Part shown: positions 1 through 64,000 of the stretch, piece by piece
Numbering within the stretch: position 1 is the first letter of the stretch
How the letters are laid out: each line of letters opens with the position of its first letter
Origin: Thermoplasmata archaeon
Lineage (GTDB): Archaea; Thermoplasmatota; Thermoplasmata; Lutacidiplasmatales; UBA184
NCBI GenBank assembly: GCA_021827405.1
Contig: JAKAVY010000002.1
Location: forward strand, 12,464-76,463
Length of the DNA: 64,000 nucleotides
Reading direction: 5' to 3'
Program-made: the position numbers and the translations under genes
The notes under the pieces: generated by a model
What the model was told of the DNA's origin: nothing
The model's database searches: none
The model's input: only the letters and a program-made list of their open reading frames with translations

Positions 1-12
1 TACCTAAGGGAC

Positions 13-564
13 TTGGAGTTCGTCCGGTCCCCTCGGGGGGTCCCCCCCGGGTTCCTCACACTGGCGAACCCTCCGGCCTACCAGCCTCCCCCGGCCTACC
101 CTGCTGCCCCCCCCACCCGGGCCGCATCCCCCGGGGGGAACCCCGCCCCACCCCCCCCGGTCGGTTACCTGAACCTCCCCCCTCCTCCCTTCCCGCCGGT
201 CATGGCGCCCCCGGCCCGGGCGCCTCCGCCCTCCTCCGTCCCGCTGGCCTTCACCGCCTCCCCGGCGGGAGGGGTGGTCCCGGGACCGGAACCGGCCCGG
301 GCGGAACCCCCGGGCCCGTTCCCCCCCGCGACAGAGGAGCCGCCCGGTACCGGGCCCGGAACGAGTGTGGAGACCGAGTCCCCTCCCGGTGAGGGAGCGG
401 GCGCGACCGCTGTCGACGCTCCGGCGCCGGCGGCCGACCCGGAGGCATCCCCGATGCCGGGGCAGGACGGAACCCCCCCGAAGCGTCGTTCCGGCGGCCA
501 GGGCCGACGGAAGGGGGGTCGGTCGACCCCCAAGGGCAACGGCGACGAGGGCGGGTCTCCCTGA
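13..564 (+). CDS. Pro/Ala/Gly-rich low-complexity ORF with no stop in frame back to the window edge; possibly the C-terminal tail of a gene that starts upstream of the window, or spurious
   Basis: Open frame from position 1. Extreme PPPA/PGPG composition with no recognisable domain. Confidence 0.15.
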   Translation: MEFVRSPRGVPPGFLTLANPPAYQPPPAYPAAPPTRAASPGGNPAPPPPVGYLNLPPPPFPPVMAPPARAPPPSSVPLAFTASPAGGVVPGPEPARAEPPGPFPPATEEPPGTGPGTSVETESPPGEGAGATAVDAPAPAADPEASPMPGQDGTPPKRRSGGQGRRKGGRSTPKGNGDEGGSP

Positions 565-618
565 CCCCGGGTCCCGGATCGCCGCGGCCGGGGGTATCCC
601 CCGGCCCGCGGAAGGGGT

Positions 619-1158
619 TCAGGCGGCCGGGTAGACGAGCTCTCCGCCCGGCTTCTGGTGGGACGGGAGCTTCTTGGTCGCCACGTTCTTGGTCTTCCAG
701 AAGATCTCGGCGAACTCCTGGACGCTCGCGACCAGTTCCTGGGCAGCCAGGAGGTTGACCTCCTGCCGTGCCTTGGACGCTTGTTTGAGGATCTTGAAGA
801 CCAGTTCGTGGACCTGGGGGAAGGCCTTCACCATGTCCGGGGTGAAGTAGTCGCCCCAGATCACCCGGATCTCGTGCTTGACCTTCTCCGCATGCTGCTC
901 CTTGACCGCGGTGTAGCGGGCGGCCTTGGAAGCGAACGTGTGCCGCTCCTCCGGCTTGGCGTCCGGCCCCGGGGCCGGGAGCTCGTTCAGGAGTTGGACC
1001 ATTCGGACCACGGTCAACGCCCCGATCTGGGCCTCGTGGGGGTCGTAGATGCCACAGGGGATGTCGCAGTGGGCGTAGGCCGTTTCCGGAGGGGCGAGGG
1101 CGTCCAGGAGCCGGTAGGACCGGTCCTTCAGGGTCTGCCAGGGCTTCATATCGACCAC
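619..1158 (-). CDS. sodN: Nickel-containing superoxide dismutase (Ni-SOD) precursor
   Basis: Ni-hook motif HCDIPCGIYDP after a 29-aa propeptide. Downstream VIWGDYFTP and EIFWKTK match Streptomyces SodN signatures (HCDLPCGVYDP, VLWSDYFKP, IFWETK). Confidence 0.9.
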   Translation of the reverse strand: MVDMKPWQTLKDRSYRLLDALAPPETAYAHCDIPCGIYDPHEAQIGALTVVRMVQLLNELPAPGPDAKPEERHTFASKAARYTAVKEQHAEKVKHEIRVIWGDYFTPDMVKAFPQVHELVFKILKQASKARQEVNLLAAQELVASVQEFAEIFWKTKNVATKKLPSHQKPGGELVYPAA

Positions 1159-1202
1159 GAAGGGAGCGGGGTTTAAAGCCCTGCGCGGGCCCCCGAAAGG
1201 GC

Positions 1203-1634
1203 ATGGCGCTGGACCCGGAAGGAGGTTCCTGGCACAGCCGGCTTCGTCGTCGGCTCCGCGCCCGGCGCTTCATGGTAGCGGACGAGAGCCTCGTCCCCCT
1301 GCTGCACCCCGGGGACAAGGTCCTCATGGACCCGGGGGCTTACCGCCGACGTGCGCCGCGCCCCGGCGAGTTCGTGGTCCTGGTGGACCCTCAGGGGCGG
1401 GTGCCGTGGCTCATCAAGCAGGTGGTGGCAGTCCGCGGGTCTTCCAAGGAGGGGAGGGGGGACGGGCCGCAGGTGGAGGTCCAGGGCACGGACCCCAGCC
1501 GGAGCCGGGACAGCCGCACGTTCGGGCCCGTGCCCCTCTCCAGCGTTCTGGGGGAGGCCTACTTCCGTTACTTCCCCCCGGCCCGCCGGGGGCCACTCGG
1601 ACCGGGGTCGGGGGCACCGGACCGGGACCCGTAG
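1203..1634 (+). CDS. sodX: S26 signal-peptidase-like Ni-SOD maturation protease (SodX-like); start uncertain (possibly the internal Met near 1272)
   Basis: Divergently adjacent to sodN. ADESLVPLL...GDKVL resembles the S26 GDSM...GD catalytic region. Confidence 0.55.
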   Translation: MALDPEGGSWHSRLRRRLRARRFMVADESLVPLLHPGDKVLMDPGAYRRRAPRPGEFVVLVDPQGRVPWLIKQVVAVRGSSKEGRGDGPQVEVQGTDPSRSRDSRTFGPVPLSSVLGEAYFRYFPPARRGPLGPGSGAPDRDP

Positions 1635-1768
1635 GGGGGCGGGGGTCGGGGTGGCCCTTCGGTACCGGGTGGTGTCCAGGACGACAAGGCCCCCCGGGCG
1701 GGCCCCTGGGGGAGGTGTCGAGACCCAGAGCCCCGGGGCTGGACCCCCGGGAGACCCCTCCGCGTCCG

Positions 1769-2908
1769 CTAGCTCCTCTCCCGGCCCTCTGAGGGGGCAG
1801 ACCGCACGGACCCGGTCGACCGGATGGACTGGTTCAGCGCGACCTCTGCGATGGTCCCGCAGAGGTGTCGCGCCGTCCCCATCCCCCAGGCGAACATGGC
1901 GAGGGAGGCGGTCTGGCGACGGGGAAGTCGGGCCCTGGCGAGGGCCAACTCCGTCTGCCGGAGGGAGCGCTGCGCCTCCTCTTGCGAACGGAGGACCCGA
2001 TGGGCGAGAGCGCTGTCTTCCCGCAGCAGGGAGCGGGAGGCATCCGTCACCATGGCTCGCAACGCCTCCAGATGTGAGCAGAGGTCCCTACGGAGACGCG
2101 GCGGTATCTCCCGGCCCTCGAGCCCGTCCCCGAGCGCGGACCCGGCTCTGAAGAGCAGGTCCGCGATCTCCTCCAGGACCTTGCCGACGACCCGGCTACC
2201 GAGGAGGTCCGGGGGCTCGGAGACGTCGAGCAGGCCGGCAAGACCACTGTCCTGGTGGGCCAGCATCAACTGGCGAAGGGTAAGGGCGTAGAGCCGGTCT
2301 GCCTCCGACTCCATCTCCCTTAGTTCCTCCAGGGGGATCCGACCTTGGGTCTCCATGGCCCTGGACAGCAGTTGGGTCATCTCCGTCACCACCAGACCGG
2401 CCCGGGCAAGGATCTGGGGGATCGTGTGTCGCCGCGGGTCCACGAAGCTCTGGAGGGCGATGAGGTGCCGGTCCAGGTACACCACTTGGAGCCCAACGAG
2501 GGAGCGAGCCACCCGGGCCACCTCCTTCTGCCGGTCCCGGTCGAACCCCTTCCCGTCGGCCAGTTCGATCCGGTCGTATCCCACCACGTAGGCCCCGAAG
2601 ACGGTCCGGGCCAGGACCTCCGGCTCGGAGAAGTGGGCCTCCTCCACCCGCAATACGCGTTCCCGAAAACGAGGGGCCGGGCCGGAGCCGAACGGATCCA
2701 CCGCGAGGCGACCATCCTCCTGGCCGCAGAGCCAGACCACCGACCCCCGGGACAGGGCGTGGCGTTCCACCCAGTTCTTGGGCAAACTGACCGCGAGGGT
2801 GTGTGGCCCGGATCGGTGGAGGTGCCGGGGCGAAGGAGGGAGACCCGTCCAGGCGCGGGGGCCGGTGCGGGGGAAGGCCTTGCCCGAGGGTCTCTCCTCG
2901 ACCGGCAT
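1769..2908 (-). CDS. PhoU-domain regulator with N-terminal AbrB/SpoVT-like DNA-binding domain (archaeal phosphate-uptake-regulator-like)
   Basis: N-terminus SLPKNWVERHALSRGSVVWLCGQEDGRLAV (looped-hinge helix), followed by helical PhoU-like repeats. Start placed at the ATG near 2908; the 551-aa track ORF has an upstream low-complexity extension that was rejected. Confidence 0.55.
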   Translation of the reverse strand: MPVEERPSGKAFPRTGPRAWTGLPPSPRHLHRSGPHTLAVSLPKNWVERHALSRGSVVWLCGQEDGRLAVDPFGSGPAPRFRERVLRVEEAHFSEPEVLARTVFGAYVVGYDRIELADGKGFDRDRQKEVARVARSLVGLQVVYLDRHLIALQSFVDPRRHTIPQILARAGLVVTEMTQLLSRAMETQGRIPLEELREMESEADRLYALTLRQLMLAHQDSGLAGLLDVSEPPDLLGSRVVGKVLEEIADLLFRAGSALGDGLEGREIPPRLRRDLCSHLEALRAMVTDASRSLLREDSALAHRVLRSQEEAQRSLRQTELALARARLPRRQTASLAMFAWGMGTARHLCGTIAEVALNQSIRSTGSVRSAPSEGRERS

Positions 2909-3125
2909 GGGGGAGGAGGCTCCTTCGGCAGGCACGGTGGCCGGGGTTCCCCCGGGAGACCTTAACCCTAGCCCACGGAGGTCCTGACGGTCTTGGACCG
3001 TCTGGACCGCACGGGGAAGACCCCTCCCCCCCCTCGTCCCGGACGACCATGACGCCAGCGCGGGGATCCCCGCCCGGGACTTCCCCGGTCCCGGTGGGCG
3101 GAGGGACCTCCCTGCGGGGTCCCCC

Positions 3126-5192
3126 ATGATCCTGGCCGAGGCCCTTCTCCTGGGAGGGATGGTCCTCTTCGTAGGGGGCATGGTTGTCGCCTGGACCCGC
3201 CCGACCGCCGGTGGGGTACGCGGGTCGTTCCTCCTGGGCTCCCTTGGTTGTGCGGTCGCCGCCATCCAGGCCGTGGAGCTGCTCGTCACCGGGACGGCCC
3301 CCTCCCTGGCCATCGGGTTCCCGGGCACCACCACGGGCGTTCCCCTCCTGGCCCTCTCCATCCAGGAGGATCCCCTGTCCGCGTTCTTCCTGCTGGTGGT
3401 AGCGGTCAGCGGCGGCGCGGTCATGCTGGCCTCGGTGGGCTACGTCGACCGCTACGTCCACGAACGCCGGGGGAGGCTCGCCGGCTTGTGCAACCTGTTC
3501 CTCCTGAGCCTGGTGCTGGTCTGTACCGCCGGGACCGTCTTCCTCTTCCTGGTCGCCTGGGAGGGGATGACCCTGGTCTCCTTCCTCCTCGTGGTCCACG
3601 AGCACCACGAACCGGAGAACCGGCAGGCGGGTCTCCGGTACGTGATCATGAGCCACGCGGCCGCGACCGGTGTCATCGCCTCCCTCCTTCTCCTGGCCGT
3701 CGGGACCGGACAGGCCGGTTGGGGCGGCATCGCCCAGGGGACCGCCCGTCTGTCCCCCTGGGTACGGGACGGGGCCTTCCTCGCCGCCCTGGGAGGGTTC
3801 GGGACCAAGGCGGGGATGGTGCCGCTCCACGTCTGGCTGCCCGGCGCCCATCCGGCCGCTCCGAGCAACGTCTCGGCCCTCATGTCCGGCGTCATGGTCA
3901 AGATGGGGATCTTCGGCCTTCTCCGGGTGGTCCTGGACCTCCTGGGGGGTGGCCCCTCGTGGTGGGCCTATGCCCTCCTTGCCTTGGGGGCCCTTTCTGC
4001 CCTGGTGGGGGTCCTCTACGCCATCGTTCAGCACGACCTCAAACGCCTGCTGGCCTTCCATTCCATCGAGAACATCGGGATCATCCTGATGGGGATCGGA
4101 GCGGGGCTGCTCTTCCTGAACCTCGGGTATCCCGCCCTCGCTGCCTTGGCCTTGGCGGCCGCCCTGCTTCACACCTGGAACCACGCGTTGTTCAAGTCCC
4201 TCCTCTTCCTCGGGGCCGGGGCCGCCGTCGGCAGCACCGGGACGCGGGACCTGGAGCGGATGGGGGGGCTCATACGCCGGATGCCGGGGGTCGCCCTGGG
4301 TTTCTTGGTAGGCTCCCTGGCCATCTCGGCCCTCCCCCCGTTCAATGGCTTCGTGAGCGAATGGCTCCTCTTCCAGAGCTTCTTCGCGGCCTTCACCACA
4401 GGGTCCGCGGGGACCGAGATGACGTTCTCAGCCCTCGCCGCGGTGCTGGCCCTGACGAGTGGGCTCGCGGCCTACTGCTTCGTGAAGGCCTTCGGGATCA
4501 CCTTCCTGGCCCGTCCCCGCACTCCCGAGGCGGCGAAGGCGGCCCCCGCGCCCCGGACGCTCGTGGCCGGGATGGGGATCCTCGCGCTATTCTGCCTGGT
4601 GCTGGGAGTGGCGCCCATCCTCGCGTTGGACCTGGCGGGGGGCCCCCTCCGGGAGCTCACCGGGACCACGCTGGGTACGGGAGTCCCCTTTTCCGTGTTC
4701 TCGAGTCTGCCCGGCCCCGGTTCCGTATCCCTCCCCTTCGCCCCGGGCCTCCTCGCGCTCCTCTTGGCCGGTGTCCTCGTCGTGGCCTGGGCCTTCTGGC
4801 GTCTCCGGGGAGCACCGCAGGTCGCCCCGGGACCCACCTGGGATTGCGGGATGGATCGGCCGACCCCGCGCATGGAGTATACCGCGACCGGCTACGCCCA
4901 ACCGCTGACCAGGATCTTCCGGGATTTCTACCGTCCCCGTGACCATGAGGAACGGCGCCCGGCCCTCCAGCCGGGCTGGGGAGATCTCTCCCGGATCAAG
5001 CGCTGGGCCCGGGAGATCGAGGACCCGGTCTGGAGATGGTTCTACCTTCCCCTCTCGCAGGGGACCCTCCATCTGGCCCGAAGGACCAGCCGGCTCCAGT
5101 CGGGCCGGATCCACGCGTACCTGGCCTACATGTTCACCACTCTCGTCCTCTTGCTCCTGCTCGTCCGGGTCGTCTGGGGGGGTACCCCGTGA
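3126..5192 (+). CDS. Hydrogenase-4/complex-I antiporter-like membrane subunit (HyfB/NuoL/MrpA family)
   Basis: 688 aa, polytopic. Motifs WLPGAHPAAPSNVSALMSGVMVKMGIFGLLR and HDLKRLLAFHSIENIG are typical of NuoL/HyfB. Confidence 0.85.
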   Translation: MILAEALLLGGMVLFVGGMVVAWTRPTAGGVRGSFLLGSLGCAVAAIQAVELLVTGTAPSLAIGFPGTTTGVPLLALSIQEDPLSAFFLLVVAVSGGAVMLASVGYVDRYVHERRGRLAGLCNLFLLSLVLVCTAGTVFLFLVAWEGMTLVSFLLVVHEHHEPENRQAGLRYVIMSHAAATGVIASLLLLAVGTGQAGWGGIAQGTARLSPWVRDGAFLAALGGFGTKAGMVPLHVWLPGAHPAAPSNVSALMSGVMVKMGIFGLLRVVLDLLGGGPSWWAYALLALGALSALVGVLYAIVQHDLKRLLAFHSIENIGIILMGIGAGLLFLNLGYPALAALALAAALLHTWNHALFKSLLFLGAGAAVGSTGTRDLERMGGLIRRMPGVALGFLVGSLAISALPPFNGFVSEWLLFQSFFAAFTTGSAGTEMTFSALAAVLALTSGLAAYCFVKAFGITFLARPRTPEAAKAAPAPRTLVAGMGILALFCLVLGVAPILALDLAGGPLRELTGTTLGTGVPFSVFSSLPGPGSVSLPFAPGLLALLLAGVLVVAWAFWRLRGAPQVAPGPTWDCGMDRPTPRMEYTATGYAQPLTRIFRDFYRPRDHEERRPALQPGWGDLSRIKRWAREIEDPVWRWFYLPLSQGTLHLARRTSRLQSGRIHAYLAYMFTTLVLLLLLVRVVWGGTP

Positions 5193-6154
5193 GCCTGCGC
5201 GTGGTGGGGCCGATGGTCCTCCTCCTGCTGGAGTATGCGTTCGTTCTCGCCGTCGGCCCGCTGCTCCTTTCCCTCGGCCGCCGGGTGAAGGCCCGGAGCC
5301 AAGGCCGGACCGGCAGCCCCCTGCTTCAACCGTACCGGGACCTCTGGAAGCTCCTGGGAAAGGGCGCGATCTACTCTGACACCTCGTCCTGGTTGACGCG
5401 CTGGGCCCCCGCGGTCTCCTTCGCGGCCCTGCTGGCCGCGGTCCCGCTCATCCCCTGGCTCGTGCTTCCCGCCCCGTTGGGATACGTGGGGGACCTCATC
5501 GTCCTGGTCGGCCTCCTGGCCCTCTCCCGGTTCATCGTCGCCCTGGCCGCCTTGGATGCGGGGAGCACCTTCGGTGGAATGGGCTCGAGCCGGGACATGT
5601 GGATGGGGGCGCTGGCCGAGCCGGTCTTCCTCCTCGTGATCTTCGCTTTCGGGGGGCCCGCGGGATCCACCCAGGCTGACGTGATCGCCGCGCGCGGCGT
5701 GGCGCTCGGTCTCGGGTACCTGAGCCCTCCGCTCCTGCTCGCCGTGGTGGCCTACGTGCTCCTGCTGCTCGTGGAGACGGGTCGGCTGCCCGTGGACAAC
5801 CCTGCGACCCACTTGGAGCTCACCATGGTCCATGAGGCCCAGACCCTGGAATACACTGGGCGGGACCTCGCGTTGCTGGAGTGGGGTCAGGGCCTCAAGC
5901 TCGCCCTCATGCTCGGGTTGCTCGCCGCCCTGGCCGTTCCCTGGGGGCTCGCGACCACCTGGGGCCTCCTCTTCCTCCTGGCCGCGCTGGCCGTGACCAG
6001 TCTCAAGCTGCTCGGGGGTCATCTCTTCGTGAGCGGCCTGGAGACCCGACTGGCCAAGTGGCGGCTCTTTCGGGTCCCGGATCTCACGACCCTCGCCGTG
6101 GTCCTGGCCTTCGGGTCCCTGGCGCTGACCTACGTCGTGGGGGGGGGCGCGTGA
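5189..6154 (+). CDS. NuoH/HycD/HyfC-like membrane subunit
   Basis: PLLQPYRDLWKLLGK motif (NuoH/HycD signature). GTG start overlaps the upstream stop (GTGA at 5189-5192). Confidence 0.8.
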   Translation: MSLRVVGPMVLLLLEYAFVLAVGPLLLSLGRRVKARSQGRTGSPLLQPYRDLWKLLGKGAIYSDTSSWLTRWAPAVSFAALLAAVPLIPWLVLPAPLGYVGDLIVLVGLLALSRFIVALAALDAGSTFGGMGSSRDMWMGALAEPVFLLVIFAFGGPAGSTQADVIAARGVALGLGYLSPPLLLAVVAYVLLLLVETGRLPVDNPATHLELTMVHEAQTLEYTGRDLALLEWGQGLKLALMLGLLAALAVPWGLATTWGLLFLLAALAVTSLKLLGGHLFVSGLETRLAKWRLFRVPDLTTLAVVLAFGSLALTYVVGGGA

Positions 6155-6807
6155 CGTCGTTCGCGACCCTGGCGTTGGACCTCGCGGCGGCTTCCGCGCT
6201 GGTCACGGCCTGGATCTGCCTGGTCCACCGGAGGATCACGGCGCTCGTGGACACCTACGCCGTCCAGTCCGCCTCGCTGGCGGTCACCGAAGGCCTCATT
6301 GCCTACCTCTACTCCGCTCCGGACCTGTACCTCCTGGCGCTCCTTACCTTCGTCGTGAACGCCCTGGTCCTCCCCGGGGTCCTGCGCCGGGTGGTCCGGG
6401 CCCTGCGGGTGAACCGCATGGTGAACACCTATGCCTCCGTGCGCGTGAGCGCCCTCGCTGGCCTGGGCCTGCTTCTCTTGGCCATCCTGGTGGTCGGACC
6501 CGTCGTCCCGTATGCGGAGGTCTCCTCCGCCGGTCTCCTGCCCATCGCCACGGCCATCCTGCTCATCGGCTTCTTCCTGCTCATCAGCCGGGAGAAGGCG
6601 GTCACCCAGGTAGTGGGCCTCCTGGTGATGAACAACGGCATCCTCCTCGCCGGGATCGCGCTTACCTACGGACTCGGCCTCTTCGTGGAACTGGCCCTGG
6701 CGGCGAACCTCCTGGTGCTGGCCATCGTGGCGCGGATCTTCCTCGCACGCATGAAGGAGTCCTTCGACCACGTAGACGTCGACGCGCTGCGCTCGCTCGA
6801 GGGATGA
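6151..6807 (+). CDS. HyfE-like small membrane subunit (NuoK-related)
   Basis: 218 aa with about 6-7 TM helices, in the position and size of HyfE. GTGA overlap at 6151-6154. Confidence 0.65.
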   Translation: MTSFATLALDLAAASALVTAWICLVHRRITALVDTYAVQSASLAVTEGLIAYLYSAPDLYLLALLTFVVNALVLPGVLRRVVRALRVNRMVNTYASVRVSALAGLGLLLLAILVVGPVVPYAEVSSAGLLPIATAILLIGFFLLISREKAVTQVVGLLVMNNGILLAGIALTYGLGLFVELALAANLLVLAIVARIFLARMKESFDHVDVDALRSLEG

Positions 6808-8297
6808 TCCGGATGATCGAAGGCCCCTTCTGGATGCTGGCCCTGCTTCTGACCCCGCTGGTGGGAGGGGGACTGGTCTGGGTCTCCCGGACCCGGGCCC
6901 AGCTCAATGCCTCGGCGGCGGCCACGGGGGCGGCCTCCTTCGGGTTCCTGCTCTTTGTTTTGGACCAGGTCCTTGCCACTGGACCCACTTTCGCGGTCGG
7001 GGGTCTCCTTTACGTCGACGCCCTCTCGGGGCTGCTCCTGCTCGTCATCACGCTCGTGGGATTGGCGAGCCTGCTCTATTCCATCGACTACCTGGGCCGC
7101 AGCGGAAGCCCGCACGAGGCCTCCGTTCCTCGCCTTCGCCGATACTACGGACTGGTTCTTCTCTTCCTCTTCACCATGTACCTCGTTTCAGAGGCCAACA
7201 ACCTGGGGCTGCTGTGGACCGCCCTGGAGGGGACCACCCTTGTCTCCGCGCTCATGGTCGGCTATTACCAGACCCGCCGGGCCCTGGAGGCATCGTGGAA
7301 GTACCTCATCCTCTGCAGCGCCGGACTCGCCTTCGCCCTGTTCGGGACTCTCCTGCTCTACCTGGCGTCGATCCGGGCCCTGGGATCCGGGGCCTCCGGG
7401 CTCGATTGGACCACCCTCGTCCAGGCCGGCGGACATCTGGACCCGGGGCTGGTCCAACTGGCCTTGGTCTTCCTTTTCGTGGGCTACGGGACCAAGGCGG
7501 GGCTGGCCCCGCTCCACAACTGGCTCCCGGACGCCCACTCGGAGGCCCCCACCCCGGTCTCGGCCCTGCTCTCAGGCGCGCTCTTGAACTGCGCCATGTA
7601 CGCGTTGATCCGGGTAGACGCCATCACGTTAAGGATCCCGGGATTCACGTTGACCCATTGGCTCCTGCTGATCTTCGGTTTGAGCTCGGTCTTCGTCGCC
7701 GCCTTGTTCATCCTCGTCCAGCACGACCTCAAGCGTCTGCTCGCCTACCACTCCGTGGAGCACATGGGGATCATCACCCTAGGGCTCGCCTTTGGTGGGT
7801 TCCTGGGCGTCTTCGGCGCCCTGTATCACCTGCTCAACCATGCGGTCACCAAGGCCGCGCTCTTCCTCATTGGCGGAAACCTCGCCCTCCAGGCCCAGAC
7901 GAAGGACCTCGAACAGATCCAGGGTGCGCTCGCCGCCGTGCCCGCCACCGCGATCGCGCTCCTGCTCGGAGGCCTCGCCCTGGGGGGGGTCCCACCCTTC
8001 TCCGTCTTTGCCAGCGAGTTCGTCATCCTCACCGCGGGGTTCACCGATGGGAATGCCTGGGGGGCGATCCTCCTTCTCGTGGCCCTGGCCATCGTTTTCG
8101 CCGGGCTCATTGGCCATTTGGTCCACATGCTGTTCGGGGGGAACCCCTCCCGGCACTATCTCCCCGGACTGCGCCGTGCGGTGGGGGCTTCGATCGGCGT
8201 AGGGCTCCTTATGGCCCTGGCGCTTGGGCTGGGACTGTTCCTGCCCAACCCGCTCTCCCAGCTCTTGCACGGGGCCGTCCAGGCGGTGAACGGATGA
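6804..8297 (+). CDS. Antiporter-like membrane subunit (HyfF/NuoM/NuoN family)
   Basis: WLPDAHSEAPTPVSALLSGALLNCAMYALIR and HDLKRLLAYHSVEHMG motifs. ATGA overlap at 6804-6807. Confidence 0.85.
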   Translation: MIRMIEGPFWMLALLLTPLVGGGLVWVSRTRAQLNASAAATGAASFGFLLFVLDQVLATGPTFAVGGLLYVDALSGLLLLVITLVGLASLLYSIDYLGRSGSPHEASVPRLRRYYGLVLLFLFTMYLVSEANNLGLLWTALEGTTLVSALMVGYYQTRRALEASWKYLILCSAGLAFALFGTLLLYLASIRALGSGASGLDWTTLVQAGGHLDPGLVQLALVFLFVGYGTKAGLAPLHNWLPDAHSEAPTPVSALLSGALLNCAMYALIRVDAITLRIPGFTLTHWLLLIFGLSSVFVAALFILVQHDLKRLLAYHSVEHMGIITLGLAFGGFLGVFGALYHLLNHAVTKAALFLIGGNLALQAQTKDLEQIQGALAAVPATAIALLLGGLALGGVPPFSVFASEFVILTAGFTDGNAWGAILLLVALAIVFAGLIGHLVHMLFGGNPSRHYLPGLRRAVGASIGVGLLMALALGLGLFLPNPLSQLLHGAVQAVNG

Positions 8298-9940
8298 GCC
8301 CGCCTGCCCAGGAAGGAGAGGAGACCCCCCTTCCCCCTGTGGGGACCCGCCCCCCGCTCCCGGTGGACCGGAACCGTCCGGACCGGGTCGAGGAAGAGAG
8401 GACCCTGGGCGCGTTAGGAGCCGGCCCGGTGACCTGGTTGGAGGGCGAAGGCCTGTGGGCCCTGTCCGTAGACCCCGAGCGATGGCCGGCCATCTGCCGT
8501 TGCATATCCGAGGTGATGCACCACCCGCTCTCCACCCTCTTCGGCGAGGAGGCCCACGGGGGGATCCGGCTGCACGCGCTGTTCCTCGGCCACGACCCCA
8601 CTCCCGGGGTCCATGTCCGCTGTCCGCTGCACCCCGGCGTACTCTCAGCTCCTTCCCTCGCAGCCACCATCCCCTTCGTGGCCCCCTTCGAACGGGAGGT
8701 GGCGGAGATGTTCGGTGTCACCTTCCTAGGGGCCATGGACCGTCGACCGCTTCTCCTGCACGAGAGACACTCGGCCCCACCCCTGCGAAAAGGCCCTCCG
8801 GCCACCCCCACGGGTGAGCTGGAACCCTACGTCTTCCCGCCGGTGGAAGGGGAAGGGGTCTACGAGATCCCCGTGGGTCCGGTACATGCCGGCGTCATCG
8901 AGCCCGGCCACTTCCGTTTCCAGGCCGTGGGGGAGGAGATCCTCGATCTCGAGGTCCGCCTCGGGTACACCCACAAGGGCACGGAGCGCCTCTTCGAGGG
9001 GCAGCCGGTGGCCCGGGGCACCCTCTGGGCGGAGTCCATCTCCGGGGACATGTCCGTTGCGGGGGGAGTCGCCTACGCGCACGCGGCCGAACGGGCCCTG
9101 GACTCCCGGGTTCCGGCGGTCACGGAGGCCGCGCGCGGGCTCCTGCTGGAGCTGGAACGCATCGCGTTCCTCTGCGGAGACGTTGCGGGGATCTCCCTGG
9201 ATGTGGGCTACGCGGTGGGGGCGGCACGGGCCAACCGCCTCCGGGAACGGACCTACGCCGGGCTCCGGTCCCTCACCGGCTCCCGCCTGGGGCGCGCCAT
9301 CGTGGGAGTGGGCGGATTCCGCCGGCCACTCGTGCTGGGCGACCCGGCCGAACTGATCCTGACCCTTCGGGAGACCTCGGCCCGTATCCAGGCCCTCCGG
9401 GACCATCTTCTGGACAAGTCTTCGGTGGTGGACCGGCTCCAGGGAACCGGGATCATTCACCGGTGGACCGCCGAGCTGCTGCATTTCCTCGGACCTACCG
9501 CCCGGGCCTCCGGGCTCAGGATCGACCTCAGGGTGGACCGTCCGTACGGGCCGTACCGAGACGTGGAGGTCCATGTCCCGCGCGGTCTCCAGGGGGATGT
9601 GCAGGATCGCCTCACCGTCAAGGTCGACGAGGTGGTGGAGGCTTGCCGCCTTTCCGAGACCTTCCTAGGCCGCCTCGGGCAAGGGATCCCCCCGGCGCCT
9701 GCCACGCCTCCGCCCCCCGGGGAACCGCGCGAGGGACTCGGCTGGGTGGAATCCCCGCGCGGCGAGTTCCTCGTCTACCTCGCGCTCGCTCCTGACGGTA
9801 CCTTGGGACGGGTCCATGTCCGGGACCCCTCGTTCCTCACGTGGCCCGCCATCGAACAGGCCGTCCGAGGGAACATCGTCCCGGACTTTCCCCTGTGCAA
9901 CAAGAGCCTGAACCTCTCGTATTCGGGGTACGACCGATGA
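8294..9940 (+). CDS. NuoC-NuoD fusion / [NiFe]-hydrogenase large-subunit homolog (HycE/HyfG-like) lacking the NiFe-binding cysteines (Ehr-type)
   Basis: N-terminal NuoC-like domain (EREVAEMFGVTFLGAMDRRPLLL). NuoD/HycE-like core (PVGPVHAGVIEPGHFRF). The L1 motif RxCGxCxxxH is replaced by SISGDMSVAGG. The C-terminal DPCxxCxxR is replaced by DFPLCNKSLNLSYSGYDR. ATGA overlap at 8294-8297. The 908-aa track ORF is an upstream read-through. Confidence 0.85.
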   Translation: MSPPAQEGEETPLPPVGTRPPLPVDRNRPDRVEEERTLGALGAGPVTWLEGEGLWALSVDPERWPAICRCISEVMHHPLSTLFGEEAHGGIRLHALFLGHDPTPGVHVRCPLHPGVLSAPSLAATIPFVAPFEREVAEMFGVTFLGAMDRRPLLLHERHSAPPLRKGPPATPTGELEPYVFPPVEGEGVYEIPVGPVHAGVIEPGHFRFQAVGEEILDLEVRLGYTHKGTERLFEGQPVARGTLWAESISGDMSVAGGVAYAHAAERALDSRVPAVTEAARGLLLELERIAFLCGDVAGISLDVGYAVGAARANRLRERTYAGLRSLTGSRLGRAIVGVGGFRRPLVLGDPAELILTLRETSARIQALRDHLLDKSSVVDRLQGTGIIHRWTAELLHFLGPTARASGLRIDLRVDRPYGPYRDVEVHVPRGLQGDVQDRLTVKVDEVVEACRLSETFLGRLGQGIPPAPATPPPPGEPREGLGWVESPRGEFLVYLALAPDGTLGRVHVRDPSFLTWPAIEQAVRGNIVPDFPLCNKSLNLSYSGYDR

Positions 9941-10803
9941 CGTCCCGCCCGGACCTGCGTACGGTTGTCTCTGCGGCGGCTCCCGCCGGCCGTTCGGCAC
10001 GGGATGAGAGCCAGACCCTCCGCTACCCCCTCGGACCCCTACCGGTCCTGCCACGTCCTTGGCGGACCCCCCGACACGATGCGGGGCGCTGTGACGGCAC
10101 CGGGGCCTGCGCGACGGCATGCCCCACCGGGGCTCTCGAGGTCACCAGCACCGGTGGCCAGGACCGGGTGACGCTGGACTACGGGAAGTGCCTCTTCTGC
10201 TCACTCTGCGTGGATGCGTGTCCCTCCGGGGCCATGACCTCCACCCCGTTCGAGGAGCTCTCCGTCCGCCGACGGGGGGACCTGATCGCTGTCCACCCGT
10301 CCGTTGCGTCGCTCAACCCCTCCGACGAGCTCAGGCGCGAGGTGGCCACAAGTGTGGGCCGCCTCTTCGCGGGGTCCCTATCGATCCGGGCGGTGGACGC
10401 GGGCAGTTGCAATGGCTGTGAGGTCGAGGTGGGAGCGCTCCTTTGGCCCCGGTACGACCTGGAACGGCTGGGGATCCACCTGGTGGCTTCGCCGCGACAC
10501 GCGGATGCCCTCTTGGTCACGGGCCCGGTCACGCGCAACATGCGCCAGGCACTGGAGAAGACCTATCGTGCCGTCCCTCCTCCTCGATTTGTGCTGGCCG
10601 TCGGAGCGTGCGGGATCTCCGGCGGGCCCTTCGCCGGTTCGGCCGAGGTAGAGGGGGGGGTGGACCGGGTACTTCCCGTCGAGGTCTACATCCCGGGGTG
10701 CCCTCCCTCGCCGGTGGCTCTGCTCCACGGGTTGTGGCTCGCCCTCGGCAAGGTCGAACAACGGATGGTCCGGGGGGAGTTCTCCTCAGGGATCCCACCG
10801 TAA
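9937..10803 (+). CDS. Fusion of 2x[4Fe-4S] ferredoxin (NuoI/HycF-like) and NuoB/HycG-like small subunit
   Basis: KCLFCSLCVDACP (canonical) plus an atypical RCDGTGACATACP. Then the NuoB signatures SCNGCE, GACGISGGPF and YIPGCPP. ATGA overlap at 9937-9940. Confidence 0.85.
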   Translation: MTSRPDLRTVVSAAAPAGRSARDESQTLRYPLGPLPVLPRPWRTPRHDAGRCDGTGACATACPTGALEVTSTGGQDRVTLDYGKCLFCSLCVDACPSGAMTSTPFEELSVRRRGDLIAVHPSVASLNPSDELRREVATSVGRLFAGSLSIRAVDAGSCNGCEVEVGALLWPRYDLERLGIHLVASPRHADALLVTGPVTRNMRQALEKTYRAVPPPRFVLAVGACGISGGPFAGSAEVEGGVDRVLPVEVYIPGCPPSPVALLHGLWLALGKVEQRMVRGEFSSGIPP

Positions 10804-11033
10804 AGTGCGCCAGGGGCCGTCTGCCGGTCCCGACGAAGGGCGCGGGGGGGCCGGCGGTCCTATGGGCGGGGGTCGCCAACCCGTCCGGGAGGAGATCGGC
10901 CCGATCGGGGCTGCGCCGCCACCGGGTCGGTCCTCGTGGGCCGGGAGCGGTCCCCGCCTTCCGCGCGGGTATTCGAAGGAAGCCTTCGCCCGTCCCCGGG
11001 TTCCTCCCGGGGGCGTAGATATATCCCCAACCG

Positions 11034-12158
11034 GTGCGCCAACACGTGGAGGATGCGCTCCGGCGTCTCAGAGAGCAGGTCCGGAGGGTGGACACGGAGC
11101 TCCAACGGGCGATCCGCCGTCGTCTGAGGCTCGCCTTGGCGATCGGGAAGGCCAAGCGTTCCCGAGGGCAACCGCTACGGGATTATTCGATCGAGAGGGA
11201 GGTGGTCCGTCGATGGCGTTCGGGGCTTAAGACGGCCGGGGTCCAGGGGGACCGGGCGGAGGATCTGGCCCGGTGGATGGTCGAAGAGTCTGTCCGTGTC
11301 CAGGACTCCCTCGGGCCAATCCCGGAAGTGAGGACGGCGGGCACCGACGCCCTTGTCATCGGCGGAGCCGGAGGCATGGGGACCTGGTTGGCAAGCTTTC
11401 TTCACGCCGTCGGTCACCGGGTGGCGATCCTGGATCCCGCCGCCGACGGGCCCTCCCATGCGGGCTTCCCGGTCCGGACCGACCTGCCGGATGCGGCCGC
11501 GGAAGCCGGCTTGGTGGCCGTGACAACCCCCATGAGGGTCGCCCCGGCCGTCTACCGGGAGCTCTGGCGAACGGGAACCAAGGCCGTGGTCTTCGATGTG
11601 CTGTCGGTAAAGGCGCCCCTCATCCCGTGGATCCGACGCGGCGTGAGGGAAGGGTTCCAAGTGGGCAGCATCCATCCGCTCTTCGGCCCGGCGGTCCGAT
11701 CCCTGACCGGACGAAACCTGCTCGTGGTGGATTGCGGCGTCCCGGAGGCGAACCGACGTATCGAGGGACTCTTCTCCAAGAGTTCGGTGAAGGTCTCTAG
11801 GATCCCGCTGCGTTACCATGACCCGTGGATGGCGGACGCGCTTGCCCTCCCCCATGCGGTCAGCCTGGCCTTCGGGCTCGCCCTCGGGCCGGGGCTTGGC
11901 ACCCGCGGGCCACGGTCGGACCGGGTCCCCACGTCCTTCCTTCGGCAGGCGGAAGCGGCCCGGGTGGTCAGCCGTGAGAACCCGGAGCTATCCTTCGACA
12001 TCCAGAGCTTGAATCCCCACGTGGCCCCGATGTACGCCCGGCTCGAGAAGAGTCTCCGCCAGCTCCGACGGGCGGCGGAGAAGGAGGACCCGATCGAATA
12101 TCGTCGGCTGATGCGCCGGGTCAGGGCCCGCTTTCCGGGGGAGTCCAGGTCCTCCTAG
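11034..12158 (+). CDS. tyrA: Bifunctional chorismate mutase / prephenate dehydrogenase (T-protein-like)
   Basis: N-terminal AroQ chorismate mutase helix pattern (RLREQVRRVDTELQRAIRRRLRLALAIGKAK). Rossmann motif LVIGGAGGMGTWLA plus a prephenate dehydrogenase core. Confidence 0.8.
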   Translation: MRQHVEDALRRLREQVRRVDTELQRAIRRRLRLALAIGKAKRSRGQPLRDYSIEREVVRRWRSGLKTAGVQGDRAEDLARWMVEESVRVQDSLGPIPEVRTAGTDALVIGGAGGMGTWLASFLHAVGHRVAILDPAADGPSHAGFPVRTDLPDAAAEAGLVAVTTPMRVAPAVYRELWRTGTKAVVFDVLSVKAPLIPWIRRGVREGFQVGSIHPLFGPAVRSLTGRNLLVVDCGVPEANRRIEGLFSKSSVKVSRIPLRYHDPWMADALALPHAVSLAFGLALGPGLGTRGPRSDRVPTSFLRQAEAARVVSRENPELSFDIQSLNPHVAPMYARLEKSLRQLRRAAEKEDPIEYRRLMRRVRARFPGESRSS

Positions 12159-12355
12159 CATGGGCTCGCCCGGGGTGGGATGGCCCCGGTGGGACCGAAG
12201 GGACCCTAAATCCTCCGGTGGTGGGAGGGAGAGTCATCTGGGGGTCCGTGCCTGGAGAGCCCGGGCAAACCGGCGGGAAGGGAAGCCGGGGACCCCTCAG
12301 TCCTCTCGGGATGCGGCCCGGGTGAACCCCGGAGAACCGTCCTCTATCCCGCACC

Positions 12356-13492
12356 TCAGGACCGGGTCGGATTGGAAATGCTCACCGAATGGATCGCGGG
12401 GAACTGGAAGGGTAGCTTCCCCCAGGTCTTCCCGGCGTTCGGGCTGAAGAAGAGCTGGCCCGTGGTGGTCCCCACGTAGATCCCAGGGGGGTCGAGCGCG
12501 TCCGTGGCGATCCCTTCCCGCTGGACCCCGAAATGCCCGGGGAAGGCCTTCGGGGAGAGTAGCTTCCGCCACTGACGGGTCTCGTCGTTCCACTCCTGCA
12601 CTTGGAAGTGCCCCTCTCCCGTCACCCGGGCCCGGCCGCTGAGGCGGACGAAGTAGGCCCGGCCGGGAGCGGAGGGCGGGGACGCCACCGCGAAGCCGAA
12701 GTCGTCTCCCAGCGGCTTCCCGATCCGGGTCCACCGGGCCATCCGGTCGTGGGAGACGTACATCCCTCCGTGGTCCTGCCGGTAGAACGTGTCCGGATCC
12801 GCGGTATCGATAGCCACGTGGTGGACGCACTGGCCGGTCTCCGGATTCTTTTCGGGTAGGAACGGGGTCAGCACGCCCCGGTTGGTCGGTGTCCAAGAGG
12901 CCCCGGCGTCCTCGGACCGGAAGGTCCCGACCGCCGAGAGCCCGATGTAGAGCCGCCGGGGGTCGCGAGGGTCCACCAAGATGGTGTGCAGGCAGGCCCC
13001 GCCGAAGCCCGGTGCCCAGTCCTTCTTGGCCGGGTGTTGGTTGATGCTGTCGATGGGTTCCCAGCTACCTCCGAGATCGGGGGAACGGAACAGCAGGTGG
13101 GGGTCGGCGCCCAGGTAGAGGGTGTCCGGCTCGCTCGGATGCCCGGGCTCGATGTGCCAAAGATTGTTGATCACCCGAGGGACCGCCGTCGACGGATTCA
13201 CCGGGTCCATCTCGAACTTCCGTGCCTTGCGTTCCGGAAGGAGAGGAGTGGCTACCTCCTTCCAGGTCTTCCCCCCGTTCCGGGAACGTTGGACCGTCGG
13301 CCCGAAGAAGATGTCATTCACCGCCGCGTAGAGGTCCCCTGGGTGCCGGGGATCGGCCACCACATGGTAGACCTCGTTCCCGGCATGGGCCACTGGGGCT
13401 ACCTGCCAGGTCTTCCGTCGGGCATTCCCCTCGACGACGTACGTCCCCTTTCGCGTCCCGACCAAGATCCGCAGTTTCTGGTCTTTTGTCAT
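12356..13492 (-). CDS. BNR/Asp-box repeat beta-propeller protein (sialidase/xyloglucanase-like fold), no signal peptide
   Basis: Repeated S-x-D-x-G-x-(T/S)-W Asp-box motifs (SRNGGKTWKEV, SPDLGGSWEPI, SEDAGASWTPT, SPNAGKTWGKL). Confidence 0.6.
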   Translation of the reverse strand: MTKDQKLRILVGTRKGTYVVEGNARRKTWQVAPVAHAGNEVYHVVADPRHPGDLYAAVNDIFFGPTVQRSRNGGKTWKEVATPLLPERKARKFEMDPVNPSTAVPRVINNLWHIEPGHPSEPDTLYLGADPHLLFRSPDLGGSWEPIDSINQHPAKKDWAPGFGGACLHTILVDPRDPRRLYIGLSAVGTFRSEDAGASWTPTNRGVLTPFLPEKNPETGQCVHHVAIDTADPDTFYRQDHGGMYVSHDRMARWTRIGKPLGDDFGFAVASPPSAPGRAYFVRLSGRARVTGEGHFQVQEWNDETRQWRKLLSPKAFPGHFGVQREGIATDALDPPGIYVGTTTGQLFFSPNAGKTWGKLPFQFPAIHSVSISNPTRS

Positions 13493-13506
13493 TTGGTCCT
13501 CCCTCC

Positions 13507-13776
13507 TCAGCCACCGGCGATCGAGTGAAGGATATGGATGGTACGAGCGCCGGTCAACGGGGTGGAAAGACCAGAGGTGCGGCTCACGTCCTCCCCGTCG
13601 ACGAAGACCCGAACGTACCGCCGCAGGCTGCCGGCCTCGTCCCGGACCTTGAAGCGGAAGCGGGGATAGCGTTCCTCCAAGGTGTCAAGGAGCTGGTCGA
13701 TGGATTCCGCCCCCACCGTTTCCCGGGCCGGAGGGCCGAACTCCCGAAGCCAACTGTCGAAGTGAACCTCTACCAT
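13507..13776 (-). CDS. MoaD/ThiS-family ubiquitin-like small protein (SAMP-like) with C-terminal Gly-Gly
   Basis: 90 aa ending ...ILHSIAGG. Beta-grasp length and composition. The upstream in-frame extension in the track ORF is low-complexity and was rejected. Confidence 0.55.
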   Translation of the reverse strand: MVEVHFDSWLREFGPPARETVGAESIDQLLDTLEERYPRFRFKVRDEAGSLRRYVRVFVDGEDVSRTSGLSTPLTGARTIHILHSIAGG

Positions 13777-14132
13777 AAGGGAATCCCACCCTCCGCTTCC
13801 GCCCGGGTTCCCGCGACTCGCAGGGAGCGAGCCACCCGATCGTCCTCCCCCGGAGGATCCCTTCGGACTGCTTCCCGGGTCCCGGGCGCGATTGGGTACC
13901 GCGTATCCCGGCCCGACCCGCGGGCGGACCAAAGCGCCCTCCCTCTCGGGGAACCCCCATCCAGCTCTGAGCCCTTCAGGGGGTTCGCAGAGGTGGCCAT
14001 CGGGTCTGCCCGAGGGACTACGACCGCCATATCGCTGTGGCCGTCTCCGTGGGTCGGACCGGTTGCCCGAATATCTACCCTCCTACGGCCCCGACCGAAC
14101 ACTTTAGTATCCATCCGAACCCTCCGCCATAG

Positions 14133-14933
14133 GTGTCCGAGACGGGACTTCCGGCCTTCCTTTTCGAGATTGCCTCGCACGAGCGGCTCGGGATCCTTCA
14201 TGCTCTTTCCGCGAGCTCCTTGCGGCACACCGAACTGGCGCGGAAGCTCTCCCTCACGGGATCCGAGGCGACCAGGCACCTGAACCGGTTGATGGAGACG
14301 GGGCTCATCACCCGGGACCCCGGGGGGAGTTACGCACTGACCCCGCTGGCCGAAGCCCTCCGGACGGGACTACCGTTCTGGGAGTTCCTGCTGAGCCACC
14401 GTTCCTACCTCGAGAGCCACCGGGTCACCGGGCTGCCCTTGCCGTTCGTGGAACGGCTGGGAGAACTCACCCTGGGACGCTTCATCGAGGGGACCTACCC
14501 GGTCGTGGCGGTCCAGGAACAAGAGCTCCGCCGGGCGGAGAGGCAGATCTGGGTGGTCACCGAGCAACGATTCGAACAGGCCGTGCCGATCCTCCGGGAA
14601 AGGGCCTCCCGGGGAGCGGACGTACGAGTGGTCCGCTCCTGGCCCCTCCTGGAACAGGAACGACGGGAAGGACGGGACATCGAGAGGAACTTCCCCCTCC
14701 GTACGCTCCGCGAAGTGAAGGTCTTCCTCGCGGTGTTGGACAACCAGGCCGGGTTGTGCCTTCCCACCCTGGACGGGAAGGTCGACATGGCCTCGATGCT
14801 TCTGATGACCGACCCCACCGGCTACCAATGGGCCCGGGAGCTGTTCTTGAGCCTCTGGGAAAAGGGGGAGGACCTTCGGGCCCCCGGTTCGAGGCCCCTC
14901 CGAGGGGGGCGGCGGGTCGACGGACCGCCCTGA
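14133..14933 (+). CDS. Winged-helix (ArsR-type) transcriptional regulator with archaeal-type C-terminal domain
   Basis: HTH region LGILHALSASSLRHTELARKLSLTGSEATRHLNRLMETGLITR, followed by a roughly 180-aa domain. Confidence 0.55.
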   Translation: MSETGLPAFLFEIASHERLGILHALSASSLRHTELARKLSLTGSEATRHLNRLMETGLITRDPGGSYALTPLAEALRTGLPFWEFLLSHRSYLESHRVTGLPLPFVERLGELTLGRFIEGTYPVVAVQEQELRRAERQIWVVTEQRFEQAVPILRERASRGADVRVVRSWPLLEQERREGRDIERNFPLRTLREVKVFLAVLDNQAGLCLPTLDGKVDMASMLLMTDPTGYQWARELFLSLWEKGEDLRAPGSRPLRGGRRVDGPP

Positions 14934-15054
14934 CCCGCGAACGAAGGGGTCCCTTCCAGGGATTGGGAGGTTGAAGCCGGGAGATCTCGCAAGGGGATAT
15001 CGTATCCATCCCCTCCTCGCGGATCCAAGGGCGGGGCCTGCGATTGATACGTAC

Positions 15055-15070
15055 AGATACAGATTAAATA
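15055..15070 (+). promoter_or_regulatory. Candidate archaeal TATA box (ATTAAATA) upstream of the surface-protein gene
   Basis: The only AT-rich octamer in an otherwise GC-rich 200-nt intergenic region, about 80 nt upstream of the ATG at 15144. Confidence 0.3.
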
Positions 15071-15143
15071 TCGGAGGGAGCCATGTGTTCAGTCTCCGGA
15101 GCGCGACGGCCGGCTCCCCCCGGGGGTCGGAACCAGAGGGAAC

Positions 15144-17969
15144 ATGGGAGGGAGCCGGCGGGCATCCACGTCGAGACCCGGGGGTCCGCTTTGGAGGAGA
15201 GGGTTGTCGCCCCCACGTCGAGGCAAGCCCGCATTCGGCCGCGGATGCGGTGAGCCGGCCCCGGGCCCGAAACATGCGGTCGCCCTGCTCGGACTGATCG
15301 GCCTCCTCCTGGTTTCGGGATCGGCCCAGGGTCTGTTCGCGCCGGCGGAGCCCCTCTCGCGGGAGGCGGGGTCCGGTGCCCCCGGACATTCGGTCCTCCC
15401 TTCCCTGAGCGGCCGTCCCGCGCCCTCACGGCCGTCCGTCCCCGGGAAGGAGGCCACGACCAGACCCTTCGTCACCCCACCGACACCGATGTTCCGGGCC
15501 GGCCCTGAACCTCCCGTCTCCCCTCGGACGGGCATCGCGCATGCGAGCGGCACCGTCCTCTACGTGTCCCCCTCCGGCTCCAACGGGAACCCGTGTACCG
15601 CGACCGAGCCGTGCCGGCAGATCAACACCGCCGTAGACCGGGCCGCCCCGGGAGACACCGTGCTCGTGGCTAACGGGACGTACCTGGGCTTCGAACTGGA
15701 CGGGACTCACGGTGAGCCGGGCGCCCCGATCATCATCACCGACCCCGGCCACGACGCCGTGATCGAGACCAACGGGTCCTGCTGTAACTGGACCAGCCAG
15801 GGAGAGCAGGACCAGATGTACTTCAACCAGGTCTCCTGGGTGGTGGTCAACGGGCTCCGCAGCTACCAGATCCAATCCACCGTCCCTACCGCGAACCTCT
15901 GGGTGAGTCAGAGCAACAATCTCACGCTGAGCAATCTGACCTTCGAGAACGGCACCTACGTGAATGCCTCCACCGGGTGGCCGAGCAAGGCCAGCCTTTT
16001 CCTGGACCTCTCCACGAACATCACCATCGAGTATGACAACATCTCGGGGGCCAAGGGGTCCCATGGGATCTACTTCAACAACGACGGCCTGCCGTTGACC
16101 TACGGCGATGTGATCCGGAACAACATCCTCGACGATAACAATTGGACGGGGGTCCAACTGGTCTACGCCAGCCACTGCCAGGTGGAGGACAACGTGCTCG
16201 CCGGTAACGGGGCGGGGGGGGCCGCAGGGATCAGCCTTCGCGAAGTGGTGGACTCGGAGGTCCTGAACAATTTGGTCTATGACGAACTGGGGGCGGGCCT
16301 CAGCATCGTGGAGGATGCCTCCCCGGCGGGGGGAACGCAAACCTCGGGGAATCTCATCGCCTACAACACGGTGGTGGTGGGGGCAGCCGGGCGGGCCGCT
16401 CTCATTGTGGGGGCCGGATCCACGGGACCCGGGAATGTCCTGAGGGACAACATTCTCTACACGGAGGACAACGCCGTCTGGCCCTCTCTTGACTTCCAGG
16501 GCTCCAGCGGGACCGCAGACCTGGTGGGGGACCACAACGTGCTTCAATCTGTGGAAGACCCCAACGGAAGCTACTCCCTGGCCCAGTGGCAGTCCCTGGG
16601 CTACGAGAACGGTTCCCTCTCCGCCACCCCGTCGGAGCTCTTCGTCAACGCCACCCAGGGGGACTACCAGCTCGCTCCTCTATCCCCTGCGACGAACGCC
16701 GGCATCGCGATTCCCTCCGTGACCAGCGATATCCAGGGTGACCCACGTCCCGTCTCCGGGTCTTCGGACATCGGTTGCTATGAGAGCGCGAGTCCCTCGC
16801 TCCGGGCCGTGGCCTCGGCCTACCCGGGGAACGGGACCGCCCCTTTGACCGTGACCTTCACGGGCACCGGCTCCGGTGGGAGCGCTCCCTACCGCTACGA
16901 ATGGACCTACGGGGATGGGACCGCCCCCTCTCAGGCTGCCGACCCGCAGCACACGTACAACACCAGCGGCTCCTTTCCCGTGGAACTGACCATCGAGGAC
17001 GCCCGGGGGGGACTGGCCCACGCCTTCCTGAACGTCAGCGTGACGGCCCCCATCCCCTTCTCGGTCCAAATTCAAGCCAACCTCTCCGGTCCCACCGCGG
17101 GCGAGCCCGTGTTCTTCACCGGAGGGGCCTCGGGAGGGACTCCACCGTACTCCGGTTGGGATTGGACCTTTGGCGACGGCTCGACGGCCACGGGTCAGAA
17201 TGTCTCCCACGCGTTCACGAACCCCGGGAACTATAGCGTGGCTCTGAAGGCCACGGACTCACGGGATCGCACGGCCAACGCGTCCTTCCACCTCCAGGTT
17301 TGGGCTCAGCCAACCCTCGCCGTCTCCCTCCAGACCAATGTCACGAGCCTTCCGCTGGGGAGGGCGGTGGCGGTCTCGACCACGGTCAGCGGGGGGACCG
17401 GGCCGTACACGGTCCAGTACGCCGGCCTCCCCCCCGGTTGTGGCGGGGAGAGCGCCTTGGCCTTCTCCTGCGAGCCCGCACAGGCTGGCCATTACAACAT
17501 CACCGCGAAGGTGACGGACACGGTCGGCCGCGCTGGCCAGAGCCCTCCGGCCCCGCTATACGTCCAGGTTCCGTTGTTCCCCCTCTCCGTTCACCTGGAG
17601 ATCTCCTCCCCTTCGGTCCCGGCCGGCACCCTCGTGACGCTGACCTCGATCTCGTCGGGTGGGAGCGGGGGGCCCTTCTCTTACTCCTGGTCCGGACTCC
17701 CGGCGGGGTGCACGAACCTCGACGAGCCATCCCTGGACTGCGTTGTGTCGACCCCAGGGTCCTACCACATTTCCGTCCGGGTCACGGATGCCCAGGGGCA
17801 ATCCAACGCCAGCCAGCCGGTAGGTCTGGTGGTGGCGCCGTCCAAGGCACCTTCCCCGGGTGAGCCCTTCGGTCCCGAAGTGGTCTTCTCCATCACGGCC
17901 CTGATCGCAGGTGCGGTCGTGGTCGCCGGCGTGTATGTTCTACGCCGACGTGCGAGAGGGGCCCACTGA
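15144..17969 (+). CDS. Large secreted surface (S-layer-like) glycoprotein: parallel beta-helix (pectin-lyase fold) + PKD/Ig-like domains + C-terminal TM anchor
   Basis: Signal-peptide-like HAVALLGLIGLLLVSGSAQG. NGTY/NNLTLSNLTFENGTYVNAS beta-helix repeats. PKD motif (TAPLTVTFTGTGSGGSAPYRYEWTYGDGT). C-terminal VVFSITALIAGAVVVAGVYVLRRRAR. Very many N-x-S/T sequons. Start codon uncertain. Confidence 0.75.
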   Translation: MGGSRRASTSRPGGPLWRRGLSPPRRGKPAFGRGCGEPAPGPKHAVALLGLIGLLLVSGSAQGLFAPAEPLSREAGSGAPGHSVLPSLSGRPAPSRPSVPGKEATTRPFVTPPTPMFRAGPEPPVSPRTGIAHASGTVLYVSPSGSNGNPCTATEPCRQINTAVDRAAPGDTVLVANGTYLGFELDGTHGEPGAPIIITDPGHDAVIETNGSCCNWTSQGEQDQMYFNQVSWVVVNGLRSYQIQSTVPTANLWVSQSNNLTLSNLTFENGTYVNASTGWPSKASLFLDLSTNITIEYDNISGAKGSHGIYFNNDGLPLTYGDVIRNNILDDNNWTGVQLVYASHCQVEDNVLAGNGAGGAAGISLREVVDSEVLNNLVYDELGAGLSIVEDASPAGGTQTSGNLIAYNTVVVGAAGRAALIVGAGSTGPGNVLRDNILYTEDNAVWPSLDFQGSSGTADLVGDHNVLQSVEDPNGSYSLAQWQSLGYENGSLSATPSELFVNATQGDYQLAPLSPATNAGIAIPSVTSDIQGDPRPVSGSSDIGCYESASPSLRAVASAYPGNGTAPLTVTFTGTGSGGSAPYRYEWTYGDGTAPSQAADPQHTYNTSGSFPVELTIEDARGGLAHAFLNVSVTAPIPFSVQIQANLSGPTAGEPVFFTGGASGGTPPYSGWDWTFGDGSTATGQNVSHAFTNPGNYSVALKATDSRDRTANASFHLQVWAQPTLAVSLQTNVTSLPLGRAVAVSTTVSGGTGPYTVQYAGLPPGCGGESALAFSCEPAQAGHYNITAKVTDTVGRAGQSPPAPLYVQVPLFPLSVHLEISSPSVPAGTLVTLTSISSGGSGGPFSYSWSGLPAGCTNLDEPSLDCVVSTPGSYHISVRVTDAQGQSNASQPVGLVVAPSKAPSPGEPFGPEVVFSITALIAGAVVVAGVYVLRRRARGAH

Positions 17970-18311
17970 GTTCGCTCCATCCCGGAGGCGTTCACCGGAT
18001 ACACAAGGGCGCCGCAACGGTTAGGAGGGAGGGAGCCCGGGGCCGGGACGTTGCTAAGGAGCCGGCGGCAAAGCCATTCCCTGGCAACGTGGGAGACAGG
18101 GAAGGACTTCGGCGGCCCCGGCCCCGCCCTGAGCCTCTCGCGAAGGCCCAGGGGCCCAGTTCTCCCCCGGGCCGCGACTGGTGAATGGCCGACCCCGAAG
18201 GGCATGAACGAAGTGACTGCAGGGTCCCCCCGGTGAGGTATGGGCATTGCCCGATAGGGCAAGCCCGCTCTCCGTGCCCAGCTTAATGCTCTATCAAGAC
18301 CTCTCCGTCCC

Positions 18312-18701
18312 ATGACCGAACTGAGGAAGCTCTGGGTAGGGTCCATCGTGGTGGAATGCAAGAACTTCTCTGAGATGTTCACCTTCTGGAAAGCGGCCCT
18401 AGGGTACGAGGCCCGCGATCCGCCCTCGGAGGACTGGGTGGTGCTTCACGACCCCGAGGGGAAGGGGCCGAACATCTCCCTCCAGAAGGTCGGGGAGGGT
18501 CCAGGCCCCGACTACCGCTTCCACTTCGATCTGTATTCCTCCGCCCCGGAAGAGGAGGGCCAGAGGTTAGTGAGGCTCGGGGCCAGGATGCTGGAGCCTT
18601 TCCAGGAAGGACGCGACTTTGCGACCCTCCAGGACCCCGACGGGAACCCTTCCGATGTGATCGACACCCGGGGCTTCGCCTTCGGCCAGCGCGCAGCGTG
18701 A
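18312..18701 (+). CDS. VOC/glyoxalase-family protein
   Basis: 129 aa. Glyoxalase-like beta-alpha-beta-beta-beta pattern with conserved H/E positions (RFHFDLY, ATLQDPDGN). Confidence 0.65.
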   Translation: MTELRKLWVGSIVVECKNFSEMFTFWKAALGYEARDPPSEDWVVLHDPEGKGPNISLQKVGEGPGPDYRFHFDLYSSAPEEEGQRLVRLGARMLEPFQEGRDFATLQDPDGNPSDVIDTRGFAFGQRAA

Positions 18702-19099
18702 GCCCGGTTTGGGGGCTCTTGACCAAGGAGTCAGCCCCTCCGTTCTTCGGTCGGAAGCGCAACGACACGACCCGGTGGAAGTCCCGGAGGAGGAGGGTGA
18801 GGCACGCGAAGCGATGGGCCCGATGGGTGCCCCGCTCCTCCTTCGTCTTGACCGGCTGATTCCGCCTGGCGTCCGGGGTCTGACCATGGTAAGGCAGGTC
18901 GGGGTCGTCGATGGCGAAGTCGACCGGCTCGCCAGGAAGGATGGGTCAGACATGGCGGGGAAGGGCCAGGGTGATGGCGCGCTGGATCTTCCCGAGTGGA
19001 GGTGGCCGAGGACGTACGGGCGGTCCTGTCGGACCGACCACTCCGATACTGGGAGCGCGGGGCAAGGCCGGGGGAGCGCGTGGCGGACGCCCGGAGGAG

Positions 19100-19640
19100 A
19101 AGGTCCGCGTTGGCCACGCCTCCAAAGGAACTCGGAGGCGACGGGCGTTAGTCGTCTTCGTGGACGAGAGCGGTCTCTCGCCATCCCCTACCGTGCGAAG
19201 ACCTGGGTAACGGTGGGGAAGACCCCGGTGTTGGTGCATCAGGGGCGATGGCCGAAGGTCTCCGCGATCGGAGGGGGCACGTGTTCGCCTCCACCTGAAG
19301 GTGCGGAAGGGGTCCGTCCGCGGGTCTCAGGTGATCGCGTTCCTGAAGCGCCCCCTCCTGCACATCCGGAGGAAGCCGGTCATACTCCTCTGGGACAAGG
19401 GGCCGCACCCCGGTCCAAACTGGTGCGTGCCTTCCCGCGCCAGCCGCGTCCACTGGAGGTGCACCGACATCCCGGGCACAGCCCCGAACTGAACCCAGAG
19501 GAGTGGTTCTGGCCTCATCTCCAGACGCATGAACTGGCCAGCTACGTCCCCCATGCCCTGACAGAGTCGATGAAAGGGGTCTGGCTGGCGGTGATGAGAG
19601 CGCGGGACCACCCGCGTCTCTTGCGACCGTTCGCCCACGT
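19100..19640 (+). mobile_element. IS630/Tc1-mariner-family transposase gene remnant (pseudogene, at least 3 frameshifts, N-terminus missing)
   Basis: DDE motifs split over frames: ALVVFVDESGLSPSPTVRR, then (frame shift) VTVGKTPVLV, then KPVILLWDKGPHP (second D), then (frame shift) HSPELNPEEWFWPHLQ. No intact ORF. Confidence 0.7.
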
Positions 19641-19860
19641 CGGAGTCAGGGATCGCCGATGCGGATCGTCAAGGGACCTCATGTGAAGCCACAGCGGTGG
19701 GGTTCAAGGAAATTACTTGACGGTCAAGAATACCACTGTGCTTGCCTTACAAGCTTAACCCCACCCCTCGAGAGGTGCTTATCGCGGGGGAAGGACGGTT
19801 GGACGGACACGACCTGTGCCCAAAGACGGCTCCGGTGTCCAAACAGGGGGCAGACCTTCT

Positions 19861-20406
19861 TCAAGACCGAAATGTGAGGTAGGCTCCAGAAGGGAAGGAA
19901 ACAGACTCGGAATCAGAACTTGGGTTGAAGAGAATGAATACCCATTTTGAACTTCCACCGGCTATCCATGGAGTAGAATTGGCGAAAAATACGGCGCCAA
20001 GACTCCTATTAAAGTCACTAAGGTGGCTCAATGGTGACGAAATTATGGTCTGGTACTCCGACATTCTAAAAATCGCAAAGGAAATGTTCTGATATTGCCC
20101 TGGAAAGTCGACGGAAAGATTGAGCTGGCCTTGGGCGGAGGAGGGCGTGGTGAAGTTCACCGTCAGCAGCCCTCCCTGAGCGAGCGGCAGGGTGACTCCC
20201 GACGGCAGGAGACCTACCGTACACTCCGCAGCCGAAGAGACCGAATAGCACGTCCAGTCCTGAGATGGGGCGGTGGGCGGGGGCGGCCGGGTCAATTCGA
20301 AGATGAGGGTAGAGCCTGTGAACACTAGGGCAGCCACCAGGACGGCAATCACGACCCGCCCCCGGCCTAATCGCCTATCCTGCCGAACTGGGGGATCCAC
20401 TTCCAC
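19861..20406 (-). CDS. Hypothetical N-terminally anchored secreted protein in a low-GC segment
   Basis: N-terminal TM helix VVIAVLVAALVFTGSTLIF, then a Ser/Thr-rich ectodomain with N-x-S/T sequons. Local GC is about 50% against about 70% in the flanks. Confidence 0.4.
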   Translation of the reverse strand: MEVDPPVRQDRRLGRGRVVIAVLVAALVFTGSTLIFELTRPPPPTAPSQDWTCYSVSSAAECTVGLLPSGVTLPLAQGGLLTVNFTTPSSAQGQLNLSVDFPGQYQNISFAIFRMSEYQTIISSPLSHLSDFNRSLGAVFFANSTPWIAGGSSKWVFILFNPSSDSESVSFPSGAYLTFRS

Positions 20407-20822
20407 CCCTCCAAGGAAGCCTAAGGGTCAGGTCGACTGCGGGACCTGGGGCGATGAAACAACAAGGATCCTGATAAGAGCAGCGTTGGGTTCCTGACAG
20501 AAATAGAACAACTGCACTGATACCTGTCCGCCCCATACACGCCATATGTCCTTCGAACTTATACATCGGCCTGAGGCGAGTTAAGGAAGATACTAGACGG
20601 TTACTGTCGCTTCAGGCTTTGAGGCAAGACAACTACAGGCCCTCTCGCAGTCGGAGAAGCTGAGTCCGGGTCAGTGGGATGGGTCACCGCTCCACCTCGG
20701 ACGTCCCCGGGTGGATCTCCCGGATGACTTTTGCGAGTTCGCAAAACTCCGGACCCACTTTTGCGAACTCACATGGGAGACGGGGAAGAGGCTCTTATGT
20801 CCCCCCGGGGGTCTGCCTCATC

Positions 20823-21200
20823 ATGTTCCGAAAGGTGGACTGCGTGCGTCTCCACGTCGGGGACCTGGACTCTGCACTTGCGTTCTACTCCAGGAAGCTT
20901 GGGCACCCGCTCCTCTGGAAAGACGGCACCACAGCGGCGGGCCTCCAGATGGGAGGCTCCGGCTCCGAGCTCGTGCTCGTCTCTGGAGAGAGCCCACCGG
21001 AGACCGACCTCAAAGTAGACTCCGTGGAAAGGAGCATCCGGCAGTTCGTGGAGGCAGGCGGGAGGGTCGTGGAACCTCCCTTCGACATCAAGATCGGACG
21101 GTGCGCTGTGGTCCAAGACCCATGGGGGAATCGCCTGGTCCTCCTGGACTCGAGCAAGGGGCTCTTGAAGACCGATGCGGAAGGGAACGTTGTTGGATAG
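20823..21200 (+). CDS. VOC/glyoxalase-family protein
   Basis: MFRKVDCVRLHVGDLDSALAFY...VVQDPWGNRLVLLD is a classic glyoxalase/bleomycin-resistance fold signature. The upstream part of the track ORF was rejected. Confidence 0.7.
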   Translation: MFRKVDCVRLHVGDLDSALAFYSRKLGHPLLWKDGTTAAGLQMGGSGSELVLVSGESPPETDLKVDSVERSIRQFVEAGGRVVEPPFDIKIGRCAVVQDPWGNRLVLLDSSKGLLKTDAEGNVVG

Positions 21201-21747
21201 GCCATCGGCCAGGCGGCGAGGGCGGTCTAGGCCTCGAACCCCTCCAACTAACGGTCAGGGGACCCCTCACGTCAGCCATCGGACGAAGGGCTAGGGAACC
21301 TAGCCTCTCTCCGGTTGTCCCATAAGATTGGACCTCGCTCCTACGCTCGTATCCGAGTGCGGTCGTGAGACTCCCGCCGGGGGATCCCGGCACTTTTGGT
21401 GGCGGCCAATGGGTTGGCCTTCGAATACACCGTGCGGGAAGAGCTTGCGGCGGCCCCCTCCCCAAGTCACGGTAATGATCTCCGATGAGATCGCTGGAGC
21501 CGTTCGGGTGATCGGATGGCCCGAACGACATGCCAGATTCCACACGGCCAGGACCACCCCGGGGAGATTGGGAGCTTCCTGACACATCTGGACTTTCAGC
21601 CCGCGTCTGGCGGCTGAAAGACGCCCGGAGGGCGTTCGGAGAGAGCGGGGACCCTTGCGACCTCCGAGGGCAGGATGAGGAGGGGTCCACCACGACCTTC
21701 AAGCTCCCAAGCGCGCCTCTCCGATTGGGCTAACGGAGCGGTCTCCG

Positions 21748-22278
21748 ATGGTTCGAAATCAGGGTCGGGTCACACGGTTCGTCGTGATGGCCATGCTCCA
21801 GGCGGCCCGGGCGGAGAGGCTCGGGCTTACACGAGAGTCCGCCTACTCATGGGGGTTGAACCGAGCGATCTTCTATGCGGCGGCCAAGCGTGGGTTCAAG
21901 ACCGGGGAACCGGGAGAGGGGGGAGGCGACAAGAAGCCTCCCGGCCACATCTATCACCTGGGGGAGGATGAGGCGTTCCTAGACCCGGACGCCAAGGAGT
22001 TGCGGTTTACAATTGGGGGAGAGACGCAGACACCGGAACGTTTCGAGCAGCAAGTCATTGCCCGGTTCGTGACGAAGGAAAACTTCCACAAGGCGTGGGA
22101 GGAGGCCCAGCAGGTCGTGGCGAGGTTCGATGGTGCCACTCTCGGCTCACCCCACCGGTTTTACGCCGAGGTCTACCATCCCCGGCGGGACGAGCTCTCG
22201 GACCGGTGGACGAAGGCATACAACCCGGCCCCTCCGTCGAGAAGGGGTACCCGGGTAGAACCGGGGAGCGGAGCCTGA
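21748..22278 (+). CDS. Hypothetical protein
   Basis: 176-aa ORF with ordinary composition and no recognised motif. Confidence 0.35.
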   Translation: MVRNQGRVTRFVVMAMLQAARAERLGLTRESAYSWGLNRAIFYAAAKRGFKTGEPGEGGGDKKPPGHIYHLGEDEAFLDPDAKELRFTIGGETQTPERFEQQVIARFVTKENFHKAWEEAQQVVARFDGATLGSPHRFYAEVYHPRRDELSDRWTKAYNPAPPSRRGTRVEPGSGA

Positions 22279-22645
22279 GGCGACCGACCTCGACCCATGA
22301 ACGACCGGTCGAGGGGGCTCTCTTGGAAGCACCTGTTGTGGCGAGAATCTCCCTTCACGGGGCCGGCGAAGATGTTCCTGGTGCCCATCGAGAGCCAGTC
22401 CAGGGAGGGCCCCCGTCCGTTAAGGACCTCATTCGATCTTCCTCGACCCGGCAGGTCACGGCCGGGCTCGGCGCGGCCGCCTCCAAGGGTACCTCGCGAG
22501 AAGGAAGCATCGTGCTCCCCTCGCGAGGGTATCTCTGGAAGCAACCCTGAACCTGGCCTCTAGGCGTGGACCCAGGTTTCTCTCAGAAAGGTTCCGCTAC
22601 GTGGAGGACTACGGTAACGCTGGCGTCAGGGTGCAGGGAGGAAGT

Positions 22646-22719
22646 AGCGGGGCATGGATTTGAACCATGGATCTACGGGTTATGAGCCCGTCGGGATGAC
22701 CTGACTACCCTACCCCGCT
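22646..22719 (-). tRNA. Archaeal initiator tRNA-Met (anticodon CAU), no encoded CCA
   Basis: Reverse complement AGCGGGGTAGGGTAGTCAGGTCATCCCGACGGGCTCATAACCCGTAGATCCATGGTTCAAATCCATGCCCCGCT. A1:U72 pair. Anticodon stem ACGGG/CCCGT with 3 consecutive G:C pairs. CAT anticodon. T-arm CATGG-TTCAAAT-CCATG. Confidence 0.85.
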
Positions 22720-22928
22720 TCGGGGGCAATCACCACCCTTACGGTATTTGAAGCTGAGCGGACCCGAGGGCCCCGGCGCGGCCTTGGAGAGCGCGTCTGA
22801 GCAAGGGGACGGACCGCCGGGCCCAGACCTGCCGTCTGCCCCGGGATCGAGGCGGGACCTCCCAGGCGAGGACCCCCGATGCGAGGGAGCCGGTCCCCAC
22901 GCCGGGCCCCGCGAATCTTCAAGTACTC

Positions 22929-23312
22929 ATGTTGATTATCGTCGACATGATGTCGACCTCCGAGCTCGAGGCGCTGGGGCCACGTCTCGAGCGGCTCACC
23001 GGCGAGGAGACGACCTGCTGCCTTCCGGAATACCGCGCCCTCGCAGAGCGGATTGCCCGCTCCCAGCGCTTTCCTGAGCTTCTGCTTCAGGTCCGGGCGA
23101 TCGCAGACGAAAAGCGGCTTTTGGTCGTGCACCTGTTGAAGCGCCGCGGCGAGCTCTGCGCCTGCGAGGTCCAAGCGGCCATCGGCGTCGGTCACGCGAC
23201 AGTCAGCCATCACATGAGGGTGCTCACCGCCGCCGGGGTCGTGAGGGCCCGAAGGGAAGGGAAGTGGGCCTACTATCGCTTGACCCCCGCGGGACGGAGG
23301 CTTTTATCATGA
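22929..23312 (+). CDS. arsR: ArsR/SmtB-family metalloregulator
   Basis: ELCACEVQAAIGVGHATVSHHMRVLTAAGVV...EGKWAYYRL (metal-binding Cys pair plus wHTH). Confidence 0.8.
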   Translation: MLIIVDMMSTSELEALGPRLERLTGEETTCCLPEYRALAERIARSQRFPELLLQVRAIADEKRLLVVHLLKRRGELCACEVQAAIGVGHATVSHHMRVLTAAGVVRARREGKWAYYRLTPAGRRLLS

Positions 23313-24148
23313 CGCCACGTTCGATCGGGAACGTCGACCCCGATCGGGTCAGGGACCAGGTCCGGAAGCGCTACGCCCCGCTGGCCTCCGGGTCCGGCTG
23401 CTGCGGAAGCTCGTCCGACTCGACGGAGTGTTGCGGTGGCGACACCGCCTCCCTCGAACTGGGCTATTCCGCCGACGACCTCTCCGGTCTGCCCGAAGGT
23501 TCCCACCTCGGTCTTGGCTGCGGAAACCCGGTCTCTCTCGTCTCTCTCCGGCCCGGGGAGGTCGTCTTGGACCTGGGGAGCGGAGCCGGGGTCGACTGCT
23601 TCCTCGCTTCCCGGAAGGTGGGCCCCCGGGGCCATGTCATCGGTGTGGACATGACCCCCGAGATGCTGACGAAAGCACGGGCCAACGCTCGCCAGGGGGG
23701 GTTTGACAACGTGGAGTTTAGGCTTGGCGAGATCGAGCACCTCCCCGTGGCCGACCAGAGCATTGACGTGGTCCTGTCCAACTGCGTCATCAATCTCGCC
23801 CCGGACAAGGAGAGAGTGTACCACGAGGCCTTCCGGGTGCTGGCCCCGGGAGGCCGGCTCGCGGTGTCGGACGTGGTGGCGACCCGACGCATCGCTGCAA
23901 AGGAACGGGCCGATCCTTCCCTCTGGTCCTCCTGTTCCTCGGGTGCCATCGGAGTGGGCCGGCTGAGGAGCCTTTTGGGGCGGGTCGGGTTCCGCGACGT
24001 CCGGATCGACCTCGACCCCGGAGCCGGCTCAGCCTCCAGCCTCCAGGGACAGTCTTCCCTGGGGGTTGTGCCGGCCCGGATCTGCGGGTTGAAGCCCAAG
24101 GCCGGGCTTCCTCCCTCGCTCACAAGATCCCTGTCCCGCGCGGTCTGA
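23309..24148 (+). CDS. arsM: Arsenite S-adenosylmethionine methyltransferase
   Basis: Cys clusters (GCCGSSSDSTECCGG) plus SAM-MTase motif VLDLGSGAGVD. ATGA overlap with arsR at 23309-23312. Confidence 0.8.
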   Translation: MTPRSIGNVDPDRVRDQVRKRYAPLASGSGCCGSSSDSTECCGGDTASLELGYSADDLSGLPEGSHLGLGCGNPVSLVSLRPGEVVLDLGSGAGVDCFLASRKVGPRGHVIGVDMTPEMLTKARANARQGGFDNVEFRLGEIEHLPVADQSIDVVLSNCVINLAPDKERVYHEAFRVLAPGGRLAVSDVVATRRIAAKERADPSLWSSCSSGAIGVGRLRSLLGRVGFRDVRIDLDPGAGSASSLQGQSSLGVVPARICGLKPKAGLPPSLTRSLSRAV

Positions 24149-24288
24149 CGGCCGGTTCCGCGCCCGGTCGCCCGCCCGGGCCACCCTCCGCCCCGACCCC
24201 TTTGTCCCGAAAAGGGGGTTCCGAAAGATCCGGCGTCGCCTCGAGGGGCCCCGCCGAGTCTAAATCTCCCGGTCCATGGGTGGCGCCC

Positions 24289-25440
24289 ATGCTCGTGGAC
24301 GGGATCGCCGAATCCCCCATCCTCTCCCTCATCGACCAGATCTTCCGGCTCCAGCAGCGCGGGGAAGACATCCTGGGCCTGCACATCGGCGAGCCGGACT
24401 TCGAGACCCCGCTTGGCATTCGCCAGGCCGCGTGCCAAGCCTTGGAGGAAGGGCGGACCCACTACACGTCCGCCCAAGGGCTGCCCGAACTCCGACGCGC
24501 CCTCGCTTCCCGGCTGAAGACCCACTTCCGGATCCCATCGACGCCCGAGAGCCTCGTCATCTTGCCCGCCAAGTTCGCGATCTATGCCACGCTGCTGGCC
24601 TGTGTCAACCCCGGGGACGACGTCCTCCTCCCGGATCCCACGTATCTGTTCGAACAGCCCGTCCAGCTCGCGGGGGCGCGGCCGGTCTACTTCCCGCTAC
24701 GGGAGGATTTCTCCTTGGACCTCCGGTCGCTCGAAGCGCAAGTGACCCCCCGGAGCCGGGCCCTCTTCCTGGTCACTCCCGCGAACCCTACTGGACGCGT
24801 GCTCCGACGGGAGGAAGTGGAAGAGGCGCTGGCTCTCGCCCAACGGCACCACCTGACGGTGGTCAGCGATGAGACGTACGCTTCCCTCCTCTACGAGGGG
24901 TCGCTGGTCTCCCCGGCCAGCTTGGCCCCGGAAGAGGTGCCGGTGGCCACCATCGGGAGCTTCTCGAAGGAGTTCGCCATGACCGGTTGGAGGATCGGGT
25001 TCGTGAATTCTCCTCCCGCCATCACCCAGAGGTTGGTGAAGGTCGTAGAGCACACCCTCACCTGCCTTCCCCCGTTCATCCAGCGCGCCGCGCTTTGGGC
25101 GCTGGAGCATGGAGGGGAGGACGCCGCTCGCTTCCGCGAGGCCTTCCGTCATCGCCGGGACCTTATCTGTGGGCTCCTGAAAGGGGCCCCGGGTCTTTCC
25201 TGCCCCCGGCCGGAAGGGGCGTTCTACCTCTTCCCCCGCTTCCGCGCCCCCCTGACCTCCGTTAAGTTCTCCTACGCGCTTCTCAAGGAGGAACGGGTGG
25301 CGGTGGTCCCGGGGGTCGCCTTTGGGCCGCGCGGGGAGCATCACGTTCGGATCTCGTACACGGCTCCCGATGACGTCCTCCGGGAGGGCGCGGCCCGGAT
25401 CCGGCGGTTCCTGGCCGTTCACCCCGAAAGCCCTGGCTGA
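24289..25440 (+). CDS. Class I/II pyridoxal-phosphate aminotransferase (aspartate/aromatic aminotransferase-like)
   Basis: LHIGEPDF, SFSKEFAMTGWRIGF (PLP-Lys region), and the C-terminal fold. Confidence 0.8.
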   Translation: MLVDGIAESPILSLIDQIFRLQQRGEDILGLHIGEPDFETPLGIRQAACQALEEGRTHYTSAQGLPELRRALASRLKTHFRIPSTPESLVILPAKFAIYATLLACVNPGDDVLLPDPTYLFEQPVQLAGARPVYFPLREDFSLDLRSLEAQVTPRSRALFLVTPANPTGRVLRREEVEEALALAQRHHLTVVSDETYASLLYEGSLVSPASLAPEEVPVATIGSFSKEFAMTGWRIGFVNSPPAITQRLVKVVEHTLTCLPPFIQRAALWALEHGGEDAARFREAFRHRRDLICGLLKGAPGLSCPRPEGAFYLFPRFRAPLTSVKFSYALLKEERVAVVPGVAFGPRGEHHVRISYTAPDDVLREGAARIRRFLAVHPESPG

Positions 25441-25494
25441 GCCTCGTCCGGGACGGGGTTCGGCCCTTATGTACGGTCGGGCCGTCGCCCGGCC

Positions 25495-26154
25495 GTGGTC
25501 CCCCCGTCCCGCGTCTACGACCTCACCGCCCTCCTGGAGACCCACATGCCGGTGTGGCCGACCTCGCCTCTCCCCGTGTTCGAACCGACCGCGCTGGTGT
25601 CCCGGGACGGGTACTCCATCGAACGGATCGCCTGCATGAGCCACACGGGGACCCACATGGACGCCCCGTACCACTTCCTCGAGGAGGGTCTGACGGTGGA
25701 CCGGATCCCTCCCGAGAGGCTCATCGGCTCGGCCGCCGTTCTGGACCTGAGGGAGGCTTTGGAAGGGACCCGGATCGAGCGGGCGGCTCTCCAGGCCCGC
25801 TGGCCGCGGTCGTTCCAACCCGACATCGCGCTGCTCGAGACCGGCTGGAGCCGGGCCCGGGCCTCGACCCGAAAGTACCTGTACGATTTCCCTGGCCTGA
25901 CCCCAGAAGCGGCCGCCTGGGCCGCCGACCAGGGGATCCACGGGATCGGGACCGACACATTGGGCATCGATCCCTTCGAGAACGATCGGTATGAGGCCCA
26001 CAAGGTCCTGCTCCAACGCGGGATCTGGGTCCTGGAGGCGCTCGACCACCTGGACGAGCTCCATGAAGGAACGCGCTACACCCTCGTCGCCGCTCCCCTG
26101 AAGATCTCGGGGGGTAGTGGAGCCATGGCCCGGGTCCTCGCCTGGGAAGCGTAG
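25495..26154 (+). CDS. Cyclase-family protein (kynurenine formamidase/arylformamidase-like)
   Basis: HTGTHMDAPYHF metal-binding motif. Confidence 0.75.
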   Translation: MVPPSRVYDLTALLETHMPVWPTSPLPVFEPTALVSRDGYSIERIACMSHTGTHMDAPYHFLEEGLTVDRIPPERLIGSAAVLDLREALEGTRIERAALQARWPRSFQPDIALLETGWSRARASTRKYLYDFPGLTPEAAAWAADQGIHGIGTDTLGIDPFENDRYEAHKVLLQRGIWVLEALDHLDELHEGTRYTLVAAPLKISGGSGAMARVLAWEA

Positions 26155-26161
26155 GAACCGT

Positions 26162-26956
26162 ATGACCGTGACCACGGGCCTGAAGGGCGCCCGGGTCCTG
26201 ATCACCGCTGCGAGCCGAGGCATCGGCTTCGGGGCTGCCAGCGCATTCCTTCAGGAAGGGGCCCGGGTGGTCGTCAATTCCTCCCATGCCGACCGATTGA
26301 AGCAGGCCCTAGAGACCTTGCGCCCTTTCGGCGAGGTCTCGGGGGTCGTCGCCGACCTTTCCCGACAGGGGGATCTGGACCTCCTGGTGCGGGAGACCCG
26401 TGAGCGCCTTGGGGGCCTGGACACCCTCGTCTACGTCACCGGGTCTCCCCGGCCAGGGACCTTTCTCGAACAGGACTACTCCGACTGGAGCGCGGCGGCG
26501 AACCTCCTGGTGGTGAGTCCCGCCTACCTCGCCCGGCGCGCCGCGGAGCTGATGATCGAGACCTCCCCGGCGGCCCGGCAGGTCTTCCTGGCCTCGGTGG
26601 CCATCCGGGAACCTCTTCCGAACCTGGCCACCTCCAGTGTCTGTCGGATCGCGGTGGCCGGCCTGGTCCGGACCCTGGCCCGGGAGCTGGGCCCCCGCGG
26701 GGTCCGCGTGAACGGGATCCTTCCCGGGTACATCCGGACGGAAAGGATAGGCGAGGTGGCCCGGGACCAGGCGCGGCGGCACGGGACCCTTGTCGCCGAG
26801 GAGATCTCGTCGCTGGAAAGACAGATCCCCCTCGGGCGTCTGGGCACCCCGGACGAACTGGCCCGGACGATCCTCTTTCTGGGCAGCGACCTGTCCGCGT
26901 ACGTCACCGGGGCGATGGTGCCCGTCGACGGCGGGCTACTTCGGTCGGTCGGCTAG
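26162..26956 (+). CDS. SDR-family oxidoreductase
   Basis: TGASRGIG-type Rossmann motif (ITAASRGIGFGAA), plus Y-x3-K region. Confidence 0.8.
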   Translation: MTVTTGLKGARVLITAASRGIGFGAASAFLQEGARVVVNSSHADRLKQALETLRPFGEVSGVVADLSRQGDLDLLVRETRERLGGLDTLVYVTGSPRPGTFLEQDYSDWSAAANLLVVSPAYLARRAAELMIETSPAARQVFLASVAIREPLPNLATSSVCRIAVAGLVRTLARELGPRGVRVNGILPGYIRTERIGEVARDQARRHGTLVAEEISSLERQIPLGRLGTPDELARTILFLGSDLSAYVTGAMVPVDGGLLRSVG

Positions 26957-27321
26957 GGCCGGCGGGGGGGCGTCGCTTCCGGCAAGAAGTCTTCCCGCTC
27001 GGGCACGAAGACATCCAGGATGACGCTGGGGCCGGACGCGTCGGTCACCAGTTCATGAGGGACCCCTCCCGGGATCGAGTAGGCGGAGCCGGGGCGGAGG
27101 GTCCAAAGCTCACCGGCTACCCGAAACTCTCCCCCGCCCTCCAAGACCGTCCCCGCCTGCAAATGCGGGTGCGTGTGCATGGGGAACCGGGAGCTCGGGG
27201 CGATCCGGTAGAGCACCATCATCACACCCCCTCCATGCGTCAAGATCCGACGCTTAACCCCCGGAAGGACCTCATGCCAGGCGGAGGGGGAATCCTCCCA
27301 AAGGGGCATGTTCCCCGTCAC
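26953..27321 (-). CDS. Cupin-domain protein
   Basis: Cupin motifs HTHPHLQAGTVLEGGG...PGGVPHE. Confidence 0.6.
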   Translation of the reverse strand: MTGNMPLWEDSPSAWHEVLPGVKRRILTHGGGVMMVLYRIAPSSRFPMHTHPHLQAGTVLEGGGEFRVAGELWTLRPGSAYSIPGGVPHELVTDASGPSVILDVFVPEREDFLPEATPPRRP

Positions 27322-27661
27322 ACCCGTCCGTTATTTGAGCCTCTGCTCGGAGACCCGGTCGCGTCGGGCCCCTCCCAGCCGCGTTCCCGGTGAGAGCCAG
27401 CAGGGCGGGCTCCGCCATATGGCGAGGCGCTACAGCCGCCCGGCGGTCTTGGGTCTTCGGATGGGGGCCAGGGACGGACTCCTCCAACACCCGCATCCTT
27501 GACGGACCCTACCCCCGGACCCAACTCCGATGGCCAATCCGGCCCCTTGGTCCCTTCGGCCTCACCGAGGGGACAACCCCCCACGGGTCGGACACGATCG
27601 GCACCGCCACGCCAGGGTGCCAACGCTTTACTGGTGCCGGGGCTCTCGGGACTTGGAGCCC

Positions 27662-29044
27662 ATGGACCCTCTCCCCGCCAGACCCTACTTCCTTCCGGGG
27701 GGTTTCCCCTCCCCGGAGGAGGCCTTGTCCCCGGGAGCCGAGGAGGGAAACGACCCCCGGCCGGGCCCCCGCCTCCGGCCGCTGGACATCTCCGAGTTCG
27801 GGACCTTCAAGGACAGCAAGGCCGCTCCCATCCACGGCTGGTTCCAATATCCTGCCGGATTCAGCTACCGGGCGGTCGAGTTCGCCTTGGATTGGAACCG
27901 GCTCGGGAGGGGGGACCGGGTGCTCGACCCTTTCACCGGGACCGGGACGACTCAGGTGGTCTGCAAGGGGCGGGGGATCCCTAGCGCGGGGACGGAGGCG
28001 CATCCCTTCGTCGCCCGGATCGCCCGGACCAAAGTGTTCTGGGACTACGACTATGCGGAACTCCAGGAGGCCGTAGGGCGCTTCCAGGCCCACCTCCGCT
28101 CCAGCCGGGAGGAGGCCCGGCACGCCGCCGAGGAATCGGTCCCGCCCCTCCTGGGAAAGTGCTTCAGTCCCTCCAACCTCCGGGGACTCCTCTACGCCAA
28201 GCAGGAGATCCATCGCCGGGCGCCACCTCCGTTCCGGGACCTCTTTGAGGTCGCCCTCATCGGCGCCCTCCGGCAGGCGTCCGGGGCCGCTACGGGCTGG
28301 CCCTACATCTCCCCACGAAAGAGGATCACGGAGAAGGACGGGATCGACACCTTCCTCTCCCAGCTCGACCGATGCGTCCGAGACCTTGGGGGAACCCCCC
28401 CGCGCTTCCGACGGACCCCGGCGGAGGTCGTGGAGGGGGATTGCCGCCAGAGTCCCTTCCAAGACGCCTCCTTCACGTTCGCCTTCACCTCGCCCCCGTA
28501 CCTGAACAACTACGACTACGCGGACCGCACTCGGCTCGAGGGGTACTTCACCGGCTTCGCCCGGAGCTGGGGGGAGATCAGCCAGAAGGTCCGGGAGAAG
28601 CTGGTCATGTCCGCCACCACCCAGGTCCTGCGCTCTCGCTTCCGGACCACGGATATCCTGGAACCCGCGGTCTGGGACGCCTCCCCCGCGGTCGCTGAGG
28701 AGATCCAGCGGAAGGTCGACCTGCTCACCGAGCGACGTTGGGAGAAGGGCGGCAGGAAGAGCTACGACGTGCTCGTAGGGCAGTACTTCAATGACCTCAC
28801 CCGTTCGCTTAAGGAGGCGGCCCGTCTCCTGAGGCGGGGTTCCCGCTACATGCTCATCTTGGGGGATTCCGCTCCCTACGGGGTCCATGTCCCGACGGAA
28901 GCCTATCTGGGCAGGATCGCCTGCGGGCTGGGTTTCCAGAGCTATCGGTTGTTCCCGCTTCGTTCACGGGGAGACAAGTGGCGGTCGAACCCCCAGCGCC
29001 ACCAGGTCCCTCTGAAGGAGTCCCTGCTCGTTCTGGAACGCTGA
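27662..29044 (+). CDS. Amino-group (N4-cytosine/N6-adenine type) DNA methyltransferase, orphan
   Basis: Motif I VLDPFTGTGTT...GRGIPSAGTE, then about 230 aa later motif IV FTSPPYLNNYDY. Start chosen at the internal ATG (MDPLPARPYF). Confidence 0.5.
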   Translation: MDPLPARPYFLPGGFPSPEEALSPGAEEGNDPRPGPRLRPLDISEFGTFKDSKAAPIHGWFQYPAGFSYRAVEFALDWNRLGRGDRVLDPFTGTGTTQVVCKGRGIPSAGTEAHPFVARIARTKVFWDYDYAELQEAVGRFQAHLRSSREEARHAAEESVPPLLGKCFSPSNLRGLLYAKQEIHRRAPPPFRDLFEVALIGALRQASGAATGWPYISPRKRITEKDGIDTFLSQLDRCVRDLGGTPPRFRRTPAEVVEGDCRQSPFQDASFTFAFTSPPYLNNYDYADRTRLEGYFTGFARSWGEISQKVREKLVMSATTQVLRSRFRTTDILEPAVWDASPAVAEEIQRKVDLLTERRWEKGGRKSYDVLVGQYFNDLTRSLKEAARLLRRGSRYMLILGDSAPYGVHVPTEAYLGRIACGLGFQSYRLFPLRSRGDKWRSNPQRHQVPLKESLLVLER

Positions 29045-29078
29045 GACCGCGGAGACGCCTCCTCCTCTCCCTTGGCGG

Positions 29079-29540
29079 TCAGTCCTTCCCGCGGCCCCCT
29101 CTCAGGTCCTTCTCCAGGCGCCGGGCTTCGCGTTCCACGCGCTGCGCAGCCTCGTGCCAGGTCCGCGCCACGATCGGTCCCAGGGAGAAGACCACGGTGG
29201 TGATCACCGAACCGACCGAAACGAAGGCCATCACCGAGGCGTAGATCTTCGACGTGTCCGTGGTCAGCGGGAACGGCGGGCCCTGGCCGGTGGCCAACAT
29301 GCTCTCGAAGTAGAAGGCGTCCACCCAGTCGAGCCCGGCCGTCAAGCGAAACCCCACCGTCCCTACCACCAGAACGGCCGCGAGGAGGCTCAGGGCATAG
29401 ACCGCCCTCCGACGCGAGACCCGGGGAAGGTTGTCCAAAGGAACTCCCGGTGCGGGAGGGGTGGCTGGGGTCGCCGACCCGTTCACCCCGGGGAAGCCCG
29501 TGGACATGGGTCTCATGGGGGCACACCCCCCCTTCCCCAT
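29079..29540 (-). CDS. Small 2-TM pore-loop ion-channel-like protein with non-canonical filter
   Basis: TM1 AVYALSLLAAVLVVGTVGF, pore helix/filter DAFYFESMLATGQGPPFP (cf. K+ channel TxGYGD), TM2 IYASVMAFVSVGSVITTVVF. Confidence 0.5.
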   Translation of the reverse strand: MGKGGCAPMRPMSTGFPGVNGSATPATPPAPGVPLDNLPRVSRRRAVYALSLLAAVLVVGTVGFRLTAGLDWVDAFYFESMLATGQGPPFPLTTDTSKIYASVMAFVSVGSVITTVVFSLGPIVARTWHEAAQRVEREARRLEKDLRGGRGKD

Positions 29541-29705
29541 CTACCTTTGCGCGCGCCGCGGGCCTCCCGGACGGCCGGGCCGGACGGCCTCCTTGAAGGT
29601 CGCCCGCTCCCGAGGGACCCCCCGTGGACCCGGGGGGTCATCGGAATCGCGGACTTCCGCGACCCATGGTCAAGTCCCCGCGCCGGCGCGAATCCCCGGG
29701 GATCC

Positions 29706-30068
29706 TTACGGAGGGGGCCAAGAAGGGGAATCTGGCCGACCAGGACCCCCCCTCCGCCGTCGGCGCGGTGCGCTCCTCCGGGCAGGGACCCAGCCGTGGA
29801 GGTCCATGCGCACCCTTCCCCCGCGGAAAGTCACCCCTTCGATCTGAAGGCGGAGACGCTGCTCCAGCCCTTCTTCCCCTCGGAGCGAGATCCGACCTCC
29901 GGCCCCCACGACCCGGTGCCAGGGCAGTCCTCGCCCCTGGTGGAGCGCCCACACGGTCAAACGCGCGGCCCCCGGCAAACCTCCCGCCTCGGCGACCTGC
30001 CCGTAGGTGAGGACCTTCCCCCGCGGAATGCTCGAGATAACCTGTTGGAGCCTCCCCAACCGGGACAT
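29706..30068 (-). CDS. Alkyltransferase-like protein (ATL; MGMT-fold without the active-site Cys)
   Basis: YGQVAEAGGLPGAARLTVWALHQGRGLPWHRVV. The PCHRV active site of Ogt/MGMT is replaced by PWHRV, as in ATL proteins. Confidence 0.7.
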   Translation of the reverse strand: MSRLGRLQQVISSIPRGKVLTYGQVAEAGGLPGAARLTVWALHQGRGLPWHRVVGAGGRISLRGEEGLEQRLRLQIEGVTFRGGRVRMDLHGWVPARRSAPRRRRRGGPGRPDSPSWPPP

Positions 30069-30217
30069 GAACGCCCCCCGTCTCGGAGGGAGCCTCGAAG
30101 GTCTATGACGGTCGCCCTGGCGCTCCCGGCAGGGACCTCGCCGCCTCGCGCTCCTCCGGGAAGACGAGGCCGAGGACCTTGTCGTAAGGGATAGAACGCC
30201 GACCCCTGAAGAAAAGA

Positions 30218-30290
30218 AGCCGCGGGAGGGAATCGAACCCTCGACCTACTCCTTACCAAGGAGTCGCTCTACCGACTGAGCCACCGCGGC
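30218..30290 (-). tRNA. tRNA-Thr (anticodon GGU), no encoded CCA
   Basis: Reverse complement GCCGCGGTGGCTCAGTCGGTAGAGCGACTCCTTGGTAAGGAGTAGGTCGAGGGTTCGATTCCCTCCCGCGGCT. Cloverleaf with 7-bp acceptor stem, GGT anticodon in loop TTGGTAA, T-loop GGTTCGATTCC. Confidence 0.85.
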
Positions 30291-30403
30291 ACGCGTTCCG
30301 GGGGGCCGTACGGCGACGGGGTAATAGCCTTGCCTGAGACCCACCTCCGTTTCCCCCCGGTCCCCCCTCCTCGGGACGAGGACGACGGCGGTGGGTTTCT
30401 GGT

Positions 30404-31471
30404 TCAGGGTGGGGACCCGCGGGCGTCCCCTTCGGCGGTCCGCTTCCCTCGGTGGGCCAAACTGCCGCCCGGAGCTCCGGGGCCTCCATAGTAGTCTCCC
30501 CAGCGGGCCAGTGCCGGGTCGGGCCCGGACCCCCCTTCCTGGAGGTCCAACCGGGCGAGGTCCAGGGCCCGTTCGAGAGGGTTTCCCGGACGGACCCAGG
30601 GGAAGGCCGAGAGCGCGAAAAGGTCCCCGGCCCCGCGCGACAAGGGGCGAGGCTCCCGCTTCTCCAGGAAGGCCCCCATGCCCTCCCTCTGACCCTCCGA
30701 TTCGAACAGCATCCCCCAGAGGTCCCGTTCGTACTGCAATCCCTCCAGCCGGGCCTCGTCCGCCGCATGGCTCACCGCATACTTTGCCGCCGCCAAGGCC
30801 TCGGGGGGTTTGGCTGCCAAGGTCTGCGCCAAGGTGATGGCGGATTCCAGCAGTTGGTCCGGGGGGAGGAGCCGGGTGACCAACCCCGCCTCGAAAGCCT
30901 CCCGGGCCGTCTTCCGCGCCCCGGTGAGGATCCATTCCCTCGCCCGGGTCACCCCGAGGATCCGGGTCAGCCTCCGGGTCCCCCCCCACCCCGGGATGAT
31001 CCCGAGATTGATCTCCGGTTGCCCGAAGACCGCCTCCTCGCTCGCGAGGACGAAGTCACAGGCCTCGGCCAGTTCCGAGCCTCCGCCCAGGCAGGCCCCG
31101 TGAACCGCGGCGACGACCGGCAAGGGCATCCATTCGATCAAGTTCGTGACCGCTTGGCCCTTGAGCGAATGCAGTCGGGCCGTTTCGTGGGAAAGGGGGG
31201 CCATCTCCTTGATGTCGGCCCCGCCGGAAAAGGCTCGCTGTCCGACTCCGGTGAGGACCAACGCCCTCGCCGTGCCCTCCTCGAGGAGGTCCGCCAAGGC
31301 CTTGGCCAGGTCGCTCAGCAGGGCGCTGGAGAGGATGTTCAGCGGAGGATGGGAGAGGTAGACGACCGCCACCGGCCCTTGGCGCTGCACCCGGACCAGG
31401 GACTGGCGGCCGGCCGCTCCTCCCGACACAGGGGAAGGGCCGGGCGAAGGGGCGGAGCTGGGCCCCGGCAT
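30404..31471 (-). CDS. Enoyl-CoA hydratase/isomerase (crotonase) family protein with about 90-aa C-terminal extension
   Basis: ALVLTGVGQRAFSGGADIKE and GGGSELAEACDFVLASEEAVFGQPEINLGIIPGWGGT are crotonase signatures. Start chosen at the internal Met. Confidence 0.75.
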   Translation of the reverse strand: MPGPSSAPSPGPSPVSGGAAGRQSLVRVQRQGPVAVVYLSHPPLNILSSALLSDLAKALADLLEEGTARALVLTGVGQRAFSGGADIKEMAPLSHETARLHSLKGQAVTNLIEWMPLPVVAAVHGACLGGGSELAEACDFVLASEEAVFGQPEINLGIIPGWGGTRRLTRILGVTRAREWILTGARKTAREAFEAGLVTRLLPPDQLLESAITLAQTLAAKPPEALAAAKYAVSHAADEARLEGLQYERDLWGMLFESEGQREGMGAFLEKREPRPLSRGAGDLFALSAFPWVRPGNPLERALDLARLDLQEGGSGPDPALARWGDYYGGPGAPGGSLAHRGKRTAEGDARGSPP

Positions 31472-31733
31472 CCTCAGTCCCCCGGAGGGGATGGGAGCCC
31501 CCGGCCTGCGAGCTCCCCGACCCGTCGGCCGATGTTCCCTCGCTCTCCGTTGCCATACTCCCGGTCCCCGCCGTGCGCCATCCTGAATCCCGTTCGACTT
31601 CATCCTGCCCGGCTATTTCCCCCTTCTTTCCCGAGGGCGGGTCCGAGCGCCTTCCGGGAGGCTCGACCCCCGTCCCCAGGCACACGAATCCGAGGAAGGA
31701 TAGCCTGATAGGGGGCAGGGACCTCCTCCGATC

Positions 31734-32099
31734 ATGGCCGCGTCGCGGGAAGCCCAGACCTTGACCCGGCTGCTCGGCGGATTGAAAGGGGGTTCCCTCG
31801 CCATGGAGGTCTCCGGGGCCCCGCTTCTCATGCTCGACGCGAACGCAAGGGAGGTCCAGTTCGACCTGGACCCCCTTTTGCCCCGCCAGGGCGAGCTACG
31901 GGGCCTGCTCCACGAGGAGAAGGTGAGCCTGTGGAAGAACCTGGGGGTCCCGGGGGACCTCGCCAGGATGGGCTGGCGGGTCCGGCTGCGGCTCGAGCAG
32001 GAGGACGTGCTCGCTCTGGGCCGCGGGACGAACCCTCTCTTAGGGCACGTCCACCTTTCGCGAGGGAGCTTGAAGCTCCTGCGGAAGGAGCTTCACTGA
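31734..32099 (+). CDS. Hypothetical protein
   Basis: 121-aa ORF in a gap not explained by other genes. No motif. Confidence 0.3.
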   Translation: MAASREAQTLTRLLGGLKGGSLAMEVSGAPLLMLDANAREVQFDLDPLLPRQGELRGLLHEEKVSLWKNLGVPGDLARMGWRVRLRLEQEDVLALGRGTNPLLGHVHLSRGSLKLLRKELH

Positions 32100-32326
32100 C
32101 GGATCGCCGCGATATTGCTCGCCACGTGCGCTTCCTTCTCCGGGGCCGTGAGGTCGCGCATGTGGACGGCTATCGTGATCGTCCCGGATACCTTGACCCC
32201 CATGCGGGAGCCGCCCAGGTTCATCGTCAGGTCCTGGAGCCGGATGTCCACCTGGCTGTGCTTGTCCGATAGCGCCTCGATCAGTCCCTCGACCAGCCCC
32301 TTGCTCACGTCCTCGGATTCGTCCAT
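32093..32326 (-). CDS. Small hypothetical protein (possible amphi-Trp-like fold)
   Basis: 78 aa from the internal Met (MDESEDVSKGLVEGLIEAL...). The upstream part of the track ORF is Arg-rich junk. Confidence 0.3.
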   Translation of the reverse strand: MDESEDVSKGLVEGLIEALSDKHSQVDIRLQDLTMNLGGSRMGVKVSGTITIAVHMRDLTAPEKEAHVASNIAAIRQ

Positions 32327-32458
32327 GGGAATACCTCCCTCGGCACCGCGGCGCAGCGGATTAACCCTCGGGCGAACGTCCCTCTGCCCCGAACGCCGCT
32401 TTGGCTCGGCCCCTCGAGGCATTCCCAGAGGGGGTTGGCCAACGCGTCGCCTGACCGG

Positions 32459-32998
32459 TCAGGGCTTGTGCCCGCGGGCTCGCCGAACCGGTCGTGCCGG
32501 GGGACGGTTCAGGATCCAGACCATCTGGGGCGGCTTCCGGTCCATCTGCCAGAACAGGGCGATGATCTCCCCCAGGTGATGCGCCTCCTCAAAGGTCGTC
32601 TGCCAGAGGGCGTCCTCCACCGTGTAGTACCCCGGCATCCAGGGCGCTCGCACCCGGCGCTGAAGTTCCTCGTCGGTGAGGTCCCGGAGGGTCTTCGTCA
32701 CCATCTTCCAGACCCGGGCCGACTCCCGGCGGACGGCCGCATGGGTGTGAGGGGGAGGCTCCGCGCTCCGGGCCTGCCGGAGGGCCTGGAGCTCCCGAGC
32801 CCGGTCGTGGAGGATGTAGCCCAGCCACCCCTCGTACACCCCGAGGATGTGCAGCAAGGTCCCCGTCAAGGACTCGTGCCCCGCCCCCCGGGGCCGGGAC
32901 GCCTCCTCCCAGGGCAGTTCCCCCACCGCCTTCAGGAAACGCTCGAAGACCCGGTGATTGTAGGCGAAGAGCCTCCGGTAGTCCTCGACGTCGGCCAT
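32459..32998 (-). CDS. DinB/YfiT-family (DinB_2) metal-dependent four-helix-bundle protein
   Basis: HILGVYEGW ... EEAHHLGEI histidine triad pattern. Confidence 0.65.
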   Translation of the reverse strand: MADVEDYRRLFAYNHRVFERFLKAVGELPWEEASRPRGAGHESLTGTLLHILGVYEGWLGYILHDRARELQALRQARSAEPPPHTHAAVRRESARVWKMVTKTLRDLTDEELQRRVRAPWMPGYYTVEDALWQTTFEEAHHLGEIIALFWQMDRKPPQMVWILNRPPARPVRRARGHKP

Positions 32999-33818
32999 GT
33001 CGGAAAGTCACTCCGCCCGGGAGATAAGCGCTCCGGGCACCCTCAAGAGGGTGGCCGGGCTTCCGGGCCCCGTGAGCTCGGAGGTGACCCATTCCCTCAT
33101 CACCGGGGCCGGTAGCGGGATCGGGCTCGCCACGGCCCGACGGTTCTCCCAGCGGGGGGACGCCCTGGGGCTCCATGCCTTGTCCCACGCTTCCGAGGTC
33201 CAGGCGCTCGCCGAGGCCCATCGCCACGCGGGGGGCGAAGCGTGCACCTTCCGCGCGGACCTCTCCCGGCCCGCCGAGGTAGAGGCCTTCGCCGCAGGGG
33301 CCCTCCGTTCCTTTCCTTGCCTCGACGTCCTCGTCTTGAACGCCGGGGCGTACCCTCGCCGGAGGTTCCGGGAGATCTCCCGGGAGCAGTTCGAGGAGAC
33401 CCTGCGACTGAACCTCCTCGCACCCTTCCAGATCGTCCAACGCCTCTTGGAACCGCTCGAACGTAGCCCCTCCGGGGCCCGGATCGTGTTCGTCGCCAGC
33501 GTGCTCGCCTTCAACGGCTCCGATCACGGGGCGGACTACGCGGCGAGCAAGGCCGCCCTCCTGGGCCTCACCCGCTCCCTGGCCCGGGAGCTCGCTCCCC
33601 GGATCCGGGTGAACACCGTCGCCCCCGGGTCCATCGACACGGCCATCCTCGCCCAGGACACCCCCGAGCGGCGCTCCCGCCGCGAGGGTGCGATCCCCCT
33701 GCGCCGGGTCGGCCGACCCGAAGAGGTCGCGGCGGTGATCGACTTCCTCACCCGCGAGGACTCCAGCTATCTCACCGGGACCACCGTGCACGTCAACGGT
33801 GGCCTCAGGATGGACTGA
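32997..33818 (+). CDS. SDR-family oxidoreductase (FabG-like)
   Basis: ITGAGSGIGLATA Rossmann motif, NAG...YAASKAAL catalytic Y-x3-K, C-terminal GTTVHVNGG. Confidence 0.8.
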   Translation: MSESHSAREISAPGTLKRVAGLPGPVSSEVTHSLITGAGSGIGLATARRFSQRGDALGLHALSHASEVQALAEAHRHAGGEACTFRADLSRPAEVEAFAAGALRSFPCLDVLVLNAGAYPRRRFREISREQFEETLRLNLLAPFQIVQRLLEPLERSPSGARIVFVASVLAFNGSDHGADYAASKAALLGLTRSLARELAPRIRVNTVAPGSIDTAILAQDTPERRSRREGAIPLRRVGRPEEVAAVIDFLTREDSSYLTGTTVHVNGGLRMD

Positions 33819-33823
33819 TCCCC

Positions 33824-34858
33824 TTGGAGGTCGTCACCACCTGGTTCGGGGTCTTCCTGGTCCAGGAAGGGCGGATCCTCTCCGAGAAGCTCTTTCCCCG
33901 GGACCCTGAGGGGATCAAGGCCCGCTGGCGGCTCCGACGGGCCGGGGGCCTGGCCCCGGAGGAGCGGGAGCTCCTCTCGGAGCTCCCTCCGGAAGCGAAA
34001 GGCCATCTCACGTCCCGGGACCGCCGGCTCGCGGCCTGGGGAGCGGAGCCGGCCTTCGGTCCGCTCCCTCCGCTGGACGCGCTCCGCAAAGGTTTCCCGC
34101 CGGAGCTCCAACGACGCGTGACCCTGGAGATGGCGGAAGAGACCCTCCGGGAGGCCTGGGACCCCTCCGCCCATGTGGAGGAGGCGGTCCGGGCCATGAC
34201 CGACCTGGACGAGACCTCGAACCTACTGGGGGAACGCCTGGCCAACTGGCGCGCCCGGGAAGCCCCGGGCCTGCCGCTCTCCGATCTCTCCCCCGCCCTC
34301 AGCGCCTCCCACTTCGAGGCCGACCCTGGCGAGGGGCCCACCGCCCCTCCTCCTTCCGTGGCCGAGGCCCGTCGGGCCCTGGCCCGCACGTGGCGACAAG
34401 CCCAGCAGGCTCGCAGCGCCCTCGAGCAGGCCTTGCAGCAGGCCATGCCGGAACGCTACCCTAACCTCTGCGCGCTCCTGGGACCGCTTTTGACGGCCCG
34501 GCTCATCGCCCAGGCCGGTGGCCTCGACCGCCTCGCCCGGATGCCCGCCGGCACGGTGCAGGTCCTCGGCGCCGAGCGCGCCTTCTTCGAACACCTGCGG
34601 GGGCACGGCCCCTCCCCCCGACATGGCCTGCTCTTCCTGCACCCGCAGATCCACACGGCAAGCCAGGTGCGACGGGGAAGGCTCGCCCGGGCCCTGGCAG
34701 GCAAGGTGGCCATCGCGGCCCGGCTGGACGCCCAGGGTAGCCCCCTCAACCCGACGCTGCTGCGAGCCTTCGAGGCCCGGGCCCAGGAGGTCCTGCGTAG
34801 CCCCCCTCGGAGACCCGACCGGGCGGCTCGCCGGCCCGCCCCCTCCGACGGGGATTGA
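33824..34858 (+). CDS. nop5: Nop5/Nop56/Nop58 box C/D snoRNP core protein
   Basis: NOP domain LLGPLLTARLIAQAGGLDRLARMPAGTVQVLGAERAFFEHL...PRHGLLFLHPQI...RGRLARALAGKVAIAARLD. Confidence 0.85.
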   Translation: MEVVTTWFGVFLVQEGRILSEKLFPRDPEGIKARWRLRRAGGLAPEERELLSELPPEAKGHLTSRDRRLAAWGAEPAFGPLPPLDALRKGFPPELQRRVTLEMAEETLREAWDPSAHVEEAVRAMTDLDETSNLLGERLANWRAREAPGLPLSDLSPALSASHFEADPGEGPTAPPPSVAEARRALARTWRQAQQARSALEQALQQAMPERYPNLCALLGPLLTARLIAQAGGLDRLARMPAGTVQVLGAERAFFEHLRGHGPSPRHGLLFLHPQIHTASQVRRGRLARALAGKVAIAARLDAQGSPLNPTLLRAFEARAQEVLRSPPRRPDRAARRPAPSDGD

Positions 34859-34898
34859 GTCCTCCGCCAGAACGGGCCCCTCCCGGCGGCCGGGCGGC

Positions 34899-35450
34899 TC
34901 ACTCCCGCCACTTGATACTGCAGCCCAGGACGGAAGTGGTCTCAGGCTCGATAGGTCGGCCGTCCAGGGCGGCCTGGATCGCATGGCGGAGGTACGGATG
35001 ATGGACCTGGGCCGGGTCGTCGTGCCGGTCGTCGACGCGCCCTTGGAAGAGCAGGCGTTGCCGGGCGTCGAACAGGTAGGCGTGCGGGGTCACCAAGGCC
35101 CCGTAGGCCCGAGCCACCTGCTGCGTATCGTCCCTAAGATACGGGAACGGGTAACCCTTCTGCCGGGCGCGCTCGACCATCCGCTCCATCCGATCGTCCG
35201 GGTAGTGTTCGGTCTCGTTCGGATTGATCATCACCGTTGCCATCCCCCGGGGCGCGAACTCCTGGGCCAGGGCGATCAGCCGGCCCTCCCAGGCCTGGGC
35301 ATAGGGGCAATGGTTGCACGAGAAGACCACCAAGAGCAGCGGAGAGGACCGGAGGTCCTCGAGCCGGTGGACCTTCCCGTCGGTCCCCGGCAACGAATAG
35401 GGGGGCGCCGGGTCCCCGATCCGCATCTTCAGGTCGCTGAGCTCGGCCAT
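34899..35450 (-). CDS. Thioredoxin-fold thiol-disulfide oxidoreductase (AhpC/TSA/TlpA-like)
   Basis: CNHCPY (CxxC) in a thioredoxin-like beta-alpha pattern. Start placed at the internal Met. Confidence 0.6.
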   Translation of the reverse strand: MAELSDLKMRIGDPAPPYSLPGTDGKVHRLEDLRSSPLLLVVFSCNHCPYAQAWEGRLIALAQEFAPRGMATVMINPNETEHYPDDRMERMVERARQKGYPFPYLRDDTQQVARAYGALVTPHAYLFDARQRLLFQGRVDDRHDDPAQVHHPYLRHAIQAALDGRPIEPETTSVLGCSIKWRE

Positions 35451-35561
35451 GCCCCCCGGGTGGGGGAATGGCCTCAAGAGGATTGAGGTCCCTTGCGCCC
35501 CCGCCGTGCCCGAAGGGTCCTCCCGCTCCCCCGGGGCCTGGGGCCCGGACAGCCGTCCCTC

Positions 35562-36221
35562 ATGAGGCTCCTCGTCCATCCCCATCCGCAGGACGCCCGG
35601 GAGGTCCTCGCGCAGGACCTTAAACTACTGCGCTCCGGGGAGGAAGCGGTCGCGGTCGGCCAATTCTCCGAGGTGGCCGTGACCCTGGGGGTCTCCCAAC
35701 GGGGCACCTTCCCCGGCCTCCCTCTCGCCCTGGCGAGGGACCTCCCGGTCCTGTCGCGTCCCTCCGGCGGTGTGGGCCTCCTGCATCGGCCGGGGGACGT
35801 CCACTTTGCCCGGGTGATCCCCCGGGACTCTCCCCATTTCCCTCCCCGATTCCCCGATGCCTACACCCTCCTGGGAGCGGGAGTGGTCTCCTGGCTGAGG
35901 GGTCAAGGGCTTCAGACGCGGTGGGACCCGGCCCCGGGGAGCTATCCCGGCTACTGCCTGACGTCGGCCCGGGGCAAGGTCCTCACCGCGGCGGGGCGCG
36001 TCCTTGGCGGGGCCAGTCAGTACGTCACCCACCATGCCCTCCTCCACCACGGTGTGATCGCAACTTCCCTGGACCCCCCCCTCCTCGAGAGCCTCTTCGG
36101 CCTGCCCCGGGACCTGGCGGACCGCCAGCTCACGAGCCTCGAGCGGGAAGGCCTCCGGAGGCCCGGGACGGAAGCCCTGGAAGAGCTGGCCCGAGAGATC
36201 TCCCTCACGACCGGCCCCTGA
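35562..36221 (+). CDS. Lipoate-protein ligase catalytic domain (LplA-N type, stand-alone)
   Basis: ARGKVLTAAGRVLGGASQYVTHHALLHHGV matches LplA RKISGSAQ...HHGTLL around the catalytic Lys. The roughly 220-aa size suggests a split ligase as in Thermoplasma. Confidence 0.55.
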   Translation: MRLLVHPHPQDAREVLAQDLKLLRSGEEAVAVGQFSEVAVTLGVSQRGTFPGLPLALARDLPVLSRPSGGVGLLHRPGDVHFARVIPRDSPHFPPRFPDAYTLLGAGVVSWLRGQGLQTRWDPAPGSYPGYCLTSARGKVLTAAGRVLGGASQYVTHHALLHHGVIATSLDPPLLESLFGLPRDLADRQLTSLEREGLRRPGTEALEELAREISLTTGP

Positions 36222-36295
36222 TCCCGCTCGGGGCGGACCCCTTCCCCAGGGCCCGGCCCCCGTGCCTCCGTTGGGCCCCCGTCCGCCTCAAGCCC

Positions 36296-37612
36296 CTAGG
36301 GGCCGCCCTGGAGCATCAGGGACCGGGACGCGGCCTCGATCTCCCCCTGGACCTTCGCCCAGGGAAGCCGGACCAGCGCGCGGTCCCGGACCACCGCCTC
36401 CCCGTCCACGAACACCGTGTGGACCGCTCCCTCCGGCGCCCCGTAGACCAGGGAAGAGACCGCCTGGTCCAGACGGGTCGTCGCCAGGCTGGGGTGGGAG
36501 AGGTCGTAGAGCACCAGGTCCGCGCGGAAGCCGGGCGCCAGTTGCCCCAACTCATTCTCCCGGCCCAGGGCCCGGGCCCCCTCCCGGGTCGCCAGGTCCA
36601 GGGTCTCCTGGGCCGGGAGGACCGTGGGGTCATGCCGCGCGTGCTTCTGCAGAAGCGTCGCCAGATGCATCTCCCGCAGCAAGGAGAGGCCGTTGTTGGT
36701 GGTGGAGGAATCGGTCCCCAGGGCCACGGGGGAACCGGCGGCCCTGAGCTCGGGGACCGGACAGACCCCTCCCCCTCCCGAGGCCAGCTTGGTGTTCGAC
36801 CCGGGGCAGTGCGCGATGGCAACCTTCGATTCCCCGAGCGCCCGTATCTCCTCGGTAGTGAGCCAGACCCCGTGGGCGGCCACCTGGCGGGGCCCCAGGA
36901 GCCCCTTTTCGCGTAGCCAGAGCGCCGGGCGCAGCCCGGTGCGCTTCTCGTGCTCCACCACCTCGCCGCGGGTCTCCGAGAGATGATAATGGAGGAGGGT
37001 GCCCTCCCGAAGGGCGAGCTCCCGGGCCTTTCGCCAGGTCTCCTCCCCGCAGACGTAGACGCCCTGCGGCGCCACCAGAGGGCTGACCCAGCGATGTGCC
37101 TTCCAACGACCGAGGAAGCCCCGTGCGTTCTCCACCGGTACCCCCTTCTGCGTGGTCTTGTCCGGGTCCAGGACCGCCCAGCCGAGGAATCCCCGGATCC
37201 CCAGGCGGTCACAGGCCCGGGCCACGGCGTCCTGTCCATAATAGAGGTCCAGGAAGCTGGTGGTCCCGGAGAGGAGCATCTCGGCCCCTCCCAGGAGCGC
37301 CCCTAGCTCGATGTCCTTCTCGTCCCGGCGGGCATCCACCGCGAACATGCGCTCCAGGAAACGGGGGAAGTCCAGGTCGTCGGCGAGGCCGCGGAGGAGC
37401 GCGTTGGCCACATGGGTGTGGGCATTGATGAGACCGGGGGCCAGCAGGAACCCCCGGGCATCCACCTCCTCGTCGGCCCCCTCCCGCAAGCGGGGTCCCA
37501 CCGCCTCCACGCGGGGGCCCCGCAGGAGGAGGTCGCCTCTCAAAACGCGACGTCCCTCGTCCTGGGTGACGAGGAGCGCCTGGCGGAAGGCGACCGTACG
37601 TTCCTGGGCCAT
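36296..37612 (-). CDS. Amidohydrolase (MtaD-like 5-methylthioadenosine/S-adenosylhomocysteine deaminase, or related TRZ/ATZ family)
   Basis: LINAHTHV metal-binding HxH, HLSE, and ALGTDS motifs of the cytosine/guanine/MTA deaminase superfamily. Confidence 0.75.
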   Translation of the reverse strand: MAQERTVAFRQALLVTQDEGRRVLRGDLLLRGPRVEAVGPRLREGADEEVDARGFLLAPGLINAHTHVANALLRGLADDLDFPRFLERMFAVDARRDEKDIELGALLGGAEMLLSGTTSFLDLYYGQDAVARACDRLGIRGFLGWAVLDPDKTTQKGVPVENARGFLGRWKAHRWVSPLVAPQGVYVCGEETWRKARELALREGTLLHYHLSETRGEVVEHEKRTGLRPALWLREKGLLGPRQVAAHGVWLTTEEIRALGESKVAIAHCPGSNTKLASGGGGVCPVPELRAAGSPVALGTDSSTTNNGLSLLREMHLATLLQKHARHDPTVLPAQETLDLATREGARALGRENELGQLAPGFRADLVLYDLSHPSLATTRLDQAVSSLVYGAPEGAVHTVFVDGEAVVRDRALVRLPWAKVQGEIEAASRSLMLQGGP

Positions 37613-37685
37613 GGGTCTCCCCAGCCCCTTCGGGGTATGGACCTTTCTCCCGAGGCCGCCCCCCGGAAGGGCCGGACCGGGGAGG

Positions 37686-38123
37686 CTACGGCTTCAGCAG
37701 GATACCGGGCTGGCCCCAGAGCTTCAACCAGACCCGCTGGCCCACGAAGACCGTGGGGGAGAGCGACTCCCAGTACCGCACCTCCCACTTCCGGGCCCAC
37801 AGGACCACCTCCTTCACCGGAGCGTCAGGCCCCTTGGCCGGATGCAGGAAGTCCGAGACCGTCTTCAGGGTCGACCCGACGGATCCCTGGTCCCCGACCG
37901 CGGAGACGAGCAACGGTGCCGGATCCGGTAGCGGGATCGGAGGGTAGTCCGGGAGGGTCACCAGCCCCACCGGCGCCAGAGACCCCTGGCCCCGCTTAAG
38001 GGACTGGACCATGGCCTCGGCCGTCACCGGGGTCCCCCCCACGGAGGGGAAGGAGGCTTCGACCTCCGCGAACTGGCGAGCGAGGGGAAAGTCCTCCCAC
38101 CGGGGGACGACCGGGCTGGTCAT
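37686..38123 (-). CDS. Hypothetical protein
   Basis: 145-aa ORF filling a gap. No motif. Confidence 0.35.
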   Translation of the reverse strand: MTSPVVPRWEDFPLARQFAEVEASFPSVGGTPVTAEAMVQSLKRGQGSLAPVGLVTLPDYPPIPLPDPAPLLVSAVGDQGSVGSTLKTVSDFLHPAKGPDAPVKEVVLWARKWEVRYWESLSPTVFVGQRVWLKLWGQPGILLKP

Positions 38124-38178
38124 ATCAACGGCCGGAACCGTCTGCCCTATTTGGTCGTTCTCGGGCCCCGGGATCCCG

Positions 38179-39231
38179 TCAGCGCGCCCGGCCGGGCAGT
38201 TCGGGCAGCAACAGGTGGCTGTCCCCGAACTCGTGCCAGAGGAGCCCGGACCGCACCGCCACCCGGTAGGCCTCCCGGATCCACGGGGGAGCTCCTAGGG
38301 CGAAGAGCAGGGCGAGGTGGCTGGTGAGCGGGTCGTGCAGACCGGTGAGCAGCCCTTGGACGGCCCGCAGCGGGCCGGGGGGATGCACATAGAGCCGGGT
38401 GAAGCCTTCCCGGGGCTGGACCTGGCCGTCCTCCCAGCTGGACTCCAGGGCCCGGACCACGGTGGTGCCCACCGCCACCACCCGGTGTCCCCGACGCCGG
38501 GTCTCGTTCACCGCCCGGGCGGTGGCTTCCGGGACCCGGAACGGCTCGGGGTACAGCACCTGCGACTCCACCCGGTCCGACTCCACCTCGAGGCTGGAGA
38601 CCCCGCAGTGAAGGACCACCGTGGCGAGACCCACCCCCCGGCACGAGAGCGCGTCCATCACCCGGGGGGTGAACGGGCGGCCCGCGGAAGGCATCTCCAT
38701 GCTCCCCGGGACCCGGCCGAAGAGGGTCTGGTAGGCGGAAAGGGGCCAGGGCCTCCCGACGTAACCGTAACGGATGGGGACGCCCCGCTCCGGGAGCCTC
38801 GGGAAGAGGTCGTCCTCGGTGGAGACGAACCAGAGACGGGGGATCCCGGGGAAGGGCCCCAGGAGCCGGGCCGGGACGCCGGAGACCCGGGCCGGGGACC
38901 CGGGGGCGAACGGCAACGGTCCGGGCGTCTCGAAGGACCTCCGGGGCTCGCCCAGGTAGAGGGTGGGCCCGAACCGGGTGCAGAGGTTCAGCAGGAACGG
39001 GCCTGAGCCCCCCTCGGACGGCAGGCTCGCCGGAAGGGTCGCGCTCTCGTTCACCACGAGGAGGTCGCCGGGCTCGAGGAACCGCGGCAGGTCATGGAAC
39101 CCGGCCACCCGATGGTCCTCCGGCCTCGAGACGAGGAGCCGGACCGCGTCCCGGGAGCCCCGGGAGACCTCGGGGGGCTCTCGGGCCACCCGGTCGGGGG
39201 GGCGGGGGAACCGGAGCTCCTCCCGCCTCAT
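38179..39231 (-). CDS. queA: S-adenosylmethionine:tRNA ribosyltransferase-isomerase homolog
   Basis: Colinear with E. coli QueA: FHDLPRFLEPGDLLVVNESATLPASL, YQTLFGRVPGSMEMPSAG, HRVVAVGTTVVRALES, GLLTGLHDPLTSHLALLFALGA. The ATG at 39231 overlaps the upstream stop (ATGA). Confidence 0.8.
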   Translation of the reverse strand: MRREELRFPRPPDRVAREPPEVSRGSRDAVRLLVSRPEDHRVAGFHDLPRFLEPGDLLVVNESATLPASLPSEGGSGPFLLNLCTRFGPTLYLGEPRRSFETPGPLPFAPGSPARVSGVPARLLGPFPGIPRLWFVSTEDDLFPRLPERGVPIRYGYVGRPWPLSAYQTLFGRVPGSMEMPSAGRPFTPRVMDALSCRGVGLATVVLHCGVSSLEVESDRVESQVLYPEPFRVPEATARAVNETRRRGHRVVAVGTTVVRALESSWEDGQVQPREGFTRLYVHPPGPLRAVQGLLTGLHDPLTSHLALLFALGAPPWIREAYRVAVRSGLLWHEFGDSHLLLPELPGRAR

Positions 39232-39947
39232 GGCCCACGACCCCAGATGTCCGCCTGCGCCCGGAAGCGATGCCCCGTCACCTGGTCCCCCGGCTGGTTC
39301 AGTAGCCAGGCGAAGAACGGCACAGTGACCTCCGGCAGGGGCCGGTCCGAGATGTCCTCGCCGGGAAAGGCCGCCTGGTGCATGGCGGTCCTCAGGTCCC
39401 CCGGGTCCACGTTCACCACCGTGATCCCCTCCTCCCGGAGCTCGTGGGCGAGGGTCTTCCCCACCAGGTCCAACGCCGCTTTGCTCGCTCCGTACCCCCC
39501 CCATCCGGGATATCCTCCCACCGCCGCGTCGCTGGTGACGTTCACCACCCACCCCCGGTTCCGGCGGAGCTGGGGGTAGGCCTCCTGGACGAGCGCCATC
39601 GGGCTCTCCAGATTCGTCCGCAGGACGGAGCGGAACGCCTCCAAGGGGTAGTCCACCAACCGGGGCAGAGGGCTCGGGCCCAGGTCGGAAGCGTTGTTCA
39701 CCAGGAGCCCGAGGCCTCCCCGGCGCTCTGCCGCGGAGACGAGGGCCCGGCGGTGGTCGGGATCGTTCACGTCCCCCGGGAGGGCCAGCACCGGCGCTCC
39801 GAGGGCCTCCAGCGCCTCGGCCCGGGTCTGCAACGCCTCCGCCCCCCGGGCCGTGAGGAGAAGGGACCACCCCTGCCCGGCCAGGAGACCCGCGAGCGTC
39901 GCCCCCAGGCCCCGGCTGGCCCCGGTGACGAGCGCGACCCGGGTCAT
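39228..39947 (-). CDS. SDR-family oxidoreductase
   Basis: VTGASRGLGATLA, NNAS...YGASKAAL. Translationally coupled on both sides (ATGA at 39944-39947 and 39228-39231). Confidence 0.8.
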   Translation of the reverse strand: MTRVALVTGASRGLGATLAGLLAGQGWSLLLTARGAEALQTRAEALEALGAPVLALPGDVNDPDHRRALVSAAERRGGLGLLVNNASDLGPSPLPRLVDYPLEAFRSVLRTNLESPMALVQEAYPQLRRNRGWVVNVTSDAAVGGYPGWGGYGASKAALDLVGKTLAHELREEGITVVNVDPGDLRTAMHQAAFPGEDISDRPLPEVTVPFFAWLLNQPGDQVTGHRFRAQADIWGRGP

Positions 39948-40597
39948 GTCCACCCCCGGGGATGCACCACGAAACGGCAGACCGGGTCCCCGGCCACCAC
40001 CCGGTGCTGCGCTTCCACCCGGGCGCCGAGGAGGTTCTCGAAGAGCTCGCGCTCGACGTCGCAGGCCTCCCCATACTCCCGGGCCAGGGCGAGGATGGGG
40101 CAGTTGTGCTCGACGAACGTCAGAGGGGCCCCCGGGCGGCGCGCCCCAGGCTCCGCCATGTAGCCCATCTCCTCCCGGAGCTGGACCAGGGCGCGGGCCC
40201 GCTCTGGCAGGTCCTTCCCCTCGAACCGGTGCCGTTCGCGCCGGGCCACCTCCCGTGCCCGCTCCCGAAGGAGCTCCACCACCGCTTCCCGGCCCAGGCG
40301 TTGCTGCACGAACCGCAGCGCGCATCCGGCCATTTCGCTGTACGCCTGCGGGAAGAGGGTGGCCGAGGCCACCTTGAGGCGGAAGCGGGCCCGGGGCCGG
40401 CCGCGACCCCCGGTCTCCAGGGTCCGGGAGACCAGGGCCCGCTCCTCCAGACGGTTCAAGTGTCGGAGGGTGGCCACCTTGCTGATGCCCAGGTCCTGGG
40501 CGATCTCCCCCAGGGAGCGGTCCGGCCGCCGCTTGAGGATCTCCAGGATGTCCCGTTGCCGTCGCGGGAAGCCCAGCAGCGCGTCCGGTCCGGTCAT
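39944..40597 (-). CDS. wHTH transcriptional regulator with Cys-containing C-terminal sensor domain
   Basis: ILEILKRRPDRSLGEIAQDLGISKVATLRHLNRLEERALV HTH, with C-terminal HNCPILALAREYGEAC. Confidence 0.55.
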   Translation of the reverse strand: MTGPDALLGFPRRQRDILEILKRRPDRSLGEIAQDLGISKVATLRHLNRLEERALVSRTLETGGRGRPRARFRLKVASATLFPQAYSEMAGCALRFVQQRLGREAVVELLRERAREVARRERHRFEGKDLPERARALVQLREEMGYMAEPGARRPGAPLTFVEHNCPILALAREYGEACDVERELFENLLGARVEAQHRVVAGDPVCRFVVHPRGWT

Positions 40598-40655
40598 CCC
40601 TGTCCCTCGCCGCGGCGAGGGAGGGACCCTTCTTAAACCGTATTGTTAACAAAAG

Positions 40656-41105
40656 TCACGGGGAGGCCCCTTCCTTCGGGCTCTCCCAGGAGACGGTGAC
40701 CGGGGTCCCCCCCCGGACGCTCTGCGTCACCACACAGAAGTCCTCGAAGATCTCCCGGCAATGGGCCAGCCGCGGTGCGTCGGCCGGGTCGGAGAAGACC
40801 GGAGTGATGCGGACGGAGATCCCTCCGATCCTCAACCGTCCCTTCTCGTTCCGCACCAGGGTGGCCTCCGACCGGACCCGGATCTCCTTGAGCGGCACCC
40901 GGGACTTCTGCGCGCAGAGGTACAGGCTGGAGGCCAGGCAGTGCCCCACCGAGGCCGCCAGGAGGCGGGAAGGGTTCGGGCCGGCCCCGCCCCCCAGGGG
41001 GACCGCCTCGTCGAGCACGAGCGCGGGGAACCTCTCGCCGGGGAAGTTCGCCTCGAACCGGTACGCCTCTTGCTGTCGGAGCTCCACCGAGACCTGGTCC
41101 ACCAT
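40656..41105 (-). CDS. OsmC/Ohr-family peroxiredoxin-like protein
   Basis: GAGPNPSRLLAASVGHCLASSLYLCAQ has the two OsmC Cys in conserved context. Confidence 0.7.
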   Translation of the reverse strand: MVDQVSVELRQQEAYRFEANFPGERFPALVLDEAVPLGGGAGPNPSRLLAASVGHCLASSLYLCAQKSRVPLKEIRVRSEATLVRNEKGRLRIGGISVRITPVFSDPADAPRLAHCREIFEDFCVVTQSVRGGTPVTVSWESPKEGASP

Positions 41106-41171
41106 CGCCGATCCCTCCGCCGGAGGATACCGCCTCTCGCCTTTAGGCCTCAGGTCCGCCGGGGACCCCGC

Positions 41172-43088
<1,917 letters not shown>

Positions 43089-43447
43089 TCACTCTCGGGA
43101 AATCGGCCCTAAAGTGACCAGGGACCCCACCGCTTAAGGCTATCCCGCACACCGGAAAGAGGCCTCCTAAGCGCCCCGCCGGGAAGGGGGGCGCAGGAGG
43201 GTCAAAACCGCCTTCCTCCCACCCCAAAATGCCTTATCTTCCGGCGAGAAGGAGGGGGTCTCCCGCGGCCGGAGGAGCAGATGAGGCGAACGTTCTCCCG
43301 ACGGACCCGGGCGTTCGGGGCAAGACCGCGCGGAGGGAGGTCCTCGGCCCGCCCGAGCCCCCCCGGGCATGGGGCCCTCCCTCCCGGGGCCGCCCCGACC
43401 CGGGCCCCGCGCCTTTCCCCGGAGCGAAGGGGAGGGGGCCCCGACCC

Positions 43448-44038
43448 ATGACCCCCGACGAGCGGGAGGGGGGTGCCCCCCAGGCGAAGGGGGGGGAGCC
43501 CTCCGAGGACGCCTCCCCGGAGAGCGAGGACTGGAAGACCCGGTATCAATACCTCCTCGCCGAGTTCGAGAACTACCGGAAGCGGACCCAGCGGGAGATC
43601 AAGGCGGCCGCCTACGCGGCCCGCGCCGAGCTGCTGCTCCGGGTGATCTCCCTCCACGACGGGATCGAGCGGGCCCGTGACCACCTCCCGGCGGAGGCGG
43701 CCGATCTCCGGCGGGGATTGGACCGGGTCCTCGAGAACTTCCGCTCGCTCCTCGACGAGGAGCAGCTGCACACCGTGGCCCGGGTGGGCGATCCCTTCCG
43801 GCCCGAGGACCACGAGGCCGTCGGGAGCGTCCCTCCCACGCCCGAGGCCCCGGCCGGTACCGTGGCCGCGGTCGTCCAGGAAGGGTACCGCGGCCCGAAC
43901 GGGCTGTTGCGCCCGGCGAAGGTCCTGGTCTCCGCCTCCCCCTCGAGCGCGCCTCCGACGCCGGAAGAGGGCGCCCCCGGGGAGGAAGAGAAGGTTCAAG
44001 CCCCGGGGTCATCCCCCCCGGTCGGAGAGGGGAAGTGA
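43448..44038 (+). CDS. grpE: Nucleotide exchange factor GrpE
   Basis: YQYLLAEFENYRKRTQRE signature. Start at the internal ATG of the track ORF. Confidence 0.8.
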   Translation: MTPDEREGGAPQAKGGEPSEDASPESEDWKTRYQYLLAEFENYRKRTQREIKAAAYAARAELLLRVISLHDGIERARDHLPAEAADLRRGLDRVLENFRSLLDEEQLHTVARVGDPFRPEDHEAVGSVPPTPEAPAGTVAAVVQEGYRGPNGLLRPAKVLVSASPSSAPPTPEEGAPGEEEKVQAPGSSPPVGEGK

Positions 44039-45348
44039 GCCCGTCGTCCAGCGAAGTGAAGGGGTTCTACCGACGCAGCGCGGACGAGCGGCGGGAGGTC
44101 CTACGACAAGCCTCCGGGCTGGACCCCGCCGACCTCGCCCCATGGCAACCGGGACCCGGCATCCCCCCCGGCCTCCTGGAGCGGATGATCGAGAACGTGG
44201 TGGGGGCCTTTTCCCTGCCCTTGGGCTTCGCCACCCACTTCCGCGTGAACGGGGTGGACCGGTTCGTCCCCATGGCCCTGGAGGAGCCGAGCGTGGTGGC
44301 CGCGGCGAGCAACGCGGCCCGGATCGCCCGGCTCCGGGGAGGGTTCTCCGCCCAGGTGACCCCCCCGGTGATGATCGGTCAGGTCTCCCTGGTGGGCGTC
44401 CCCGACCCCCACGCGGCCCGGCTGAGGATCCTGGCCGCCCGGGAGGAGCTGCTCAAGCTCGCCAATGAGAAGGACCCGCTGCTAAACCGGGTGGGAGGCG
44501 GGGCCCGGGACCTGGAGGTGCATCTCCGGAGCACGGCCCGCGGCCCCCTGGTCGTCGTCCACCTCCTCGTGGACGTCCGGGACGCCATGGGAGCGAACGC
44601 GGTGAACACCATGGCCGAGGCCTTGGCCGGGGAGCTTGCCCGGCTCTCCGGGGGGCGCGTGAACCTCCGCATCATTTCGAACCTGGCCATCCACCGCCTC
44701 GCCCGGGTCTCGGCGGTCTTTCCCCGGGAGGCGCTGGAAGGGGAGGGGAGGTCGGGAGCGGAGGTGGTGGAGGGGATCCTGGACGCCTTCGAGTTCGCCC
44801 GCAACGACCCCTTCCGTTGCTCCACCCATAACAAGGGCATCATGAACGGCATCTCGGCCGTGGCCATCGCCACCGGGAACGATTTCCGGGCCCTGGAGGC
44901 GGGGGCGCACAGCTACGCGGCGTTCCGGGCCGCCCCGGGGGGCATCCTCTCTCCCCTCAGTACCTACGAGCTCACCCCCCAGGGGGACCTGGAGGGGACG
45001 CTCGAACTTCCCCTGGCCGTGGGGACGATCGGGGGGGCCGCGGCGGTGCACCCGGCGGCGAAGCTCAACTTGAAGGTCCTGGGGGTGAGCGGGGCCCGGG
45101 AGCTCGCCGAGGTCATGGCGGCGGTGGGGCTCGCTCAGAACTTCGCGGCCTTGCGCGCCCTCGCCAACGAGGGGATCCAGAAGGGGCACATGGCCCTCCA
45201 CGCCCGGAACGTAGCGGTGACCGCCGGGGCACGCCCGGAAGAGGTGGACCGGGTGGCCGAGCGCCTGGTCCGGGACCACGCCATCCGTCAGGACCGGGCC
45301 CGGGAGGTCCTGGAGGAGCTTAGACGGGCCGGGCCCGGCTCCCCGTGA
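44035..45348 (+). CDS. hmgA: Hydroxymethylglutaryl-CoA reductase, class II
   Basis: VRDAMGANAVNTMAE (class II DAMGAN motif), HNKGIMNGISAVAIATGND, ALAxEGIQKGHM. GTGA overlap with grpE. Confidence 0.85.
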   Translation: MSPSSSEVKGFYRRSADERREVLRQASGLDPADLAPWQPGPGIPPGLLERMIENVVGAFSLPLGFATHFRVNGVDRFVPMALEEPSVVAAASNAARIARLRGGFSAQVTPPVMIGQVSLVGVPDPHAARLRILAAREELLKLANEKDPLLNRVGGGARDLEVHLRSTARGPLVVVHLLVDVRDAMGANAVNTMAEALAGELARLSGGRVNLRIISNLAIHRLARVSAVFPREALEGEGRSGAEVVEGILDAFEFARNDPFRCSTHNKGIMNGISAVAIATGNDFRALEAGAHSYAAFRAAPGGILSPLSTYELTPQGDLEGTLELPLAVGTIGGAAAVHPAAKLNLKVLGVSGARELAEVMAAVGLAQNFAALRALANEGIQKGHMALHARNVAVTAGARPEEVDRVAERLVRDHAIRQDRAREVLEELRRAGPGSP

Positions 45349-45959
45349 CCGGGGCCGAGGCGGCCCCCGTCGGGGTGCTGGCCCTCCAGGGCGACGCCCC
45401 CGAGCACGCCGCGGCGGCCGCGGCCCTGGTCGGACCGAAGAGGGTCCGGCTCGTGCTGGAGCCCGCCGATCTCTCCGGCCTCGGGGCCCTGCTCCTGCCC
45501 GGAGGGGAGAGCACCACGCTCTCCCGGCTCCTGGACGAGAGCGGGCTCCGGGCCCCGCTGACCGCCGCCGGGAGATCCGGGCTTCCCATCCTCGGGACGT
45601 GTGCCGGGCTCATCCTCCTGGCCCGGGAGCTGGAACCGTCTCCCGGAGGCAAGGACCCCGTGCCCCTGGGGCTCCTCGGCGTGCGGGTCCGCCGGAACGA
45701 CTACGGCCGGCAGGCGGAGTCCTTCGAGGCCCCGATCCCCTTCCCAGACCTCCCGGGAGGTCCCTTCCCGGGAGCGTTCATCCGGGCCCCCCGGATCCTT
45801 GCCGTCATTCCCCCCACCCGGACCCTGGCGCAACTGGCCGGACATCCGGTGGCGGTCCGGGAGGGGACGCTCTGGGGGCTCACCTTCCATCCCGAGCTCT
45901 CCGGGGACCTCCGGCTCCACCGGCTCTTCCTGTCGAGCGCGGGACTCCTGGGCGGATAA
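45345..45959 (+). CDS. pdxT: Pyridoxal 5'-phosphate synthase glutaminase subunit
   Basis: VGVLALQGD...LLPGGESTT...GTCAGLILLA (Cys nucleophile)...HPE. GTGA overlap with hmgA. Confidence 0.85.
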   Translation: MTGAEAAPVGVLALQGDAPEHAAAAAALVGPKRVRLVLEPADLSGLGALLLPGGESTTLSRLLDESGLRAPLTAAGRSGLPILGTCAGLILLARELEPSPGGKDPVPLGLLGVRVRRNDYGRQAESFEAPIPFPDLPGGPFPGAFIRAPRILAVIPPTRTLAQLAGHPVAVREGTLWGLTFHPELSGDLRLHRLFLSSAGLLGG

Positions 45960-45962
45960 GGC

Positions 45963-46367
45963 TCAACCCGGCCGGGAGAGGAAGAGCGCGGTCAGGACCA
46001 CCGCGAGCAGGGTCGCTACCGCGAGCGGGACCAGATAGGGCCACATCTCCCGGCGGTTGCCGAAGACGATGGGGACCGGCCCCAAGAGGAGGAACCCGCC
46101 CACCTGGGGGGACCCGGCCCCCGGGGAGGGACCGGGAGTCTCCCGCCCTGCCGGCGAGGTCCCGAAGGAGAGGGTCAGGAAGAGGAGCACGAAGGTGAGG
46201 AGGAGGAAGCCCACGCCCAGGGCGAAGAGCGTGGAGGTCCCGTACAGGACCGGGACGAACAGGATGAAAGCGCCCTGGGCCCCCCCTTCCAGGAGCGCGA
46301 GGGTGAGCGTCGCGAGGGCCGCGCCCAGGCAGATCCCGGTGAGCAGCGCCAGGGGCCGCACCCGCAT
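45963..46367 (-). CDS. Hypothetical membrane protein
   Basis: 134 aa with 3-4 hydrophobic helices. Confidence 0.35.
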   Translation of the reverse strand: MRVRPLALLTGICLGAALATLTLALLEGGAQGAFILFVPVLYGTSTLFALGVGFLLLTFVLLFLTLSFGTSPAGRETPGPSPGAGSPQVGGFLLLGPVPIVFGNRREMWPYLVPLAVATLLAVVLTALFLSRPG

Positions 46368-46379
46368 CGCCGGTCCCCC

Positions 46380-47465
46380 TTACGGGTAGGTGTCGAAGCG
46401 ATAGGGAAGGAGGGGACGGTCCCCCAGCGCCGCCAGGAACTCCGGGGGGGTGAGGATGGGTCGGGGGAACTGCTCCCCATCGTCCAGGGCGATCCGGGGG
46501 CAGGCCACGGAGACGTAAGCCTCGAGGGCCCTCCCCACCAGGTCCCGGGGGTCCAGGCGGTCGAAGACGAGGATGTCCGCCTCCCGGCCCCGGGCCTCTG
46601 CCCGGGCCTTGAGAGCGAAGGCCATCCCCTGGCGGTTCTGGCCGTCGAAGGAGCTCGCGAGGATCCCCCATCGACGGGCCCCTGTGACCTGAGCGATGGT
46701 GAGCAGGCGTCGCCGGATCATTCCCTCCCGGTCCAGGGGCTCGGAAAGCTCCCCCGACAGGGGGTCCAGGGCCCAGACCGGCCGTTCCACCGCGTAGGCC
46801 AGCCCCAGGGGATGGAAGCGTCCCGTTCCCAGGAAGAGATAGCCGTCCACCTCCGGGAGGACCTGCTCCGCCCCGGTGTAGTTGCACCCCAGCGCCTGCC
46901 CGGCGTAGGCCAGGCGTGGTCCCCCGCGGCCGATCCGGGGGGAGAAGCCCCGCGCCTCAAGCTCCCGCGCGAGCGGCGGCAGAAGGTCCATGTGCTGGAT
47001 GGAACCCACCAGGCCCAAGCGCCGGGGAAGGGAACTGCGCTGAAGCTCCGCGGCCAGTTCGTCCGCCGGCCTTCCCTCCTGCCGCATCTCCACGAAGAAG
47101 GTGGGGAGCCTCAGCGGCATGTTCGGGATGGGAGCGTGCCCGAGAGTGACGATGGCCTCCGCCCCCGGGGCCTCCTCGGGGGAGGGGGGGTCGCAGGCCC
47201 CGAAGCAGGCCCGCACCAAGGTGAGGACGGCAAGTCCCGTCCCCTCCCGGAGCTGGGAGGACAGGGTGCTGGCGTCCCTCACCAGCCCGGCGGGGGTCTG
47301 GAGCACCACTTTCCGGTATCCTCCCGCCCGGAGGTCCCGCAAGAGCTCCGGTCCCAGGGTGGGGTAGACCCGCGCCCGGGGGGAGCCCCCAGGGACGGGG
47401 GTCGGACCCGCGGAGGCCCCCGTCTGTTCGGCGTCCATGACCTTCTCAGTGGGGGGGGAGCGCAT
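46380..47465 (-). CDS. dph2: 2-(3-amino-3-carboxypropyl)histidine synthase (diphthamide biosynthesis)
   Basis: Colinear with Pyrococcus Dph2: ACFGACDP, GRGGPRLAYAGQALGCNYTG, LFLGTGRFHPLGLA, VACPRIALDD (three Cys ligands). Confidence 0.85.
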   Translation of the reverse strand: MRSPPTEKVMDAEQTGASAGPTPVPGGSPRARVYPTLGPELLRDLRAGGYRKVVLQTPAGLVRDASTLSSQLREGTGLAVLTLVRACFGACDPPSPEEAPGAEAIVTLGHAPIPNMPLRLPTFFVEMRQEGRPADELAAELQRSSLPRRLGLVGSIQHMDLLPPLARELEARGFSPRIGRGGPRLAYAGQALGCNYTGAEQVLPEVDGYLFLGTGRFHPLGLAYAVERPVWALDPLSGELSEPLDREGMIRRRLLTIAQVTGARRWGILASSFDGQNRQGMAFALKARAEARGREADILVFDRLDPRDLVGRALEAYVSVACPRIALDDGEQFPRPILTPPEFLAALGDRPLLPYRFDTYP

Positions 47466-47484
47466 GAGGTTTCCCCGCCCCGGG

Positions 47485-48000
47485 TCAAGGGGTCGCCGGG
47501 ACTCCCCTCGCCGGGCCGCTTGCCCCCGGGGTGGGCCCGGGCGAGGGCCGGACGGGGAGGGCTCCGGGGACCAACCAATCCACCCGGCGGAGGGCCTCCC
47601 GGTTGTCCTCGAAGGCCAGGTAGAGTGCGGCCGGTCCCGGGGGGAGCCATTGGAACGCCGTGTGCTCGTCGCTCAGCCGGGGAGGCAGGGGCCGGGGCAG
47701 GCCTACCCCGTAGGCGTGCACGCGCCAGGTACGGCCGTCCCGCCCCGGGAAGGAGAAGGTCCAGTTCAGGTCCACCGGCGCCCCCTCGACCGGGAACCCG
47801 GTCTCCTCCAGGACCTCGCGCCGGACGGCGGCCGGGGGGTCCGGGTCCGTGGGCTCGATCCGGCCGCTCACCGGCTGCCAGAAACCGCCGCGCGCCTCGG
47901 TCCGCTTGAGCAGGAGGACCTGCCGGGGCTCCCCGGCCACCAGGTAGGCTTCTATGCACTCCTGGATCGGAAAGATCACCTTAGGCGGCGAAGCGGTCAC
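47485..48000 (-). CDS. NUDIX hydrolase
   Basis: Nudix box GGFWQPVSGRIEPTDPDPPAAVRREVLEETG. Confidence 0.75.
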   Translation of the reverse strand: MTASPPKVIFPIQECIEAYLVAGEPRQVLLLKRTEARGGFWQPVSGRIEPTDPDPPAAVRREVLEETGFPVEGAPVDLNWTFSFPGRDGRTWRVHAYGVGLPRPLPPRLSDEHTAFQWLPPGPAALYLAFEDNREALRRVDWLVPGALPVRPSPGPTPGASGPARGVPATP

Positions 48001-48036
48001 GGGCTCCGGAACTCCCCCCCGGCCCCCACCGGGGCG

Positions 48037-48432
48037 TCAGGCCTTGCGGCGGGAGAGCAGTCGGAGGATGGCCTCGGCCGGTTCCCCGGAGGTCTCCCGG
48101 AGCGCGGCCTCGGCCGTAGGGCGGTCCACCTGCGCCTGGCCCATGACCAGGGCGATGTCCTCCTCCGGCAGGGCCGCCGCGGCGGCCGGGGCGGTGGGGG
48201 GGGAGGGCGCCGGGGACGATCCCCGCGGACGGACCACCGGTTCGCCGGCGATCTGGTAGGTCTTCACGCCCTGGACGGTGACCACGGTGACGCTGGGGTT
48301 CCCCAGCACGACCTCTTCTGAGCGGCGGCGGATGATGACCTCCTCCACGTCGTCGAGCTCCTCCGTGGTCATCCCCATCCGCTTCATCATCATGCGGACG
48401 TTGCGGTCGTTCATCCGGCCCCCGGGCATCAT
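48037..48432 (-). CDS. nac: Nascent polypeptide-associated complex alpha subunit (archaeal NAC, NAC + UBA domains)
   Basis: MMMKRMGM...EEVVLGNPSVTVVTVQGVKTYQIAGEP NAC domain, with C-terminal UBA EEDIALVMGQAQVDRPTAEAALRETSGEPAEAI. Confidence 0.85.
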   Translation of the reverse strand: MMPGGRMNDRNVRMMMKRMGMTTEELDDVEEVIIRRRSEEVVLGNPSVTVVTVQGVKTYQIAGEPVVRPRGSSPAPSPPTAPAAAAALPEEDIALVMGQAQVDRPTAEAALRETSGEPAEAILRLLSRRKA

Positions 48433-48457
48433 GTTCGGTCCCCTCCCGTGCGTTGCC

Positions 48458-49741
48458 TCAGCGGCCCTTCCGGCGCGACGGAGGGAGGAGCGACCGGGAA
48501 AGACGCTCCTCCAGGCCCGGCTGGCCGGAGAGCTCCACGGCGTCCTCCGGCAGACCCTTGAGACTGGATAGTCGTTTCCCTCCCATCCTCTCCTCCTTCT
48601 CCTTGCGGACCTGCTCGGTGAGCTCTTCCAGCCCCCGGGCGGCCGCCGTGAGCACGCTCCAGTCGGTCCTCTCGGACGCGAAGGTCTCCCGGTCGGTGTG
48701 CATCCTTAGCGTCACCGTGGCCTGGCCGGTGCGCCGCTGGTCCTGGGGGACCACATGGACGGAGAGGGTGCGCGGCTCGGTCAGGCGGGCCAGCCGCTTG
48801 AGCCCCCGCGCCAGGGCCTGGTCCAGTTCCGAGAGCAGCCGGGGGTCGCTCCCGGGGGAGAAGCCCGTGATCTCCACGAACGCTTGCTCCCGGGGCCGGG
48901 TGCGGACCGCCAGGCGCAGGACGTCCCCCTGGGAGAAGAGGGCCAGCGGGCGGCCCTCCTCCTCCACGAAGACCGCGCTCAGCGCGCTCCGGGTCATCCG
49001 TCGGCACGCGTCGCCCACCGTGGCGTCGCTGGGGACCGTGATCGCGGGGGAGGTCATGACGCTGGAGACCGGCGGATTGGGGGGTTGTTCCCGGGTCCCC
49101 CGGTCACGTTTCCCGGGACTGGAGGCCCGCCAAAAGGCCTCGGCGAGGTCCTTCAGGGCGACCGCCCCCACCAGCCGCTCGCTCGCGTCCACCACGGGAA
49201 GGGCGAACTCCTCCAGGGTACGAAGGTCCGAGAGGAGGGTCCTCGCGCTCTCGTTCTCCCGGAGGACCCGCGGGGGGACCTGGGCGGCGGGAAGGACCGG
49301 CTGCCCGGCGAGCGACGGGATCGTGGCGGCGACCCGGGTGATATCGCTCCGGGAGACGATGCCCAGCAGCCGCCCGCTCCGGGGGTCCACGACGCACCCG
49401 GCGCGGCGGCCCGTCTCCAGCAGACGCTCGGCCACCTCCGGGAAGGTCGCCCGGGGAGGGAAGGTGGGGGGGACCACCATGACGTGCTCCGCCTTCGAGG
49501 TCATGGAGAGGCTGTGCCGGCGGGCCATGGCCTCGTAGAGGACCAGCCCGACGAGGCGCCCGGACTGGAGGACCGGGACCTCGTGGATCCCCTTCGCGCG
49601 CATCAGTCCGACCACGGAGGACAGGGGAGTGGAGGTCTCCACCGTGATCGGCTTACCGCTCATCATCTCGGAGGCCCGGGGCCACTCTGGAGCCATGATC
49701 GACCTGTTCGACTGGCCACCTTCCGGGGTAGAAATACCCAC
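48458..49741 (-). CDS. Multi-CBS-domain protein (four CBS repeats)
   Basis: Repeated CBS patterns (HEVPVLQSGRLVGLV, LLGIVSRSDI, LVGAVALKDL, PLALFSQGDVLR). Start may be the internal MMSGKP. Confidence 0.65.
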   Translation of the reverse strand: MGISTPEGGQSNRSIMAPEWPRASEMMSGKPITVETSTPLSSVVGLMRAKGIHEVPVLQSGRLVGLVLYEAMARRHSLSMTSKAEHVMVVPPTFPPRATFPEVAERLLETGRRAGCVVDPRSGRLLGIVSRSDITRVAATIPSLAGQPVLPAAQVPPRVLRENESARTLLSDLRTLEEFALPVVDASERLVGAVALKDLAEAFWRASSPGKRDRGTREQPPNPPVSSVMTSPAITVPSDATVGDACRRMTRSALSAVFVEEEGRPLALFSQGDVLRLAVRTRPREQAFVEITGFSPGSDPRLLSELDQALARGLKRLARLTEPRTLSVHVVPQDQRRTGQATVTLRMHTDRETFASERTDWSVLTAAARGLEELTEQVRKEKEERMGGKRLSSLKGLPEDAVELSGQPGLEERLSRSLLPPSRRKGR

Positions 49742-49772
49742 CGTGAGCGGGGATGGAGGAGGGACCCCTCGC

Positions 49773-50282
49773 TCAGAGCGGAAGGGCCATCTGGTAACCG
49801 CTCTCCCCGTCCGAGTAGTATCCCCGGAGCAGGTCGGTCACGGAGAAGCCGAAACGGGTGTAGAAGCGCAACGCGGTCTGGTTCCCCACCCGGACCTCCA
49901 GGGTCACCCGGACGAGCCCCCGGGCGCGCGACCGCCGGAGGAACTCCTCCATCAGGGCCCGGCCGATGGACCGGTCGCGCCAGCGGGCGTCGACCGCGAA
50001 CATGAGGATCCGGGCCTCCCCCGGGGTCTGGTTGACCCCCAGGAGGAACCCCTGGGGGACGGCGTCCCGGTCCTGGGCCACCAGGAAGCCCTGGGGCCAT
50101 TGCTGGGAGAGGGAGAGGTAGAGGGAGGCCTCGTAGTGCTCCCGCAGGGCGTCAGAGACGATCTCGGCGATCCGGGGGACGTCCCGGGGGTGGAAGTTCC
50201 TCAGGAACACGTCGCGCTCGGTGGCCCGGCGCCCCGGGACGACCGGGCCCGGCGTGGGGGCGGTCTCAGCGATACATCTCAC
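49773..50282 (-). CDS. GNAT-family N-acetyltransferase (RimI-like)
   Basis: Acetyl-CoA motif A region RDRSIGRALMEEF...GLVRVTLEVRVGNQTALRFYTRFGF. Confidence 0.75.
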   Translation of the reverse strand: MRCIAETAPTPGPVVPGRRATERDVFLRNFHPRDVPRIAEIVSDALREHYEASLYLSLSQQWPQGFLVAQDRDAVPQGFLLGVNQTPGEARILMFAVDARWRDRSIGRALMEEFLRRSRARGLVRVTLEVRVGNQTALRFYTRFGFSVTDLLRGYYSDGESGYQMALPL

Positions 50283-51039
50283 CCGCCCCGGGCTCGGAGA
50301 GCTCTTTCATGGACGCGCGCTGCTGGACGATGTTCCGCCGAAGCTCCCCCTCGATCTCCTCCGCCTTGCGACGCAGCGGCCGCGTATCGATCGCCAGGCG
50401 AGGGACCATGGGCCGGAGGATCTCGAGCACGCGCGCCGCGGCCCGGGCGTCCGGGTGGCCCTTGTGGGCCTGGGCCACCAGGCAGAGGACCGGCAGCTCC
50501 CTTCCCACGCTGGCCGAGAGGAGCGCCCCCGCGAAACCGGTGACGAGGCCGGTGGCCGGGGGGAACCGGTACTCTTCCCGGATCCTCGTGGCTGAACGGT
50601 TGCTCATGGCCACCACCCGCACGTCGCCCGGGGGCGTCTCCTCCACCGGCTGGCCCTCCAGGGCCACCACCAGCTTGACCCCCTTCGTCTCGGCGTAATC
50701 GAGCAGGCGCTTCCCGATCCCATTGAGCAGTTCCGGCGGGGGCTGGATGTCCGAGAGGACCGCCACCAGGGGGCTTCCCTTGCGCTCCGTCCCGGGGAAC
50801 TCCCGGCTGGAATAGAGCCGGACCGGGGGTTGGACCTCCCCGGCCTCCATGACCACCGTCGGGGGCAGGCGGTCGCTCTGGAGGTACCCGAGGGGGGTCA
50901 TCCCGAGGGAGTGGACCAGGTAGCTCACGGCCACCGAACCGACCAACCCGTGGGTGGGGAAGCCCACCACCAACGTGGAGCCCCGGAGGCTCTCGGGCCG
51001 GGTCTCCACGATCCGGGGGTCGGACCTCGGCCCAGCCAT
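50266..51039 (-). CDS. Proteasome assembly chaperone (PAC2) family protein
   Basis: LVVGFPTHGLVGSVAVSYLV N-terminal PAC2 signature, 257 aa. Confidence 0.7.
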   Translation of the reverse strand: MAGPRSDPRIVETRPESLRGSTLVVGFPTHGLVGSVAVSYLVHSLGMTPLGYLQSDRLPPTVVMEAGEVQPPVRLYSSREFPGTERKGSPLVAVLSDIQPPPELLNGIGKRLLDYAETKGVKLVVALEGQPVEETPPGDVRVVAMSNRSATRIREEYRFPPATGLVTGFAGALLSASVGRELPVLCLVAQAHKGHPDARAAARVLEILRPMVPRLAIDTRPLRRKAEEIEGELRRNIVQQRASMKELSEPGAGEMYR

Positions 51040-51102
51040 GGCGATAGGCGGGGAGAGGGCGGGGCCTACATAAGGGCCCGGCGGGGGCCCACCGACCGGA
51101 GG

Positions 51103-52125
51103 CTACCCTTCCGACGAGGCCGGGGGGTCCGGCGGGTCGGTCCGGGGCGTCGAGCTTTCGAGCCGGGCCCGGTCCTCCGGGGAGAGGCGGAGAAAGAGCA
51201 CCGAAGAGGGGAGCATCTCGAATCCCCGTTCCGTCAGGCCCCCCTTCACCCTCACGCTCAGGTTGGGGGGAAGGCCGGTCACCTCCAGCCCGAGGCCCCC
51301 GGCCTGCCAGTCCTCGAGGAGCCGTCCCAACCAGGGCCCCACTCCGGTCTTCGGGTCCAGGGGAAGCCAGCGGACCGAGTCCACCACGGAGTCCTCGGCC
51401 CGGAAGACCACCACCGGGATGCCGGCCGGCACGTTCCCCCGCTCCGCGTGGACCCGGGTGATCTCCTCCGCGAGCTGGGTCCGCTCCTCCTCCGCCCGCT
51501 GGGCGAGCTGCCGGAGCTGCGCGATCTCGTCATCCTTCTCCTCCAAGCTCTGGCGGAGGTTCGCCAGGGTCACCTTGAGCTGGGAGAGGTCGGACTCCTG
51601 GCTCTCCAGCTGGTCCCGGTACGGTTCGTGCTCGTGGGCGGGGAGTTCGTGCTCGTGGACCGGGAGCTCGTGGTCGTGGGAGGGGAAGGGATGGTCGTGG
51701 TCGGGGAGATCGTGTTCGTGGGGAGGGATGGCGAGGAAGGCTCCCGGCTCCTCCGCGCCGGGGAGGAGCCCCTCCGGTCCCGGTCCCCCGGTCTCCGGAC
51801 CCTCCGGGGCCCCCTCCCCGGTCTCCGGGGCTGGGAGGGCGTCCGTCTGGGCCTCGAGCTCCGGGGCGCTTTGGGGACCGGGGGGTTCCTCGCCGACCCC
51901 CTCGGAAGGGGCCGGGGCAGGGGCCACCCAGGGGGGGACGGTGGCATCGGGCGCCCCGGGAGGGGGGGGAGGGGGGACCGGAAGGGGGATCCCATGGACC
52001 CGGTTGCGGTGGACGGCCATCATCCGGGCGGGGAGTTCCCGGCCGCACTCCGGGCAGGTGTGGACCTCGGTCCCCGGGGAGGCCTCAGGCACCTCGCCCG
52101 GGGCGGGAGCTCCTTCCTCCGGCAC
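51103..52125 (-). CDS. Hypothetical Zn-ribbon/C2H2-like protein with Pro-rich linker, His-rich HEHELP-type tandem repeats and coiled-coil
   Basis: HTCPECGRELPARMMAVHRNRVHG. Repeat tract HEHDLPDHDHPFPSHDHELPVHEHELPAHEHEP. Heptad-like DLSQLKVTLANLRQSLEEKDDEIAQLRQLAQRAEE. Confidence 0.5.
   Translation of the reverse strand: MPEEGAPAPGEVPEASPGTEVHTCPECGRELPARMMAVHRNRVHGIPLPVPPPPPPGAPDATVPPWVAPAPAPSEGVGEEPPGPQSAPELEAQTDALPAPETGEGAPEGPETGGPGPEGLLPGAEEPGAFLAIPPHEHDLPDHDHPFPSHDHELPVHEHELPAHEHEPYRDQLESQESDLSQLKVTLANLRQSLEEKDDEIAQLRQLAQRAEEERTQLAEEITRVHAERGNVPAGIPVVVFRAEDSVVDSVRWLPLDPKTGVGPWLGRLLEDWQAGGLGLEVTGLPPNLSVRVKGGLTERGFEMLPSSVLFLRLSPEDRARLESSTPRTDPPDPPASSEG
51630..51735. repeat. Imperfect tandem repeat of about 18-nt units (gtgctcgtgg/gtggtcgtgg...) encoding the His-rich H(E/D)H(E/D)LP repeats
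   Basis: Visible periodicity gtgctcgtgggcggggagttc / gtgctcgtggaccgggagctc / gtggtcgtgggaggggaaggg / atggtcgtggtcggggagatc / gtgttcgtggggagg. Confidence 0.5.
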
Positions 52126-52252
52126 GAGGATACCAGGGACTCAAGGGGGGAAAAGTGTTCGCCCTCCCCCGGGGTACCCCGCCGAGGGGGGAGGGGGGGC
52201 ATCCTCGGGAGGGAGCAGGCTTTTACCGTCCCTGCGTCGTCCGTCTCCACCG

Positions 52253-53479
52253 ATGCGCATCCTCATCACCGGGATCGACGGCTACTCGGGTTGGGCGCTC
52301 GCCCTCCACCTGCTGAAGCGTGGTCATACCGTCAGCGGCCTGGACAACTTCGTCACCCGCCAGCGGGTGGCGGAAGTGGGCGGTTGGTCCGCCACCCCCA
52401 TCCCCACGTTCCGGGAGCGGCAGGCCGCCTTAGGGGACCTGGGGATCGGGACGATCTCCTTCCACGAGGTGGACCTGGGGGACTATGCGGCGACCCGACG
52501 GGTGCTCAGGGAGGAGCGGCCGGAGGCGGTGGTCCACCTGGGGGAACAGCGCTCCGCGCCCTACTCCATGATCGACGTCCATCACGCAGTGGCCACCCAG
52601 ACCCAGAACGTCACCTCCACCCTTCACCTGCTCTATGCCCTGCACGAGACCCTCCCCGACGCCCACCTGGTGAAGATGGGGACCATGGGGGAGTACGGCA
52701 CCCCGAACGTGGACATCCCTGAGGGGTTCTTCGAGGTGGAGTTCCGGGGCCGCCGGGACCGGATGCCCTTTCCCCGCCAGGCGAGCAGCTGGTACCACTG
52801 GAGCAAAGTGTTCGACTCCGGGGACGTGATGCTGGCGAACCGTCTCTGGGGGCTCCGGGCCACGGATGTGATGCAGGGGGTCATCTACGGGACCCGGACC
52901 CCCGAGATCACCGACGACCGCCTCCTGACCCGCTTCGACTTCGATGAGGTCTGGGGCACCGCGCTCAACCGCTTCTGCGTGCAGGCCGTGCTGGGGCTGC
53001 CGATCACCCCGTACGGGAAGGGAGGGCAGAAGCGGGGCTTCCTCGCCCTGGAGGACTCCGTCCAGAGCCTGACCCTCGCCCTGGAGAACCCCCCCGAGCC
53101 CGGGGAGTATCGCGTCTTCAACCAGTTCGATGAGGCCTACAGCGTACGGCAACTCGCGGACCTGGTGGTGGCCGAGGCCTGCGCCCGGGGCCTGGACTGC
53201 CACGTGGAGGCCTCCTACAACCCCCGGGTGGAGGCGGAGGAGCATTACTACCACCCGCTGCACGAGCGGCTCCCGGCGCTGGGATACCGTCCGCTCCGGA
53301 CGCTGAAGGACTCGCTGGGAGAGATGCTCACGGACCTCACCCGGTTCAAGGCCCGCCTGGAGGCCCGGCGGCACGTCGTCCAGCCCCGGATGGACTTCCG
53401 TTTGTCGGACAACAAGGCGAGACTGTCTGCGCCCCCCGGTGCCCGGGAGGTCCCGGCCGCGCCCTCGGGACACCGGTGA
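52253..53479 (+). CDS. agl3: UDP-sulfoquinovose synthase (SQD1/Agl3 family NAD-dependent sugar-nucleotide enzyme)
   Basis: MRILITGIDGYSGWALALHL (SQD1 GGDGYCGWATALHL motif), EQRSAPYSMID, HLVKMGTMGEYGTPNVDIPEGFFEV. The track ORF starting at 51263 is an upstream read-through. Confidence 0.8.
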   Translation: MRILITGIDGYSGWALALHLLKRGHTVSGLDNFVTRQRVAEVGGWSATPIPTFRERQAALGDLGIGTISFHEVDLGDYAATRRVLREERPEAVVHLGEQRSAPYSMIDVHHAVATQTQNVTSTLHLLYALHETLPDAHLVKMGTMGEYGTPNVDIPEGFFEVEFRGRRDRMPFPRQASSWYHWSKVFDSGDVMLANRLWGLRATDVMQGVIYGTRTPEITDDRLLTRFDFDEVWGTALNRFCVQAVLGLPITPYGKGGQKRGFLALEDSVQSLTLALENPPEPGEYRVFNQFDEAYSVRQLADLVVAEACARGLDCHVEASYNPRVEAEEHYYHPLHERLPALGYRPLRTLKDSLGEMLTDLTRFKARLEARRHVVQPRMDFRLSDNKARLSAPPGAREVPAAPSGHR

Positions 53480-53558
53480 AGGGCCGCTCCGGGCCCCGGC
53501 CGTTCCTTCAAGAAGGGGGACGCTCCTTCCCTTGCCCCGGGGGCGGGAGGCGAGGTCC

Positions 53559-54434
53559 GTGAAGGCCGTCATCACCCTCGCCGGCGAGGGGACCCGACTG
53601 TTGCCCGCGACCCGGGGCCTCCGCAAGGAGATGCTCCCGTTGTTCTACCGGGGAGTGCAGGGCACGGCGGTCCTGGCCCCGGTGGTCCATCATGTGGTCC
53701 GGACCCTGGTGGGGGCCGGCGCCAGGGAGATGGCGCTGGTGGTGGGGCCGGACCAGGGATGGGTCCGTCGCTACTTCGAGCCGGACGAGGCGTTCCTGAG
53801 GCGGCACCGCTCCCACCCCGAGCGCCTCCGGGAGACCCTCGCCCTGGAGCGCATGCTACGGGGGGTCCGCTTCCACTGGGTCGTCCAGCGTCGCCCCCGG
53901 GGCTTCGGGGATGCCCTGTTACGGGCGAGGGGCGTCATGGGAAAGGCCCCGTTCCTGCTGCACGCGGCTGATGCCGTCCTCCGGGAGCCTCACGAAGGAG
54001 AGCTCCCTCGGAGGATGGAAGAGCTCCGGGAGCGGGAGGGGGCTTCGGCGGTGCTGCTGGTCCGTCGGGTGAGGGACCCGCGGCGCTACGGGGTGGTGGA
54101 AGGGCGCCTGACGCGCGCCGGTGGGGGCCTCTCGTTCCTCGAGGTCCGGGGGATGGAGGAGAAGCCGACCCGGCCGAAGAGCCCGTGGGCGGCCACCGCG
54201 GTCTACGCCCTCTCCCCGGAGATCTTCCCGCTCCTCCGGCGGGAGGCCCGAGCCGGGAAGGAACTGGAGGTCACCCAAGGGCTCCGTGCCCTGCTGTCGG
54301 AAGGGCACCGGGTGCTCGCGGTGCGTCTGCCGGGGCCCGGTCACGCCTGGCTCTCGGTGGGATCGCCGGAGGGGTACTATCGGGCGCTCCAGCGGACCTT
54401 TCGGGAGGCCTCCCGGGGGCCCGCAGCTCCCTGA
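53559..54434 (+). CDS. Sugar-1-phosphate nucleotidylyltransferase (UDP-glucose pyrophosphorylase/Agl4-like)
   Basis: KAVITLAGEGTRLLPATRGLRKEMLPL nucleotidyltransferase G-x-G-T-R motif. GTG start preceded by GGGAGG. Confidence 0.75.
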   Translation: MKAVITLAGEGTRLLPATRGLRKEMLPLFYRGVQGTAVLAPVVHHVVRTLVGAGAREMALVVGPDQGWVRRYFEPDEAFLRRHRSHPERLRETLALERMLRGVRFHWVVQRRPRGFGDALLRARGVMGKAPFLLHAADAVLREPHEGELPRRMEELREREGASAVLLVRRVRDPRRYGVVEGRLTRAGGGLSFLEVRGMEEKPTRPKSPWAATAVYALSPEIFPLLRREARAGKELEVTQGLRALLSEGHRVLAVRLPGPGHAWLSVGSPEGYYRALQRTFREASRGPAAP

Positions 54435-54502
54435 CCGGCCGGAAGAGGGGGGCCCCCGGGCCCCCGGTCAACCTATATCATTCCAACGACTAGGCGACGG
54501 CC

Positions 54503-55654
54503 GTGTTCTCCTCCCGCGCGCGCGAACTGGAGATCTCCGGGATCCGCCGGATGTTCGAGGCGGCCCCTCCCGGGACGATCAACCTGGGGCTGGGGGAACC
54601 GGACTTCTCCCCCCCGAAGGCGGTCCAAGAGGCGCTCTTCGACGCGGTCCGCAAGGGCTACAACAAGTACGGCCCCTCGGCGGGCATCCTCCCGCTTCGG
54701 GACGCGCTGGCCCAACGCTATCGGCGCTGGGACGGCCGGACGGCCCGCGAGAGCGTGGTGGTCACCGAAGGGGGGACCGAGGCCCTCGCCGCTTGCGCTC
54801 TGACCCTCTATGAGGTGGGCGATGAGGTCCTGGTCCCGAACCCCGGGTTCGTCCTCTACGCCCCGCATGCCCGGATGGCGGGGGCCGTCCCCGTCCCCTA
54901 TCCCCTCGATGAGGCCAAGGGCTACCAGCCGGACCTGGACGTCCTGGAGTCCCGCATCACTCCCCGGACGCGGGCCCTGGTGGTGAACTCCCCCTCCAAC
55001 CCCACGGGCTCGGTCTACTCCCCAAGGGTGGTGGACCGCCTGGTGGACCTGGCCAGGGACCACGACCTGACCATCGTCTCCGACGAGGTCTACGACGAGA
55101 TCCTCTACGTCCCCCAGGGGCACCGGAGCTTCTGGGGCCGGTACGAGCATGTGGTGGTGGTCAACTCGTTCTCCAAGCTCTTCGCCATGACCGGATGGCG
55201 CCTCGGCTACCTGGTGGCCCCTCCCGCGGTGGCCCAGCAGGTGAACAAGGTCCACTACCATCTGGTGGCCTGCCCCTCCACTCCCGTACAGATGGCGGCC
55301 CTGGCGGGGCTTTCCGCCCCTCCGCGGGAGACCGCGGAGATGGTCCGCGAGTTCCGGGCGCGCCGGGACCTCTTCCTGAGGGGCCTCAAGGAGGTCCGGG
55401 GCCTACGGTGCGTGACCCCGGAAGGGGCGTTCTATGCCTTTCCCCGTATCGACTGGGGGATGACCCCCTTGGAGGCGGCCCAGGCGCTCCTCCAGCGGGG
55501 GCTGCTCTGCACCCCGGGGGACTCGTTCGGCTCCCTGGGGGAAGGGCACCTGCGGATGTCCTTCGCCACCTCACAGGAGAACCTCCGCCGGGCGCTACGT
55601 ATCCTGGAGGAGTTCGGGGAGGAGCGGGCCTCCCGGGGCCGGGACAGGCCGTGA
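54503..55654 (+). CDS. Class I/II PLP-dependent aminotransferase
   Basis: LGLGEPDF, SFSKLFAMTGWRLGY (PLP-Lys), and the C-terminal fold. Confidence 0.8.
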   Translation: MFSSRARELEISGIRRMFEAAPPGTINLGLGEPDFSPPKAVQEALFDAVRKGYNKYGPSAGILPLRDALAQRYRRWDGRTARESVVVTEGGTEALAACALTLYEVGDEVLVPNPGFVLYAPHARMAGAVPVPYPLDEAKGYQPDLDVLESRITPRTRALVVNSPSNPTGSVYSPRVVDRLVDLARDHDLTIVSDEVYDEILYVPQGHRSFWGRYEHVVVVNSFSKLFAMTGWRLGYLVAPPAVAQQVNKVHYHLVACPSTPVQMAALAGLSAPPRETAEMVREFRARRDLFLRGLKEVRGLRCVTPEGAFYAFPRIDWGMTPLEAAQALLQRGLLCTPGDSFGSLGEGHLRMSFATSQENLRRALRILEEFGEERASRGRDRP

Positions 55655-55781
55655 GGCACCGGCTCGCCTCTCTTCTACTGCGAGCCGTCGCGCCCTTTCA
55701 GCGGGACCCCGAGAGCCGGGAAGGGCTCCTTGCCCTTGCCCGTGAGGTCCGGGAGCTCTCCTCCCGGGTGCCTCGCCGGGT

Positions 55782-56930
55782 TCAAAGGGAGCGATAGAGG
55801 GTCTGGAAGGCCTCGCCGGTGCGCTCCCAACGGAAGGCCTGGACCCGCTCGCGTCCGCGGTCCGAGAGGTCCCGCCTCCGCCGGGGGTCTCCCAAGAGAC
55901 TGGCAAGGGCGGAGGCCAGGGCCTCGGCGTCCGAGTACGGGACCAGAAGGGCGTCGTCCCCCACCGCCTCCGGCACCCCCCCGACCCGGGTGGCCACGAT
56001 GGGGAGCCCCGCCGCCATGGCCTCGAGGAGGACCAGTCCGAACGCCTCGTATTCCGAGGGGAGGACGAAGGCCTCGGCGCCGGCGAAGGTCGCCCGGTAG
56101 TCTTCCGGGTCCGGTCGTTCTCCCAGGAAGATCACCTCCTTCTCCAGACCGCGTCTTTGGGCCTCCTCCCGGAGCGCGGGTCCCATCCCCCAGTCCCTCC
56201 CCATCAGCACGAGCGGGACGCGTCGGGAGGGGGGGACCCGGGAGAAGGCCTCCAGCAGGAACGGAAGGCCCTTGTTCCGGGCCAGGCGGCCGCTGAACAG
56301 GAGATAGCGCGAGGGGAGCCCGGTCCGTTTCCTGGCGGCCTCGGGCGAAGGGAGGCGCCCCCAGGGGCCGAGGTCGAGCCCGGGGGGGATGACCCGGATC
56401 TTGCTGCCCGGGGCGAACTCGGAGACCTGCCGGGCCTCGAACGCGCTCTCCACCACCAAGGCGGCGGCCGCCCGGTAGGCGGTCATCCCGAAGAGATGGT
56501 CCTGCACCCGGAGCAAGCCCCGCTTGAGGGGCGGCTCCGCCCGGTCGGCGGGATGGTAGTGCGTGGAGACGACCAGGGGGACTTCCTGGGACTCCGCCAC
56601 GGCGGCGGCCTGGATCACATGGCCGTAGCGGTGGGAATGCGCATGGATAAGGTCCGGGGCATCCTGTCGGAGCCGGTCCATCAGGCCGGGAAGTAGGGGA
56701 AGGGTGAGCCCCGGGATGAGGCGCCGGTAGACGGGGAAGCGTTCCACCGGGACCCCGTCGACCTCGGTGGATGGGTCCTTACGGCGGACCCATCGCCCCT
56801 CGTCATACAGGTCGCTCGCATAGATACGGACCGTCTCCCCCCGGGCCACGAGGACCCGGGTGAGCTCGCGGACCATGGTCTCCACCCCTCCGGGCGCGTC
56901 GTAGCGCAGGAGCACCTGGGCGATCCTCAC
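55782..56930 (-). CDS. GT4-family glycosyltransferase
   Basis: EYEAFGLVLLEAMAAGLPIVATRVGG (GT4 E-x7-E region). GTG start overlapping the upstream stop (GTGA at 56927-56930). The N-terminal 400 codons of the 780-aa track ORF were rejected. Confidence 0.8.
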   Translation of the reverse strand: MRIAQVLLRYDAPGGVETMVRELTRVLVARGETVRIYASDLYDEGRWVRRKDPSTEVDGVPVERFPVYRRLIPGLTLPLLPGLMDRLRQDAPDLIHAHSHRYGHVIQAAAVAESQEVPLVVSTHYHPADRAEPPLKRGLLRVQDHLFGMTAYRAAAALVVESAFEARQVSEFAPGSKIRVIPPGLDLGPWGRLPSPEAARKRTGLPSRYLLFSGRLARNKGLPFLLEAFSRVPPSRRVPLVLMGRDWGMGPALREEAQRRGLEKEVIFLGERPDPEDYRATFAGAEAFVLPSEYEAFGLVLLEAMAAGLPIVATRVGGVPEAVGDDALLVPYSDAEALASALASLLGDPRRRRDLSDRGRERVQAFRWERTGEAFQTLYRSL

Positions 56931-58159
56931 CGGGACCCCTTCCCCTCCGCGAGGACCTGGCGGTAGACCTCCTCCAGCCCATCGGCCACCCGGTCCCACG
57001 TGAACCGGGGCACGGTTTGGGTCCGGCCCAGATCCCCCATCGCCCGGGCCCGGGCCGGATCCGAGAGGAGGTCCTGGAGCGCCTGGGCGAGGGCAGAGGC
57101 ATCCCCGGGTGGGACCAGGAGGCCGTTTCGTCCATCCTCCACGATCCCCGGGATCCCCCCGACCCGGCTCGCCACGACCGGGGTGCCTTGGGCCAGGGCT
57201 TCCAACAGGACCAGGCCGAAGGCCTCGTACTCCGACGGGAGCACGAGGGCCGTGGCCTCCGCGTACGCCGAGGCCAACAGGGATTCCTCCGGGACGAACC
57301 CCACCCAACGGGCCCGGCTCTCGAGACCACGGCCTCGGAGGGCCTCTTGGAGCGCCGCCGCGTCCCCTCCGTCCTCTCCTACGAGGACGAGGGAGAGGTC
57401 CGGGTGGTCTTCCGTGATCCGGGAGAAGGCCTCGACCAGGGTCTTGAGGCCCTTGTTGGAGGCGAGGCGTCCGACGAAGAGCAGGAAGGGCCCGGGGACC
57501 CCGTAGCGCGCCCGGAACCCCCCGCTCCCCTGGGGGGGAGGAGGCAGCGGGCTGTAGCCGGGGGGGATCTCGACCACGTGATCGGGCTCGACCACCTCCC
57601 GCAGCAGGCGGCCTTCCTCGGGGGTCTGTACCACGACCCGGGAGGCGGAGCGGACCACGGGACCGGCGAGGTAGCGGTCGTAGAGGCGGCGCAGGCTCTT
57701 TCGCCGTTCTCCCCCCCAGATGGACCAGGTGGGGTGGAAATGCGCGGTGAGGACCCAGGGGGTCCGGTTCAGCCGGCGGGAGGCCAGGGCCGAGAAGCCC
57801 TGGTAGGTGCCGTAGGTGTGCACATGGAGGAGGTCCGGGTGTTCTCGGCGAAGCCTGGAGTAGAGGCCGGGGAGGAACGGGTAATGCAACTCCCCCGGTA
57901 AGCTCCAGGCGCGGTGGCGGAGGACGGGCACCCCCTCCTCCAGGGCCCAGGCATCCCGGGGGCCCGGGGGGAGCCGGACCCAGGGGATCTCGGTGTAGAG
58001 GTCGCTGGTGACGACCCGGGCGTCGAACCCTCGCGCCCGTTGCCGACGGACCAGCTCCCTCACATGGCGTTCCACGCCGCCGGGACCCGGGGGGTAGCGG
58101 GTGGTCAGGTGGAGCACCCGACATTCCCGTCCCGGGACCCCCTGCCCCGGTGCGGTCAA
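56927..58159 (-). CDS. GT4-family glycosyltransferase
   Basis: EYEAFGLVLLEALAQGTPVVASRVGG. GT-B fold with N-terminal HLTTRYPPGPGGVE. Confidence 0.8.
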   Translation of the reverse strand: MTAPGQGVPGRECRVLHLTTRYPPGPGGVERHVRELVRRQRARGFDARVVTSDLYTEIPWVRLPPGPRDAWALEEGVPVLRHRAWSLPGELHYPFLPGLYSRLRREHPDLLHVHTYGTYQGFSALASRRLNRTPWVLTAHFHPTWSIWGGERRKSLRRLYDRYLAGPVVRSASRVVVQTPEEGRLLREVVEPDHVVEIPPGYSPLPPPPQGSGGFRARYGVPGPFLLFVGRLASNKGLKTLVEAFSRITEDHPDLSLVLVGEDGGDAAALQEALRGRGLESRARWVGFVPEESLLASAYAEATALVLPSEYEAFGLVLLEALAQGTPVVASRVGGIPGIVEDGRNGLLVPPGDASALAQALQDLLSDPARARAMGDLGRTQTVPRFTWDRVADGLEEVYRQVLAEGKGSR

Positions 58160-58193
58160 GACCCCTCCGCTGCGGGACGGGCGGGACGCGCCT

Positions 58194-59270
58194 TCAGGAC
58201 CCCCGGGGGGAGCTCATGCGCATGGCGAACTTCTTGTACGTCTCGCTGGCCCTCACCACCGCCTCCATCTTCACGTACTCGTTGGCCTGGTGGGAAAGGT
58301 CCTCGTCCCCGGCCCCGTAGATCACCACCCGGGGGTTCACGGTGATGTAGTGCACGGCCTCCGAGGCGTGGACCAGGACCGCGAGCTCGGAGCCAGCGAC
58401 CTCCTTGAAGACGCGGATGTGCTCGGCGTTGGGATCCATCTGCAAAGAGGGGAAGGTGACGAGCCGCCGCAGGGTGAACGGCGTCTTGATCCGGCGCAGA
58501 TGCTCGTCCACCTCCCGGTACAGCTCCTCGATGGTGTAGGGCGGGGGGAAGCGGATGTCGACCTCCGCCACCGCCCGGGAGGGGACCACGTTCACCCGGC
58601 TGCCCCCGCTCAAGGTCCCCACGTTGATGGTGACGCTCCCGAGCTCGGGGTGGGCCACCCGGCCCCGGAAGGTCTCCAGGGCGCGGAGGATCCGCATCAT
58701 CTTCACCAGCGCGTTCTCCCCGAGCTGGGGCATGGCCCCGTGGGCCGCGCGGCCCCGGGTCTCGATGGCCAGGTCCAGCACGCCCTTCTCCGCGTAGCCC
58801 ACCCTCAGGCCGGTGGGCTCGCCCACCACGATGGCCTTGGCGCGGCGCAGCGGAAGGGTCTTGGAGAGGGCCACGGCCCCGGCCATGGTGGTCTCCTCGT
58901 CCGTGGTCAAGGCGAGGACGACCGGGATCTTGCGTGCGACCAGGTCCTGGGCGGCCTGGAGCATGGCCACCACGGTCCCTTTCATGTCGGCGCTCCCGCG
59001 ACCATACATCCGACCCCCGGTGAACTGGCTCTGGGAGAAGCTCCAATTGTCCCCCACCGAAGGGGTGTCCAGGTGTCCGGCGAAGACCACCCCACCCTGT
59101 CCGTACTCGGCCAGGAGGGCCGGGACGTGGGAGTCCCCGTGCAGGGAGTTGCGCATCCGGGCCTGTTCGGTGAAGGACTGGACGTAGTCCAGGATCTCGT
59201 GCCTGTCCGAAGGGGGGTCCGAGGAGATCTTGATCAAGTCCGCCAGAGTGTCCACCATCTGGCGCTTCAA
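58194..59270 (-). CDS. M20-family metallopeptidase/deacylase (ArgE/DapE/LysK-like)
   Basis: GHLDTPSVGD, GRGSADMKG, and the Glu-rich TDEETT metal-site motifs. Confidence 0.75.
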   Translation of the reverse strand: MKRQMVDTLADLIKISSDPPSDRHEILDYVQSFTEQARMRNSLHGDSHVPALLAEYGQGGVVFAGHLDTPSVGDNWSFSQSQFTGGRMYGRGSADMKGTVVAMLQAAQDLVARKIPVVLALTTDEETTMAGAVALSKTLPLRRAKAIVVGEPTGLRVGYAEKGVLDLAIETRGRAAHGAMPQLGENALVKMMRILRALETFRGRVAHPELGSVTINVGTLSGGSRVNVVPSRAVAEVDIRFPPPYTIEELYREVDEHLRRIKTPFTLRRLVTFPSLQMDPNAEHIRVFKEVAGSELAVLVHASEAVHYITVNPRVVIYGAGDEDLSHQANEYVKMEAVVRASETYKKFAMRMSSPRGS

Positions 59271-59490
59271 CGAGAGATTCCCCCCTGGTTCCCGGGTCGC
59301 ACGGGCCCCACGGACCGGAGGGGGGGTAGGCCGGGGGGTCTCTTAACTCCTCGCGAACGGACGAGGGGGGAAGACGGCGTCGTTCAACGGCAATTGTCGT
59401 AGAGGGACCTGGCTGGGCTGCCGGACGGGCGCCCCGGCCCCCGCCGTGCGGGGTCCCGGACGAGAGGTCCGACCTCCGCGGAAGGGGCGC

Positions 59491-60297
59491 CTAGAGGTGC
59501 GGGGCGAGCTCCGGCCGCCCCTCGGGGCCGAAGAGGGTCTTCTGCCGGGGGGTGGGGAGGGCCGAGCGCTCCCGGAACAGGCTCCGGAGCTTCTCCCCGG
59601 GGCTCGCCGAGACGGGGCGCCCGTGCCCCGGGAGGAGAAGCCGCACCTCCAGGTGCGTTAATCGCTCGAGCGACGAGATGGACCGATCCAGGTCGAAGGT
59701 GCTGCTCCGGGAGGGGAGGGTCAGCCGGCCCCCGGGGGCCACCACGGCATCCCCTGTGAAGAGGAACTTGCGCCCGGCATGGTAGAACGCCACGCTCCCG
59801 GGTGTGTGACCCGGCACGTGGAGGGCGGTGAAAGGGCCGAGGGTCTCCCCATCCTTCAACGGACGGTCGACCGAGACCGGGGGGCGTCGGACCAGCAGCC
59901 GGACCCAGAGAGGCGCGGTCCGGGGCCCCTGACCCTCGATCGCGGCCTGCTCGGAGACGTGGCAGGCGACCTTGGTCCCCCAGGCCCAACGGAGGTAGGC
60001 GGCGCCCCCCATGTGATCCGGGTGCTGGTGGGTGAGAAGGGAATAGCTCAGGTCGCGGGGGGTGAGCCCCACCCTTCCCAAGGCGGAGACGATGGGGTCC
60101 GCCCGCTCCGGGTAGCCCGCGTCGATCAGGTAGAGGGAAGAGCCCTCCCGTAAAACGAAGGAGTTGGCGATGGGTCCCTTGATCCAGCCCAAACCGCGGG
60201 CGAGGGGAAGGCCGGGAATGGTTCGGTCGGGTTCCGGGTCCACGGGGTCCGGGAGAGGGAGAGGGTCATAACCTTGCGGGAGACCCCCCTCCGGCAC
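59491..60297 (-). CDS. Metallo-beta-lactamase-fold hydrolase
   Basis: LTHQHPDHMGG (HxHxDH) and HVPGHTPGS. Confidence 0.75.
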   Translation of the reverse strand: MPEGGLPQGYDPLPLPDPVDPEPDRTIPGLPLARGLGWIKGPIANSFVLREGSSLYLIDAGYPERADPIVSALGRVGLTPRDLSYSLLTHQHPDHMGGAAYLRWAWGTKVACHVSEQAAIEGQGPRTAPLWVRLLVRRPPVSVDRPLKDGETLGPFTALHVPGHTPGSVAFYHAGRKFLFTGDAVVAPGGRLTLPSRSSTFDLDRSISSLERLTHLEVRLLLPGHGRPVSASPGEKLRSLFRERSALPTPRQKTLFGPEGRPELAPHL

Positions 60298-60371
60298 CCC
60301 CCTTCCCGGGGGTTCCCCCGGGGGGGGCCTGGACCTACCTTTATAGCCTGACCCCGCGAATCTTAGCCTTC

Positions 60372-62924
60372 GTGAACGCCCGCACGCTTGCCCTCGCGGC
60401 CCTGGTCGCTGGTCTGGCCCTTTCGTCGATCCTCCCGGGAGCCTTCGCCCAGGCCGCTCCCGGGAGTGCCCCGTCGCCCTTGACGACGGCCCGGAGCGCC
60501 GCCGCCTGCAACGTGAGCCCGAACCCGACCCTTCAGGTGTACTCCGGCCTGGACGCCGGTGGGGGGTTCGTGTCCCACTGCACGTTCAACCCAGGTGCCT
60601 GGACGGGGGAGAACGCGGTCTACTTCGAGATCTTCGACGGGGCGAAGGACCGCCAGGCGAACGTCACCCTGTTGGACCCTAATGCCACGGCCGACGGGTT
60701 GACCAACCCCGTGGCGCGCGCGACGGTGCCCCTGAGCCCCGCGGGGCCGGTGACGACCTTCGATAGCACCCAGAGCCTGCCGCCCCTCGGGCTGGCCATC
60801 CCGGCCTCGGTCCCCCAGTCCGGGACCTGGTGGCTCAACGTGACCACCGGGCCGGGCGCGAACCATACCACGCAGGTGCCCATCTCGGTGGACACGTTCT
60901 ACGTGGACCTGCAGGTCTCCGTCCCGGCCCCCCTGCCGGGAGCCACCGTGAGCGCGAACTTCCAGGTCCTCTCCTATGCCAGCGGGGGACCGGTCTCGCC
61001 GGCTCCCGCCCTGCGTCTCAAGGGCTGTGCCTACGAGAACGGGAACGCCACCTGCCAGCCGCTGCAGGACCTTCCCGTCCTCTCGGCGGAGAGCCAGGGG
61101 GCGTTCTCCTTCCTCCTGCCGGTGAACGCCACCAACTTCACCTCCCCCCGGATCACGCTCACGGCGAACCTGACCGCGGCGGGCCGGAGCTTCAGCGCGA
61201 CGGGCAGCGCTTCCTTCACCGTGCTCGCCCTAGACCCGCCGATCCTCTGTGCCTCGGACTCCCTGACCTATCTTCCGCTCACCTTCCCCGGATACTGTTA
61301 CCAACCGACGAGCACTTACACCGTGGGACAGCCGGTCTTCTTCGGGGTGCTGGCCGCGCTGGGGGACCCCTCGCTGGGGTACGTGGACACCCCCCTGGCC
61401 GGGGCCCCGGTGGACTTGAGCTACTCCCTGAACGGGCAACCGGTCGCCTCTCCGGCGCTTCCCCAGAACCTCACCACGGACTCCTCCGGGGCCGGGCTCC
61501 TGGTCCTTCCCACCGGCGGCCTCTCTCCCGGGGTGTTCTCCCTCCATGTGGAGGTCCAGACGCCCGGGGCCCCGGTCTTCAGCCAGAGCCGGGTCCTCAA
61601 CGTGACCCTGGTCTCCCCGATCGCCCCCGTCTCCCTGGTCCTCACCTTCAACCAGACGGTCTACGCTCCGGGGAGCACGGTCACCGGCCGGTTCTCCATC
61701 GTCAACGAGACCACAGGAGGGGCGCCGCCAGCCGGCTGGACCGCGTTCTACTACCAGGTCTACAGCTTTCCGAGCACGTCGTACTGCTCCGGGACCCCGC
61801 TCGTGGTATTGAGCGCGGGGAACCTCACCGGGGCTTCCGGGGCCCTCCCCCCCGTGTCTCTGGCCCCGTCGCTCCGGGGGAGCCTCTTGGTCCTGGTGGA
61901 GGCCCATAATGGGACCTTCCTGGCGCCCCCCGGGGCGGAGAGCTCCAGTTGTCTAGTGGTGCGTGCCCCGGGGATCAACCTTCTGGTGAGCGATGCCTCC
62001 TACGGGCCAGGCTCCACCGTCCAAGTGGTCCTTGCCCCGGTAGGCAGCCCCTTCTCCGGGGATACCTACCAGATCACGGTGGAGGCCTCGCCCGGGTCCG
62101 CTCCCGCTCCTCTCCCGGTGATCTACCAGGCGAACTCCACGACCCCCTGGTTCAGCTTTGTCATCCCCCGGGCGGGCACCGCGTCGAGCTACCAGATCAA
62201 CGCCGTGGTCCTAGGCCCCGGCCGGACGGTCCTGGCAGTCTCCTCCACCACGATCTACGAGTACGTGGGGATCAACCTGGTCCTGGGCGTCACCACCCTT
62301 TCCCACTACAGCGACGGTTCGTTCCAACCGGGAGAGACGATCACGGTGAGCTACCAGCTGGTGTCCGAGGGTGGGTACGTCCTGCAGGGGCCCTACCTGT
62401 TGGAGTATGGCTTCTACGACCAGGTGAACTACCAATCCGCCGTCGTCTCGGCGCCCTCGGGGACCTTTAGCGTGACGATCCCGGGGAGCGCCGGCAACGG
62501 GCTCTTGTTCTTGCAGGTCTACGGGTCGGGGCCGGCGCTGGTGGGCAGCGCGAGCTTCTCGGCGACTTCCGGGGTACTGGTGAACGGGCAGCCCTCCAGC
62601 CTCGCCTACGAGATCGTCCCCGGCAGCGGGTTCACCGCCGGACTGCTCTTGCTCCTCGTGCTCCTGGTGGTGGTGGGCCTCATGGCCTACGTACTTTACC
62701 GCCGGGCCACCTACGGCCGGCGACGGGGAGGCGGGGGGCACTTCGAGACGGAGCATGGACCGAAAGGAGAGGTGCTCCCGCCGGCGCCCTCCTCCGGGGG
62801 GGCCCCTCGGGACCCCTCCCCGGTCCAGGGCCCGGCCCCTGCGCCCGGCCCTTCCGCGCCCGAGGACTCCCCGGTGGAACCCCCGGTCTCCGCGAGCCCC
62901 TCCCCGCAGGACTATGTAGAGTGA
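60372..62924 (+). CDS. Large secreted surface (S-layer-like) glycoprotein with C-terminal TM anchor
   Basis: Signal peptide MNARTLALAALVAGLALSSILPGAFAQA. More than 25 N-x-S/T sequons (NVS, NAT, NHT, NGT, NFT, NLT...). C-terminal LLLLLVLLVVVGLMAYVLYRR followed by a Pro/Ser-rich cytoplasmic tail. Confidence 0.7.
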   Translation: MNARTLALAALVAGLALSSILPGAFAQAAPGSAPSPLTTARSAAACNVSPNPTLQVYSGLDAGGGFVSHCTFNPGAWTGENAVYFEIFDGAKDRQANVTLLDPNATADGLTNPVARATVPLSPAGPVTTFDSTQSLPPLGLAIPASVPQSGTWWLNVTTGPGANHTTQVPISVDTFYVDLQVSVPAPLPGATVSANFQVLSYASGGPVSPAPALRLKGCAYENGNATCQPLQDLPVLSAESQGAFSFLLPVNATNFTSPRITLTANLTAAGRSFSATGSASFTVLALDPPILCASDSLTYLPLTFPGYCYQPTSTYTVGQPVFFGVLAALGDPSLGYVDTPLAGAPVDLSYSLNGQPVASPALPQNLTTDSSGAGLLVLPTGGLSPGVFSLHVEVQTPGAPVFSQSRVLNVTLVSPIAPVSLVLTFNQTVYAPGSTVTGRFSIVNETTGGAPPAGWTAFYYQVYSFPSTSYCSGTPLVVLSAGNLTGASGALPPVSLAPSLRGSLLVLVEAHNGTFLAPPGAESSSCLVVRAPGINLLVSDASYGPGSTVQVVLAPVGSPFSGDTYQITVEASPGSAPAPLPVIYQANSTTPWFSFVIPRAGTASSYQINAVVLGPGRTVLAVSSTTIYEYVGINLVLGVTTLSHYSDGSFQPGETITVSYQLVSEGGYVLQGPYLLEYGFYDQVNYQSAVVSAPSGTFSVTIPGSAGNGLLFLQVYGSGPALVGSASFSATSGVLVNGQPSSLAYEIVPGSGFTAGLLLLLVLLVVVGLMAYVLYRRATYGRRRGGGGHFETEHGPKGEVLPPAPSSGGAPRDPSPVQGPAPAPGPSAPEDSPVEPPVSASPSPQDYVE

Positions 62925-62955
62925 CGCCTGGGGAGGTACCGGGGGACAGGGACCG

Positions 62956-64000
62956 GTGACCGTAACCGTCGTGGTGGGGGCCCAGTTCGGGGACGAGGCG
63001 AAGGGCAAGGTCGTCGACTATCTCTCCGGTGAAGCGGACTACGTGGTCCGCTATCAGGGGGGTCCCAACGCCGGCCACACCATCCGGCCCGCCGGCCGTA
63101 CGCTTGCGCTCCATCAATTGCCCGTGGGGATCGTCCGGGAGAACTGCACGGCCGTCTGTGGGGCGGGGATGGTCCTGGACCCGTTCGAGCTCGTCCGGGA
63201 GATGCGAGCCCTTCGGGACGAGGGGCTCTTTAGCGGGAAGCTCCTGATCAGCGATCGGGCGCATCTCATCCTGCCCTGGCATCGGCTCCAGGACGCCTGG
63301 GAAGAGGAGACCCGGGGGTCGGAAGCCGGGGGAACCACGGGTCGGGGGATCGGGCCGGCCTACATGGACCGCGCCGGCCGCTGGGGGATCCGGGTCGCCG
63401 AACTGTCCCGCCCGGAGATCCTTCGCAAGCGCCTCGCGTTGTTGCGCAAGACCAAGGGGTTCTTGGAGGGGCGGGAGGGCGTCCCGAGCCCCGAACAGGT
63501 GGAGGCGGACCTTCTCGCGGTGGCCCCGGAGATCCGGCCGTACGTGGTCTCCACCGAGCCGGTGCTCTGGACGGCGGTCCGGGAGGGGCGCCCAATCCTC
63601 TTGGAAGGGGCCCAGAGCGGGTTGCTGGACGTGGACTTCGGGACCTATCCGTTCGTGACCTCGTCCCACCCCACCACCGCCGGAGCGGCCCTCGGTAGCG
63701 GGATACCCCCCCGGGCCATCGATGAGGTCCTGGGGATCTCCAAGGCCTACGCCACCCGGGTCGGAGCGGGGCCGTTCCCCACCGAAGCCCGGGGGGCCGA
63801 CGGGGACCGGCTTAGAGAGCGCGGAGGGGAGCGTGGGGCCACCACCGGCCGTCCGCGCCGGTGCGGGTGGCTCGATCTGGTGCTCTTGCGGTATGTGGCC
63901 CGACTGAATGGCCTGACCGCTCTGGCCCTGACGAAAGTGGATGTACTGGGGGGAGAACCCCAGGTCCCGGTGGCGGTGGGATACCGGACGGTGGACGGGG
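62956..64000 (+). CDS. purA: Adenylosuccinate synthetase (3'-truncated by the window edge)
   Basis: VVVGAQFGDEAKGKVVDYL P-loop, GPNAGHT, TTGRGIGPAY, TKVDVL. GTG start. No stop before position 64000. Confidence 0.85.
   Translation, partial: MTVTVVVGAQFGDEAKGKVVDYLSGEADYVVRYQGGPNAGHTIRPAGRTLALHQLPVGIVRENCTAVCGAGMVLDPFELVREMRALRDEGLFSGKLLISDRAHLILPWHRLQDAWEEETRGSEAGGTTGRGIGPAYMDRAGRWGIRVAELSRPEILRKRLALLRKTKGFLEGREGVPSPEQVEADLLAVAPEIRPYVVSTEPVLWTAVREGRPILLEGAQSGLLDVDFGTYPFVTSSHPTTAGAALGSGIPPRAIDEVLGISKAYATRVGAGPFPTEARGADGDRLRERGGERGATTGRPRRCGWLDLVLLRYVARLNGLTALALTKVDVLGGEPQVPVAVGYRTVDG

Follow-up and report, generated by a model that had tools for sequence, protein, structure and literature searches.

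A nickel superoxide dismutase gene and a divergent S26 peptidase gene in a soil Thermoplasmata archaeon: a probably native, long-established pair

The window (the whole stretch of DNA that was analysed, 64,000 nucleotides) carries two divergently oriented genes separated by a 53-bp spacer: sodN, for a nickel superoxide dismutase (Ni-SOD) pre-protein, and sodX, for an S26-family peptidase (Table 1). A preliminary description had recognized here a sodN-sodX module with a propeptide, and that reading is borne out by the profile matches, the Ni-hook motif and the peptidase described below.

Table 1. Features of the sodN-sodX locus (positions in the window)
Feature	Position	Strand	Remarks
sodN	619..1149	minus	Ni superoxide dismutase pre-protein, 176 aa; stop codon 619-621
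SodN helical-bundle body (predicted)	622..1038	minus	rest of the 150-aa mature protein
Ni-hook HCDIPCGIYDP	1039..1071	minus	residues 27-37 of the 176-aa protein; His1 codon 1069-1071
Propeptide MKPWQTLKDRSYRLLDALAPPETAYA	1072..1149	minus	26 aa, putatively removed to expose His1
Palindromic TATA-like box TTTAAA	1172..1177		within the sodN-sodX spacer; position only
sodX	1203..1634	plus	soluble S26-family Ser/Lys peptidase, 143 aa; presumed SodN maturation protease
sodX key codons	Ser29 1287-1289; Lys72 1416-1418; DSR box 1509-1517	plus	sequence conservation

The sodN open reading frame (619-1158, minus strand) matches the Pfam model PF09055 (Sod_Ni) with an E-value of 1.2e-43 and 149.1 bits (cut-off 25), and the TIGR02753 sodN model with 151.5 bits (cut-off 90). 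In a phmmer comparison (E ~5e-20) the mature protein aligns over its full length with the Streptomyces NiSOD structures 1T6U and 1Q0D: query residues 30-158 correspond to residues 1-116, with one 13-residue insertion, and the window's HCDIPCGIYDP pairs with HCDLPCGVYDP of 1T6U. Full-length homology to a solved NiSOD predicts that SodN is a four-helix-bundle subunit. (A technical note on the start codon: the frame is open as far as a GTG at 1158, which was considered and set aside; the start is instead the conserved ATG at 1149, because an ATG stands exactly 26 codons upstream of His1 in 78 of 81 related SodN sequences and because a separate gene call on a 99.9%-identical contig, L087, also makes SodN a protein of 176 aa.)

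The Ni-hook, HCDIPCGIYDPH, follows immediately upon the 26-residue propeptide. Its eleven residues HCDIPCGIYDP are unchanged in all 81 archaeal SodN sequences, 80 of which have His at the twelfth position. The ligands of nickel in the Streptomyces enzyme are His1, Cys2 and Cys6; nickel binding and superoxide dismutation are accordingly the predicted functions of the window's SodN. The propeptide, whose length is 26 aa in 78 loci, has no hydrophobic core and is therefore no secretion signal. Across the 81 sequences the putative cleavage site presents Ala at P1 (80), Tyr at P2 (73) and either Val (71) or Ala (10) at P3, an Ala-X-Ala-like pattern of the S26 type that suggests proteolytic removal of the propeptide; the Streptomyces SodN cleavage site likewise has Ala at P1 and Val at P3.

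SodX matches Pfam Peptidase_S26 (PF10502) with 41.5 bits (cut-off 22.9). Its best NCBIfam match is the Ni-SOD maturation protease model TIGR02754, with a score (50.2 bits) below the curated cut-off of 63.25, so that the assignment of SodX as the maturase rests on context rather than on the model; all 42 archaeal SodX homologues nevertheless match TIGR02754 (best E 8e-21). Ser29, Lys72 and Asp103-Ser104-Arg105 are invariant across these 42 proteins, which thus retain the Ser/Lys dyad together with box E (GDxxxxSxDSR), and Ser29 and Lys72 align with the catalytic Ser36 and Lys77 of Staphylococcus aureus SpsB. An AF2 model of SodX built on an alignment of 14 sequences from the protein search (pLDDT 78.5, pTM 0.73) retrieves type I signal peptidases as 23 of its 24 top Foldseek matches in the PDB, the top 14 among them, at probability 1.00 and TMq 0.5-0.59; a signal-peptidase (S26/LexA-like) fold is thus predicted. 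The bacterial SPase I model TIGR02227 is matched by 42 of the 42 archaeal homologues (best E 3e-25), and the archaeal signal peptidase model by only 14 of them: judged by its sequence, SodX is a bacterial-type Ser/Lys peptidase. Its N-terminus, read directly from the sequence, is highly charged and has no hydrophobic membrane anchor; secreted proteins at the membrane should therefore be out of its reach.

The spacer between the two genes holds a palindromic TTTAAA, at a distance of 22 nt from the ATG of sodN and 25 nt from that of sodX. When the upstream regions of 78 related loci are aligned, a TATA-like box with the consensus CCGGCAtCcTTATCC occupies -28 to -23 relative to the sodN ATG; in 54 of these 78 relatives the sodX start codon is only 2 nt from that box, the spacer there being 30 nt long. 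It is the position of the box that suggests promoter function, and TTTAAA is proposed as an archaeal promoter element that serves both genes, whose divergent transcripts would be leaderless. The stronger proposition, that one palindromic TATA box drives both sodN and sodX as leaderless transcripts from a compact bidirectional promoter, is rather unlikely. With a spacer of 30 nt, the initiation complexes for a protease and for its substrate would meet on the same DNA and have to share it or compete for it; such a bidirectional promoter would fix the ratio of enzyme to maturase, and SodX would be a Ser/Lys S26 peptidase of bacterial type that has been brought under archaeal transcription signals. 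Two tRNAs are the only RNA genes that Rfam and tRNA scans find in the window, and these scans turn up nothing close to the sodN-sodX locus.

The host is a high-GC soil Thermoplasmata archaeon, in or near the Lutacidiplasmatales, and the contig is archaeal, as the preliminary description supposed. Genes for Nop5, Dph2, PAC2, NAC, HMG-CoA reductase and HVO_A0261/FilR1 regulators mark it as such; the nearest relatives of the contig are soil Thermoplasmata MAGs; and a public contig, with 99.9% identity along 4.5 kb, runs past sodN into the archaeal genes for PAN, ribosomal protein L10e and Usp. GC content is even along the window (0.61-0.73), and the genome value of ~69% agrees with that of the Lutacidiplasmatales of PMC9287336. 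Measured against 36 window genes, sodN has a codon-adaptation z of +1.5 (GC3 0.915) and sodX one of -0.05: the codon usage of both is native to the host. Genes for nickel uptake, NikR and Hyp proteins are absent from the ~55 ORFs of the window, which leaves the nickel supply unaccounted for within it.

How widespread is the pair? A scan of species-representative genomes finds a relative in 242, and Thermoplasmata MAGs make up 78 of the best 80 of these; among the best 120 protein clusters, every named match is to Thermoplasmata or Euryarchaeota. By tblastn, sodX adjoins sodN in 78 of 80 related loci, divergently in 77, and the two loci without an adjacent sodX are both cut off by contig ends. 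A word-indexed homologue search for SodX yields just 13 proteins and is uninformative about distribution. The window's SodN is 61-91% identical to those of other Thermoplasmata and, over the mature region, ~40% identical to its best actinobacterial match. Most related loci share a ModA/WtpA-like ABC transporter and RadA as neighbours; no conserved nickel transporter was found beside the pair in these loci, the conserved neighbour being an SBP_bac_11 (molybdate/tungstate-type) ABC system. These neighbourhoods were compared as clusters of stop-to-stop ORFs of the loci, and only Pfam-supported clusters were counted. The stop-to-stop ORF clusters include many antisense ORFs, as is expected at 70% GC.

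In a distance tree of SodN over 149 columns, which gives moderate support and does not resolve the sister of the archaeal clade, archaeal SodN forms an exclusive group in ~82% of 500 neighbour-joining bootstraps once 15 partial sequences are removed; the 27% obtained with truncated and frameshifted metagenomic representatives included is misleadingly low. P0124, a divergent member at 48% identity, has synteny in common with the archaeal clade (FAD-linked oxidase, PurH). The nearest identified outgroups are bacterial, namely the Chloroflexota protein P0121 (55% identity) and P0122; of the ten nearest representatives of 50%-identity clusters, one is taxon-labelled (Chloroflexota) and two others were assigned to a domain by their neighbour genes. 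The bacterial outgroups, together with the bacterial type of the Ser/Lys peptidase SodX, make a bacterial origin of the pair plausible. Any such transfer was probably ancient, and its direction would have been from Bacteria to these archaea.

These findings bear on the claim, made in the preliminary description, that the rarity of Ni-SOD in Archaea points to horizontal acquisition by this genome. Ni-SOD in Archaea is indeed seldom mentioned in papers. That this archaeon recently took up a sodN-sodX cassette from an actinobacterium or a cyanobacterium is also in keeping with an overwhelmingly bacterial Ni-SOD family, with the bacterial type of SodX and the bacterial outgroups, and with a local gene neighbourhood in the window that is unlike that of most relatives. 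Yet codon usage and GC3 are host-typical or better; the promoter appears to be of archaeal type; at least 78 species-level genomes of Thermoplasmata carry the pair, its hook invariant and its propeptide length fixed; identity to the best actinobacterial match falls far short of that to Thermoplasmata; and PMC9287336 already records Ni-SOD in Lutacidiplasmatales, its reconciliation putting the gain at a deep node. The preliminary description had itself named the grouping of SodN with a vertically inherited archaeal clade as the outcome that would overturn its proposal, and that is the grouping found. Recent horizontal gain is already largely refuted and, as an account of this locus, highly improbable. 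Less probable still, to the point of being negligible, is an assembly or binning artefact in which the sodN-sodX end of the contig would be bacterial DNA fused to archaeal DNA: the pair does lie within 1.7 kb of the window end, and the label of two of the 80 related contigs says no more than 'bacterium', but the independent 99.9%-identical contig continues from sodN into archaeal genes, archaeal markers are present on the other side of the pair as well, composition is uniform, and the same pair stands on Thermoplasmata contigs of up to 1.8-2.0 Mb.

Might the S26-like protein be a general peptidase, a peptidase dedicated to something else, or an inactive relic, with SodN processed by another enzyme? 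The subthreshold TIGR02754 score leaves room for that, as does the existence of sodN-bearing cyanobacteria without sodX (PMC8346466), in which other routes may operate; against it stand the near-universal adjacency and divergence of the two genes, the invariance of the dyad and DSR box, the charged and anchorless N-terminus, which argues against a membrane role on secreted proteins, P1 and P3 residues in SodN that suit S26 specificity, and the match of all 42 archaeal homologues to the maturase model. The suggestion is quite unlikely, though somewhat less so than a functional coupling of the pair with its neighbour in the window, a nickel-free hydrogenase-like complex, through nickel economy or superoxide protection. 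The preliminary description had noted that the hydrogenase-type nickel site of this neighbour is missing, and it is: in an alignment to E. coli HycE (7z0s_E), none of the four NiFe-binding cysteines is kept in the HycE-like large subunit (8300-9940), with VCGIC replaced by ISGDM and DPCYSC by NLSYSG, so that the cysteine signature of group 4 [NiFe] hydrogenases (RxCGxC ... DPCxxC) is absent. Judged by these residues, the operon works like an Ehr/Mbx/complex-I-type module and not as a hydrogenase. Pair and complex are 1.5 kb apart with only a PhoU-like regulator between them, and two near-identical contigs, L087 and L088, show the same order; these come from the same population, however, and are not independent observations. 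The genes lie on different strands in separate transcription units, homologues of HyfB, HyfF, the large and small subunits and the PhoU-like protein occur in none of the 80 related loci (recovered flanks of up to 6 kb, shorter at contig ends), and most of those loci have the ABC transporter and RadA instead. Since no other locus with a readable flank shows the adjacency, the suggested link to the nickel-free complex is not supported, its probability is very small, and the juxtaposition reads as a lineage-specific accident of gene order.

What is left, and very probably correct, is a native Ni-SOD module, matured by SodX, gained a single time from Bacteria in the distant past and vertically inherited thereafter, with no link to the Ehr-like complex. 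In outline, the short spacer would contain an archaeal TATA-type promoter region from which leaderless mRNAs of both sodN and sodX start. SodN would be translated as an inactive 176-aa precursor, which SodX, a cytoplasmic Ser/Lys peptidase, would cut after Ala26 (...A-Y-A/H-C-D), making His27 the new N-terminus (His1). The hook would then fold around nickel with the free amine and imidazole of His1, the backbone amide of Cys2 and the thiolates of Cys2 and Cys6 as ligands, and the metal would shuttle between Ni(II) and Ni(III) as it dismutates superoxide, just as it does in Streptomyces NiSOD. Most likely sodN and sodX arrived together, in a deep ancestor of the Thermoplasmatota. Gene identities, conservation of motif and dyad, adjacency, distribution and native composition were computed directly, as was the peptidase fold of the SodX model; cleavage, nickel binding, activity, promoter use and the direction of the ancient transfer are what these observations suggest.

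One can regard the pair as ordinary, because it is old, widespread and already published in this group of soil archaea. It provides no evidence of recent inter-domain transfer, and its importance beyond correct annotation is small. The gene content predicts that soil Thermoplasmata with an aerobic or facultative way of life depend on a Ni-SOD that has its own activating protease, which agrees with the published view of the Lutacidiplasmatales as oxygen-tolerant heterotrophs.

Of the known systems, the sodN-sodX-sodT genes of marine cyanobacteria resemble the window in combining Ni-SOD with a maturation peptidase, and a SodX-type peptidase is needed there for Ni-SOD activity (PMC8346466, PMC4284471). 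The cyanobacterial hook, HCDGPCGVYDPA, differs from the window's HCDIPCGIYDP, and the cyanobacterial genes co-localise with the Ni permease gene sodT; the window has no Ni permease, and none is conserved beside the archaeal genes.

The SodN proteins of Streptomyces coelicolor and S. seoulensis (SCO5254; 1T6U, 1Q0D) carry an H-C-D-x-P-C-G-x-Y-D-P hook behind a cleaved propeptide, as the window's SodN does. At ~40% identity, the mature proteins differ in length (150 aa in the window, 117 aa in Streptomyces), the window's having a longer loop between helices 1 and 2 and a C-terminal extension of ~20 aa. The Streptomyces propeptide has 14 aa, as against 26 in the window. The promoter is of archaeal type and putatively leaderless in the window, and bacterial and regulated by Nur and an sRNA in Streptomyces. 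The cognate S26 peptidase gene of Streptomyces, SodX (SCO5255), is adjacent to sodN (PMC3919588), again as in the window.

Closer still, at 54-55% identity, are the SodN proteins of Chloroflexota and related uncultured bacteria (P0121, P0122), the nearest that were identified in Bacteria. Their hook is likewise HCDIPCGIYDP, their mature part is 149-150 aa long, and a divergent S26 gene lies directly upstream of sodN. Their propeptides are slightly shorter (22-23 aa, compared with 26 in the archaeal proteins) and their context is bacterial, near an L1-L10-L7/L12 operon and RadC; P0122 adjoins L7/L12 and RadC.

The closest precedent concerns this very gene family in this archaeal lineage: Sheridan et al. 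(2022, Nat Commun 13:4110; PMC9287336) found Ni-SOD in Lutacidiplasmatales, so that a Ni-SOD in these archaea is already known, and they inferred its gain in a deep Thermoplasmatota ancestor. In the MAGs SubAcS15-31, SubAcS13-64 and UBA184 (loci L053, L077 and L038), SodN is 61-68% identical to the window's, and hook, propeptide length and divergent sodX are as in the window. The window represents a different species (its closest genome is TL1-5.bin109, with a SodN 91% identical), and its neighbourhood is rearranged. The passages of the study that were searched give only the SOD (K00518) and its inferred deep-node gain and are silent on sodX, a word absent from the main text, as well as on the propeptide and the promoter. 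Relative to those passages, the modest additions made here are the invariant hook, the fixed 26-aa propeptide with its V-Y-A site, a bacterial-type Ser/Lys protease that travels with sodN, and a very short promoter region that the two genes appear to share.

The genome is archaeal and the contig sound. Nop5/Nop56, the diphthamide synthase Dph2, PAC2 and NAC, archaeal markers all, are encoded in the window, as are HMG-CoA reductase and HVO_A0261/FilR1-type regulators; L087, a near-identical public contig of the same population, runs on leftward beyond the window, where it encodes Usp, ribosomal L10e and a PAN-type proteasomal ATPase, and there are thus archaeal genes on both sides of sodN. The archaeal host named in the preliminary description is thereby confirmed. 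G+C (69.5% for the window) is even along its length, at 0.61-0.73.

(Three side observations: the stretch 18000-22700, with G+C of 0.61-0.64 against the window mean of 0.695, holds an ORF that looks transposase-like by eye (18709-19686), glyoxalase-family ORFs (18312-18701 and 20679-21200) and unannotated ORFs, ends beside a tRNA-Met (22644-22719, minus strand), and may be a mobile element, integrated or degraded. Scattered oxidative-stress and thiol genes, all on the minus strand (AhpC/TSA peroxiredoxin, 34899-35585; OsmC-like, 40656-41105; DinB/mycothiol-S-transferase-like, 32459-32998), agree with an oxygen-exposed lifestyle. ORFs 60372-62924 (plus strand, 850 aa) and 51103-52125 (minus strand, 340 aa) have a strong coding signal (GC3 about 0.89) and matched no Pfam family.)

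Principal features of the window
Feature	Coordinates	Strand	Remarks
sodN ORF	619-1158	minus	open reading frame, 179 codons
TATA-like element TTTAAA	1172-1177		-28 to -23 from sodN ATG; window counterpart of conserved upstream element
sodX	1203-1634	plus	143-aa protein; Pfam Peptidase_S26, 41.5 bits (cut-off 22.9)
Hyf/Ehr-like operon	3126-10803	plus	HyfB-, NuoH/HyfC- and HyfF-like membrane subunits, HycE-like large subunit, small-subunit/ferredoxin fusion
HycE-like large subunit	8300-9940	plus	E 4e-46 against E. coli HycE (7z0s_E)
Nop5/Nop56	33824-34858		archaeal marker
Dph2	46380-47465		archaeal marker
NAC	48037-48432		archaeal marker
PAC2	50266-51039		archaeal marker

The sodN-sodX module of the preliminary description is real, its two genes recognizable far above chance: the sodN ORF matches Pfam Sod_Ni at E 1.2e-43 (149 bits; cut-off 25) and the NCBIfam equivalog TIGR02753 at 151.5 bits (cut-off 90), and its neighbor encodes an S26 Ser/Lys peptidase. 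The Streptomyces Ni-SOD structures 1T6U and 1Q0D align across the full length of mature SodN (E about 5e-20), beginning precisely at the Ni-hook (HCDIPCGIYDP versus HCDLPCGVYDP). Where does the precursor begin? The hook was located in 80 related loci from species-representative genomes and in the window; it is unchanged in 81/81 sequences, and in 78 of the 81, the window among them, an ATG lies exactly 26 codons 5' of His1. The true start is therefore ATG 1149, not GTG 1158, specifying a precursor of 176 aa, of which 26 aa are propeptide and 150 aa mature protein; on L087 (99.87% identical over 4.5 kb), where the gene was called independently, it likewise has 176 aa. S26 peptidases recognize small residues at -1 and -3, and the residues preceding the predicted cut fit that pattern: P1 is Ala (80/81) and P3 is Val (71/81) or Ala (10/81), with Tyr (73/81) at P2 between them. 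The propeptide reads as charged along its whole length and has no hydrophobic core, which rules it out as a secretion signal. (At one Thermoplasmata locus, L051, the sodX homologue lies upstream of sodN on the same strand and the propeptide is 20 instead of 26 aa long.)

Context and chemistry together justify the name SodX for what is presumed to be the SodN maturase; the top NCBIfam family is the nickel-type superoxide dismutase maturation protease TIGR02754, at 50.2 bits, under the curated equivalog cut-off of 63.25. Across 42 aligned archaeal homologues, all from beside sodN, Ser29, Pro32, Asp38, Lys72, Asp103-Ser104-Arg105, Phe107, Gly108, Gly117 and Pro125 are unchanged. Pairwise alignment with S. 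aureus SpsB matches Ser29 to the catalytic serine of its GESM motif (GEAM in one deposited variant) and Lys72 to the catalytic lysine of YVKRV. Of the 24 top PDB matches to the AlphaFold2 model (mean pLDDT 78.5, pTM 0.73), 23 are type I signal peptidases, and these include all of the top 14; E. coli LepB, S. aureus SpsB and S. pyogenes SipA are among them (probability 1.00, TMq 0.5-0.59). The N-terminus, MALDPEGGSWHSRLRRRLRARR..., is strongly charged and lacks a membrane anchor. Bacterial signal peptidases use a Ser/Lys pair, while the catalytic lysine is absent from archaeal and eukaryotic ones; SodX is accordingly of bacterial type. Each of the 42 homologues matches TIGR02754 (best E 8e-21) as well as TIGR02227, the model of bacterial signal peptidases (best E 3e-25); the archaeal signal-peptidase model is matched by just 14 of them, and more weakly.

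When the 78 upstream regions are lined up at the ATG of sodN, a conserved CCGGCAtCcTTATCC emerges, with its TTAT core at -28 to -25. The interval -28 to -23 is the usual position of the archaeal TATA box relative to the transcription start; a box at that distance from the ATG implies that sodN mRNA is probably leaderless. In the window the 53-nt spacer (1150-1202) has a single palindromic TTTAAA midway, 22 nt away from the ATG of sodN and 25 nt from that of sodX, which, to judge by its position, could serve both genes. In 54 of the 78 relatives the spacer is only 30 nt: the opposite-strand start codon of sodX (ATG 33, TTG 13, GTG 8, CTG 0) occupies -31 to -33 from the sodN ATG, 2 nt from the TATA-like box, and no AT-rich element of sodX's own is obvious in these 54 loci.

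How did the module come to be in this archaeon? The preliminary description suggested horizontal acquisition, but SodN sits in a large, vertically inherited archaeal clade, an outcome that the description itself had named as refuting its idea. A protein search yielded 6613 homologue clusters; the best 120 of these are 66-92% identical, and their source-named members are all "Thermoplasmata" or "Euryarchaeota archaeon". Scanning one genome per species found 242 species-level genomes with a relative, and 78 of the best 80 loci belong to Thermoplasmata MAGs of soil, peat or comparable origin, with UBA184 and two genomes of the Lutacidiplasmatales study included. SodX homologues adjoin sodN in 78 of the 80 (divergently in 77); the other two loci are cut by contig ends. 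A neighbor-joining (distance) analysis covered 68 mature sequences of full length; the 20 Thermoplasmata sampled are exclusive, alone or with the homologue P0124, in about 82% of 500 bootstraps. P0124 (48% identity), whose MAG stems from the study that also supplied locus L018, shares the oxidase and PurH neighbors of the others, and the archaeal clade is therefore deep. Nor does anything mark the two genes as foreign among their neighbors: GC3 is 0.915 for sodN and 0.875 for sodX (window mean 0.858), and codon-adaptation z against 36 window genes is +1.5 and -0.05. The nearest outgroups identifiable are bacterial: P0121 (annotated Chloroflexota, 55% identity) and P0122, which lies beside RadC and the L1-L10-L7/L12 operon of bacteria and likewise has the divergent S26 gene. 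Since a bacterial-type Ser/Lys protease travels with sodN, the outgroups are bacterial, and a published reconciliation (cited below) agrees, the best reading, on a distance tree that singles out no sister group for the archaeal clade, is that sodN-sodX probably had an ancient bacterial origin as a unit.

The preliminary description, which as a whole is partly supported, also found Ni-SOD intriguing beside the adjacent nickel-free complex. Its reading of the complex holds: relative to E. coli HycE, ISGDM replaces VCGIC and NLSYSG replaces DPCYSC, all four NiFe-binding cysteines giving way to Ser/Met and Ser/Gly. Since these are gone, the complex is a hydrogenase-derived module (energy-converting-hydrogenase-related or Mbx/complex-I type) and not a hydrogenase. 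A functional link is unsupported, because the arrangement is common only to L087 and L088, a second near-identical contig, and thus to one population; with the PhoU-like regulator and five operon subunits as queries, tblastn gave no match at the 80 related loci in the flank recovered there, up to 6 kb and shorter at contig ends. A different neighborhood is common to most relatives (L002-L080), in the intervals of roughly -1.2 to -5 kb and +3.5 to +5.5 kb around sodN. In 59 loci an ABC transporter of SBP_bac_11 (molybdate/tungstate) type comes directly after sodX, in 45 RadA stands about 4.8 kb away, and the sodN side carries an FAD-linked oxidase, a fusion of MutY with Nudix, and PurH. The window lacks this neighborhood, and in its lineage the sodX side is occupied by the PhoU-like regulator with the Ehr-like operon: a lineage-specific gene order. 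Among some 55 window ORFs searched against Pfam there is no nickel transporter, NikR or Hyp gene. (The PhoU-domain protein, at 1769-2908 on the minus strand between sodX and the operon and called as 379 aa on L087, resembles archaeal PhoU-type regulators. Convergent with sodN is a proline-rich low-complexity ORF at 13-564, plus strand, without a Pfam match; its counterparts are at 1656-2204 in L001, the closest genome, where the ORF is 65% identical, and at 8628-9362 in L087, called as a 244-aa gene.)

The archaeal module is already known. Sheridan et al. (2022) list nickel superoxide dismutase (K00518) among the stress genes of Lutacidiplasmatales, whose genomes are about 69% GC, and their supplement has the family gained at the ancestor of Thermoplasmatota other than Thermoplasmatales and Acidiprofundales (PMC9287336). 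Ni-SOD looks rare in Archaea from the literature because the broad surveys screened bacteria only (PMC8346466). In Streptomyces and cyanobacteria it is established that sodN and sodX lie side by side and that activity requires the peptidase (PMC3919588, PMC8346466, PMC4284471).

Follow-up and report, generated by a model that had tools for sequence, protein, structure and literature searches.

The six co-directional genes at 3126-10803 on the forward strand of the window, the 64-kb stretch of DNA from an uncultured Thermoplasmata-lineage archaeon that was analysed, almost certainly encode a member of the Ehr family without [NiFe] chemistry. They comprise four membrane subunits of the HyfB, HyfC, HyfE and HyfF types, a NuoC-NuoD fusion and a NuoI-NuoB fusion (Table 1). 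The predicted product is a stand-alone complex of six subunits, related both to group-4 membrane hydrogenases and to respiratory complex I but devoid of a [NiFe] centre. The Ehr-type classification proposed by the first-pass annotation was borne out by the Hyf-like gene order, the absence of [NiFe] ligands, the retained N2-type cluster and the fused ferredoxin domain. Within the already named Ehr/Hyq family, which has been reported in many genome papers, the cassette is unremarkable. According to this literature, Ehr complexes occur widely, carry no NiFe ligands and have a function yet to be established (PMC6349859, PMC10432482, PMC10284858, PMC12342949, PMC6147122, PMC6728331).

Table 1. Features of the cassette and its upstream region (window coordinates; motif rows follow the subunit that contains them).
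Feature	Position	Strand	Basis
AbrB (SpoVT/MazE-fold)-PhoU domain protein, 379 aa	1769..2908	-	PhoU 28.2 bits; MazE_antitoxin weak
Divergent intergenic (control) region	2909..3125	.	Read from sequence
HyfB/HycC/NuoL-type antiporter-like membrane subunit, 688 aa	3126..5192	+	Pfam, NCBIfam, PDB match
HyfC/HycD/NuoH-type membrane subunit, 321 aa	5189..6154	+	Pfam NADHdh E=3.7e-31; GTGA overlap with HyfB-like gene
HyfE-type small membrane subunit, NuoK-like C-terminal half, 218 aa	6151..6807	+	NCBIfam, weak Pfam
HyfF/NuoM-N-type antiporter-like subunit, 497 aa (ATG 6804) or 494 aa (ATG 6813)	6804..8297	+	Pfam, NCBIfam
Large subunit, 548 aa, NuoC-like domain (8465-8803) fused to NuoD/HycE-like domain (8861-9937)	8294..9940	+	Pfam, AlphaFold2
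S250-G251-D252-M253, in place of the N-terminal C-G-x-C [NiFe] motif	9041..9052	+	HycE 7z0s_E alignment
C535-N-K-S-L-N-L-S542-Y-S-G545-Y-D547, in place of the C-terminal D-P-C-x-x-C [NiFe] motif	9896..9934	+	HycE alignment
Small subunit, 288 aa, NuoI/HycF-like ferredoxin domain (10000-10290) fused to NuoB/HycG/MbhJ-like domain (10360-10782)	9937..10803	+	Pfam, NCBIfam, PDB
Ferredoxin motif 1, C52-x2-T55-x2-C58-x3-C62-P	10090..10122	+	Second Cys missing
Ferredoxin motif 2, C85-x2-C88-x2-C91-x3-C95-P, canonical [4Fe-4S]	10189..10221	+	All four Cys in 37/37 subclade members
N2-type proximal [4Fe-4S] ligands C158, C161, C225, C255 (CNGC ... GAC ... GCPP)	10408..10701	+	Aligned with MbhJ, HycG, NDUFS7

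All six ORFs were found exactly as first described, none held an internal stop, and every subunit assignment was confirmed with Pfam and NCBIfam. The order B-C-E-F-G-HI was Hyf-like, but hyfA, hyfD and hyfJ were missing from the cassette. The junctions read GTGA at 5189 and 6151 and ATGA at 6804, 8294 and 9937. The gene calls publicly available for this contig (NCBI GCA_027321945.1, DAHVIL010000047.1) matched five of the six ORFs and differed for the HyfF-like gene, with a start at 6813 and 494 aa. In all four relatives compared (L085-L088), the HyfF-like start was located 3-30 nt past the HyfE stop, without overlap. Gene calls for L086-L088 showed the other four overlaps as well, while in L085 the HyfB-HyfC junction was called with a gap. 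Of the five 4-nt overlaps originally claimed, those at 5189, 6151, 8294 and 9937 thus appear secure. The one at 6804 seems possible but not secure, because of the public start at 6813 and the four relatives without overlap.

The two antiporter-like subunits matched Pfam Proton_antipo_M with E=1.6e-50 (HyfB-like) and E=9e-54 (HyfF-like). NCBIfam 'hydrogenase 4 subunit B' scored 662.9 bits against a cut-off of 667, and 'hydrogenase 4 subunit F' scored 461.7 bits. Top PDB matches were HycC 7z0s_C for the HyfB-like (E=1e-73) and HycD 7z0s_D for the HyfC-like subunit (E=1e-40). The HyfE-like subunit aligned over its full length to NCBIfam 'hydrogenase 4 membrane subunit' (E=5.6e-17, under the cut-off) and matched Pfam Oxidored_q2 weakly. 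Relay residues of both antiporter-like subunits and of the HyfC-like subunit were invariant or nearly so across the family. In the HyfB-like subunit, E146, K228, H235, K259, H349, H353, K357 and E412 were kept in 64-66 of 66 members. The corresponding residues were E142, K231, H238, H346 and K350 in the HyfF-like subunit, together with E405 (71/77 members), and E144, E196, R199, D203, H208, E210, H215, E216, E221, K273 and E285 in the HyfC-like subunit. HyfE-like P75, R147 and N162 were kept in 67-68 of 68 members, and position E180 was Glu in 60 and Asp in 6 of these.

The large subunit matched Pfam Complex1_30kDa and Complex1_49kDa, and PF00374 (NiFeSe_Hases) was not matched in the Pfam search. 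Its AlphaFold2 model (pLDDT 84, pTM 0.88) was structurally closest to E. coli HycE (TM 0.85/0.87, 28% identity), followed by E. coli NuoCD. No solved structure was found for an Ehr/Hyq family member, the best PDB identity being those 28%, and no substrate pair has been demonstrated for any of them. In the alignment to E. coli HycE (7z0s_E), S250, M253, S542 and G545 occupied the four [NiFe] cysteine positions. The proposed lack of NiFe ligands was thereby corroborated, and the realignment revealed neither of the two [NiFe] CxxC pairs in the large subunit. The replacement motifs were present in all of the best 120 database homologues, S-G-D in 120/120 of these and in at least 93% of 85 family loci. 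N536, K537, S538, S542, Y543, G545 and D547 were likewise kept in at least 93% of the 85 loci. The C535 position was Cys in only 31 of them, and 60 of the 85 had Cys at the position of A262. Since these motifs persisted at just ~35-45% overall identity to the window's large subunit, the replaced pocket appears to be under selection rather than decaying. An ordinary group-4 [NiFe] hydrogenase (Hyf/FHL-2 type) with missed ligands, or a decaying pseudo-operon, was suggested by the hyf-like gene order and by NCBIfam best matches to hydrogenase-4 subunits. Both were refuted, with virtually no probability remaining, by the four replaced cysteines, the unmatched PF00374, the replacements in the 120 homologues, the six intact ORFs and the family-wide invariance of functional residues.

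Species-representative genomes were scanned with two short peptide patterns, GPVHAG[VI]IE and NKS[LF]NLSYS, which include part of the replacement motifs; at least 598 confirmed loci matched them, and the first 598 all encoded relatives. Of the 80 loci retrieved, which came from archaea and numerous bacterial phyla, about 60 had the full gene set in unchanged order, and most of the rest ended at contig edges. No gene family recurred in the flanks besides generic regulators, ABC or sensor proteins, so the cassette appears to be self-sufficient; hyp genes were not recurrent beside related cassettes either. No gene of the hyp or hyc type, and none for FDH, HycB or a Ni transporter, turned up among the ORFs scanned in the 64-kb window, in agreement with the absence of formate dehydrogenase/HycB and hyp/hyc maturation genes noted initially. 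Nickel superoxide dismutase genes adjoin the operon.

The divergent AbrB-PhoU gene reported upstream was verified for its PhoU domain, and its AbrB part was confirmed on orthologues, which carried PhoU in 5/5 and MazE_antitoxin in 4/5 cases. Orthologues with 31-63% identity adjoined the cassette in all five subclade loci examined, placed either upstream in divergent orientation or immediately downstream in the orientation of the cassette. This adjacency in the Thermoplasmata subclade is a feature found in this analysis. The protein is probably a dedicated regulator of cassette expression and a conserved companion of the subclade. The intergenic region contained GGTCC-N10-GGACC-N4-GGACC at 2980-3008, preceded by a TTAA element at ~2962-2965. 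L088 and L085, the other two divergently arranged loci, showed partial conservation of the block. Judged from the letters, the block and TTAA may be candidate operator or promoter elements.

The claim that the complex is not a hydrogenase held for [NiFe] chemistry; for the family as a whole it is not experimentally settled, because Hyq, without CxxC motifs, has been tied genetically to H2. Azorhizobium caulinodans HyqBCEFGI has six subunits in the gene order of the cassette and no CxxC motif, and genetics link it to H2 recycling and H2 evolution (PMC2650096, PMC3357923). Growth under diazotrophic conditions and H2 output in vivo both changed when hyq was deleted (PMC3357923). A non-canonical 'endo-hydrogenase', acting as an H2:quinone oxidoreductase at a site independent of the four NiFe cysteines, was proposed for Hyq. 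The strongly kept ex-NiFe pocket would fit a universal substrate such as H+/H2, as would family members in hosts thought to lack quinones. However, the Hyq evidence is in vivo only, its authors themselves called the catalytic site 'speculative', and Ehr expression in Nitrospira moscoviensis was unresponsive to H2 (PMC12342949). The cassette also lacks the metal ligands of any known hydrogenase type and has no hyp genes in the places searched. Two conserved cysteines of alphaproteobacterial HyqG correspond to C535 and L541, so that only the first is present here, and A262 replaces the Cys of most family members. For this cassette, an H2-converting function is highly improbable.

The small subunit contained 11 Cys, every one within Fe-S motifs. 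It matched Pfam Fer4 families and Oxidored_q6 as well as NCBIfam NuoB (122.6 bits, over the cut-off) and the HycF/NuoI models; top PDB matches were MbhJ (E=1e-41) and HycG (E=2e-40). The second Cys of motif 1 was absent in 36 of 37 small subunits of the Thermoplasmata subclade (T 19, S 6, A 3, G 3, others 5), so that the distal ferredoxin-type cluster has three Cys ligands. By comparison with known 3Fe motifs, this may be a [3Fe-4S] cluster. The three-Cys cluster of the subclade is a second feature found in this analysis. The first three Cys of motif 2 and the CP of motif 1 were kept in nearly all fused family members; the cluster they form was almost always kept, and the other was lost, three-Cys or complete by lineage. 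The four N2-type Cys were found in nearly all fused small subunits examined. About half of the family loci had a small subunit without ferredoxin domain, and ferredoxin docking on the fused domain therefore cannot, as judged from these loci, be family-wide.

This plasticity of electron entry, with 0, 1 or 2 extra clusters beside an invariant membrane module and N2-type cluster, would also fit a redox-gated cation/proton antiporter, in which the Fe-S chain senses the ferredoxin pool and switches an Mrp-like transporter without net substrate reduction. Missing canonical acceptor ligands, the lack of a partner oxidoreductase kept nearby and a polar pocket common to hosts with very different electron carriers point the same way. 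Such a device is quite unlikely, as no precedent was found and substrate turnover is common to every relative that has been characterised (complex I, MBH, MBS, FHL); the strictly conserved pocket residues are also more suggestive of a site for the reaction or for proton delivery than of a structural leftover.

A quinone in the NuoD-like pocket, as initially suggested, was not supported by the canonical ligands: the quinone ligands His38 and Tyr87 of complex I Nqo4 align with I202 and G251. The same pocket motifs occurred in family records labelled Acetobacterium and Methanomassiliicoccales, lineages not known to have respiratory quinones, which disfavours quinone as a family-wide acceptor. A soluble non-quinone acceptor (sulfane-sulfur/disulfide), reduced at or near the proximal cluster by a ferredoxin-dependent, ion-pumping enzyme as proposed for Pyrococcus MBS, has a precedent in MBS/Mbx, likewise a complex-I relative without NiFe ligands. 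Mbx has been cited as a related hydrogenase-like complex (PMC6349859), and MBS subunits 6u8y_L, J, M, H and X were detectable as homologues. But the large subunit scored 74 bits against 6u8y_L and 161 bits against HycE, similarity to MBS thus being much below that to FHL, and the 13-subunit Mrp-type membrane module of MBS is missing here. No sulfur-metabolism genes were found in the 64-kb window, and this function is very unlikely. Equally improbable is that the complex runs mainly in reverse, so that the ion gradient would lift quinol electrons to ferredoxin and provide an aerobic cell with low-potential reductant. Family members are frequent among aerobes with a need for reduced ferredoxin (Nitrospira, ammonia-oxidising archaea, rhizobia), the adjoining nickel superoxide dismutase genes suggest an oxygen-exposed lifestyle, and a three-Cys distal cluster would be more oxygen-tolerant. 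Yet canonical quinone ligands are missing for this mode too.

An Ehr/Hyq-type complex with a four-step mechanism is therefore slightly favoured as the whole explanation; donor, relay and ion coupling are read from the sequence, and the acceptor is its weakest step. A low-potential one-electron donor would dock at the fused NuoI-like domain. Ferredoxin is the probable candidate because no module of the NuoEFG, FDH or HycB kind is encoded close to the cassette or conserved there, and the case for it is about evenly balanced. Electrons would pass through the three-Cys distal cluster and the canonical [4Fe-4S] cluster to the N2-type cluster of the NuoB-like domain. Redox and protonation changes may then occur where the small, large and HyfC-like subunits meet, at the ex-NiFe pocket, now strictly conserved and polar (S-G-D, N-K-S, S-Y-S-G-x-D). 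They would be transmitted by the HyfC-like loop (E-T-G-R-x-P-x-D ... H-L-E-L ... H-E) and the HyfE-like subunit to the two antiporter-like subunits, each with a putatively complete Glu/Lys/His relay. A membrane quinone, bound non-canonically, is a first and doubtful guess for the acceptor in this archaeon. As the membrane charge-relay residues and the N2-type ligands are invariant, the complex is likely a redox-coupled ion translocator, which would move H+ or Na+ across the membrane or catalyse the reverse reaction.

The cassette comprised six genes only, as judged from open reading frames together with Pfam and NCBIfam analysis, in a window with a G+C content of about 70% that also carried the archaeal marker genes Nop56/58, diphthamide synthase, NAC and PAC2. 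The profile searches confirmed the subunit assignments of the first-pass annotation. The first gene was affiliated with HyfB, scoring 662.9 bits against the NCBIfam model 'hydrogenase 4 subunit B' with a cut-off of 667. Both databases placed the second gene in the NuoH/HycD family and identified the third and fourth as HyfE and HyfF. The fifth gene, encoding the large subunit of 548 aa, was a NuoC-NuoD fusion in Pfam and did not match NiFeSe_Hases. The sixth, encoding the small subunit of 288 aa, joined a NuoI/HycF-like ferredoxin domain to NuoB (Pfam and NCBIfam). The top solved-structure relatives were HycE, HycC, HycD and HycG of the Escherichia coli formate hydrogenlyase (FHL) and MbhJ of Pyrococcus furiosus; no closer relative with a solved structure was present in the PDB copy searched. 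At the level of a model, structure prediction confirmed the fold of the large subunit. The AlphaFold2 model (pLDDT 84.3, pTM 0.88) superposed best on HycE (TM 0.85/0.87, 28% identity) and second best on E. coli NuoCD.

The four ligand cysteines of HycE aligned with S250, M253, S542 and G545 of the large subunit, so that the proposed lack of NiFe ligands was borne out at every position. The replacements were themselves conserved. S-G-D replaced C-G-x-C, and N-K-S-x-x-L-S-Y-S-G-x-D replaced the D-P-C-x-x-C region, in all of the best 120 database homologues. Across 85 loci with an overall identity of just ~35-45% to the large subunit of the window, S250, G251, D252, N536, K537, S538, S542, Y543, G545 and D547 were each at least 93% conserved. 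This conservation, in the best 120 homologues and in the 85 loci, shows that the replaced motifs are not a product of decay. A decaying pseudo-operon was also ruled out by intact reading frames and invariant key residues. Likewise, a canonical [NiFe] hydrogenase was refuted by the replacement of all four cysteines and the conservation of the replacements among homologues.

The ion-relay residues of the membrane subunits were intact and invariant, or nearly so, across the family. They comprised E146, K228, H235, K259, H349, H353, K357 and E412 in the HyfB-like subunit and E142, K231, H238, H346, K350 and E405 in the HyfF-like subunit. The same was observed for E144, E196, R199, D203, H208, E210, H215, E216, E221, K273 and E285 of the HyfC-like subunit. 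In the small subunit, C158, C161, C225 and C255 aligned with the cysteines of MbhJ, HycG and NDUFS7 that bind the proximal, N2-type [4Fe-4S] cluster, and all four were retained almost throughout the family. The ferredoxin part varied. The small subunit carried a fused ferredoxin domain at 37 loci and consisted of NuoB only at 42 loci. Small-subunit reading frames from L004-L083 revealed a separate small ferredoxin gene at only a few of the NuoB-only loci, and the N2-type cluster may thus be the sole Fe-S centre in many members. Fused forms nearly always retained the three cysteines of motif 2 and the CP of motif 1, which ligate one cluster in 2x[4Fe-4S] ferredoxin folds. We infer that this retained cluster is the neighbour of N2. 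Most sequences of the Acidobacteriota and Verrucomicrobiota types had lost the second ferredoxin cluster altogether, and some Bacillota and Acidobacteriota had it complete. As far as the alignments indicate, strong selection acts on the former NiFe pocket and on the residues of the ion relay, while the electron-entry module is plastic.

Relatives were sought in one genome per species with the peptide patterns GPVHAG[VI]IE and NKS[LF]NLSYS, each match being confirmed by tblastn. They were encoded at no fewer than 598 loci. The matches listed were distant relatives at 34-44% identity; the close Thermoplasmata clade was obtained by exact-protein look-ups. Archaeal hosts among the matches listed included Methanosarcinales, Methanomassiliicoccales and Nitrososphaeria. 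Bacterial hosts among them included Acidobacteriota, Verrucomicrobiota, Nitrospirota, Rokubacteria, Chloroflexota, Actinomycetota, Bacillota and Alpha-, Beta- and Gammaproteobacteria. All six genes were present in about 60 of 80 retrieved loci, and most of the remainder were cut by a contig end. Gene order in these 80 loci was B-C-E-F-G-(H)I, with a variant in which the small subunit came first, and some loci had an extra antiporter-like gene. An additional HyfB-like or HyfF-like gene was present in several Acidobacteriota and Verrucomicrobiota loci (L010, L015, L034, L073, L026 and L029), so the number of antiporter-like subunits ranges from two to three. A Nitrospirota locus and a Methanomassiliicoccus locus carried second clusters (see the table).

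Clustering of all reading frames located up to 5 kb from any of the 80 cassettes yielded no recurrent formate dehydrogenase, NuoEF, HycB or hyp gene. Recurrent flanking families were limited to generic ABC ATPases, sensor kinases and small HTH regulators, with an ArsR-type regulator upstream in eight loci, whereas the cassette of the window was linked to an AbrB-PhoU gene. As expected from the first-pass annotation, the scanned reading frames of the 64-kb window contained no formate dehydrogenase/HycB and no hyp/hyc maturation genes. HyfA/HycB, formate dehydrogenase, HycI protease and Hyp were absent from these frames and from the flanks of the related loci. On this genomic evidence, no partner enzyme is conserved alongside the cassette.

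The complexes known as Ehr (energy-converting or Ech-hydrogenase-related) were reportedly first named by Coppi in 2005 for Geobacter sulfurreducens GSU0739-45 and are said to have been defined by Marreiros et al. in 2013. Papers repeatedly state that they lack NiFe ligands and that their function is unknown (PMC6349859, PMC10432482, PMC10284858, PMC12342949, PMC6147122, PMC6728331, PMC7894505). Reports cover Nitrospira, ammonia-oxidising archaea, Methanomassiliicoccales, Margulisbacteria and the Mycobacterium tuberculosis Rv0082-Rv0087 cluster; a Cupriavidus fitness paper and a Nitrospira transcription paper did not cover Ehr. The window cassette shares with them group-4-related large and small subunits without CxxC NiFe motifs, a retained N2-type cluster, and NuoL-, NuoH- and HyfE-like membrane subunits; no dedicated maturation genes were seen in the scanned reading frames of the window or recurred within the 5-kb flanks of the related cassettes. 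Its large subunit scored 338-377 bits against family members outside its own subclade (among the best 120 homologues), compared with 161 bits against HycE, 107 against MbhL and 101 against Nqo4. By bit score, its nearest relatives were thus the other Ehr large subunits, ahead of genuine hydrogenases and of NuoD. The Ehr-type classification made at first reading therefore stands: CxxC is missing, the N2-type cysteines are kept, and the family motifs and gene order are present. The locus adds a new member, from an uncultured archaeon, to a known family and does not represent a new kind of system.

Within the family, a distinct subclade was formed by large subunits P0001-P0028, which shared at least 48% identity with the window protein and with one another; at its border the bit score fell from 456 to 377. 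Other family members found were at most 46% identical to the subclade large subunits. Where named, the nearest large- and small-subunit homologues were labelled 'Thermoplasmata archaeon', 'Candidatus Thermoplasmatota archaeon' or 'Euryarchaeota archaeon'. Pocket variants of the subclade were S-G-D-M/H, Gly for His at position 257 and Ala for Cys at position 262. Motif 1 of the small subunit read C-x2-(T/S/A/G...)-x2-C-x3-C-P, with motif 2 intact, in 36 of 37 subclade sequences; the window residues were C52, T55, C58 and C62. A missing middle cysteine is the classical [3Fe-4S] signature of 7Fe ferredoxins and succinate dehydrogenase. With this cysteine lost and motif 2 intact, the peripheral arm probably holds a three-Cys cluster and a [4Fe-4S] cluster in addition to the N2-type cluster. 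The three-Cys distal cluster and the AbrB-PhoU neighbour distinguish the subclade from other Ehr.

Hyq of Azorhizobium caulinodans (hyqRBCEFGI) has the same six structural genes in the order B, C, E, F, G, I, a HyqG that is a NuoC-NuoD fusion without CxxC, and a HyqI with four N2-type cysteines. Alphaproteobacterial Hyq-type loci fell into the same family alignment. In contrast to the window protein, HyqI lacks a fused ferredoxin domain, and alphaproteobacterial small subunits have only ~175 aa. Alphaproteobacterial HyqG contains F-P-L-C-N-K-S-F-N-C with two cysteines, whereas the window protein has C535 and L541 and no firmly assigned equivalent of Cys-258; because the second cysteine of this motif is replaced, the cassette is not Hyq in the narrow sense. 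Moreover, Hyq belongs to the nif regulon (NifA/sigma-54 control) with its own hyqR, and neither nif nor hyqR-like genes turned up in the window. Deletion of hyq altered diazotrophic growth and in vivo H2 output, and the catalytic site of this 'endo-hydrogenase' is speculative according to its authors (PMC2650096, PMC3357923). That the window complex is a Hyq-type, non-canonical H2 enzyme is considered very unlikely.

Similarity to E. coli Hyf/Hyc (group 4a [NiFe]; 7Z0S) lay in the hyf-like gene order and in the solved-structure matches, FHL chains being the best for four subunits (HycE, TM 0.85; HycC, E=1e-73; HycD, E=1e-40; HycG, E=2e-40). The cassette differs in lacking the NiFe ligands (L1 and L2 motifs), HyfA/HycB, HyfD, HyfJ, FdhF, HycI and Hyp genes and in the fusion of HyfH and HyfI. 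The TM7 lysine is kept in its HyfB-like subunit (K228), whereas HycC has leucine. With complex I (Nuo/Nqo) and ferredoxin-dependent NDH-1/Fpo-like complexes the cassette shares counterparts of NuoB, C, D, H, I, K and L/M/N, the N2-type cluster, the relay residues of the antiporter-like subunits and the loop motif of NuoH. With six genes only, the eleven core subunits NuoA-D and NuoH-N of complex I are not all present; NuoA, a separate NuoJ, NuoE, NuoF, NuoG and a third antiporter-like subunit are missing. P. furiosus MBH and MBS/Mbx are also complex-I relatives, ferredoxin-driven and ion-translocating. MBS likewise lacks the NiFe site, and MbhJ of MBH was the top PDB match of the NuoB-like domain. 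However, the membrane module of the cassette is much smaller and without MrpE/F/G-type subunits, its six genes do not amount to the 13-subunit MBS/Mbx architecture with an Mrp-type module, and sequence similarity was lower to MBH/MBS, including the 6U8Y chains of MBS, than to FHL chains.

A redox-coupled ion translocator is the best-supported reading of the predicted complex. Electrons from a putative soluble low-potential donor would enter at the ferredoxin domain and reach the N2-type cluster by way of two others. Changes where the small, large and HyfC-like subunits meet would be coupled to the two antiporter-like subunits, with a presumed direction and acceptor. At the sequence level, all ligands and relay residues are present and conserved, and NiFe ligands and a conserved partner are absent. 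A quinone-like substrate in the NuoD-like pocket, as initially suggested, is made less likely: His38 and Tyr87 of Nqo4 (T. thermophilus numbering), which we take to be the quinone head-group ligands of complex I, aligned with I202 and G251. A quinone acceptor is further weakened by the occurrence of the pocket motifs in records labelled Acetobacterium and Methanomassiliicoccales, which are not known to have respiratory quinones. L068, a locus labelled Candidatus Daviesbacteria, was rejected as a quinone-free host, its label being doubtful in view of the contig size and of its similarity to a Thermoleophilia locus. A reductase for a soluble acceptor may be envisaged, but this role appears quite unlikely. 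Operation in reverse, yielding reduced ferredoxin, was given a distinctly low probability. A redox-gated antiporter without substrate turnover was also considered improbable.

In the subclade, orthologues of the AbrB-PhoU protein, with an AbrB/SpoVT-fold N-terminus, a PhoU domain and 31-63% identity, adjoined the cassette in all five loci examined (the window and L085-L088). The divergent upstream position noted for the window was present there and in two of these relatives; in the other two loci the gene lay directly downstream on the same strand. Adjacency that outlasts rearrangement argues for a functional link to the cassette, most simply as a regulator. The divergent intergenic region contained an inverted-repeat block, of which GGTCC-N10-GGACC was partly conserved in the other loci with divergent layout, L088 and L085. 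For the AbrB-PhoU protein, this block could be an operator or promoter element.

Public gene calls were taken from contig DAHVIL010000047.1 of the metagenome-assembled genome GCA_027321945.1, which is identical over the window (contig coordinate = window + 35147). They matched the six reading frames except for the start of the HyfF-like gene, called at ATG 6813 and not at ATG 6804. All five 4-nt overlaps described earlier exist in the sequence, but the one between HyfE and HyfF at 6804 is uncertain. Both ATGs are in frame and only 6804 gives the overlap; in the four close relatives, the HyfF-like start lies 3-30 nt past the HyfE stop and the N-termini line up with the 6813 start. The remaining four overlaps were also called in three of the four relatives (L086-L088), and L085 was called with a gap at the HyfB-HyfC junction. 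G-rich or GGTGA-like stretches preceded the internal genes and not the first gene; they were read as probable Shine-Dalgarno-like signals of the internal genes only.

Features of the window and of two related loci. Positions refer to the window unless a locus is named
Feature	Position	Strand	Remarks
Nickel superoxide dismutase gene (Pfam Sod_Ni)	619-1149	-	Pair with the next gene ~1.5 kb upstream of operon
Small Peptidase_S26-like gene	~1272-1634	+	Adjoins Sod_Ni gene
AbrB-PhoU gene	1769-2908	-	Divergent from operon
TTAA element	~2962-2965		Divergent intergenic region
Inverted-repeat block GGTCC-N10-GGACC-N4-GGACC	2980-3008		Divergent intergenic region
Six-gene operon	3126-10803	+	
Operon end	10803	+	285-nt spacer with TATATA element, then chorismate mutase/prephenate dehydrogenase gene
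Large predicted surface protein	15144-17969	+	NosD/beta-helix and repeated PKD domains
Segment of lower G+C	18000-22000		G+C 0.61-0.64 (~0.70 elsewhere); contains glyoxalase-family genes
DDE_3 transposase-like gene	~18814-19686		Inside the segment of lower G+C
504-aa ORF	27530-29044	+	Short match only, to DNA methylase N6_N4_Mtase domain
850-aa ORF	60372-62924	+	Strong coding signal, third-position G+C 0.89
Tandem Ehr cassettes, L050 (Nitrospirota)	4763-19829		Two complete cassettes
Second cluster, L005 (Methanomassiliicoccus locus)	9140-13769		More distant, complex-I-like, directly downstream

Window stretches without an exact public protein match were annotated by Pfam instead. The Peptidase_S26-like gene presumably encodes a SodX-type maturation protease. 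The nickel superoxide dismutase gene implies that this archaeon uses nickel and is exposed to oxygen, although the complex itself has no nickel site. PKD-repeat proteins were also encoded near the cassette in L085, L086 and L087, at varying positions. The segment of lower G+C may be inserted or mobile. The 850-aa ORF had no Pfam match at E<=0.001. The exact product of the 504-aa ORF was absent from the public protein index, and its true start is thus probably elsewhere.

The conserved polar pocket (S-G-D, N-K-S, S-Y-S-G-x-D) might be a novel catalytic or coupling site for a universal substrate, a reading regarded as unlikely. In one version it could support H+/H2 chemistry without cysteines, as hinted by the Azorhizobium Hyq genetics; in another, it could serve redox-gated ion transport only, with no substrate. 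If either version were true, the Thermoplasmata form, with a [3Fe-4S] cluster for electron entry and an AbrB-PhoU regulator of its own, would be an oxygen-tolerant, ferredoxin-linked device. Among complex-I relatives without a known function, Ehr/Hyq complexes rank with the most widespread, with hosts including M. tuberculosis, Nitrospira, ammonia-oxidising archaea, rhizobia, Geobacter and methanogens, and an intermediate place between membrane hydrogenases and complex I is under discussion for them. The family-wide conservation pattern limits the number of hypotheses that merit testing in cultured hosts.

Follow-up and report, generated by a model that had tools for sequence, protein, structure and literature searches.

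It has been suggested that Ehr complexes represent intermediate forms between complex I and membrane hydrogenases. The name reportedly stands for Ech-hydrogenase-related (Coppi 2005) and for energy-converting hydrogenase-related (Marreiros et al. 2013). Their large subunit lacks both NiFe-binding motifs, L1 (RxCGxCxxxH) and L2 (DPCxxCxxH/R) (PMC4378227). Ehr has been reported from Geobacter, Nitrospira, ammonia-oxidizing archaea, Saganbacteria, Methanomassiliicoccales, CPR, and further groups (PMC7894505, PMC4378227, PMC10284858, PMC10432482, PMC6147122, PMC7304191). HydDB excludes it as non-H2-metabolizing (PMC5037454), and later genomic work likewise sees it as incapable of H2 interaction (PMC7304191). 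The PDB contains no structure of an Ehr complex. We analyzed a 64-kb stretch of Thermoplasmata DNA (hereafter the window) that carries a gene for a large subunit of this kind, and name the subunits EhrA–D, EhrL, and EhrS following PMC7894505.

Results

The ehrL gene (8294..9940, + strand; 548 aa) is a frame with an ATG start, a TGA end, and no internal stops, and encodes a NuoC-NuoD-fused large subunit without NiFe ligands. Its NuoC-like (30 kDa) domain spans aa 58–170 (8465..8803, +; Pfam PF00329, Complex1_30kDa, E 2.5e-11), and the protein also matches Pfam Complex1_49kDa (E 5.8e-36). The closest solved relative is E. coli HycE (7z0s_E, HMMER E 4.4e-46), not NuoD, and the AlphaFold2 model (pLDDT 88.8, pTM 0.91) superimposes on HycE with a TM-score of 0.87–0.89 and an rmsd of 2.8 Å over 532 columns. 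Pfam matches, the HycE alignment, and the fold (TM 0.87) establish homology to group-4 [NiFe]-hydrogenase large subunits and NuoD, and bear out the conserved NuoC-like N-domain and hydrogenase-type scaffold proposed in a preliminary description of this DNA. The strings quoted there, PVGPVHAGVIEPGHFRF, SISGDMSVAGG, and DFPLCNKSLNLSYSGYDR, occur exactly in the translated ORF. The first is the hydrogenase-type β1–β2 loop (aa 193–209; 8870..8920, +), in which His198 is invariant among homologues and Glu203, the retained hydrogenase-type proton-relay residue, is at least 90% conserved. Asp139 of Thermus thermophilus Nqo4 is retained as the conserved Asp303.

In the HMMER alignment to 7z0s_E, HycE RVCGICGFAHS lies opposite SISGDMSVAGG (aa 248–258; 9035..9067, +) and HycE DPCYSCTDR opposite NLSYSGYDR in the L2-equivalent DFPLCNKSLNLSYSGYDR (aa 531–548; 9884..9937, +), both with high posterior support. 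The ligand positions are therefore occupied by Ser250 (TCC) and Met253 (ATG) in L1 and by Ser542 (TCG) and Gly545 (GGG) in L2, so that the four-Cys signature of group 4 [NiFe]-hydrogenases is absent and EhrL lacks both NiFe-binding motifs, as expected of Ehr. The loss of all four NiFe-ligating Cys, originally read by eye, is thus confirmed by alignment and codons, and the comparison with HycE revealed no shift in the motif alignment. The protein ends at DR, and a C-terminal maturation peptide is absent. The single Cys described in the C-terminal string is Cys535, one of six in EhrL (68, 70, 110, 294, 451, and 535); these form no CxxC pair and none is conserved family-wide, the Cys535 column reading I, C, or V. 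Judged from its sequence, EhrL almost certainly has no canonical NiFe site. The preliminary description had gone further, claiming a loss of hydrogen chemistry with the scaffold kept. The scaffold and the missing canonical NiFe center stand, and the loss of H2 chemistry itself is suggested indirectly by the absent ligands.

The loss of every catalytic ligand could be expected of a decaying hydrogenase pseudogene, a reading to which we give almost no credence. It is refuted by the intact, translationally coupled frame and by dN/dS values of about 0.17–0.3, indicative of purifying selection (0.17 relative to a homologue of 70% identity, 0.20 for a pair of other clade members); the same state, moreover, recurs in at least hundreds of species, and the AlphaFold2 model is confident. 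The gene is maintained, as had been supposed, and its former active-site segments are unusually conserved: 13 of their 32 positions are invariant, against 65/548 in the whole protein (hypergeometric p = 1.7e-5). The replacement motifs S-G-D and N-K-S-x-N-L-S-Y-S-G-x-D were present in all of the best 120 database homologues (120/120) and in 78/80 genomic relatives, and were invariant, S250-G251-D252 included, over 51 diverse homologues.

The Cys loss is old and shared by the whole family; it did not arise recently in this genome. At least 593 species genomes across many bacterial and archaeal phyla carry the Ehr signature, and the EhrL motif family was found in genomes of Nitrospira, ammonia-oxidizing archaea, Saganbacteria, Methanomassiliicoccales, and CPR. 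Polarity was judged only from a rough neighbor-joining tree without bootstrap, in which EhrL falls inside a Cys-less clade well apart from the Ech outgroups; this clade includes members of the same five groups. The tree was built without labelled Ehr references such as GSU0743. The nearest four-Cys relatives (L052 and L086), which read RICGVC and ELCYAC, share the flanking motifs of the Cys-less family, consistent with a hydrogenase ancestry. As a discovery the Cys loss does not hold up, because it is the very trait by which Ehr is already defined in the literature (PMC4378227, PMC6349859, PMC10284858, PMC10432482, PMC7304191, PMC5037454).

The ehr operon comprises six translationally coupled genes with 4-nt overlaps in the order A-B-C-D-L-S, which recurs in 42 of the loci examined. 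EhrA (3126..5192, +; 688 aa) is a HyfB/HycC/NuoL-like antiporter-type membrane subunit (Pfam Proton_antipo_M, E 1.6e-50) that scores 662.9 bits against NCBIfam hydrogenase-4 subunit B (cut-off 667); the alignment to HycC (7z0s_C, E 1.1e-73), its top PDB relative, pairs up the Glu of TM5 as well as the Lys of TM7, TM8, and TM12. The HycD/NuoH-like membrane subunit EhrB (5189..6154, +; 321 aa; Pfam NADHdh, E 5.1e-31), whose gene overlaps ehrA at GTGA, has HycD as its top PDB relative (7z0s_D, E 1.1e-40). Another GTGA overlap joins ehrB to the gene of EhrC (6151..6807, +; 218 aa), a HyfE-like small membrane subunit with an under-cut-off match to the NCBIfam hydrogenase-4 membrane subunit (HyfE; E 2.2e-16) and a weak one to Pfam Oxidored_q2; a search for PDB relatives of EhrC found none. 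EhrD (6813..8297, +; 494 aa) is a HyfF/NuoM-N-like antiporter-type subunit (Pfam Proton_antipo_M, E 9.1e-54; NCBIfam hydrogenase-4 subunit F, E 3.5e-138). Aligned to MbhH/MbsH, it retains Glu in TM5 and Lys in TM7 and TM12, with Asn in place of the TM8 Lys, and its gene meets ehrL in an ATGA overlap. The operon thereby holds the NuoL/HyfB-, NuoH-, HyfE-, and HyfF-like subunits and the small subunit of an Ehr cluster. We assign the complex with high confidence to the Ehr class, which the literature defines by exactly these features (PMC4378227, PMC6349859, PMC10284858, PMC10432482, PMC7894505, PMC6147122, PMC7304191), and do not regard it as a new phenomenon.

Models of NuoC and NuoD in Pfam and NCBIfam also match EhrL, and NCBI labels close homologues 'NADH-quinone oxidoreductase subunit C', as if EhrL belonged to the organism's respiratory complex I as its NuoC/NuoD subunit. 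This is very improbable: all NCBIfam NuoD matches are far under the cut-off (e.g. 158.7 vs 360 bits), the best solved relative is HycE, and the operon consists of six Hyf/Hyc-type genes with no NuoA, NuoJ, NuoK, NuoN set. In the ungapped HMMER alignment to 2fug_4, Gly251 and Ile202 stand where T. thermophilus Nqo4 has its quinone ligands Tyr87 and His38, and the proximal motif of EhrS, SCNGCE, is a hydrogenase-type CxxC where complex I has a tandem CC. Labels such as this one, 'formate hydrogenlyase subunit 5', or 'hydrogenase large subunit' on these genes should not be taken as a sign that H2 metabolism or complex I is present.

EhrS (9937..10803, +; 288 aa; ATGA overlap with ehrL) fuses a HycF/NuoI-like 2x[Fe-S] domain to a HycG/NuoB-like small subunit. 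It matches Pfam Fer4 families and Oxidored_q6 (E 7.5e-29), and its PDB relatives are MbhJ (E 1.4e-41) and HycG (E 2.8e-40). In ferredoxin motif 1, CDGTGACATACP (aa 52–63; 10090..10125, +), Thr55 takes the place of the second Cys, leaving the distal cluster with only three Cys ligands; the same C-x2-T-x2-C-x3-CP pattern occurs in L004, L007, L008, and L009. Motif 2, CLFCSLCVDACP (aa 85–96; 10189..10224, +), is complete and provides a full medial cluster. All four ligands of the proximal (N2-equivalent) [4Fe-4S] cluster are present (10408..10701, +): Cys158 and Cys161 (CNGC), Cys225 (GAC), and Cys255 (GCPP). The ferredoxin domain has been lost from some family members, and all Fe-S ligands are lost in L019, L027, and L060 (Methanosarcinales) and in L031 and L053. 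In these five the motifs SGD and NKS..SY.G.D persist, as do the membrane subunits; across the family, the pocket may therefore serve a role other than redox catalysis.

Divergent from the operon lies a gene for an AbrB/MazE-like plus PhoU-like protein (1769..2908, −; Pfam PhoU), tentatively a candidate regulator of ehr; its homologues adjoin ehr in L007 (73% identity), L008 (63%), and L004 (34%). A scan of ORFs across the window (about 46 of 52 predicted) turned up no hyp, fdh, or other hydrogenase genes, and no formate dehydrogenase, HycB, or hyp genes lie near the operon. The commonest neighbors of ehr operons are Usp stress-protein genes (6/135). None of the 135 nearest-neighbor ORFs of related loci represents a conserved redox-partner gene, which fits a diffusible donor such as ferredoxin.

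The same neighborhoods, in which no conserved gene for an electron donor or acceptor adjoins ehr and Usp genes rank first, would also suit a non-catalytic peripheral arm, as would the members that retain motifs and membrane subunits without Fe-S ligands. The complex would then be an ion transporter, antiporter, or sensor. EhrL and EhrS would serve it as a cap, structural or regulatory, and its Fe-S clusters would be only structural or redox-sensing. We consider this unlikely for the window complex: the wire of three clusters has all of its 11 Cys conserved in the Thermoplasmata clade across 56–70% identity, which is hard to explain without electron transfer, and conservation extends to the hydrogenase proton-relay Glu and to Asp303, the equivalent of Asp139.

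On balance, we favor an explanation in which EhrL descends from the group-4 [NiFe]-hydrogenase/complex I scaffold and works with its partners EhrA, EhrB, EhrC, EhrD, and EhrS, and the complex is probably still redox-driven and ion-translocating. A soluble one-electron carrier, probably ferredoxin, would exchange electrons with the distal cluster of EhrS, from which they would pass over the medial and proximal [4Fe-4S] clusters to a proton-coupled acceptor site. This site is predicted to be the remodeled pocket at the EhrL/EhrS/EhrB interface, which Ser250-Gly251-Asp252 and Ser542-Tyr543-Ser544-Gly545 form together with Glu203. The reaction would be coupled to H+ or Na+ movement via EhrB, EhrC, and the antiporter-like EhrA and EhrD, and might also run in reverse. 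A caveat to the ferredoxin donor is that the distal cluster, with three Cys and Thr55, could be a higher-potential [3Fe-4S] cluster, a poor fit with a low-potential ferredoxin.

The acceptor would not be H+; a membrane quinone is our leading guess for this organism, and a tentative one. Against it stand the missing complex I ligands, with Gly251 and Ile202 in the places of Tyr87 and His38, and the occurrence of Ehr in lineages reported to be deficient in quinone synthesis, such as Riflemargulisbacteria (Saganbacteria also carry Ehr; PMC6349859). That the invariant Ser-Gly-Asp/Ser-Tyr-Ser-Gly pocket is instead a new catalytic or ligand-binding site, for non-canonical H2 chemistry or for an unrecognized substrate, or else the gate of an ion pump that resembles complex I but works independently of redox reactions, seems quite unlikely; the last of these is suggested by the conservation of the pocket in members without Fe-S clusters.

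Discussion

Among the described systems, the Hyq 'endo-hydrogenase' of Azorhizobium caulinodans (hyqBCEFGI), for which recycling or evolution of H2 against the quinone pool is claimed, raises the question of whether EhrL, too, still belongs to a hydrogenase whose catalytic site is non-canonical. HyqG is also a Cys-less NuoC-NuoD fusion, and the six structural subunits HyqB, C, E, F, G, and I match the window operon in their NuoL-, NuoH-, NuoJ/K-, NuoM-, NuoCD-, and NuoB-like composition (PMC3357923). Published genetics and physiology claim hyq-dependent H2 recycling (PMC2650096, PMC3357923); the alphaproteobacterial loci L045, L078, L083, and L089 of the EhrL family carry the Hyq-type DFPLCNKSF motif, with a DFPLC-NKSFN-C arrangement that reproduces the HyqG Cys-491/Cys-497 spacing; and the proton-relay Glu203 is retained. 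We nevertheless hold this reading to be improbable for the window complex. EhrL keeps one of the three conserved HyqG Cys (Cys-258 together with Cys-491 and Cys-497), namely Cys535, presumed from motif spacing to be Cys-491, with Leu at position 541 and Ala262 in the family's Cys-rich column, and no Cys is conserved family-wide. The ORFs scanned in the 64-kb window include no hyp maturation genes, the Hyq authors themselves judge the NiFe site of HyqG 'uncertain, if not unlikely' (PMC3357923), and HydDB and later genomic studies hold Ehr incapable of H2 interaction (PMC5037454, PMC7304191). Unlike the window complex, Hyq, for which H2 handling is claimed, is part of the nif regulon of diazotrophs, and HyqI lacks the extra N-terminal ferredoxin-like domain that EhrS carries.

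Of the group 4a [NiFe]-hydrogenases, E. coli formate hydrogenlyase HycE (7z0s) and hydrogenase-4 HyfG, HycE provides the top sequence and fold match to EhrL (28% identity). HycE and EhrL are both NuoC-NuoD fusions with an EPGHFRF loop in common, and the window gene order resembles hyfB-C-E-F-G-H-I. However, the Cys of RVCGICGFAHS and DPCYSCTDR are present in HycE, from which a C-terminal peptide is cleaved, whereas EhrL is without these Cys and stops at DR. In complex I NuoC/NuoD (Nqo5/Nqo4) the NiFe ligands are absent too; the EhrL fold has a TM-score of about 0.8 to E. coli NuoCD, and in both complex I and Ehr the large subunit has a NuoH-like subunit and, of the NuoB type, a [4Fe-4S] cluster as its neighbors. 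The window complex differs in having only six subunits and in its hydrogenase-type proximal motif. The Pyrococcus sulfane-sulfur reductase MBS/Mbx (6u8y), which is hydrogenase-derived, has likewise given up H2 chemistry while keeping the Fe-S wire and ion-translocating modules. It is more distant from EhrL (6u8y_L, E 7.6e-20), has 13 subunits with an Mrp module, and, unlike MBS, the window complex offers no pointers to sulfur chemistry.

By description, the Ehr of Geobacter sulfurreducens (GSU0739-45: EhrA–D, EhrL, and EhrS) likewise has a group-4-like large subunit without CxxC, together with NuoL/HyfB-, NuoH-, HyfE-, and HyfF-type subunits and a small subunit, as in the window operon. Compared with other Ehr, the Thermoplasmata subclade has also lost the L1 His (VAGG vs xAH), has Met, His, or Ser at position 253, and carries fused ferredoxin-like and NuoB-like proteins with a distal cluster of three Cys and Thr. 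The Thermoplasmata member leaves the general picture of Ehr unchanged and adds to it a subclade in which a complete Fe-S wire with an odd three-Cys distal cluster is fused to the small subunit, which makes it a reasonable candidate for biochemical and structural work.

Results

Loss of the NiFe ligands in EhrL

The large subunit EhrL (8294-9940 (+)) is a 548-aa product with an ATG start, a TGA end and no internal stops, and the three strings quoted in the preliminary description lie at residues 193-209, 248-258 and 531-548. Pfam domains comprised a NuoC-like 30-kDa domain (residues 58-170), followed by a 49-kDa NuoD/hydrogenase large-subunit domain. The N-terminal extension (residues 1-30, window 8294-8383) is rich in Pro, Glu and Arg, predicted to be disordered (pLDDT <50), and also present in clade relatives, in which it is poorly conserved. 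The top solved sequence relative of EhrL was Escherichia coli HycE (7z0s_E, E 4.4e-46). In a HMMER alignment with high posterior support, HycE RVCGICGFAHS corresponded to SISGDMSVAGG (motif region L1) and DPCYSCTDR to NLSYSGYDR (L2), placing Ser250 (TCC), Met253 (ATG), Ser542 (TCG) and Gly545 (GGG) at the NiFe-ligand positions. An AlphaFold2 model built with 51 homologues as input was confident (pLDDT 88.8, pTM 0.91) and superposed well on HycE (TM 0.87-0.89, rmsd 2.8 Å), so the motif register is not in doubt. The by-eye reading that all four NiFe cysteines are gone is thus borne out by alignment, codons and superposition, with no Cys at any L1 or L2 ligand position. EhrL contains six Cys, none conserved and none forming a CxxC pair; the single one near L2, Cys535, occupies a column of Ile, Cys or Val. 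Conservation extends to the hydrogenase-type loop bearing His198 and the proton-relay Glu203, and to Asp303, the equivalent of Nqo4 Asp139.

Selection on the Cys-less large subunit

We searched a 5.8-billion-protein collection and examined the best 120 homologues of EhrL, all of which lacked the cysteines (120/120) and shared the replacement motifs ...E-[SR]-[IV]-S-G-D... and D-F-P-x-x-N-K-S-[FL]-x-L-S-Y-[SA]-G-x-D-[RLM]. Across a 51-sequence family alignment (mean column identity 51%), Ser250, Gly251 and Asp252 were invariant, together with Asp531, Phe532, Pro533, Asn536, Lys537, Ser538, Ser542, Tyr543, Gly545 and Asp547. Invariant positions accounted for 13/32 residues of the two former ligand segments vs 65/548 overall (p = 1.7e-5). 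Because the ehrL copies of the strain-level loci L001-L003 are 0-1 nt apart and uninformative on selection, dN/dS (Nei-Gojobori) was computed on more distant homologues (56-82% identical, dS 0.57-1.4, partly saturated). Values were 0.17 between ehrL of the window and its homologue in L007 (70% identical; dS 1.3), 0.20 for L008 against L009, both further members of the clade (dS 0.57), and 0.23-0.31 for pairs further apart. With dN/dS of 0.17-0.31 and ligand segments richer in invariant positions, the gene is maintained and not decayed, as originally proposed.

Distribution of the family

Scanning one genome per GTDB species yielded at least 600 matches, and EhrL relatives were encoded in 593 of the 600 matches listed; 80 loci were retained for analysis. 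The cysteines were absent from the large subunit in 78/80. The two exceptions, from Ectobacillus funiculus (L052) and a Peptococcaceae MAG (L086), carry all four (RICGVC...ELCYACCDR), with flanking VGPxHAGxIEPGHFRF and DFPLINKSF as in their Cys-less relatives and the gene order ehrA-B-C-D-L-S (ABCDLS), and probably represent the nearest lineage of true hydrogenases to Ehr. We considered Asn536-Lys537-Ser538 as an Ehr-specific replacement of the metal site and rejected it, since these four-Cys hydrogenases carry DFPLINKSF too. In a rough neighbor-joining tree rooted on two Ech large subunits, EhrL was monophyletic with Thermoplasmata-annotated relatives, within the Cys-less radiation. The loss of the NiFe cysteines is ancient and widespread.

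Two Nitrospirota MAGs (L054, L088) harbor tandem operons (ABCDLS-ABCDLS), and their top-scoring large subunit reads S-G-T at the elsewhere invariant S-G-D. In a bacterial MAG (L005, 12927-17959) and a Methanomassiliicoccus MAG (L011, 9140-14172), an Ech-type hydrogenase operon directly follows the ehr operon; its large subunit (RVCGICS[FY]HH, DPCICCTDR) is that of a bona fide hydrogenase, and both systems occur together at these loci.

Operon organization and iron-sulfur clusters

EhrL is encoded by the fifth of six genes, all on the forward strand: EhrA (3126-5192 (+); HyfB/HycC-like, HycC E 1.1e-73), EhrB (5189-6154 (+); HycD/NuoH-like, E 1.1e-40), EhrC (6151-6807 (+); HyfE-like, no solved relative found in the PDB), EhrD (6813-8297 (+); HyfF-like), EhrL itself and EhrS (9937-10803 (+)), which joins a ferredoxin-like to a NuoB-like domain. 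GTGA or ATGA overlaps link the genes at 4/5 junctions, and this order is found again in archaeal as well as bacterial loci (ABCDLS in 42). EhrA and EhrD retain the TM5 Glu, TM7 Lys and TM12 Lys of antiporter-like subunits. EhrS keeps the four proximal (N2-equivalent) [4Fe-4S] cysteines of hydrogenase type (CNGC...GAC...GCPP), and its second ferredoxin motif is complete. The first one reads C-x2-T-x2-C-x3-CP, which implies a distal cluster with three Cys ligands; this motif was common to all five Thermoplasmata-clade sequences examined, and a Methanomassiliicoccales relative has Asp in place of the Thr. The ferredoxin-NuoB fusion itself was rejected as special to this clade, fusions being common in Acidobacteria, ammonia-oxidizing archaea and others.

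By Fe-S complement, the small subunits downstream of ehrL in the related loci (L004-L089) fall into a series: all three clusters complete (12 loci), a distal cluster with three Cys (the Thermoplasmata clade), medial and proximal clusters without a distal one (20 loci, in Acidobacteria, ammonia-oxidizing archaea and Verrucomicrobia), and a NuoB-like subunit only (31 loci, a count that rests on an ORF and phmmer filter and may be inflated by missed separate small ferredoxin genes). Zero Fe-S ligands remain in three Methanosarcinales loci (L019, L027, L060) and in L031 and L053. The SGD and SY.G motifs of EhrL are conserved across this whole series.

Genomic surroundings

The window is archaeal by gene content, also encoding Nop5, diphthamide synthase, NAC and HMG-CoA reductase; close EhrL homologues are recorded as Thermoplasmata or Euryarchaeota archaeon, and an identical protein occurs on contigs of GCA_027321945.1 and GCA_027378675.1. 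Among the predicted ORFs scanned (~46/52) in these 64 kb, we detected no hyp, formate dehydrogenase, NuoEFG or other hydrogenase genes, and nothing at this operon corresponds to the formate-dehydrogenase partner suggested for Saganbacteria. A Pfam scan of the nearest up- and downstream ORFs of related loci (135 neighbors) found no conserved redox partner, only scattered families. The commonest were Usp (6/135; e.g. L005 12375-12773, L006 12395-12829, L001 980-1420), recalling the hypoxia/DosR context of the Mycobacterium tuberculosis Rv0081-Rv0087 locus (PMC6728331), and ArsR-type HTH regulators (4/135). An AbrB/MazE-like and PhoU-like protein gene (1769-2908 (-)) adjoins the operon, with homologues beside ehr in L007 (3481-4638, 73% identity), L008 (3517-4455, 63%) and L004 (12540-13673, 34%). 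It adjoins ehr in all Thermoplasmata-clade loci with flanking sequence, and a homologue with 22% identity lies 7 kb from ehr in an ANME-2 locus; its product is a candidate regulator of the operon.

This archaeal contig also carries a nickel superoxide dismutase (Ni-SOD) gene and an adjoining S26-type peptidase gene (619-1158 (-) and 1203-1634 (+)). The former (Pfam Sod_Ni, E 1.2e-43) has the Ni-hook HCDIPCGIY after a leader peptide, and the latter resembles the SodX maturation protease. The organism therefore handles Ni, although its hydrogenase-like EhrL is predicted to bind none. GC content falls to 0.61-0.64 at 18000-22000 vs ~0.70 elsewhere; this stretch contains a DDE_3 transposase-like gene (~18814-19686) and may be an insertion. 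A 941-aa PKD/NosD beta-helix surface protein is encoded just upstream of it (15144-17969). Genes for tRNA-Met (CAT; 22644-22719 (-)) and tRNA-Thr (GGT; 30218-30290 (-)) are also present.

Discussion

The Ehr complex of the window combines an intact three-cluster wire and intact antiporter-type modules with a strongly conserved polar pocket that replaces the NiFe site. We hypothesize that a diffusible one-electron carrier exchanges electrons with the distal cluster of EhrS; ferredoxin is the most plausible, because no conserved partner gene was found among the scanned neighbors of ehr operons. Electrons would then pass to the proximal cluster and on to a proton-coupled acceptor in the EhrL/EhrS/EhrB pocket, and this redox reaction would be coupled to ion translocation or be run backwards by the ion gradient.

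A published alternative is the Hyq 'endo-hydrogenase' of Azorhizobium, itself a Cys-less member. Hyq shares the six-subunit make-up (PMC3357923), and H2 recycling has been claimed for it from genetics (PMC2650096, PMC3357923); two of the three Cys reportedly conserved in Hyq are absent from EhrL of the window.

For the proposed electron transfer from a soluble carrier, the leading candidate acceptor in this aerotolerant archaeon (Ni-SOD, peroxiredoxin and OsmC genes in the window) is a membrane quinone. The case for it is weak, because EhrL lacks the quinone ligands of complex I (Tyr87 and His38 of Nqo4 align with its Gly251 and Ile202), Ehr is also present in lineages that reportedly do not synthesize quinones (PMC6349859), and Fe-S complements range from three clusters to none while EhrL motifs stay conserved. 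Given that persistence, the pocket may instead serve a redox-independent role.

The interpretation in the preliminary description was essentially right. Knowledge of the phenomenon dates back to 2005 and 2013, and its annotation is routine in genome-resolved metagenomics. The features of the complex are those by which Ehr complexes are defined in the literature. 'Ech-hydrogenase-related' subunits of Geobacter sulfurreducens comprise EhrA (NuoL-like), EhrC (HyfE-like), EhrL and EhrS (PMC7894505), and 'energy-converting hydrogenase-related' complexes lack Ni- and Fe-coordinating residues (PMC6349859). Another study describes Ehr as lacking RxCGxCxxxH and DPCxxCxxH/R, with nuoH, nuoL, HyfE and HyfB homologues alongside (PMC4378227). 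HydDB excludes Ehr complexes as hydrogenase homologues without H2 metabolism (PMC5037454). Ehr has been reported in ammonia-oxidizing archaea and comammox Nitrospira (PMC10432482, PMC10284858), Methanomassiliicoccales (PMC6147122), CPR bacteria (PMC7304191) and M. tuberculosis (PMC6728331), and our scan recovered the EhrL motif family from lineages with published Ehr. The PDB holds no Ehr complex, the closest solved chain being HycE (28% identity), and the remaining interest of the finding lies in what any Ehr complex does. To this known class the window contributes a Thermoplasmata-like subclade that differs in small ways: L1 has lost its His as well, residue 253 is Met, three Cys and a Thr stand at the distal cluster, and the small subunit is a ferredoxin-like and NuoB-like fusion of a kind shared with other lineages.
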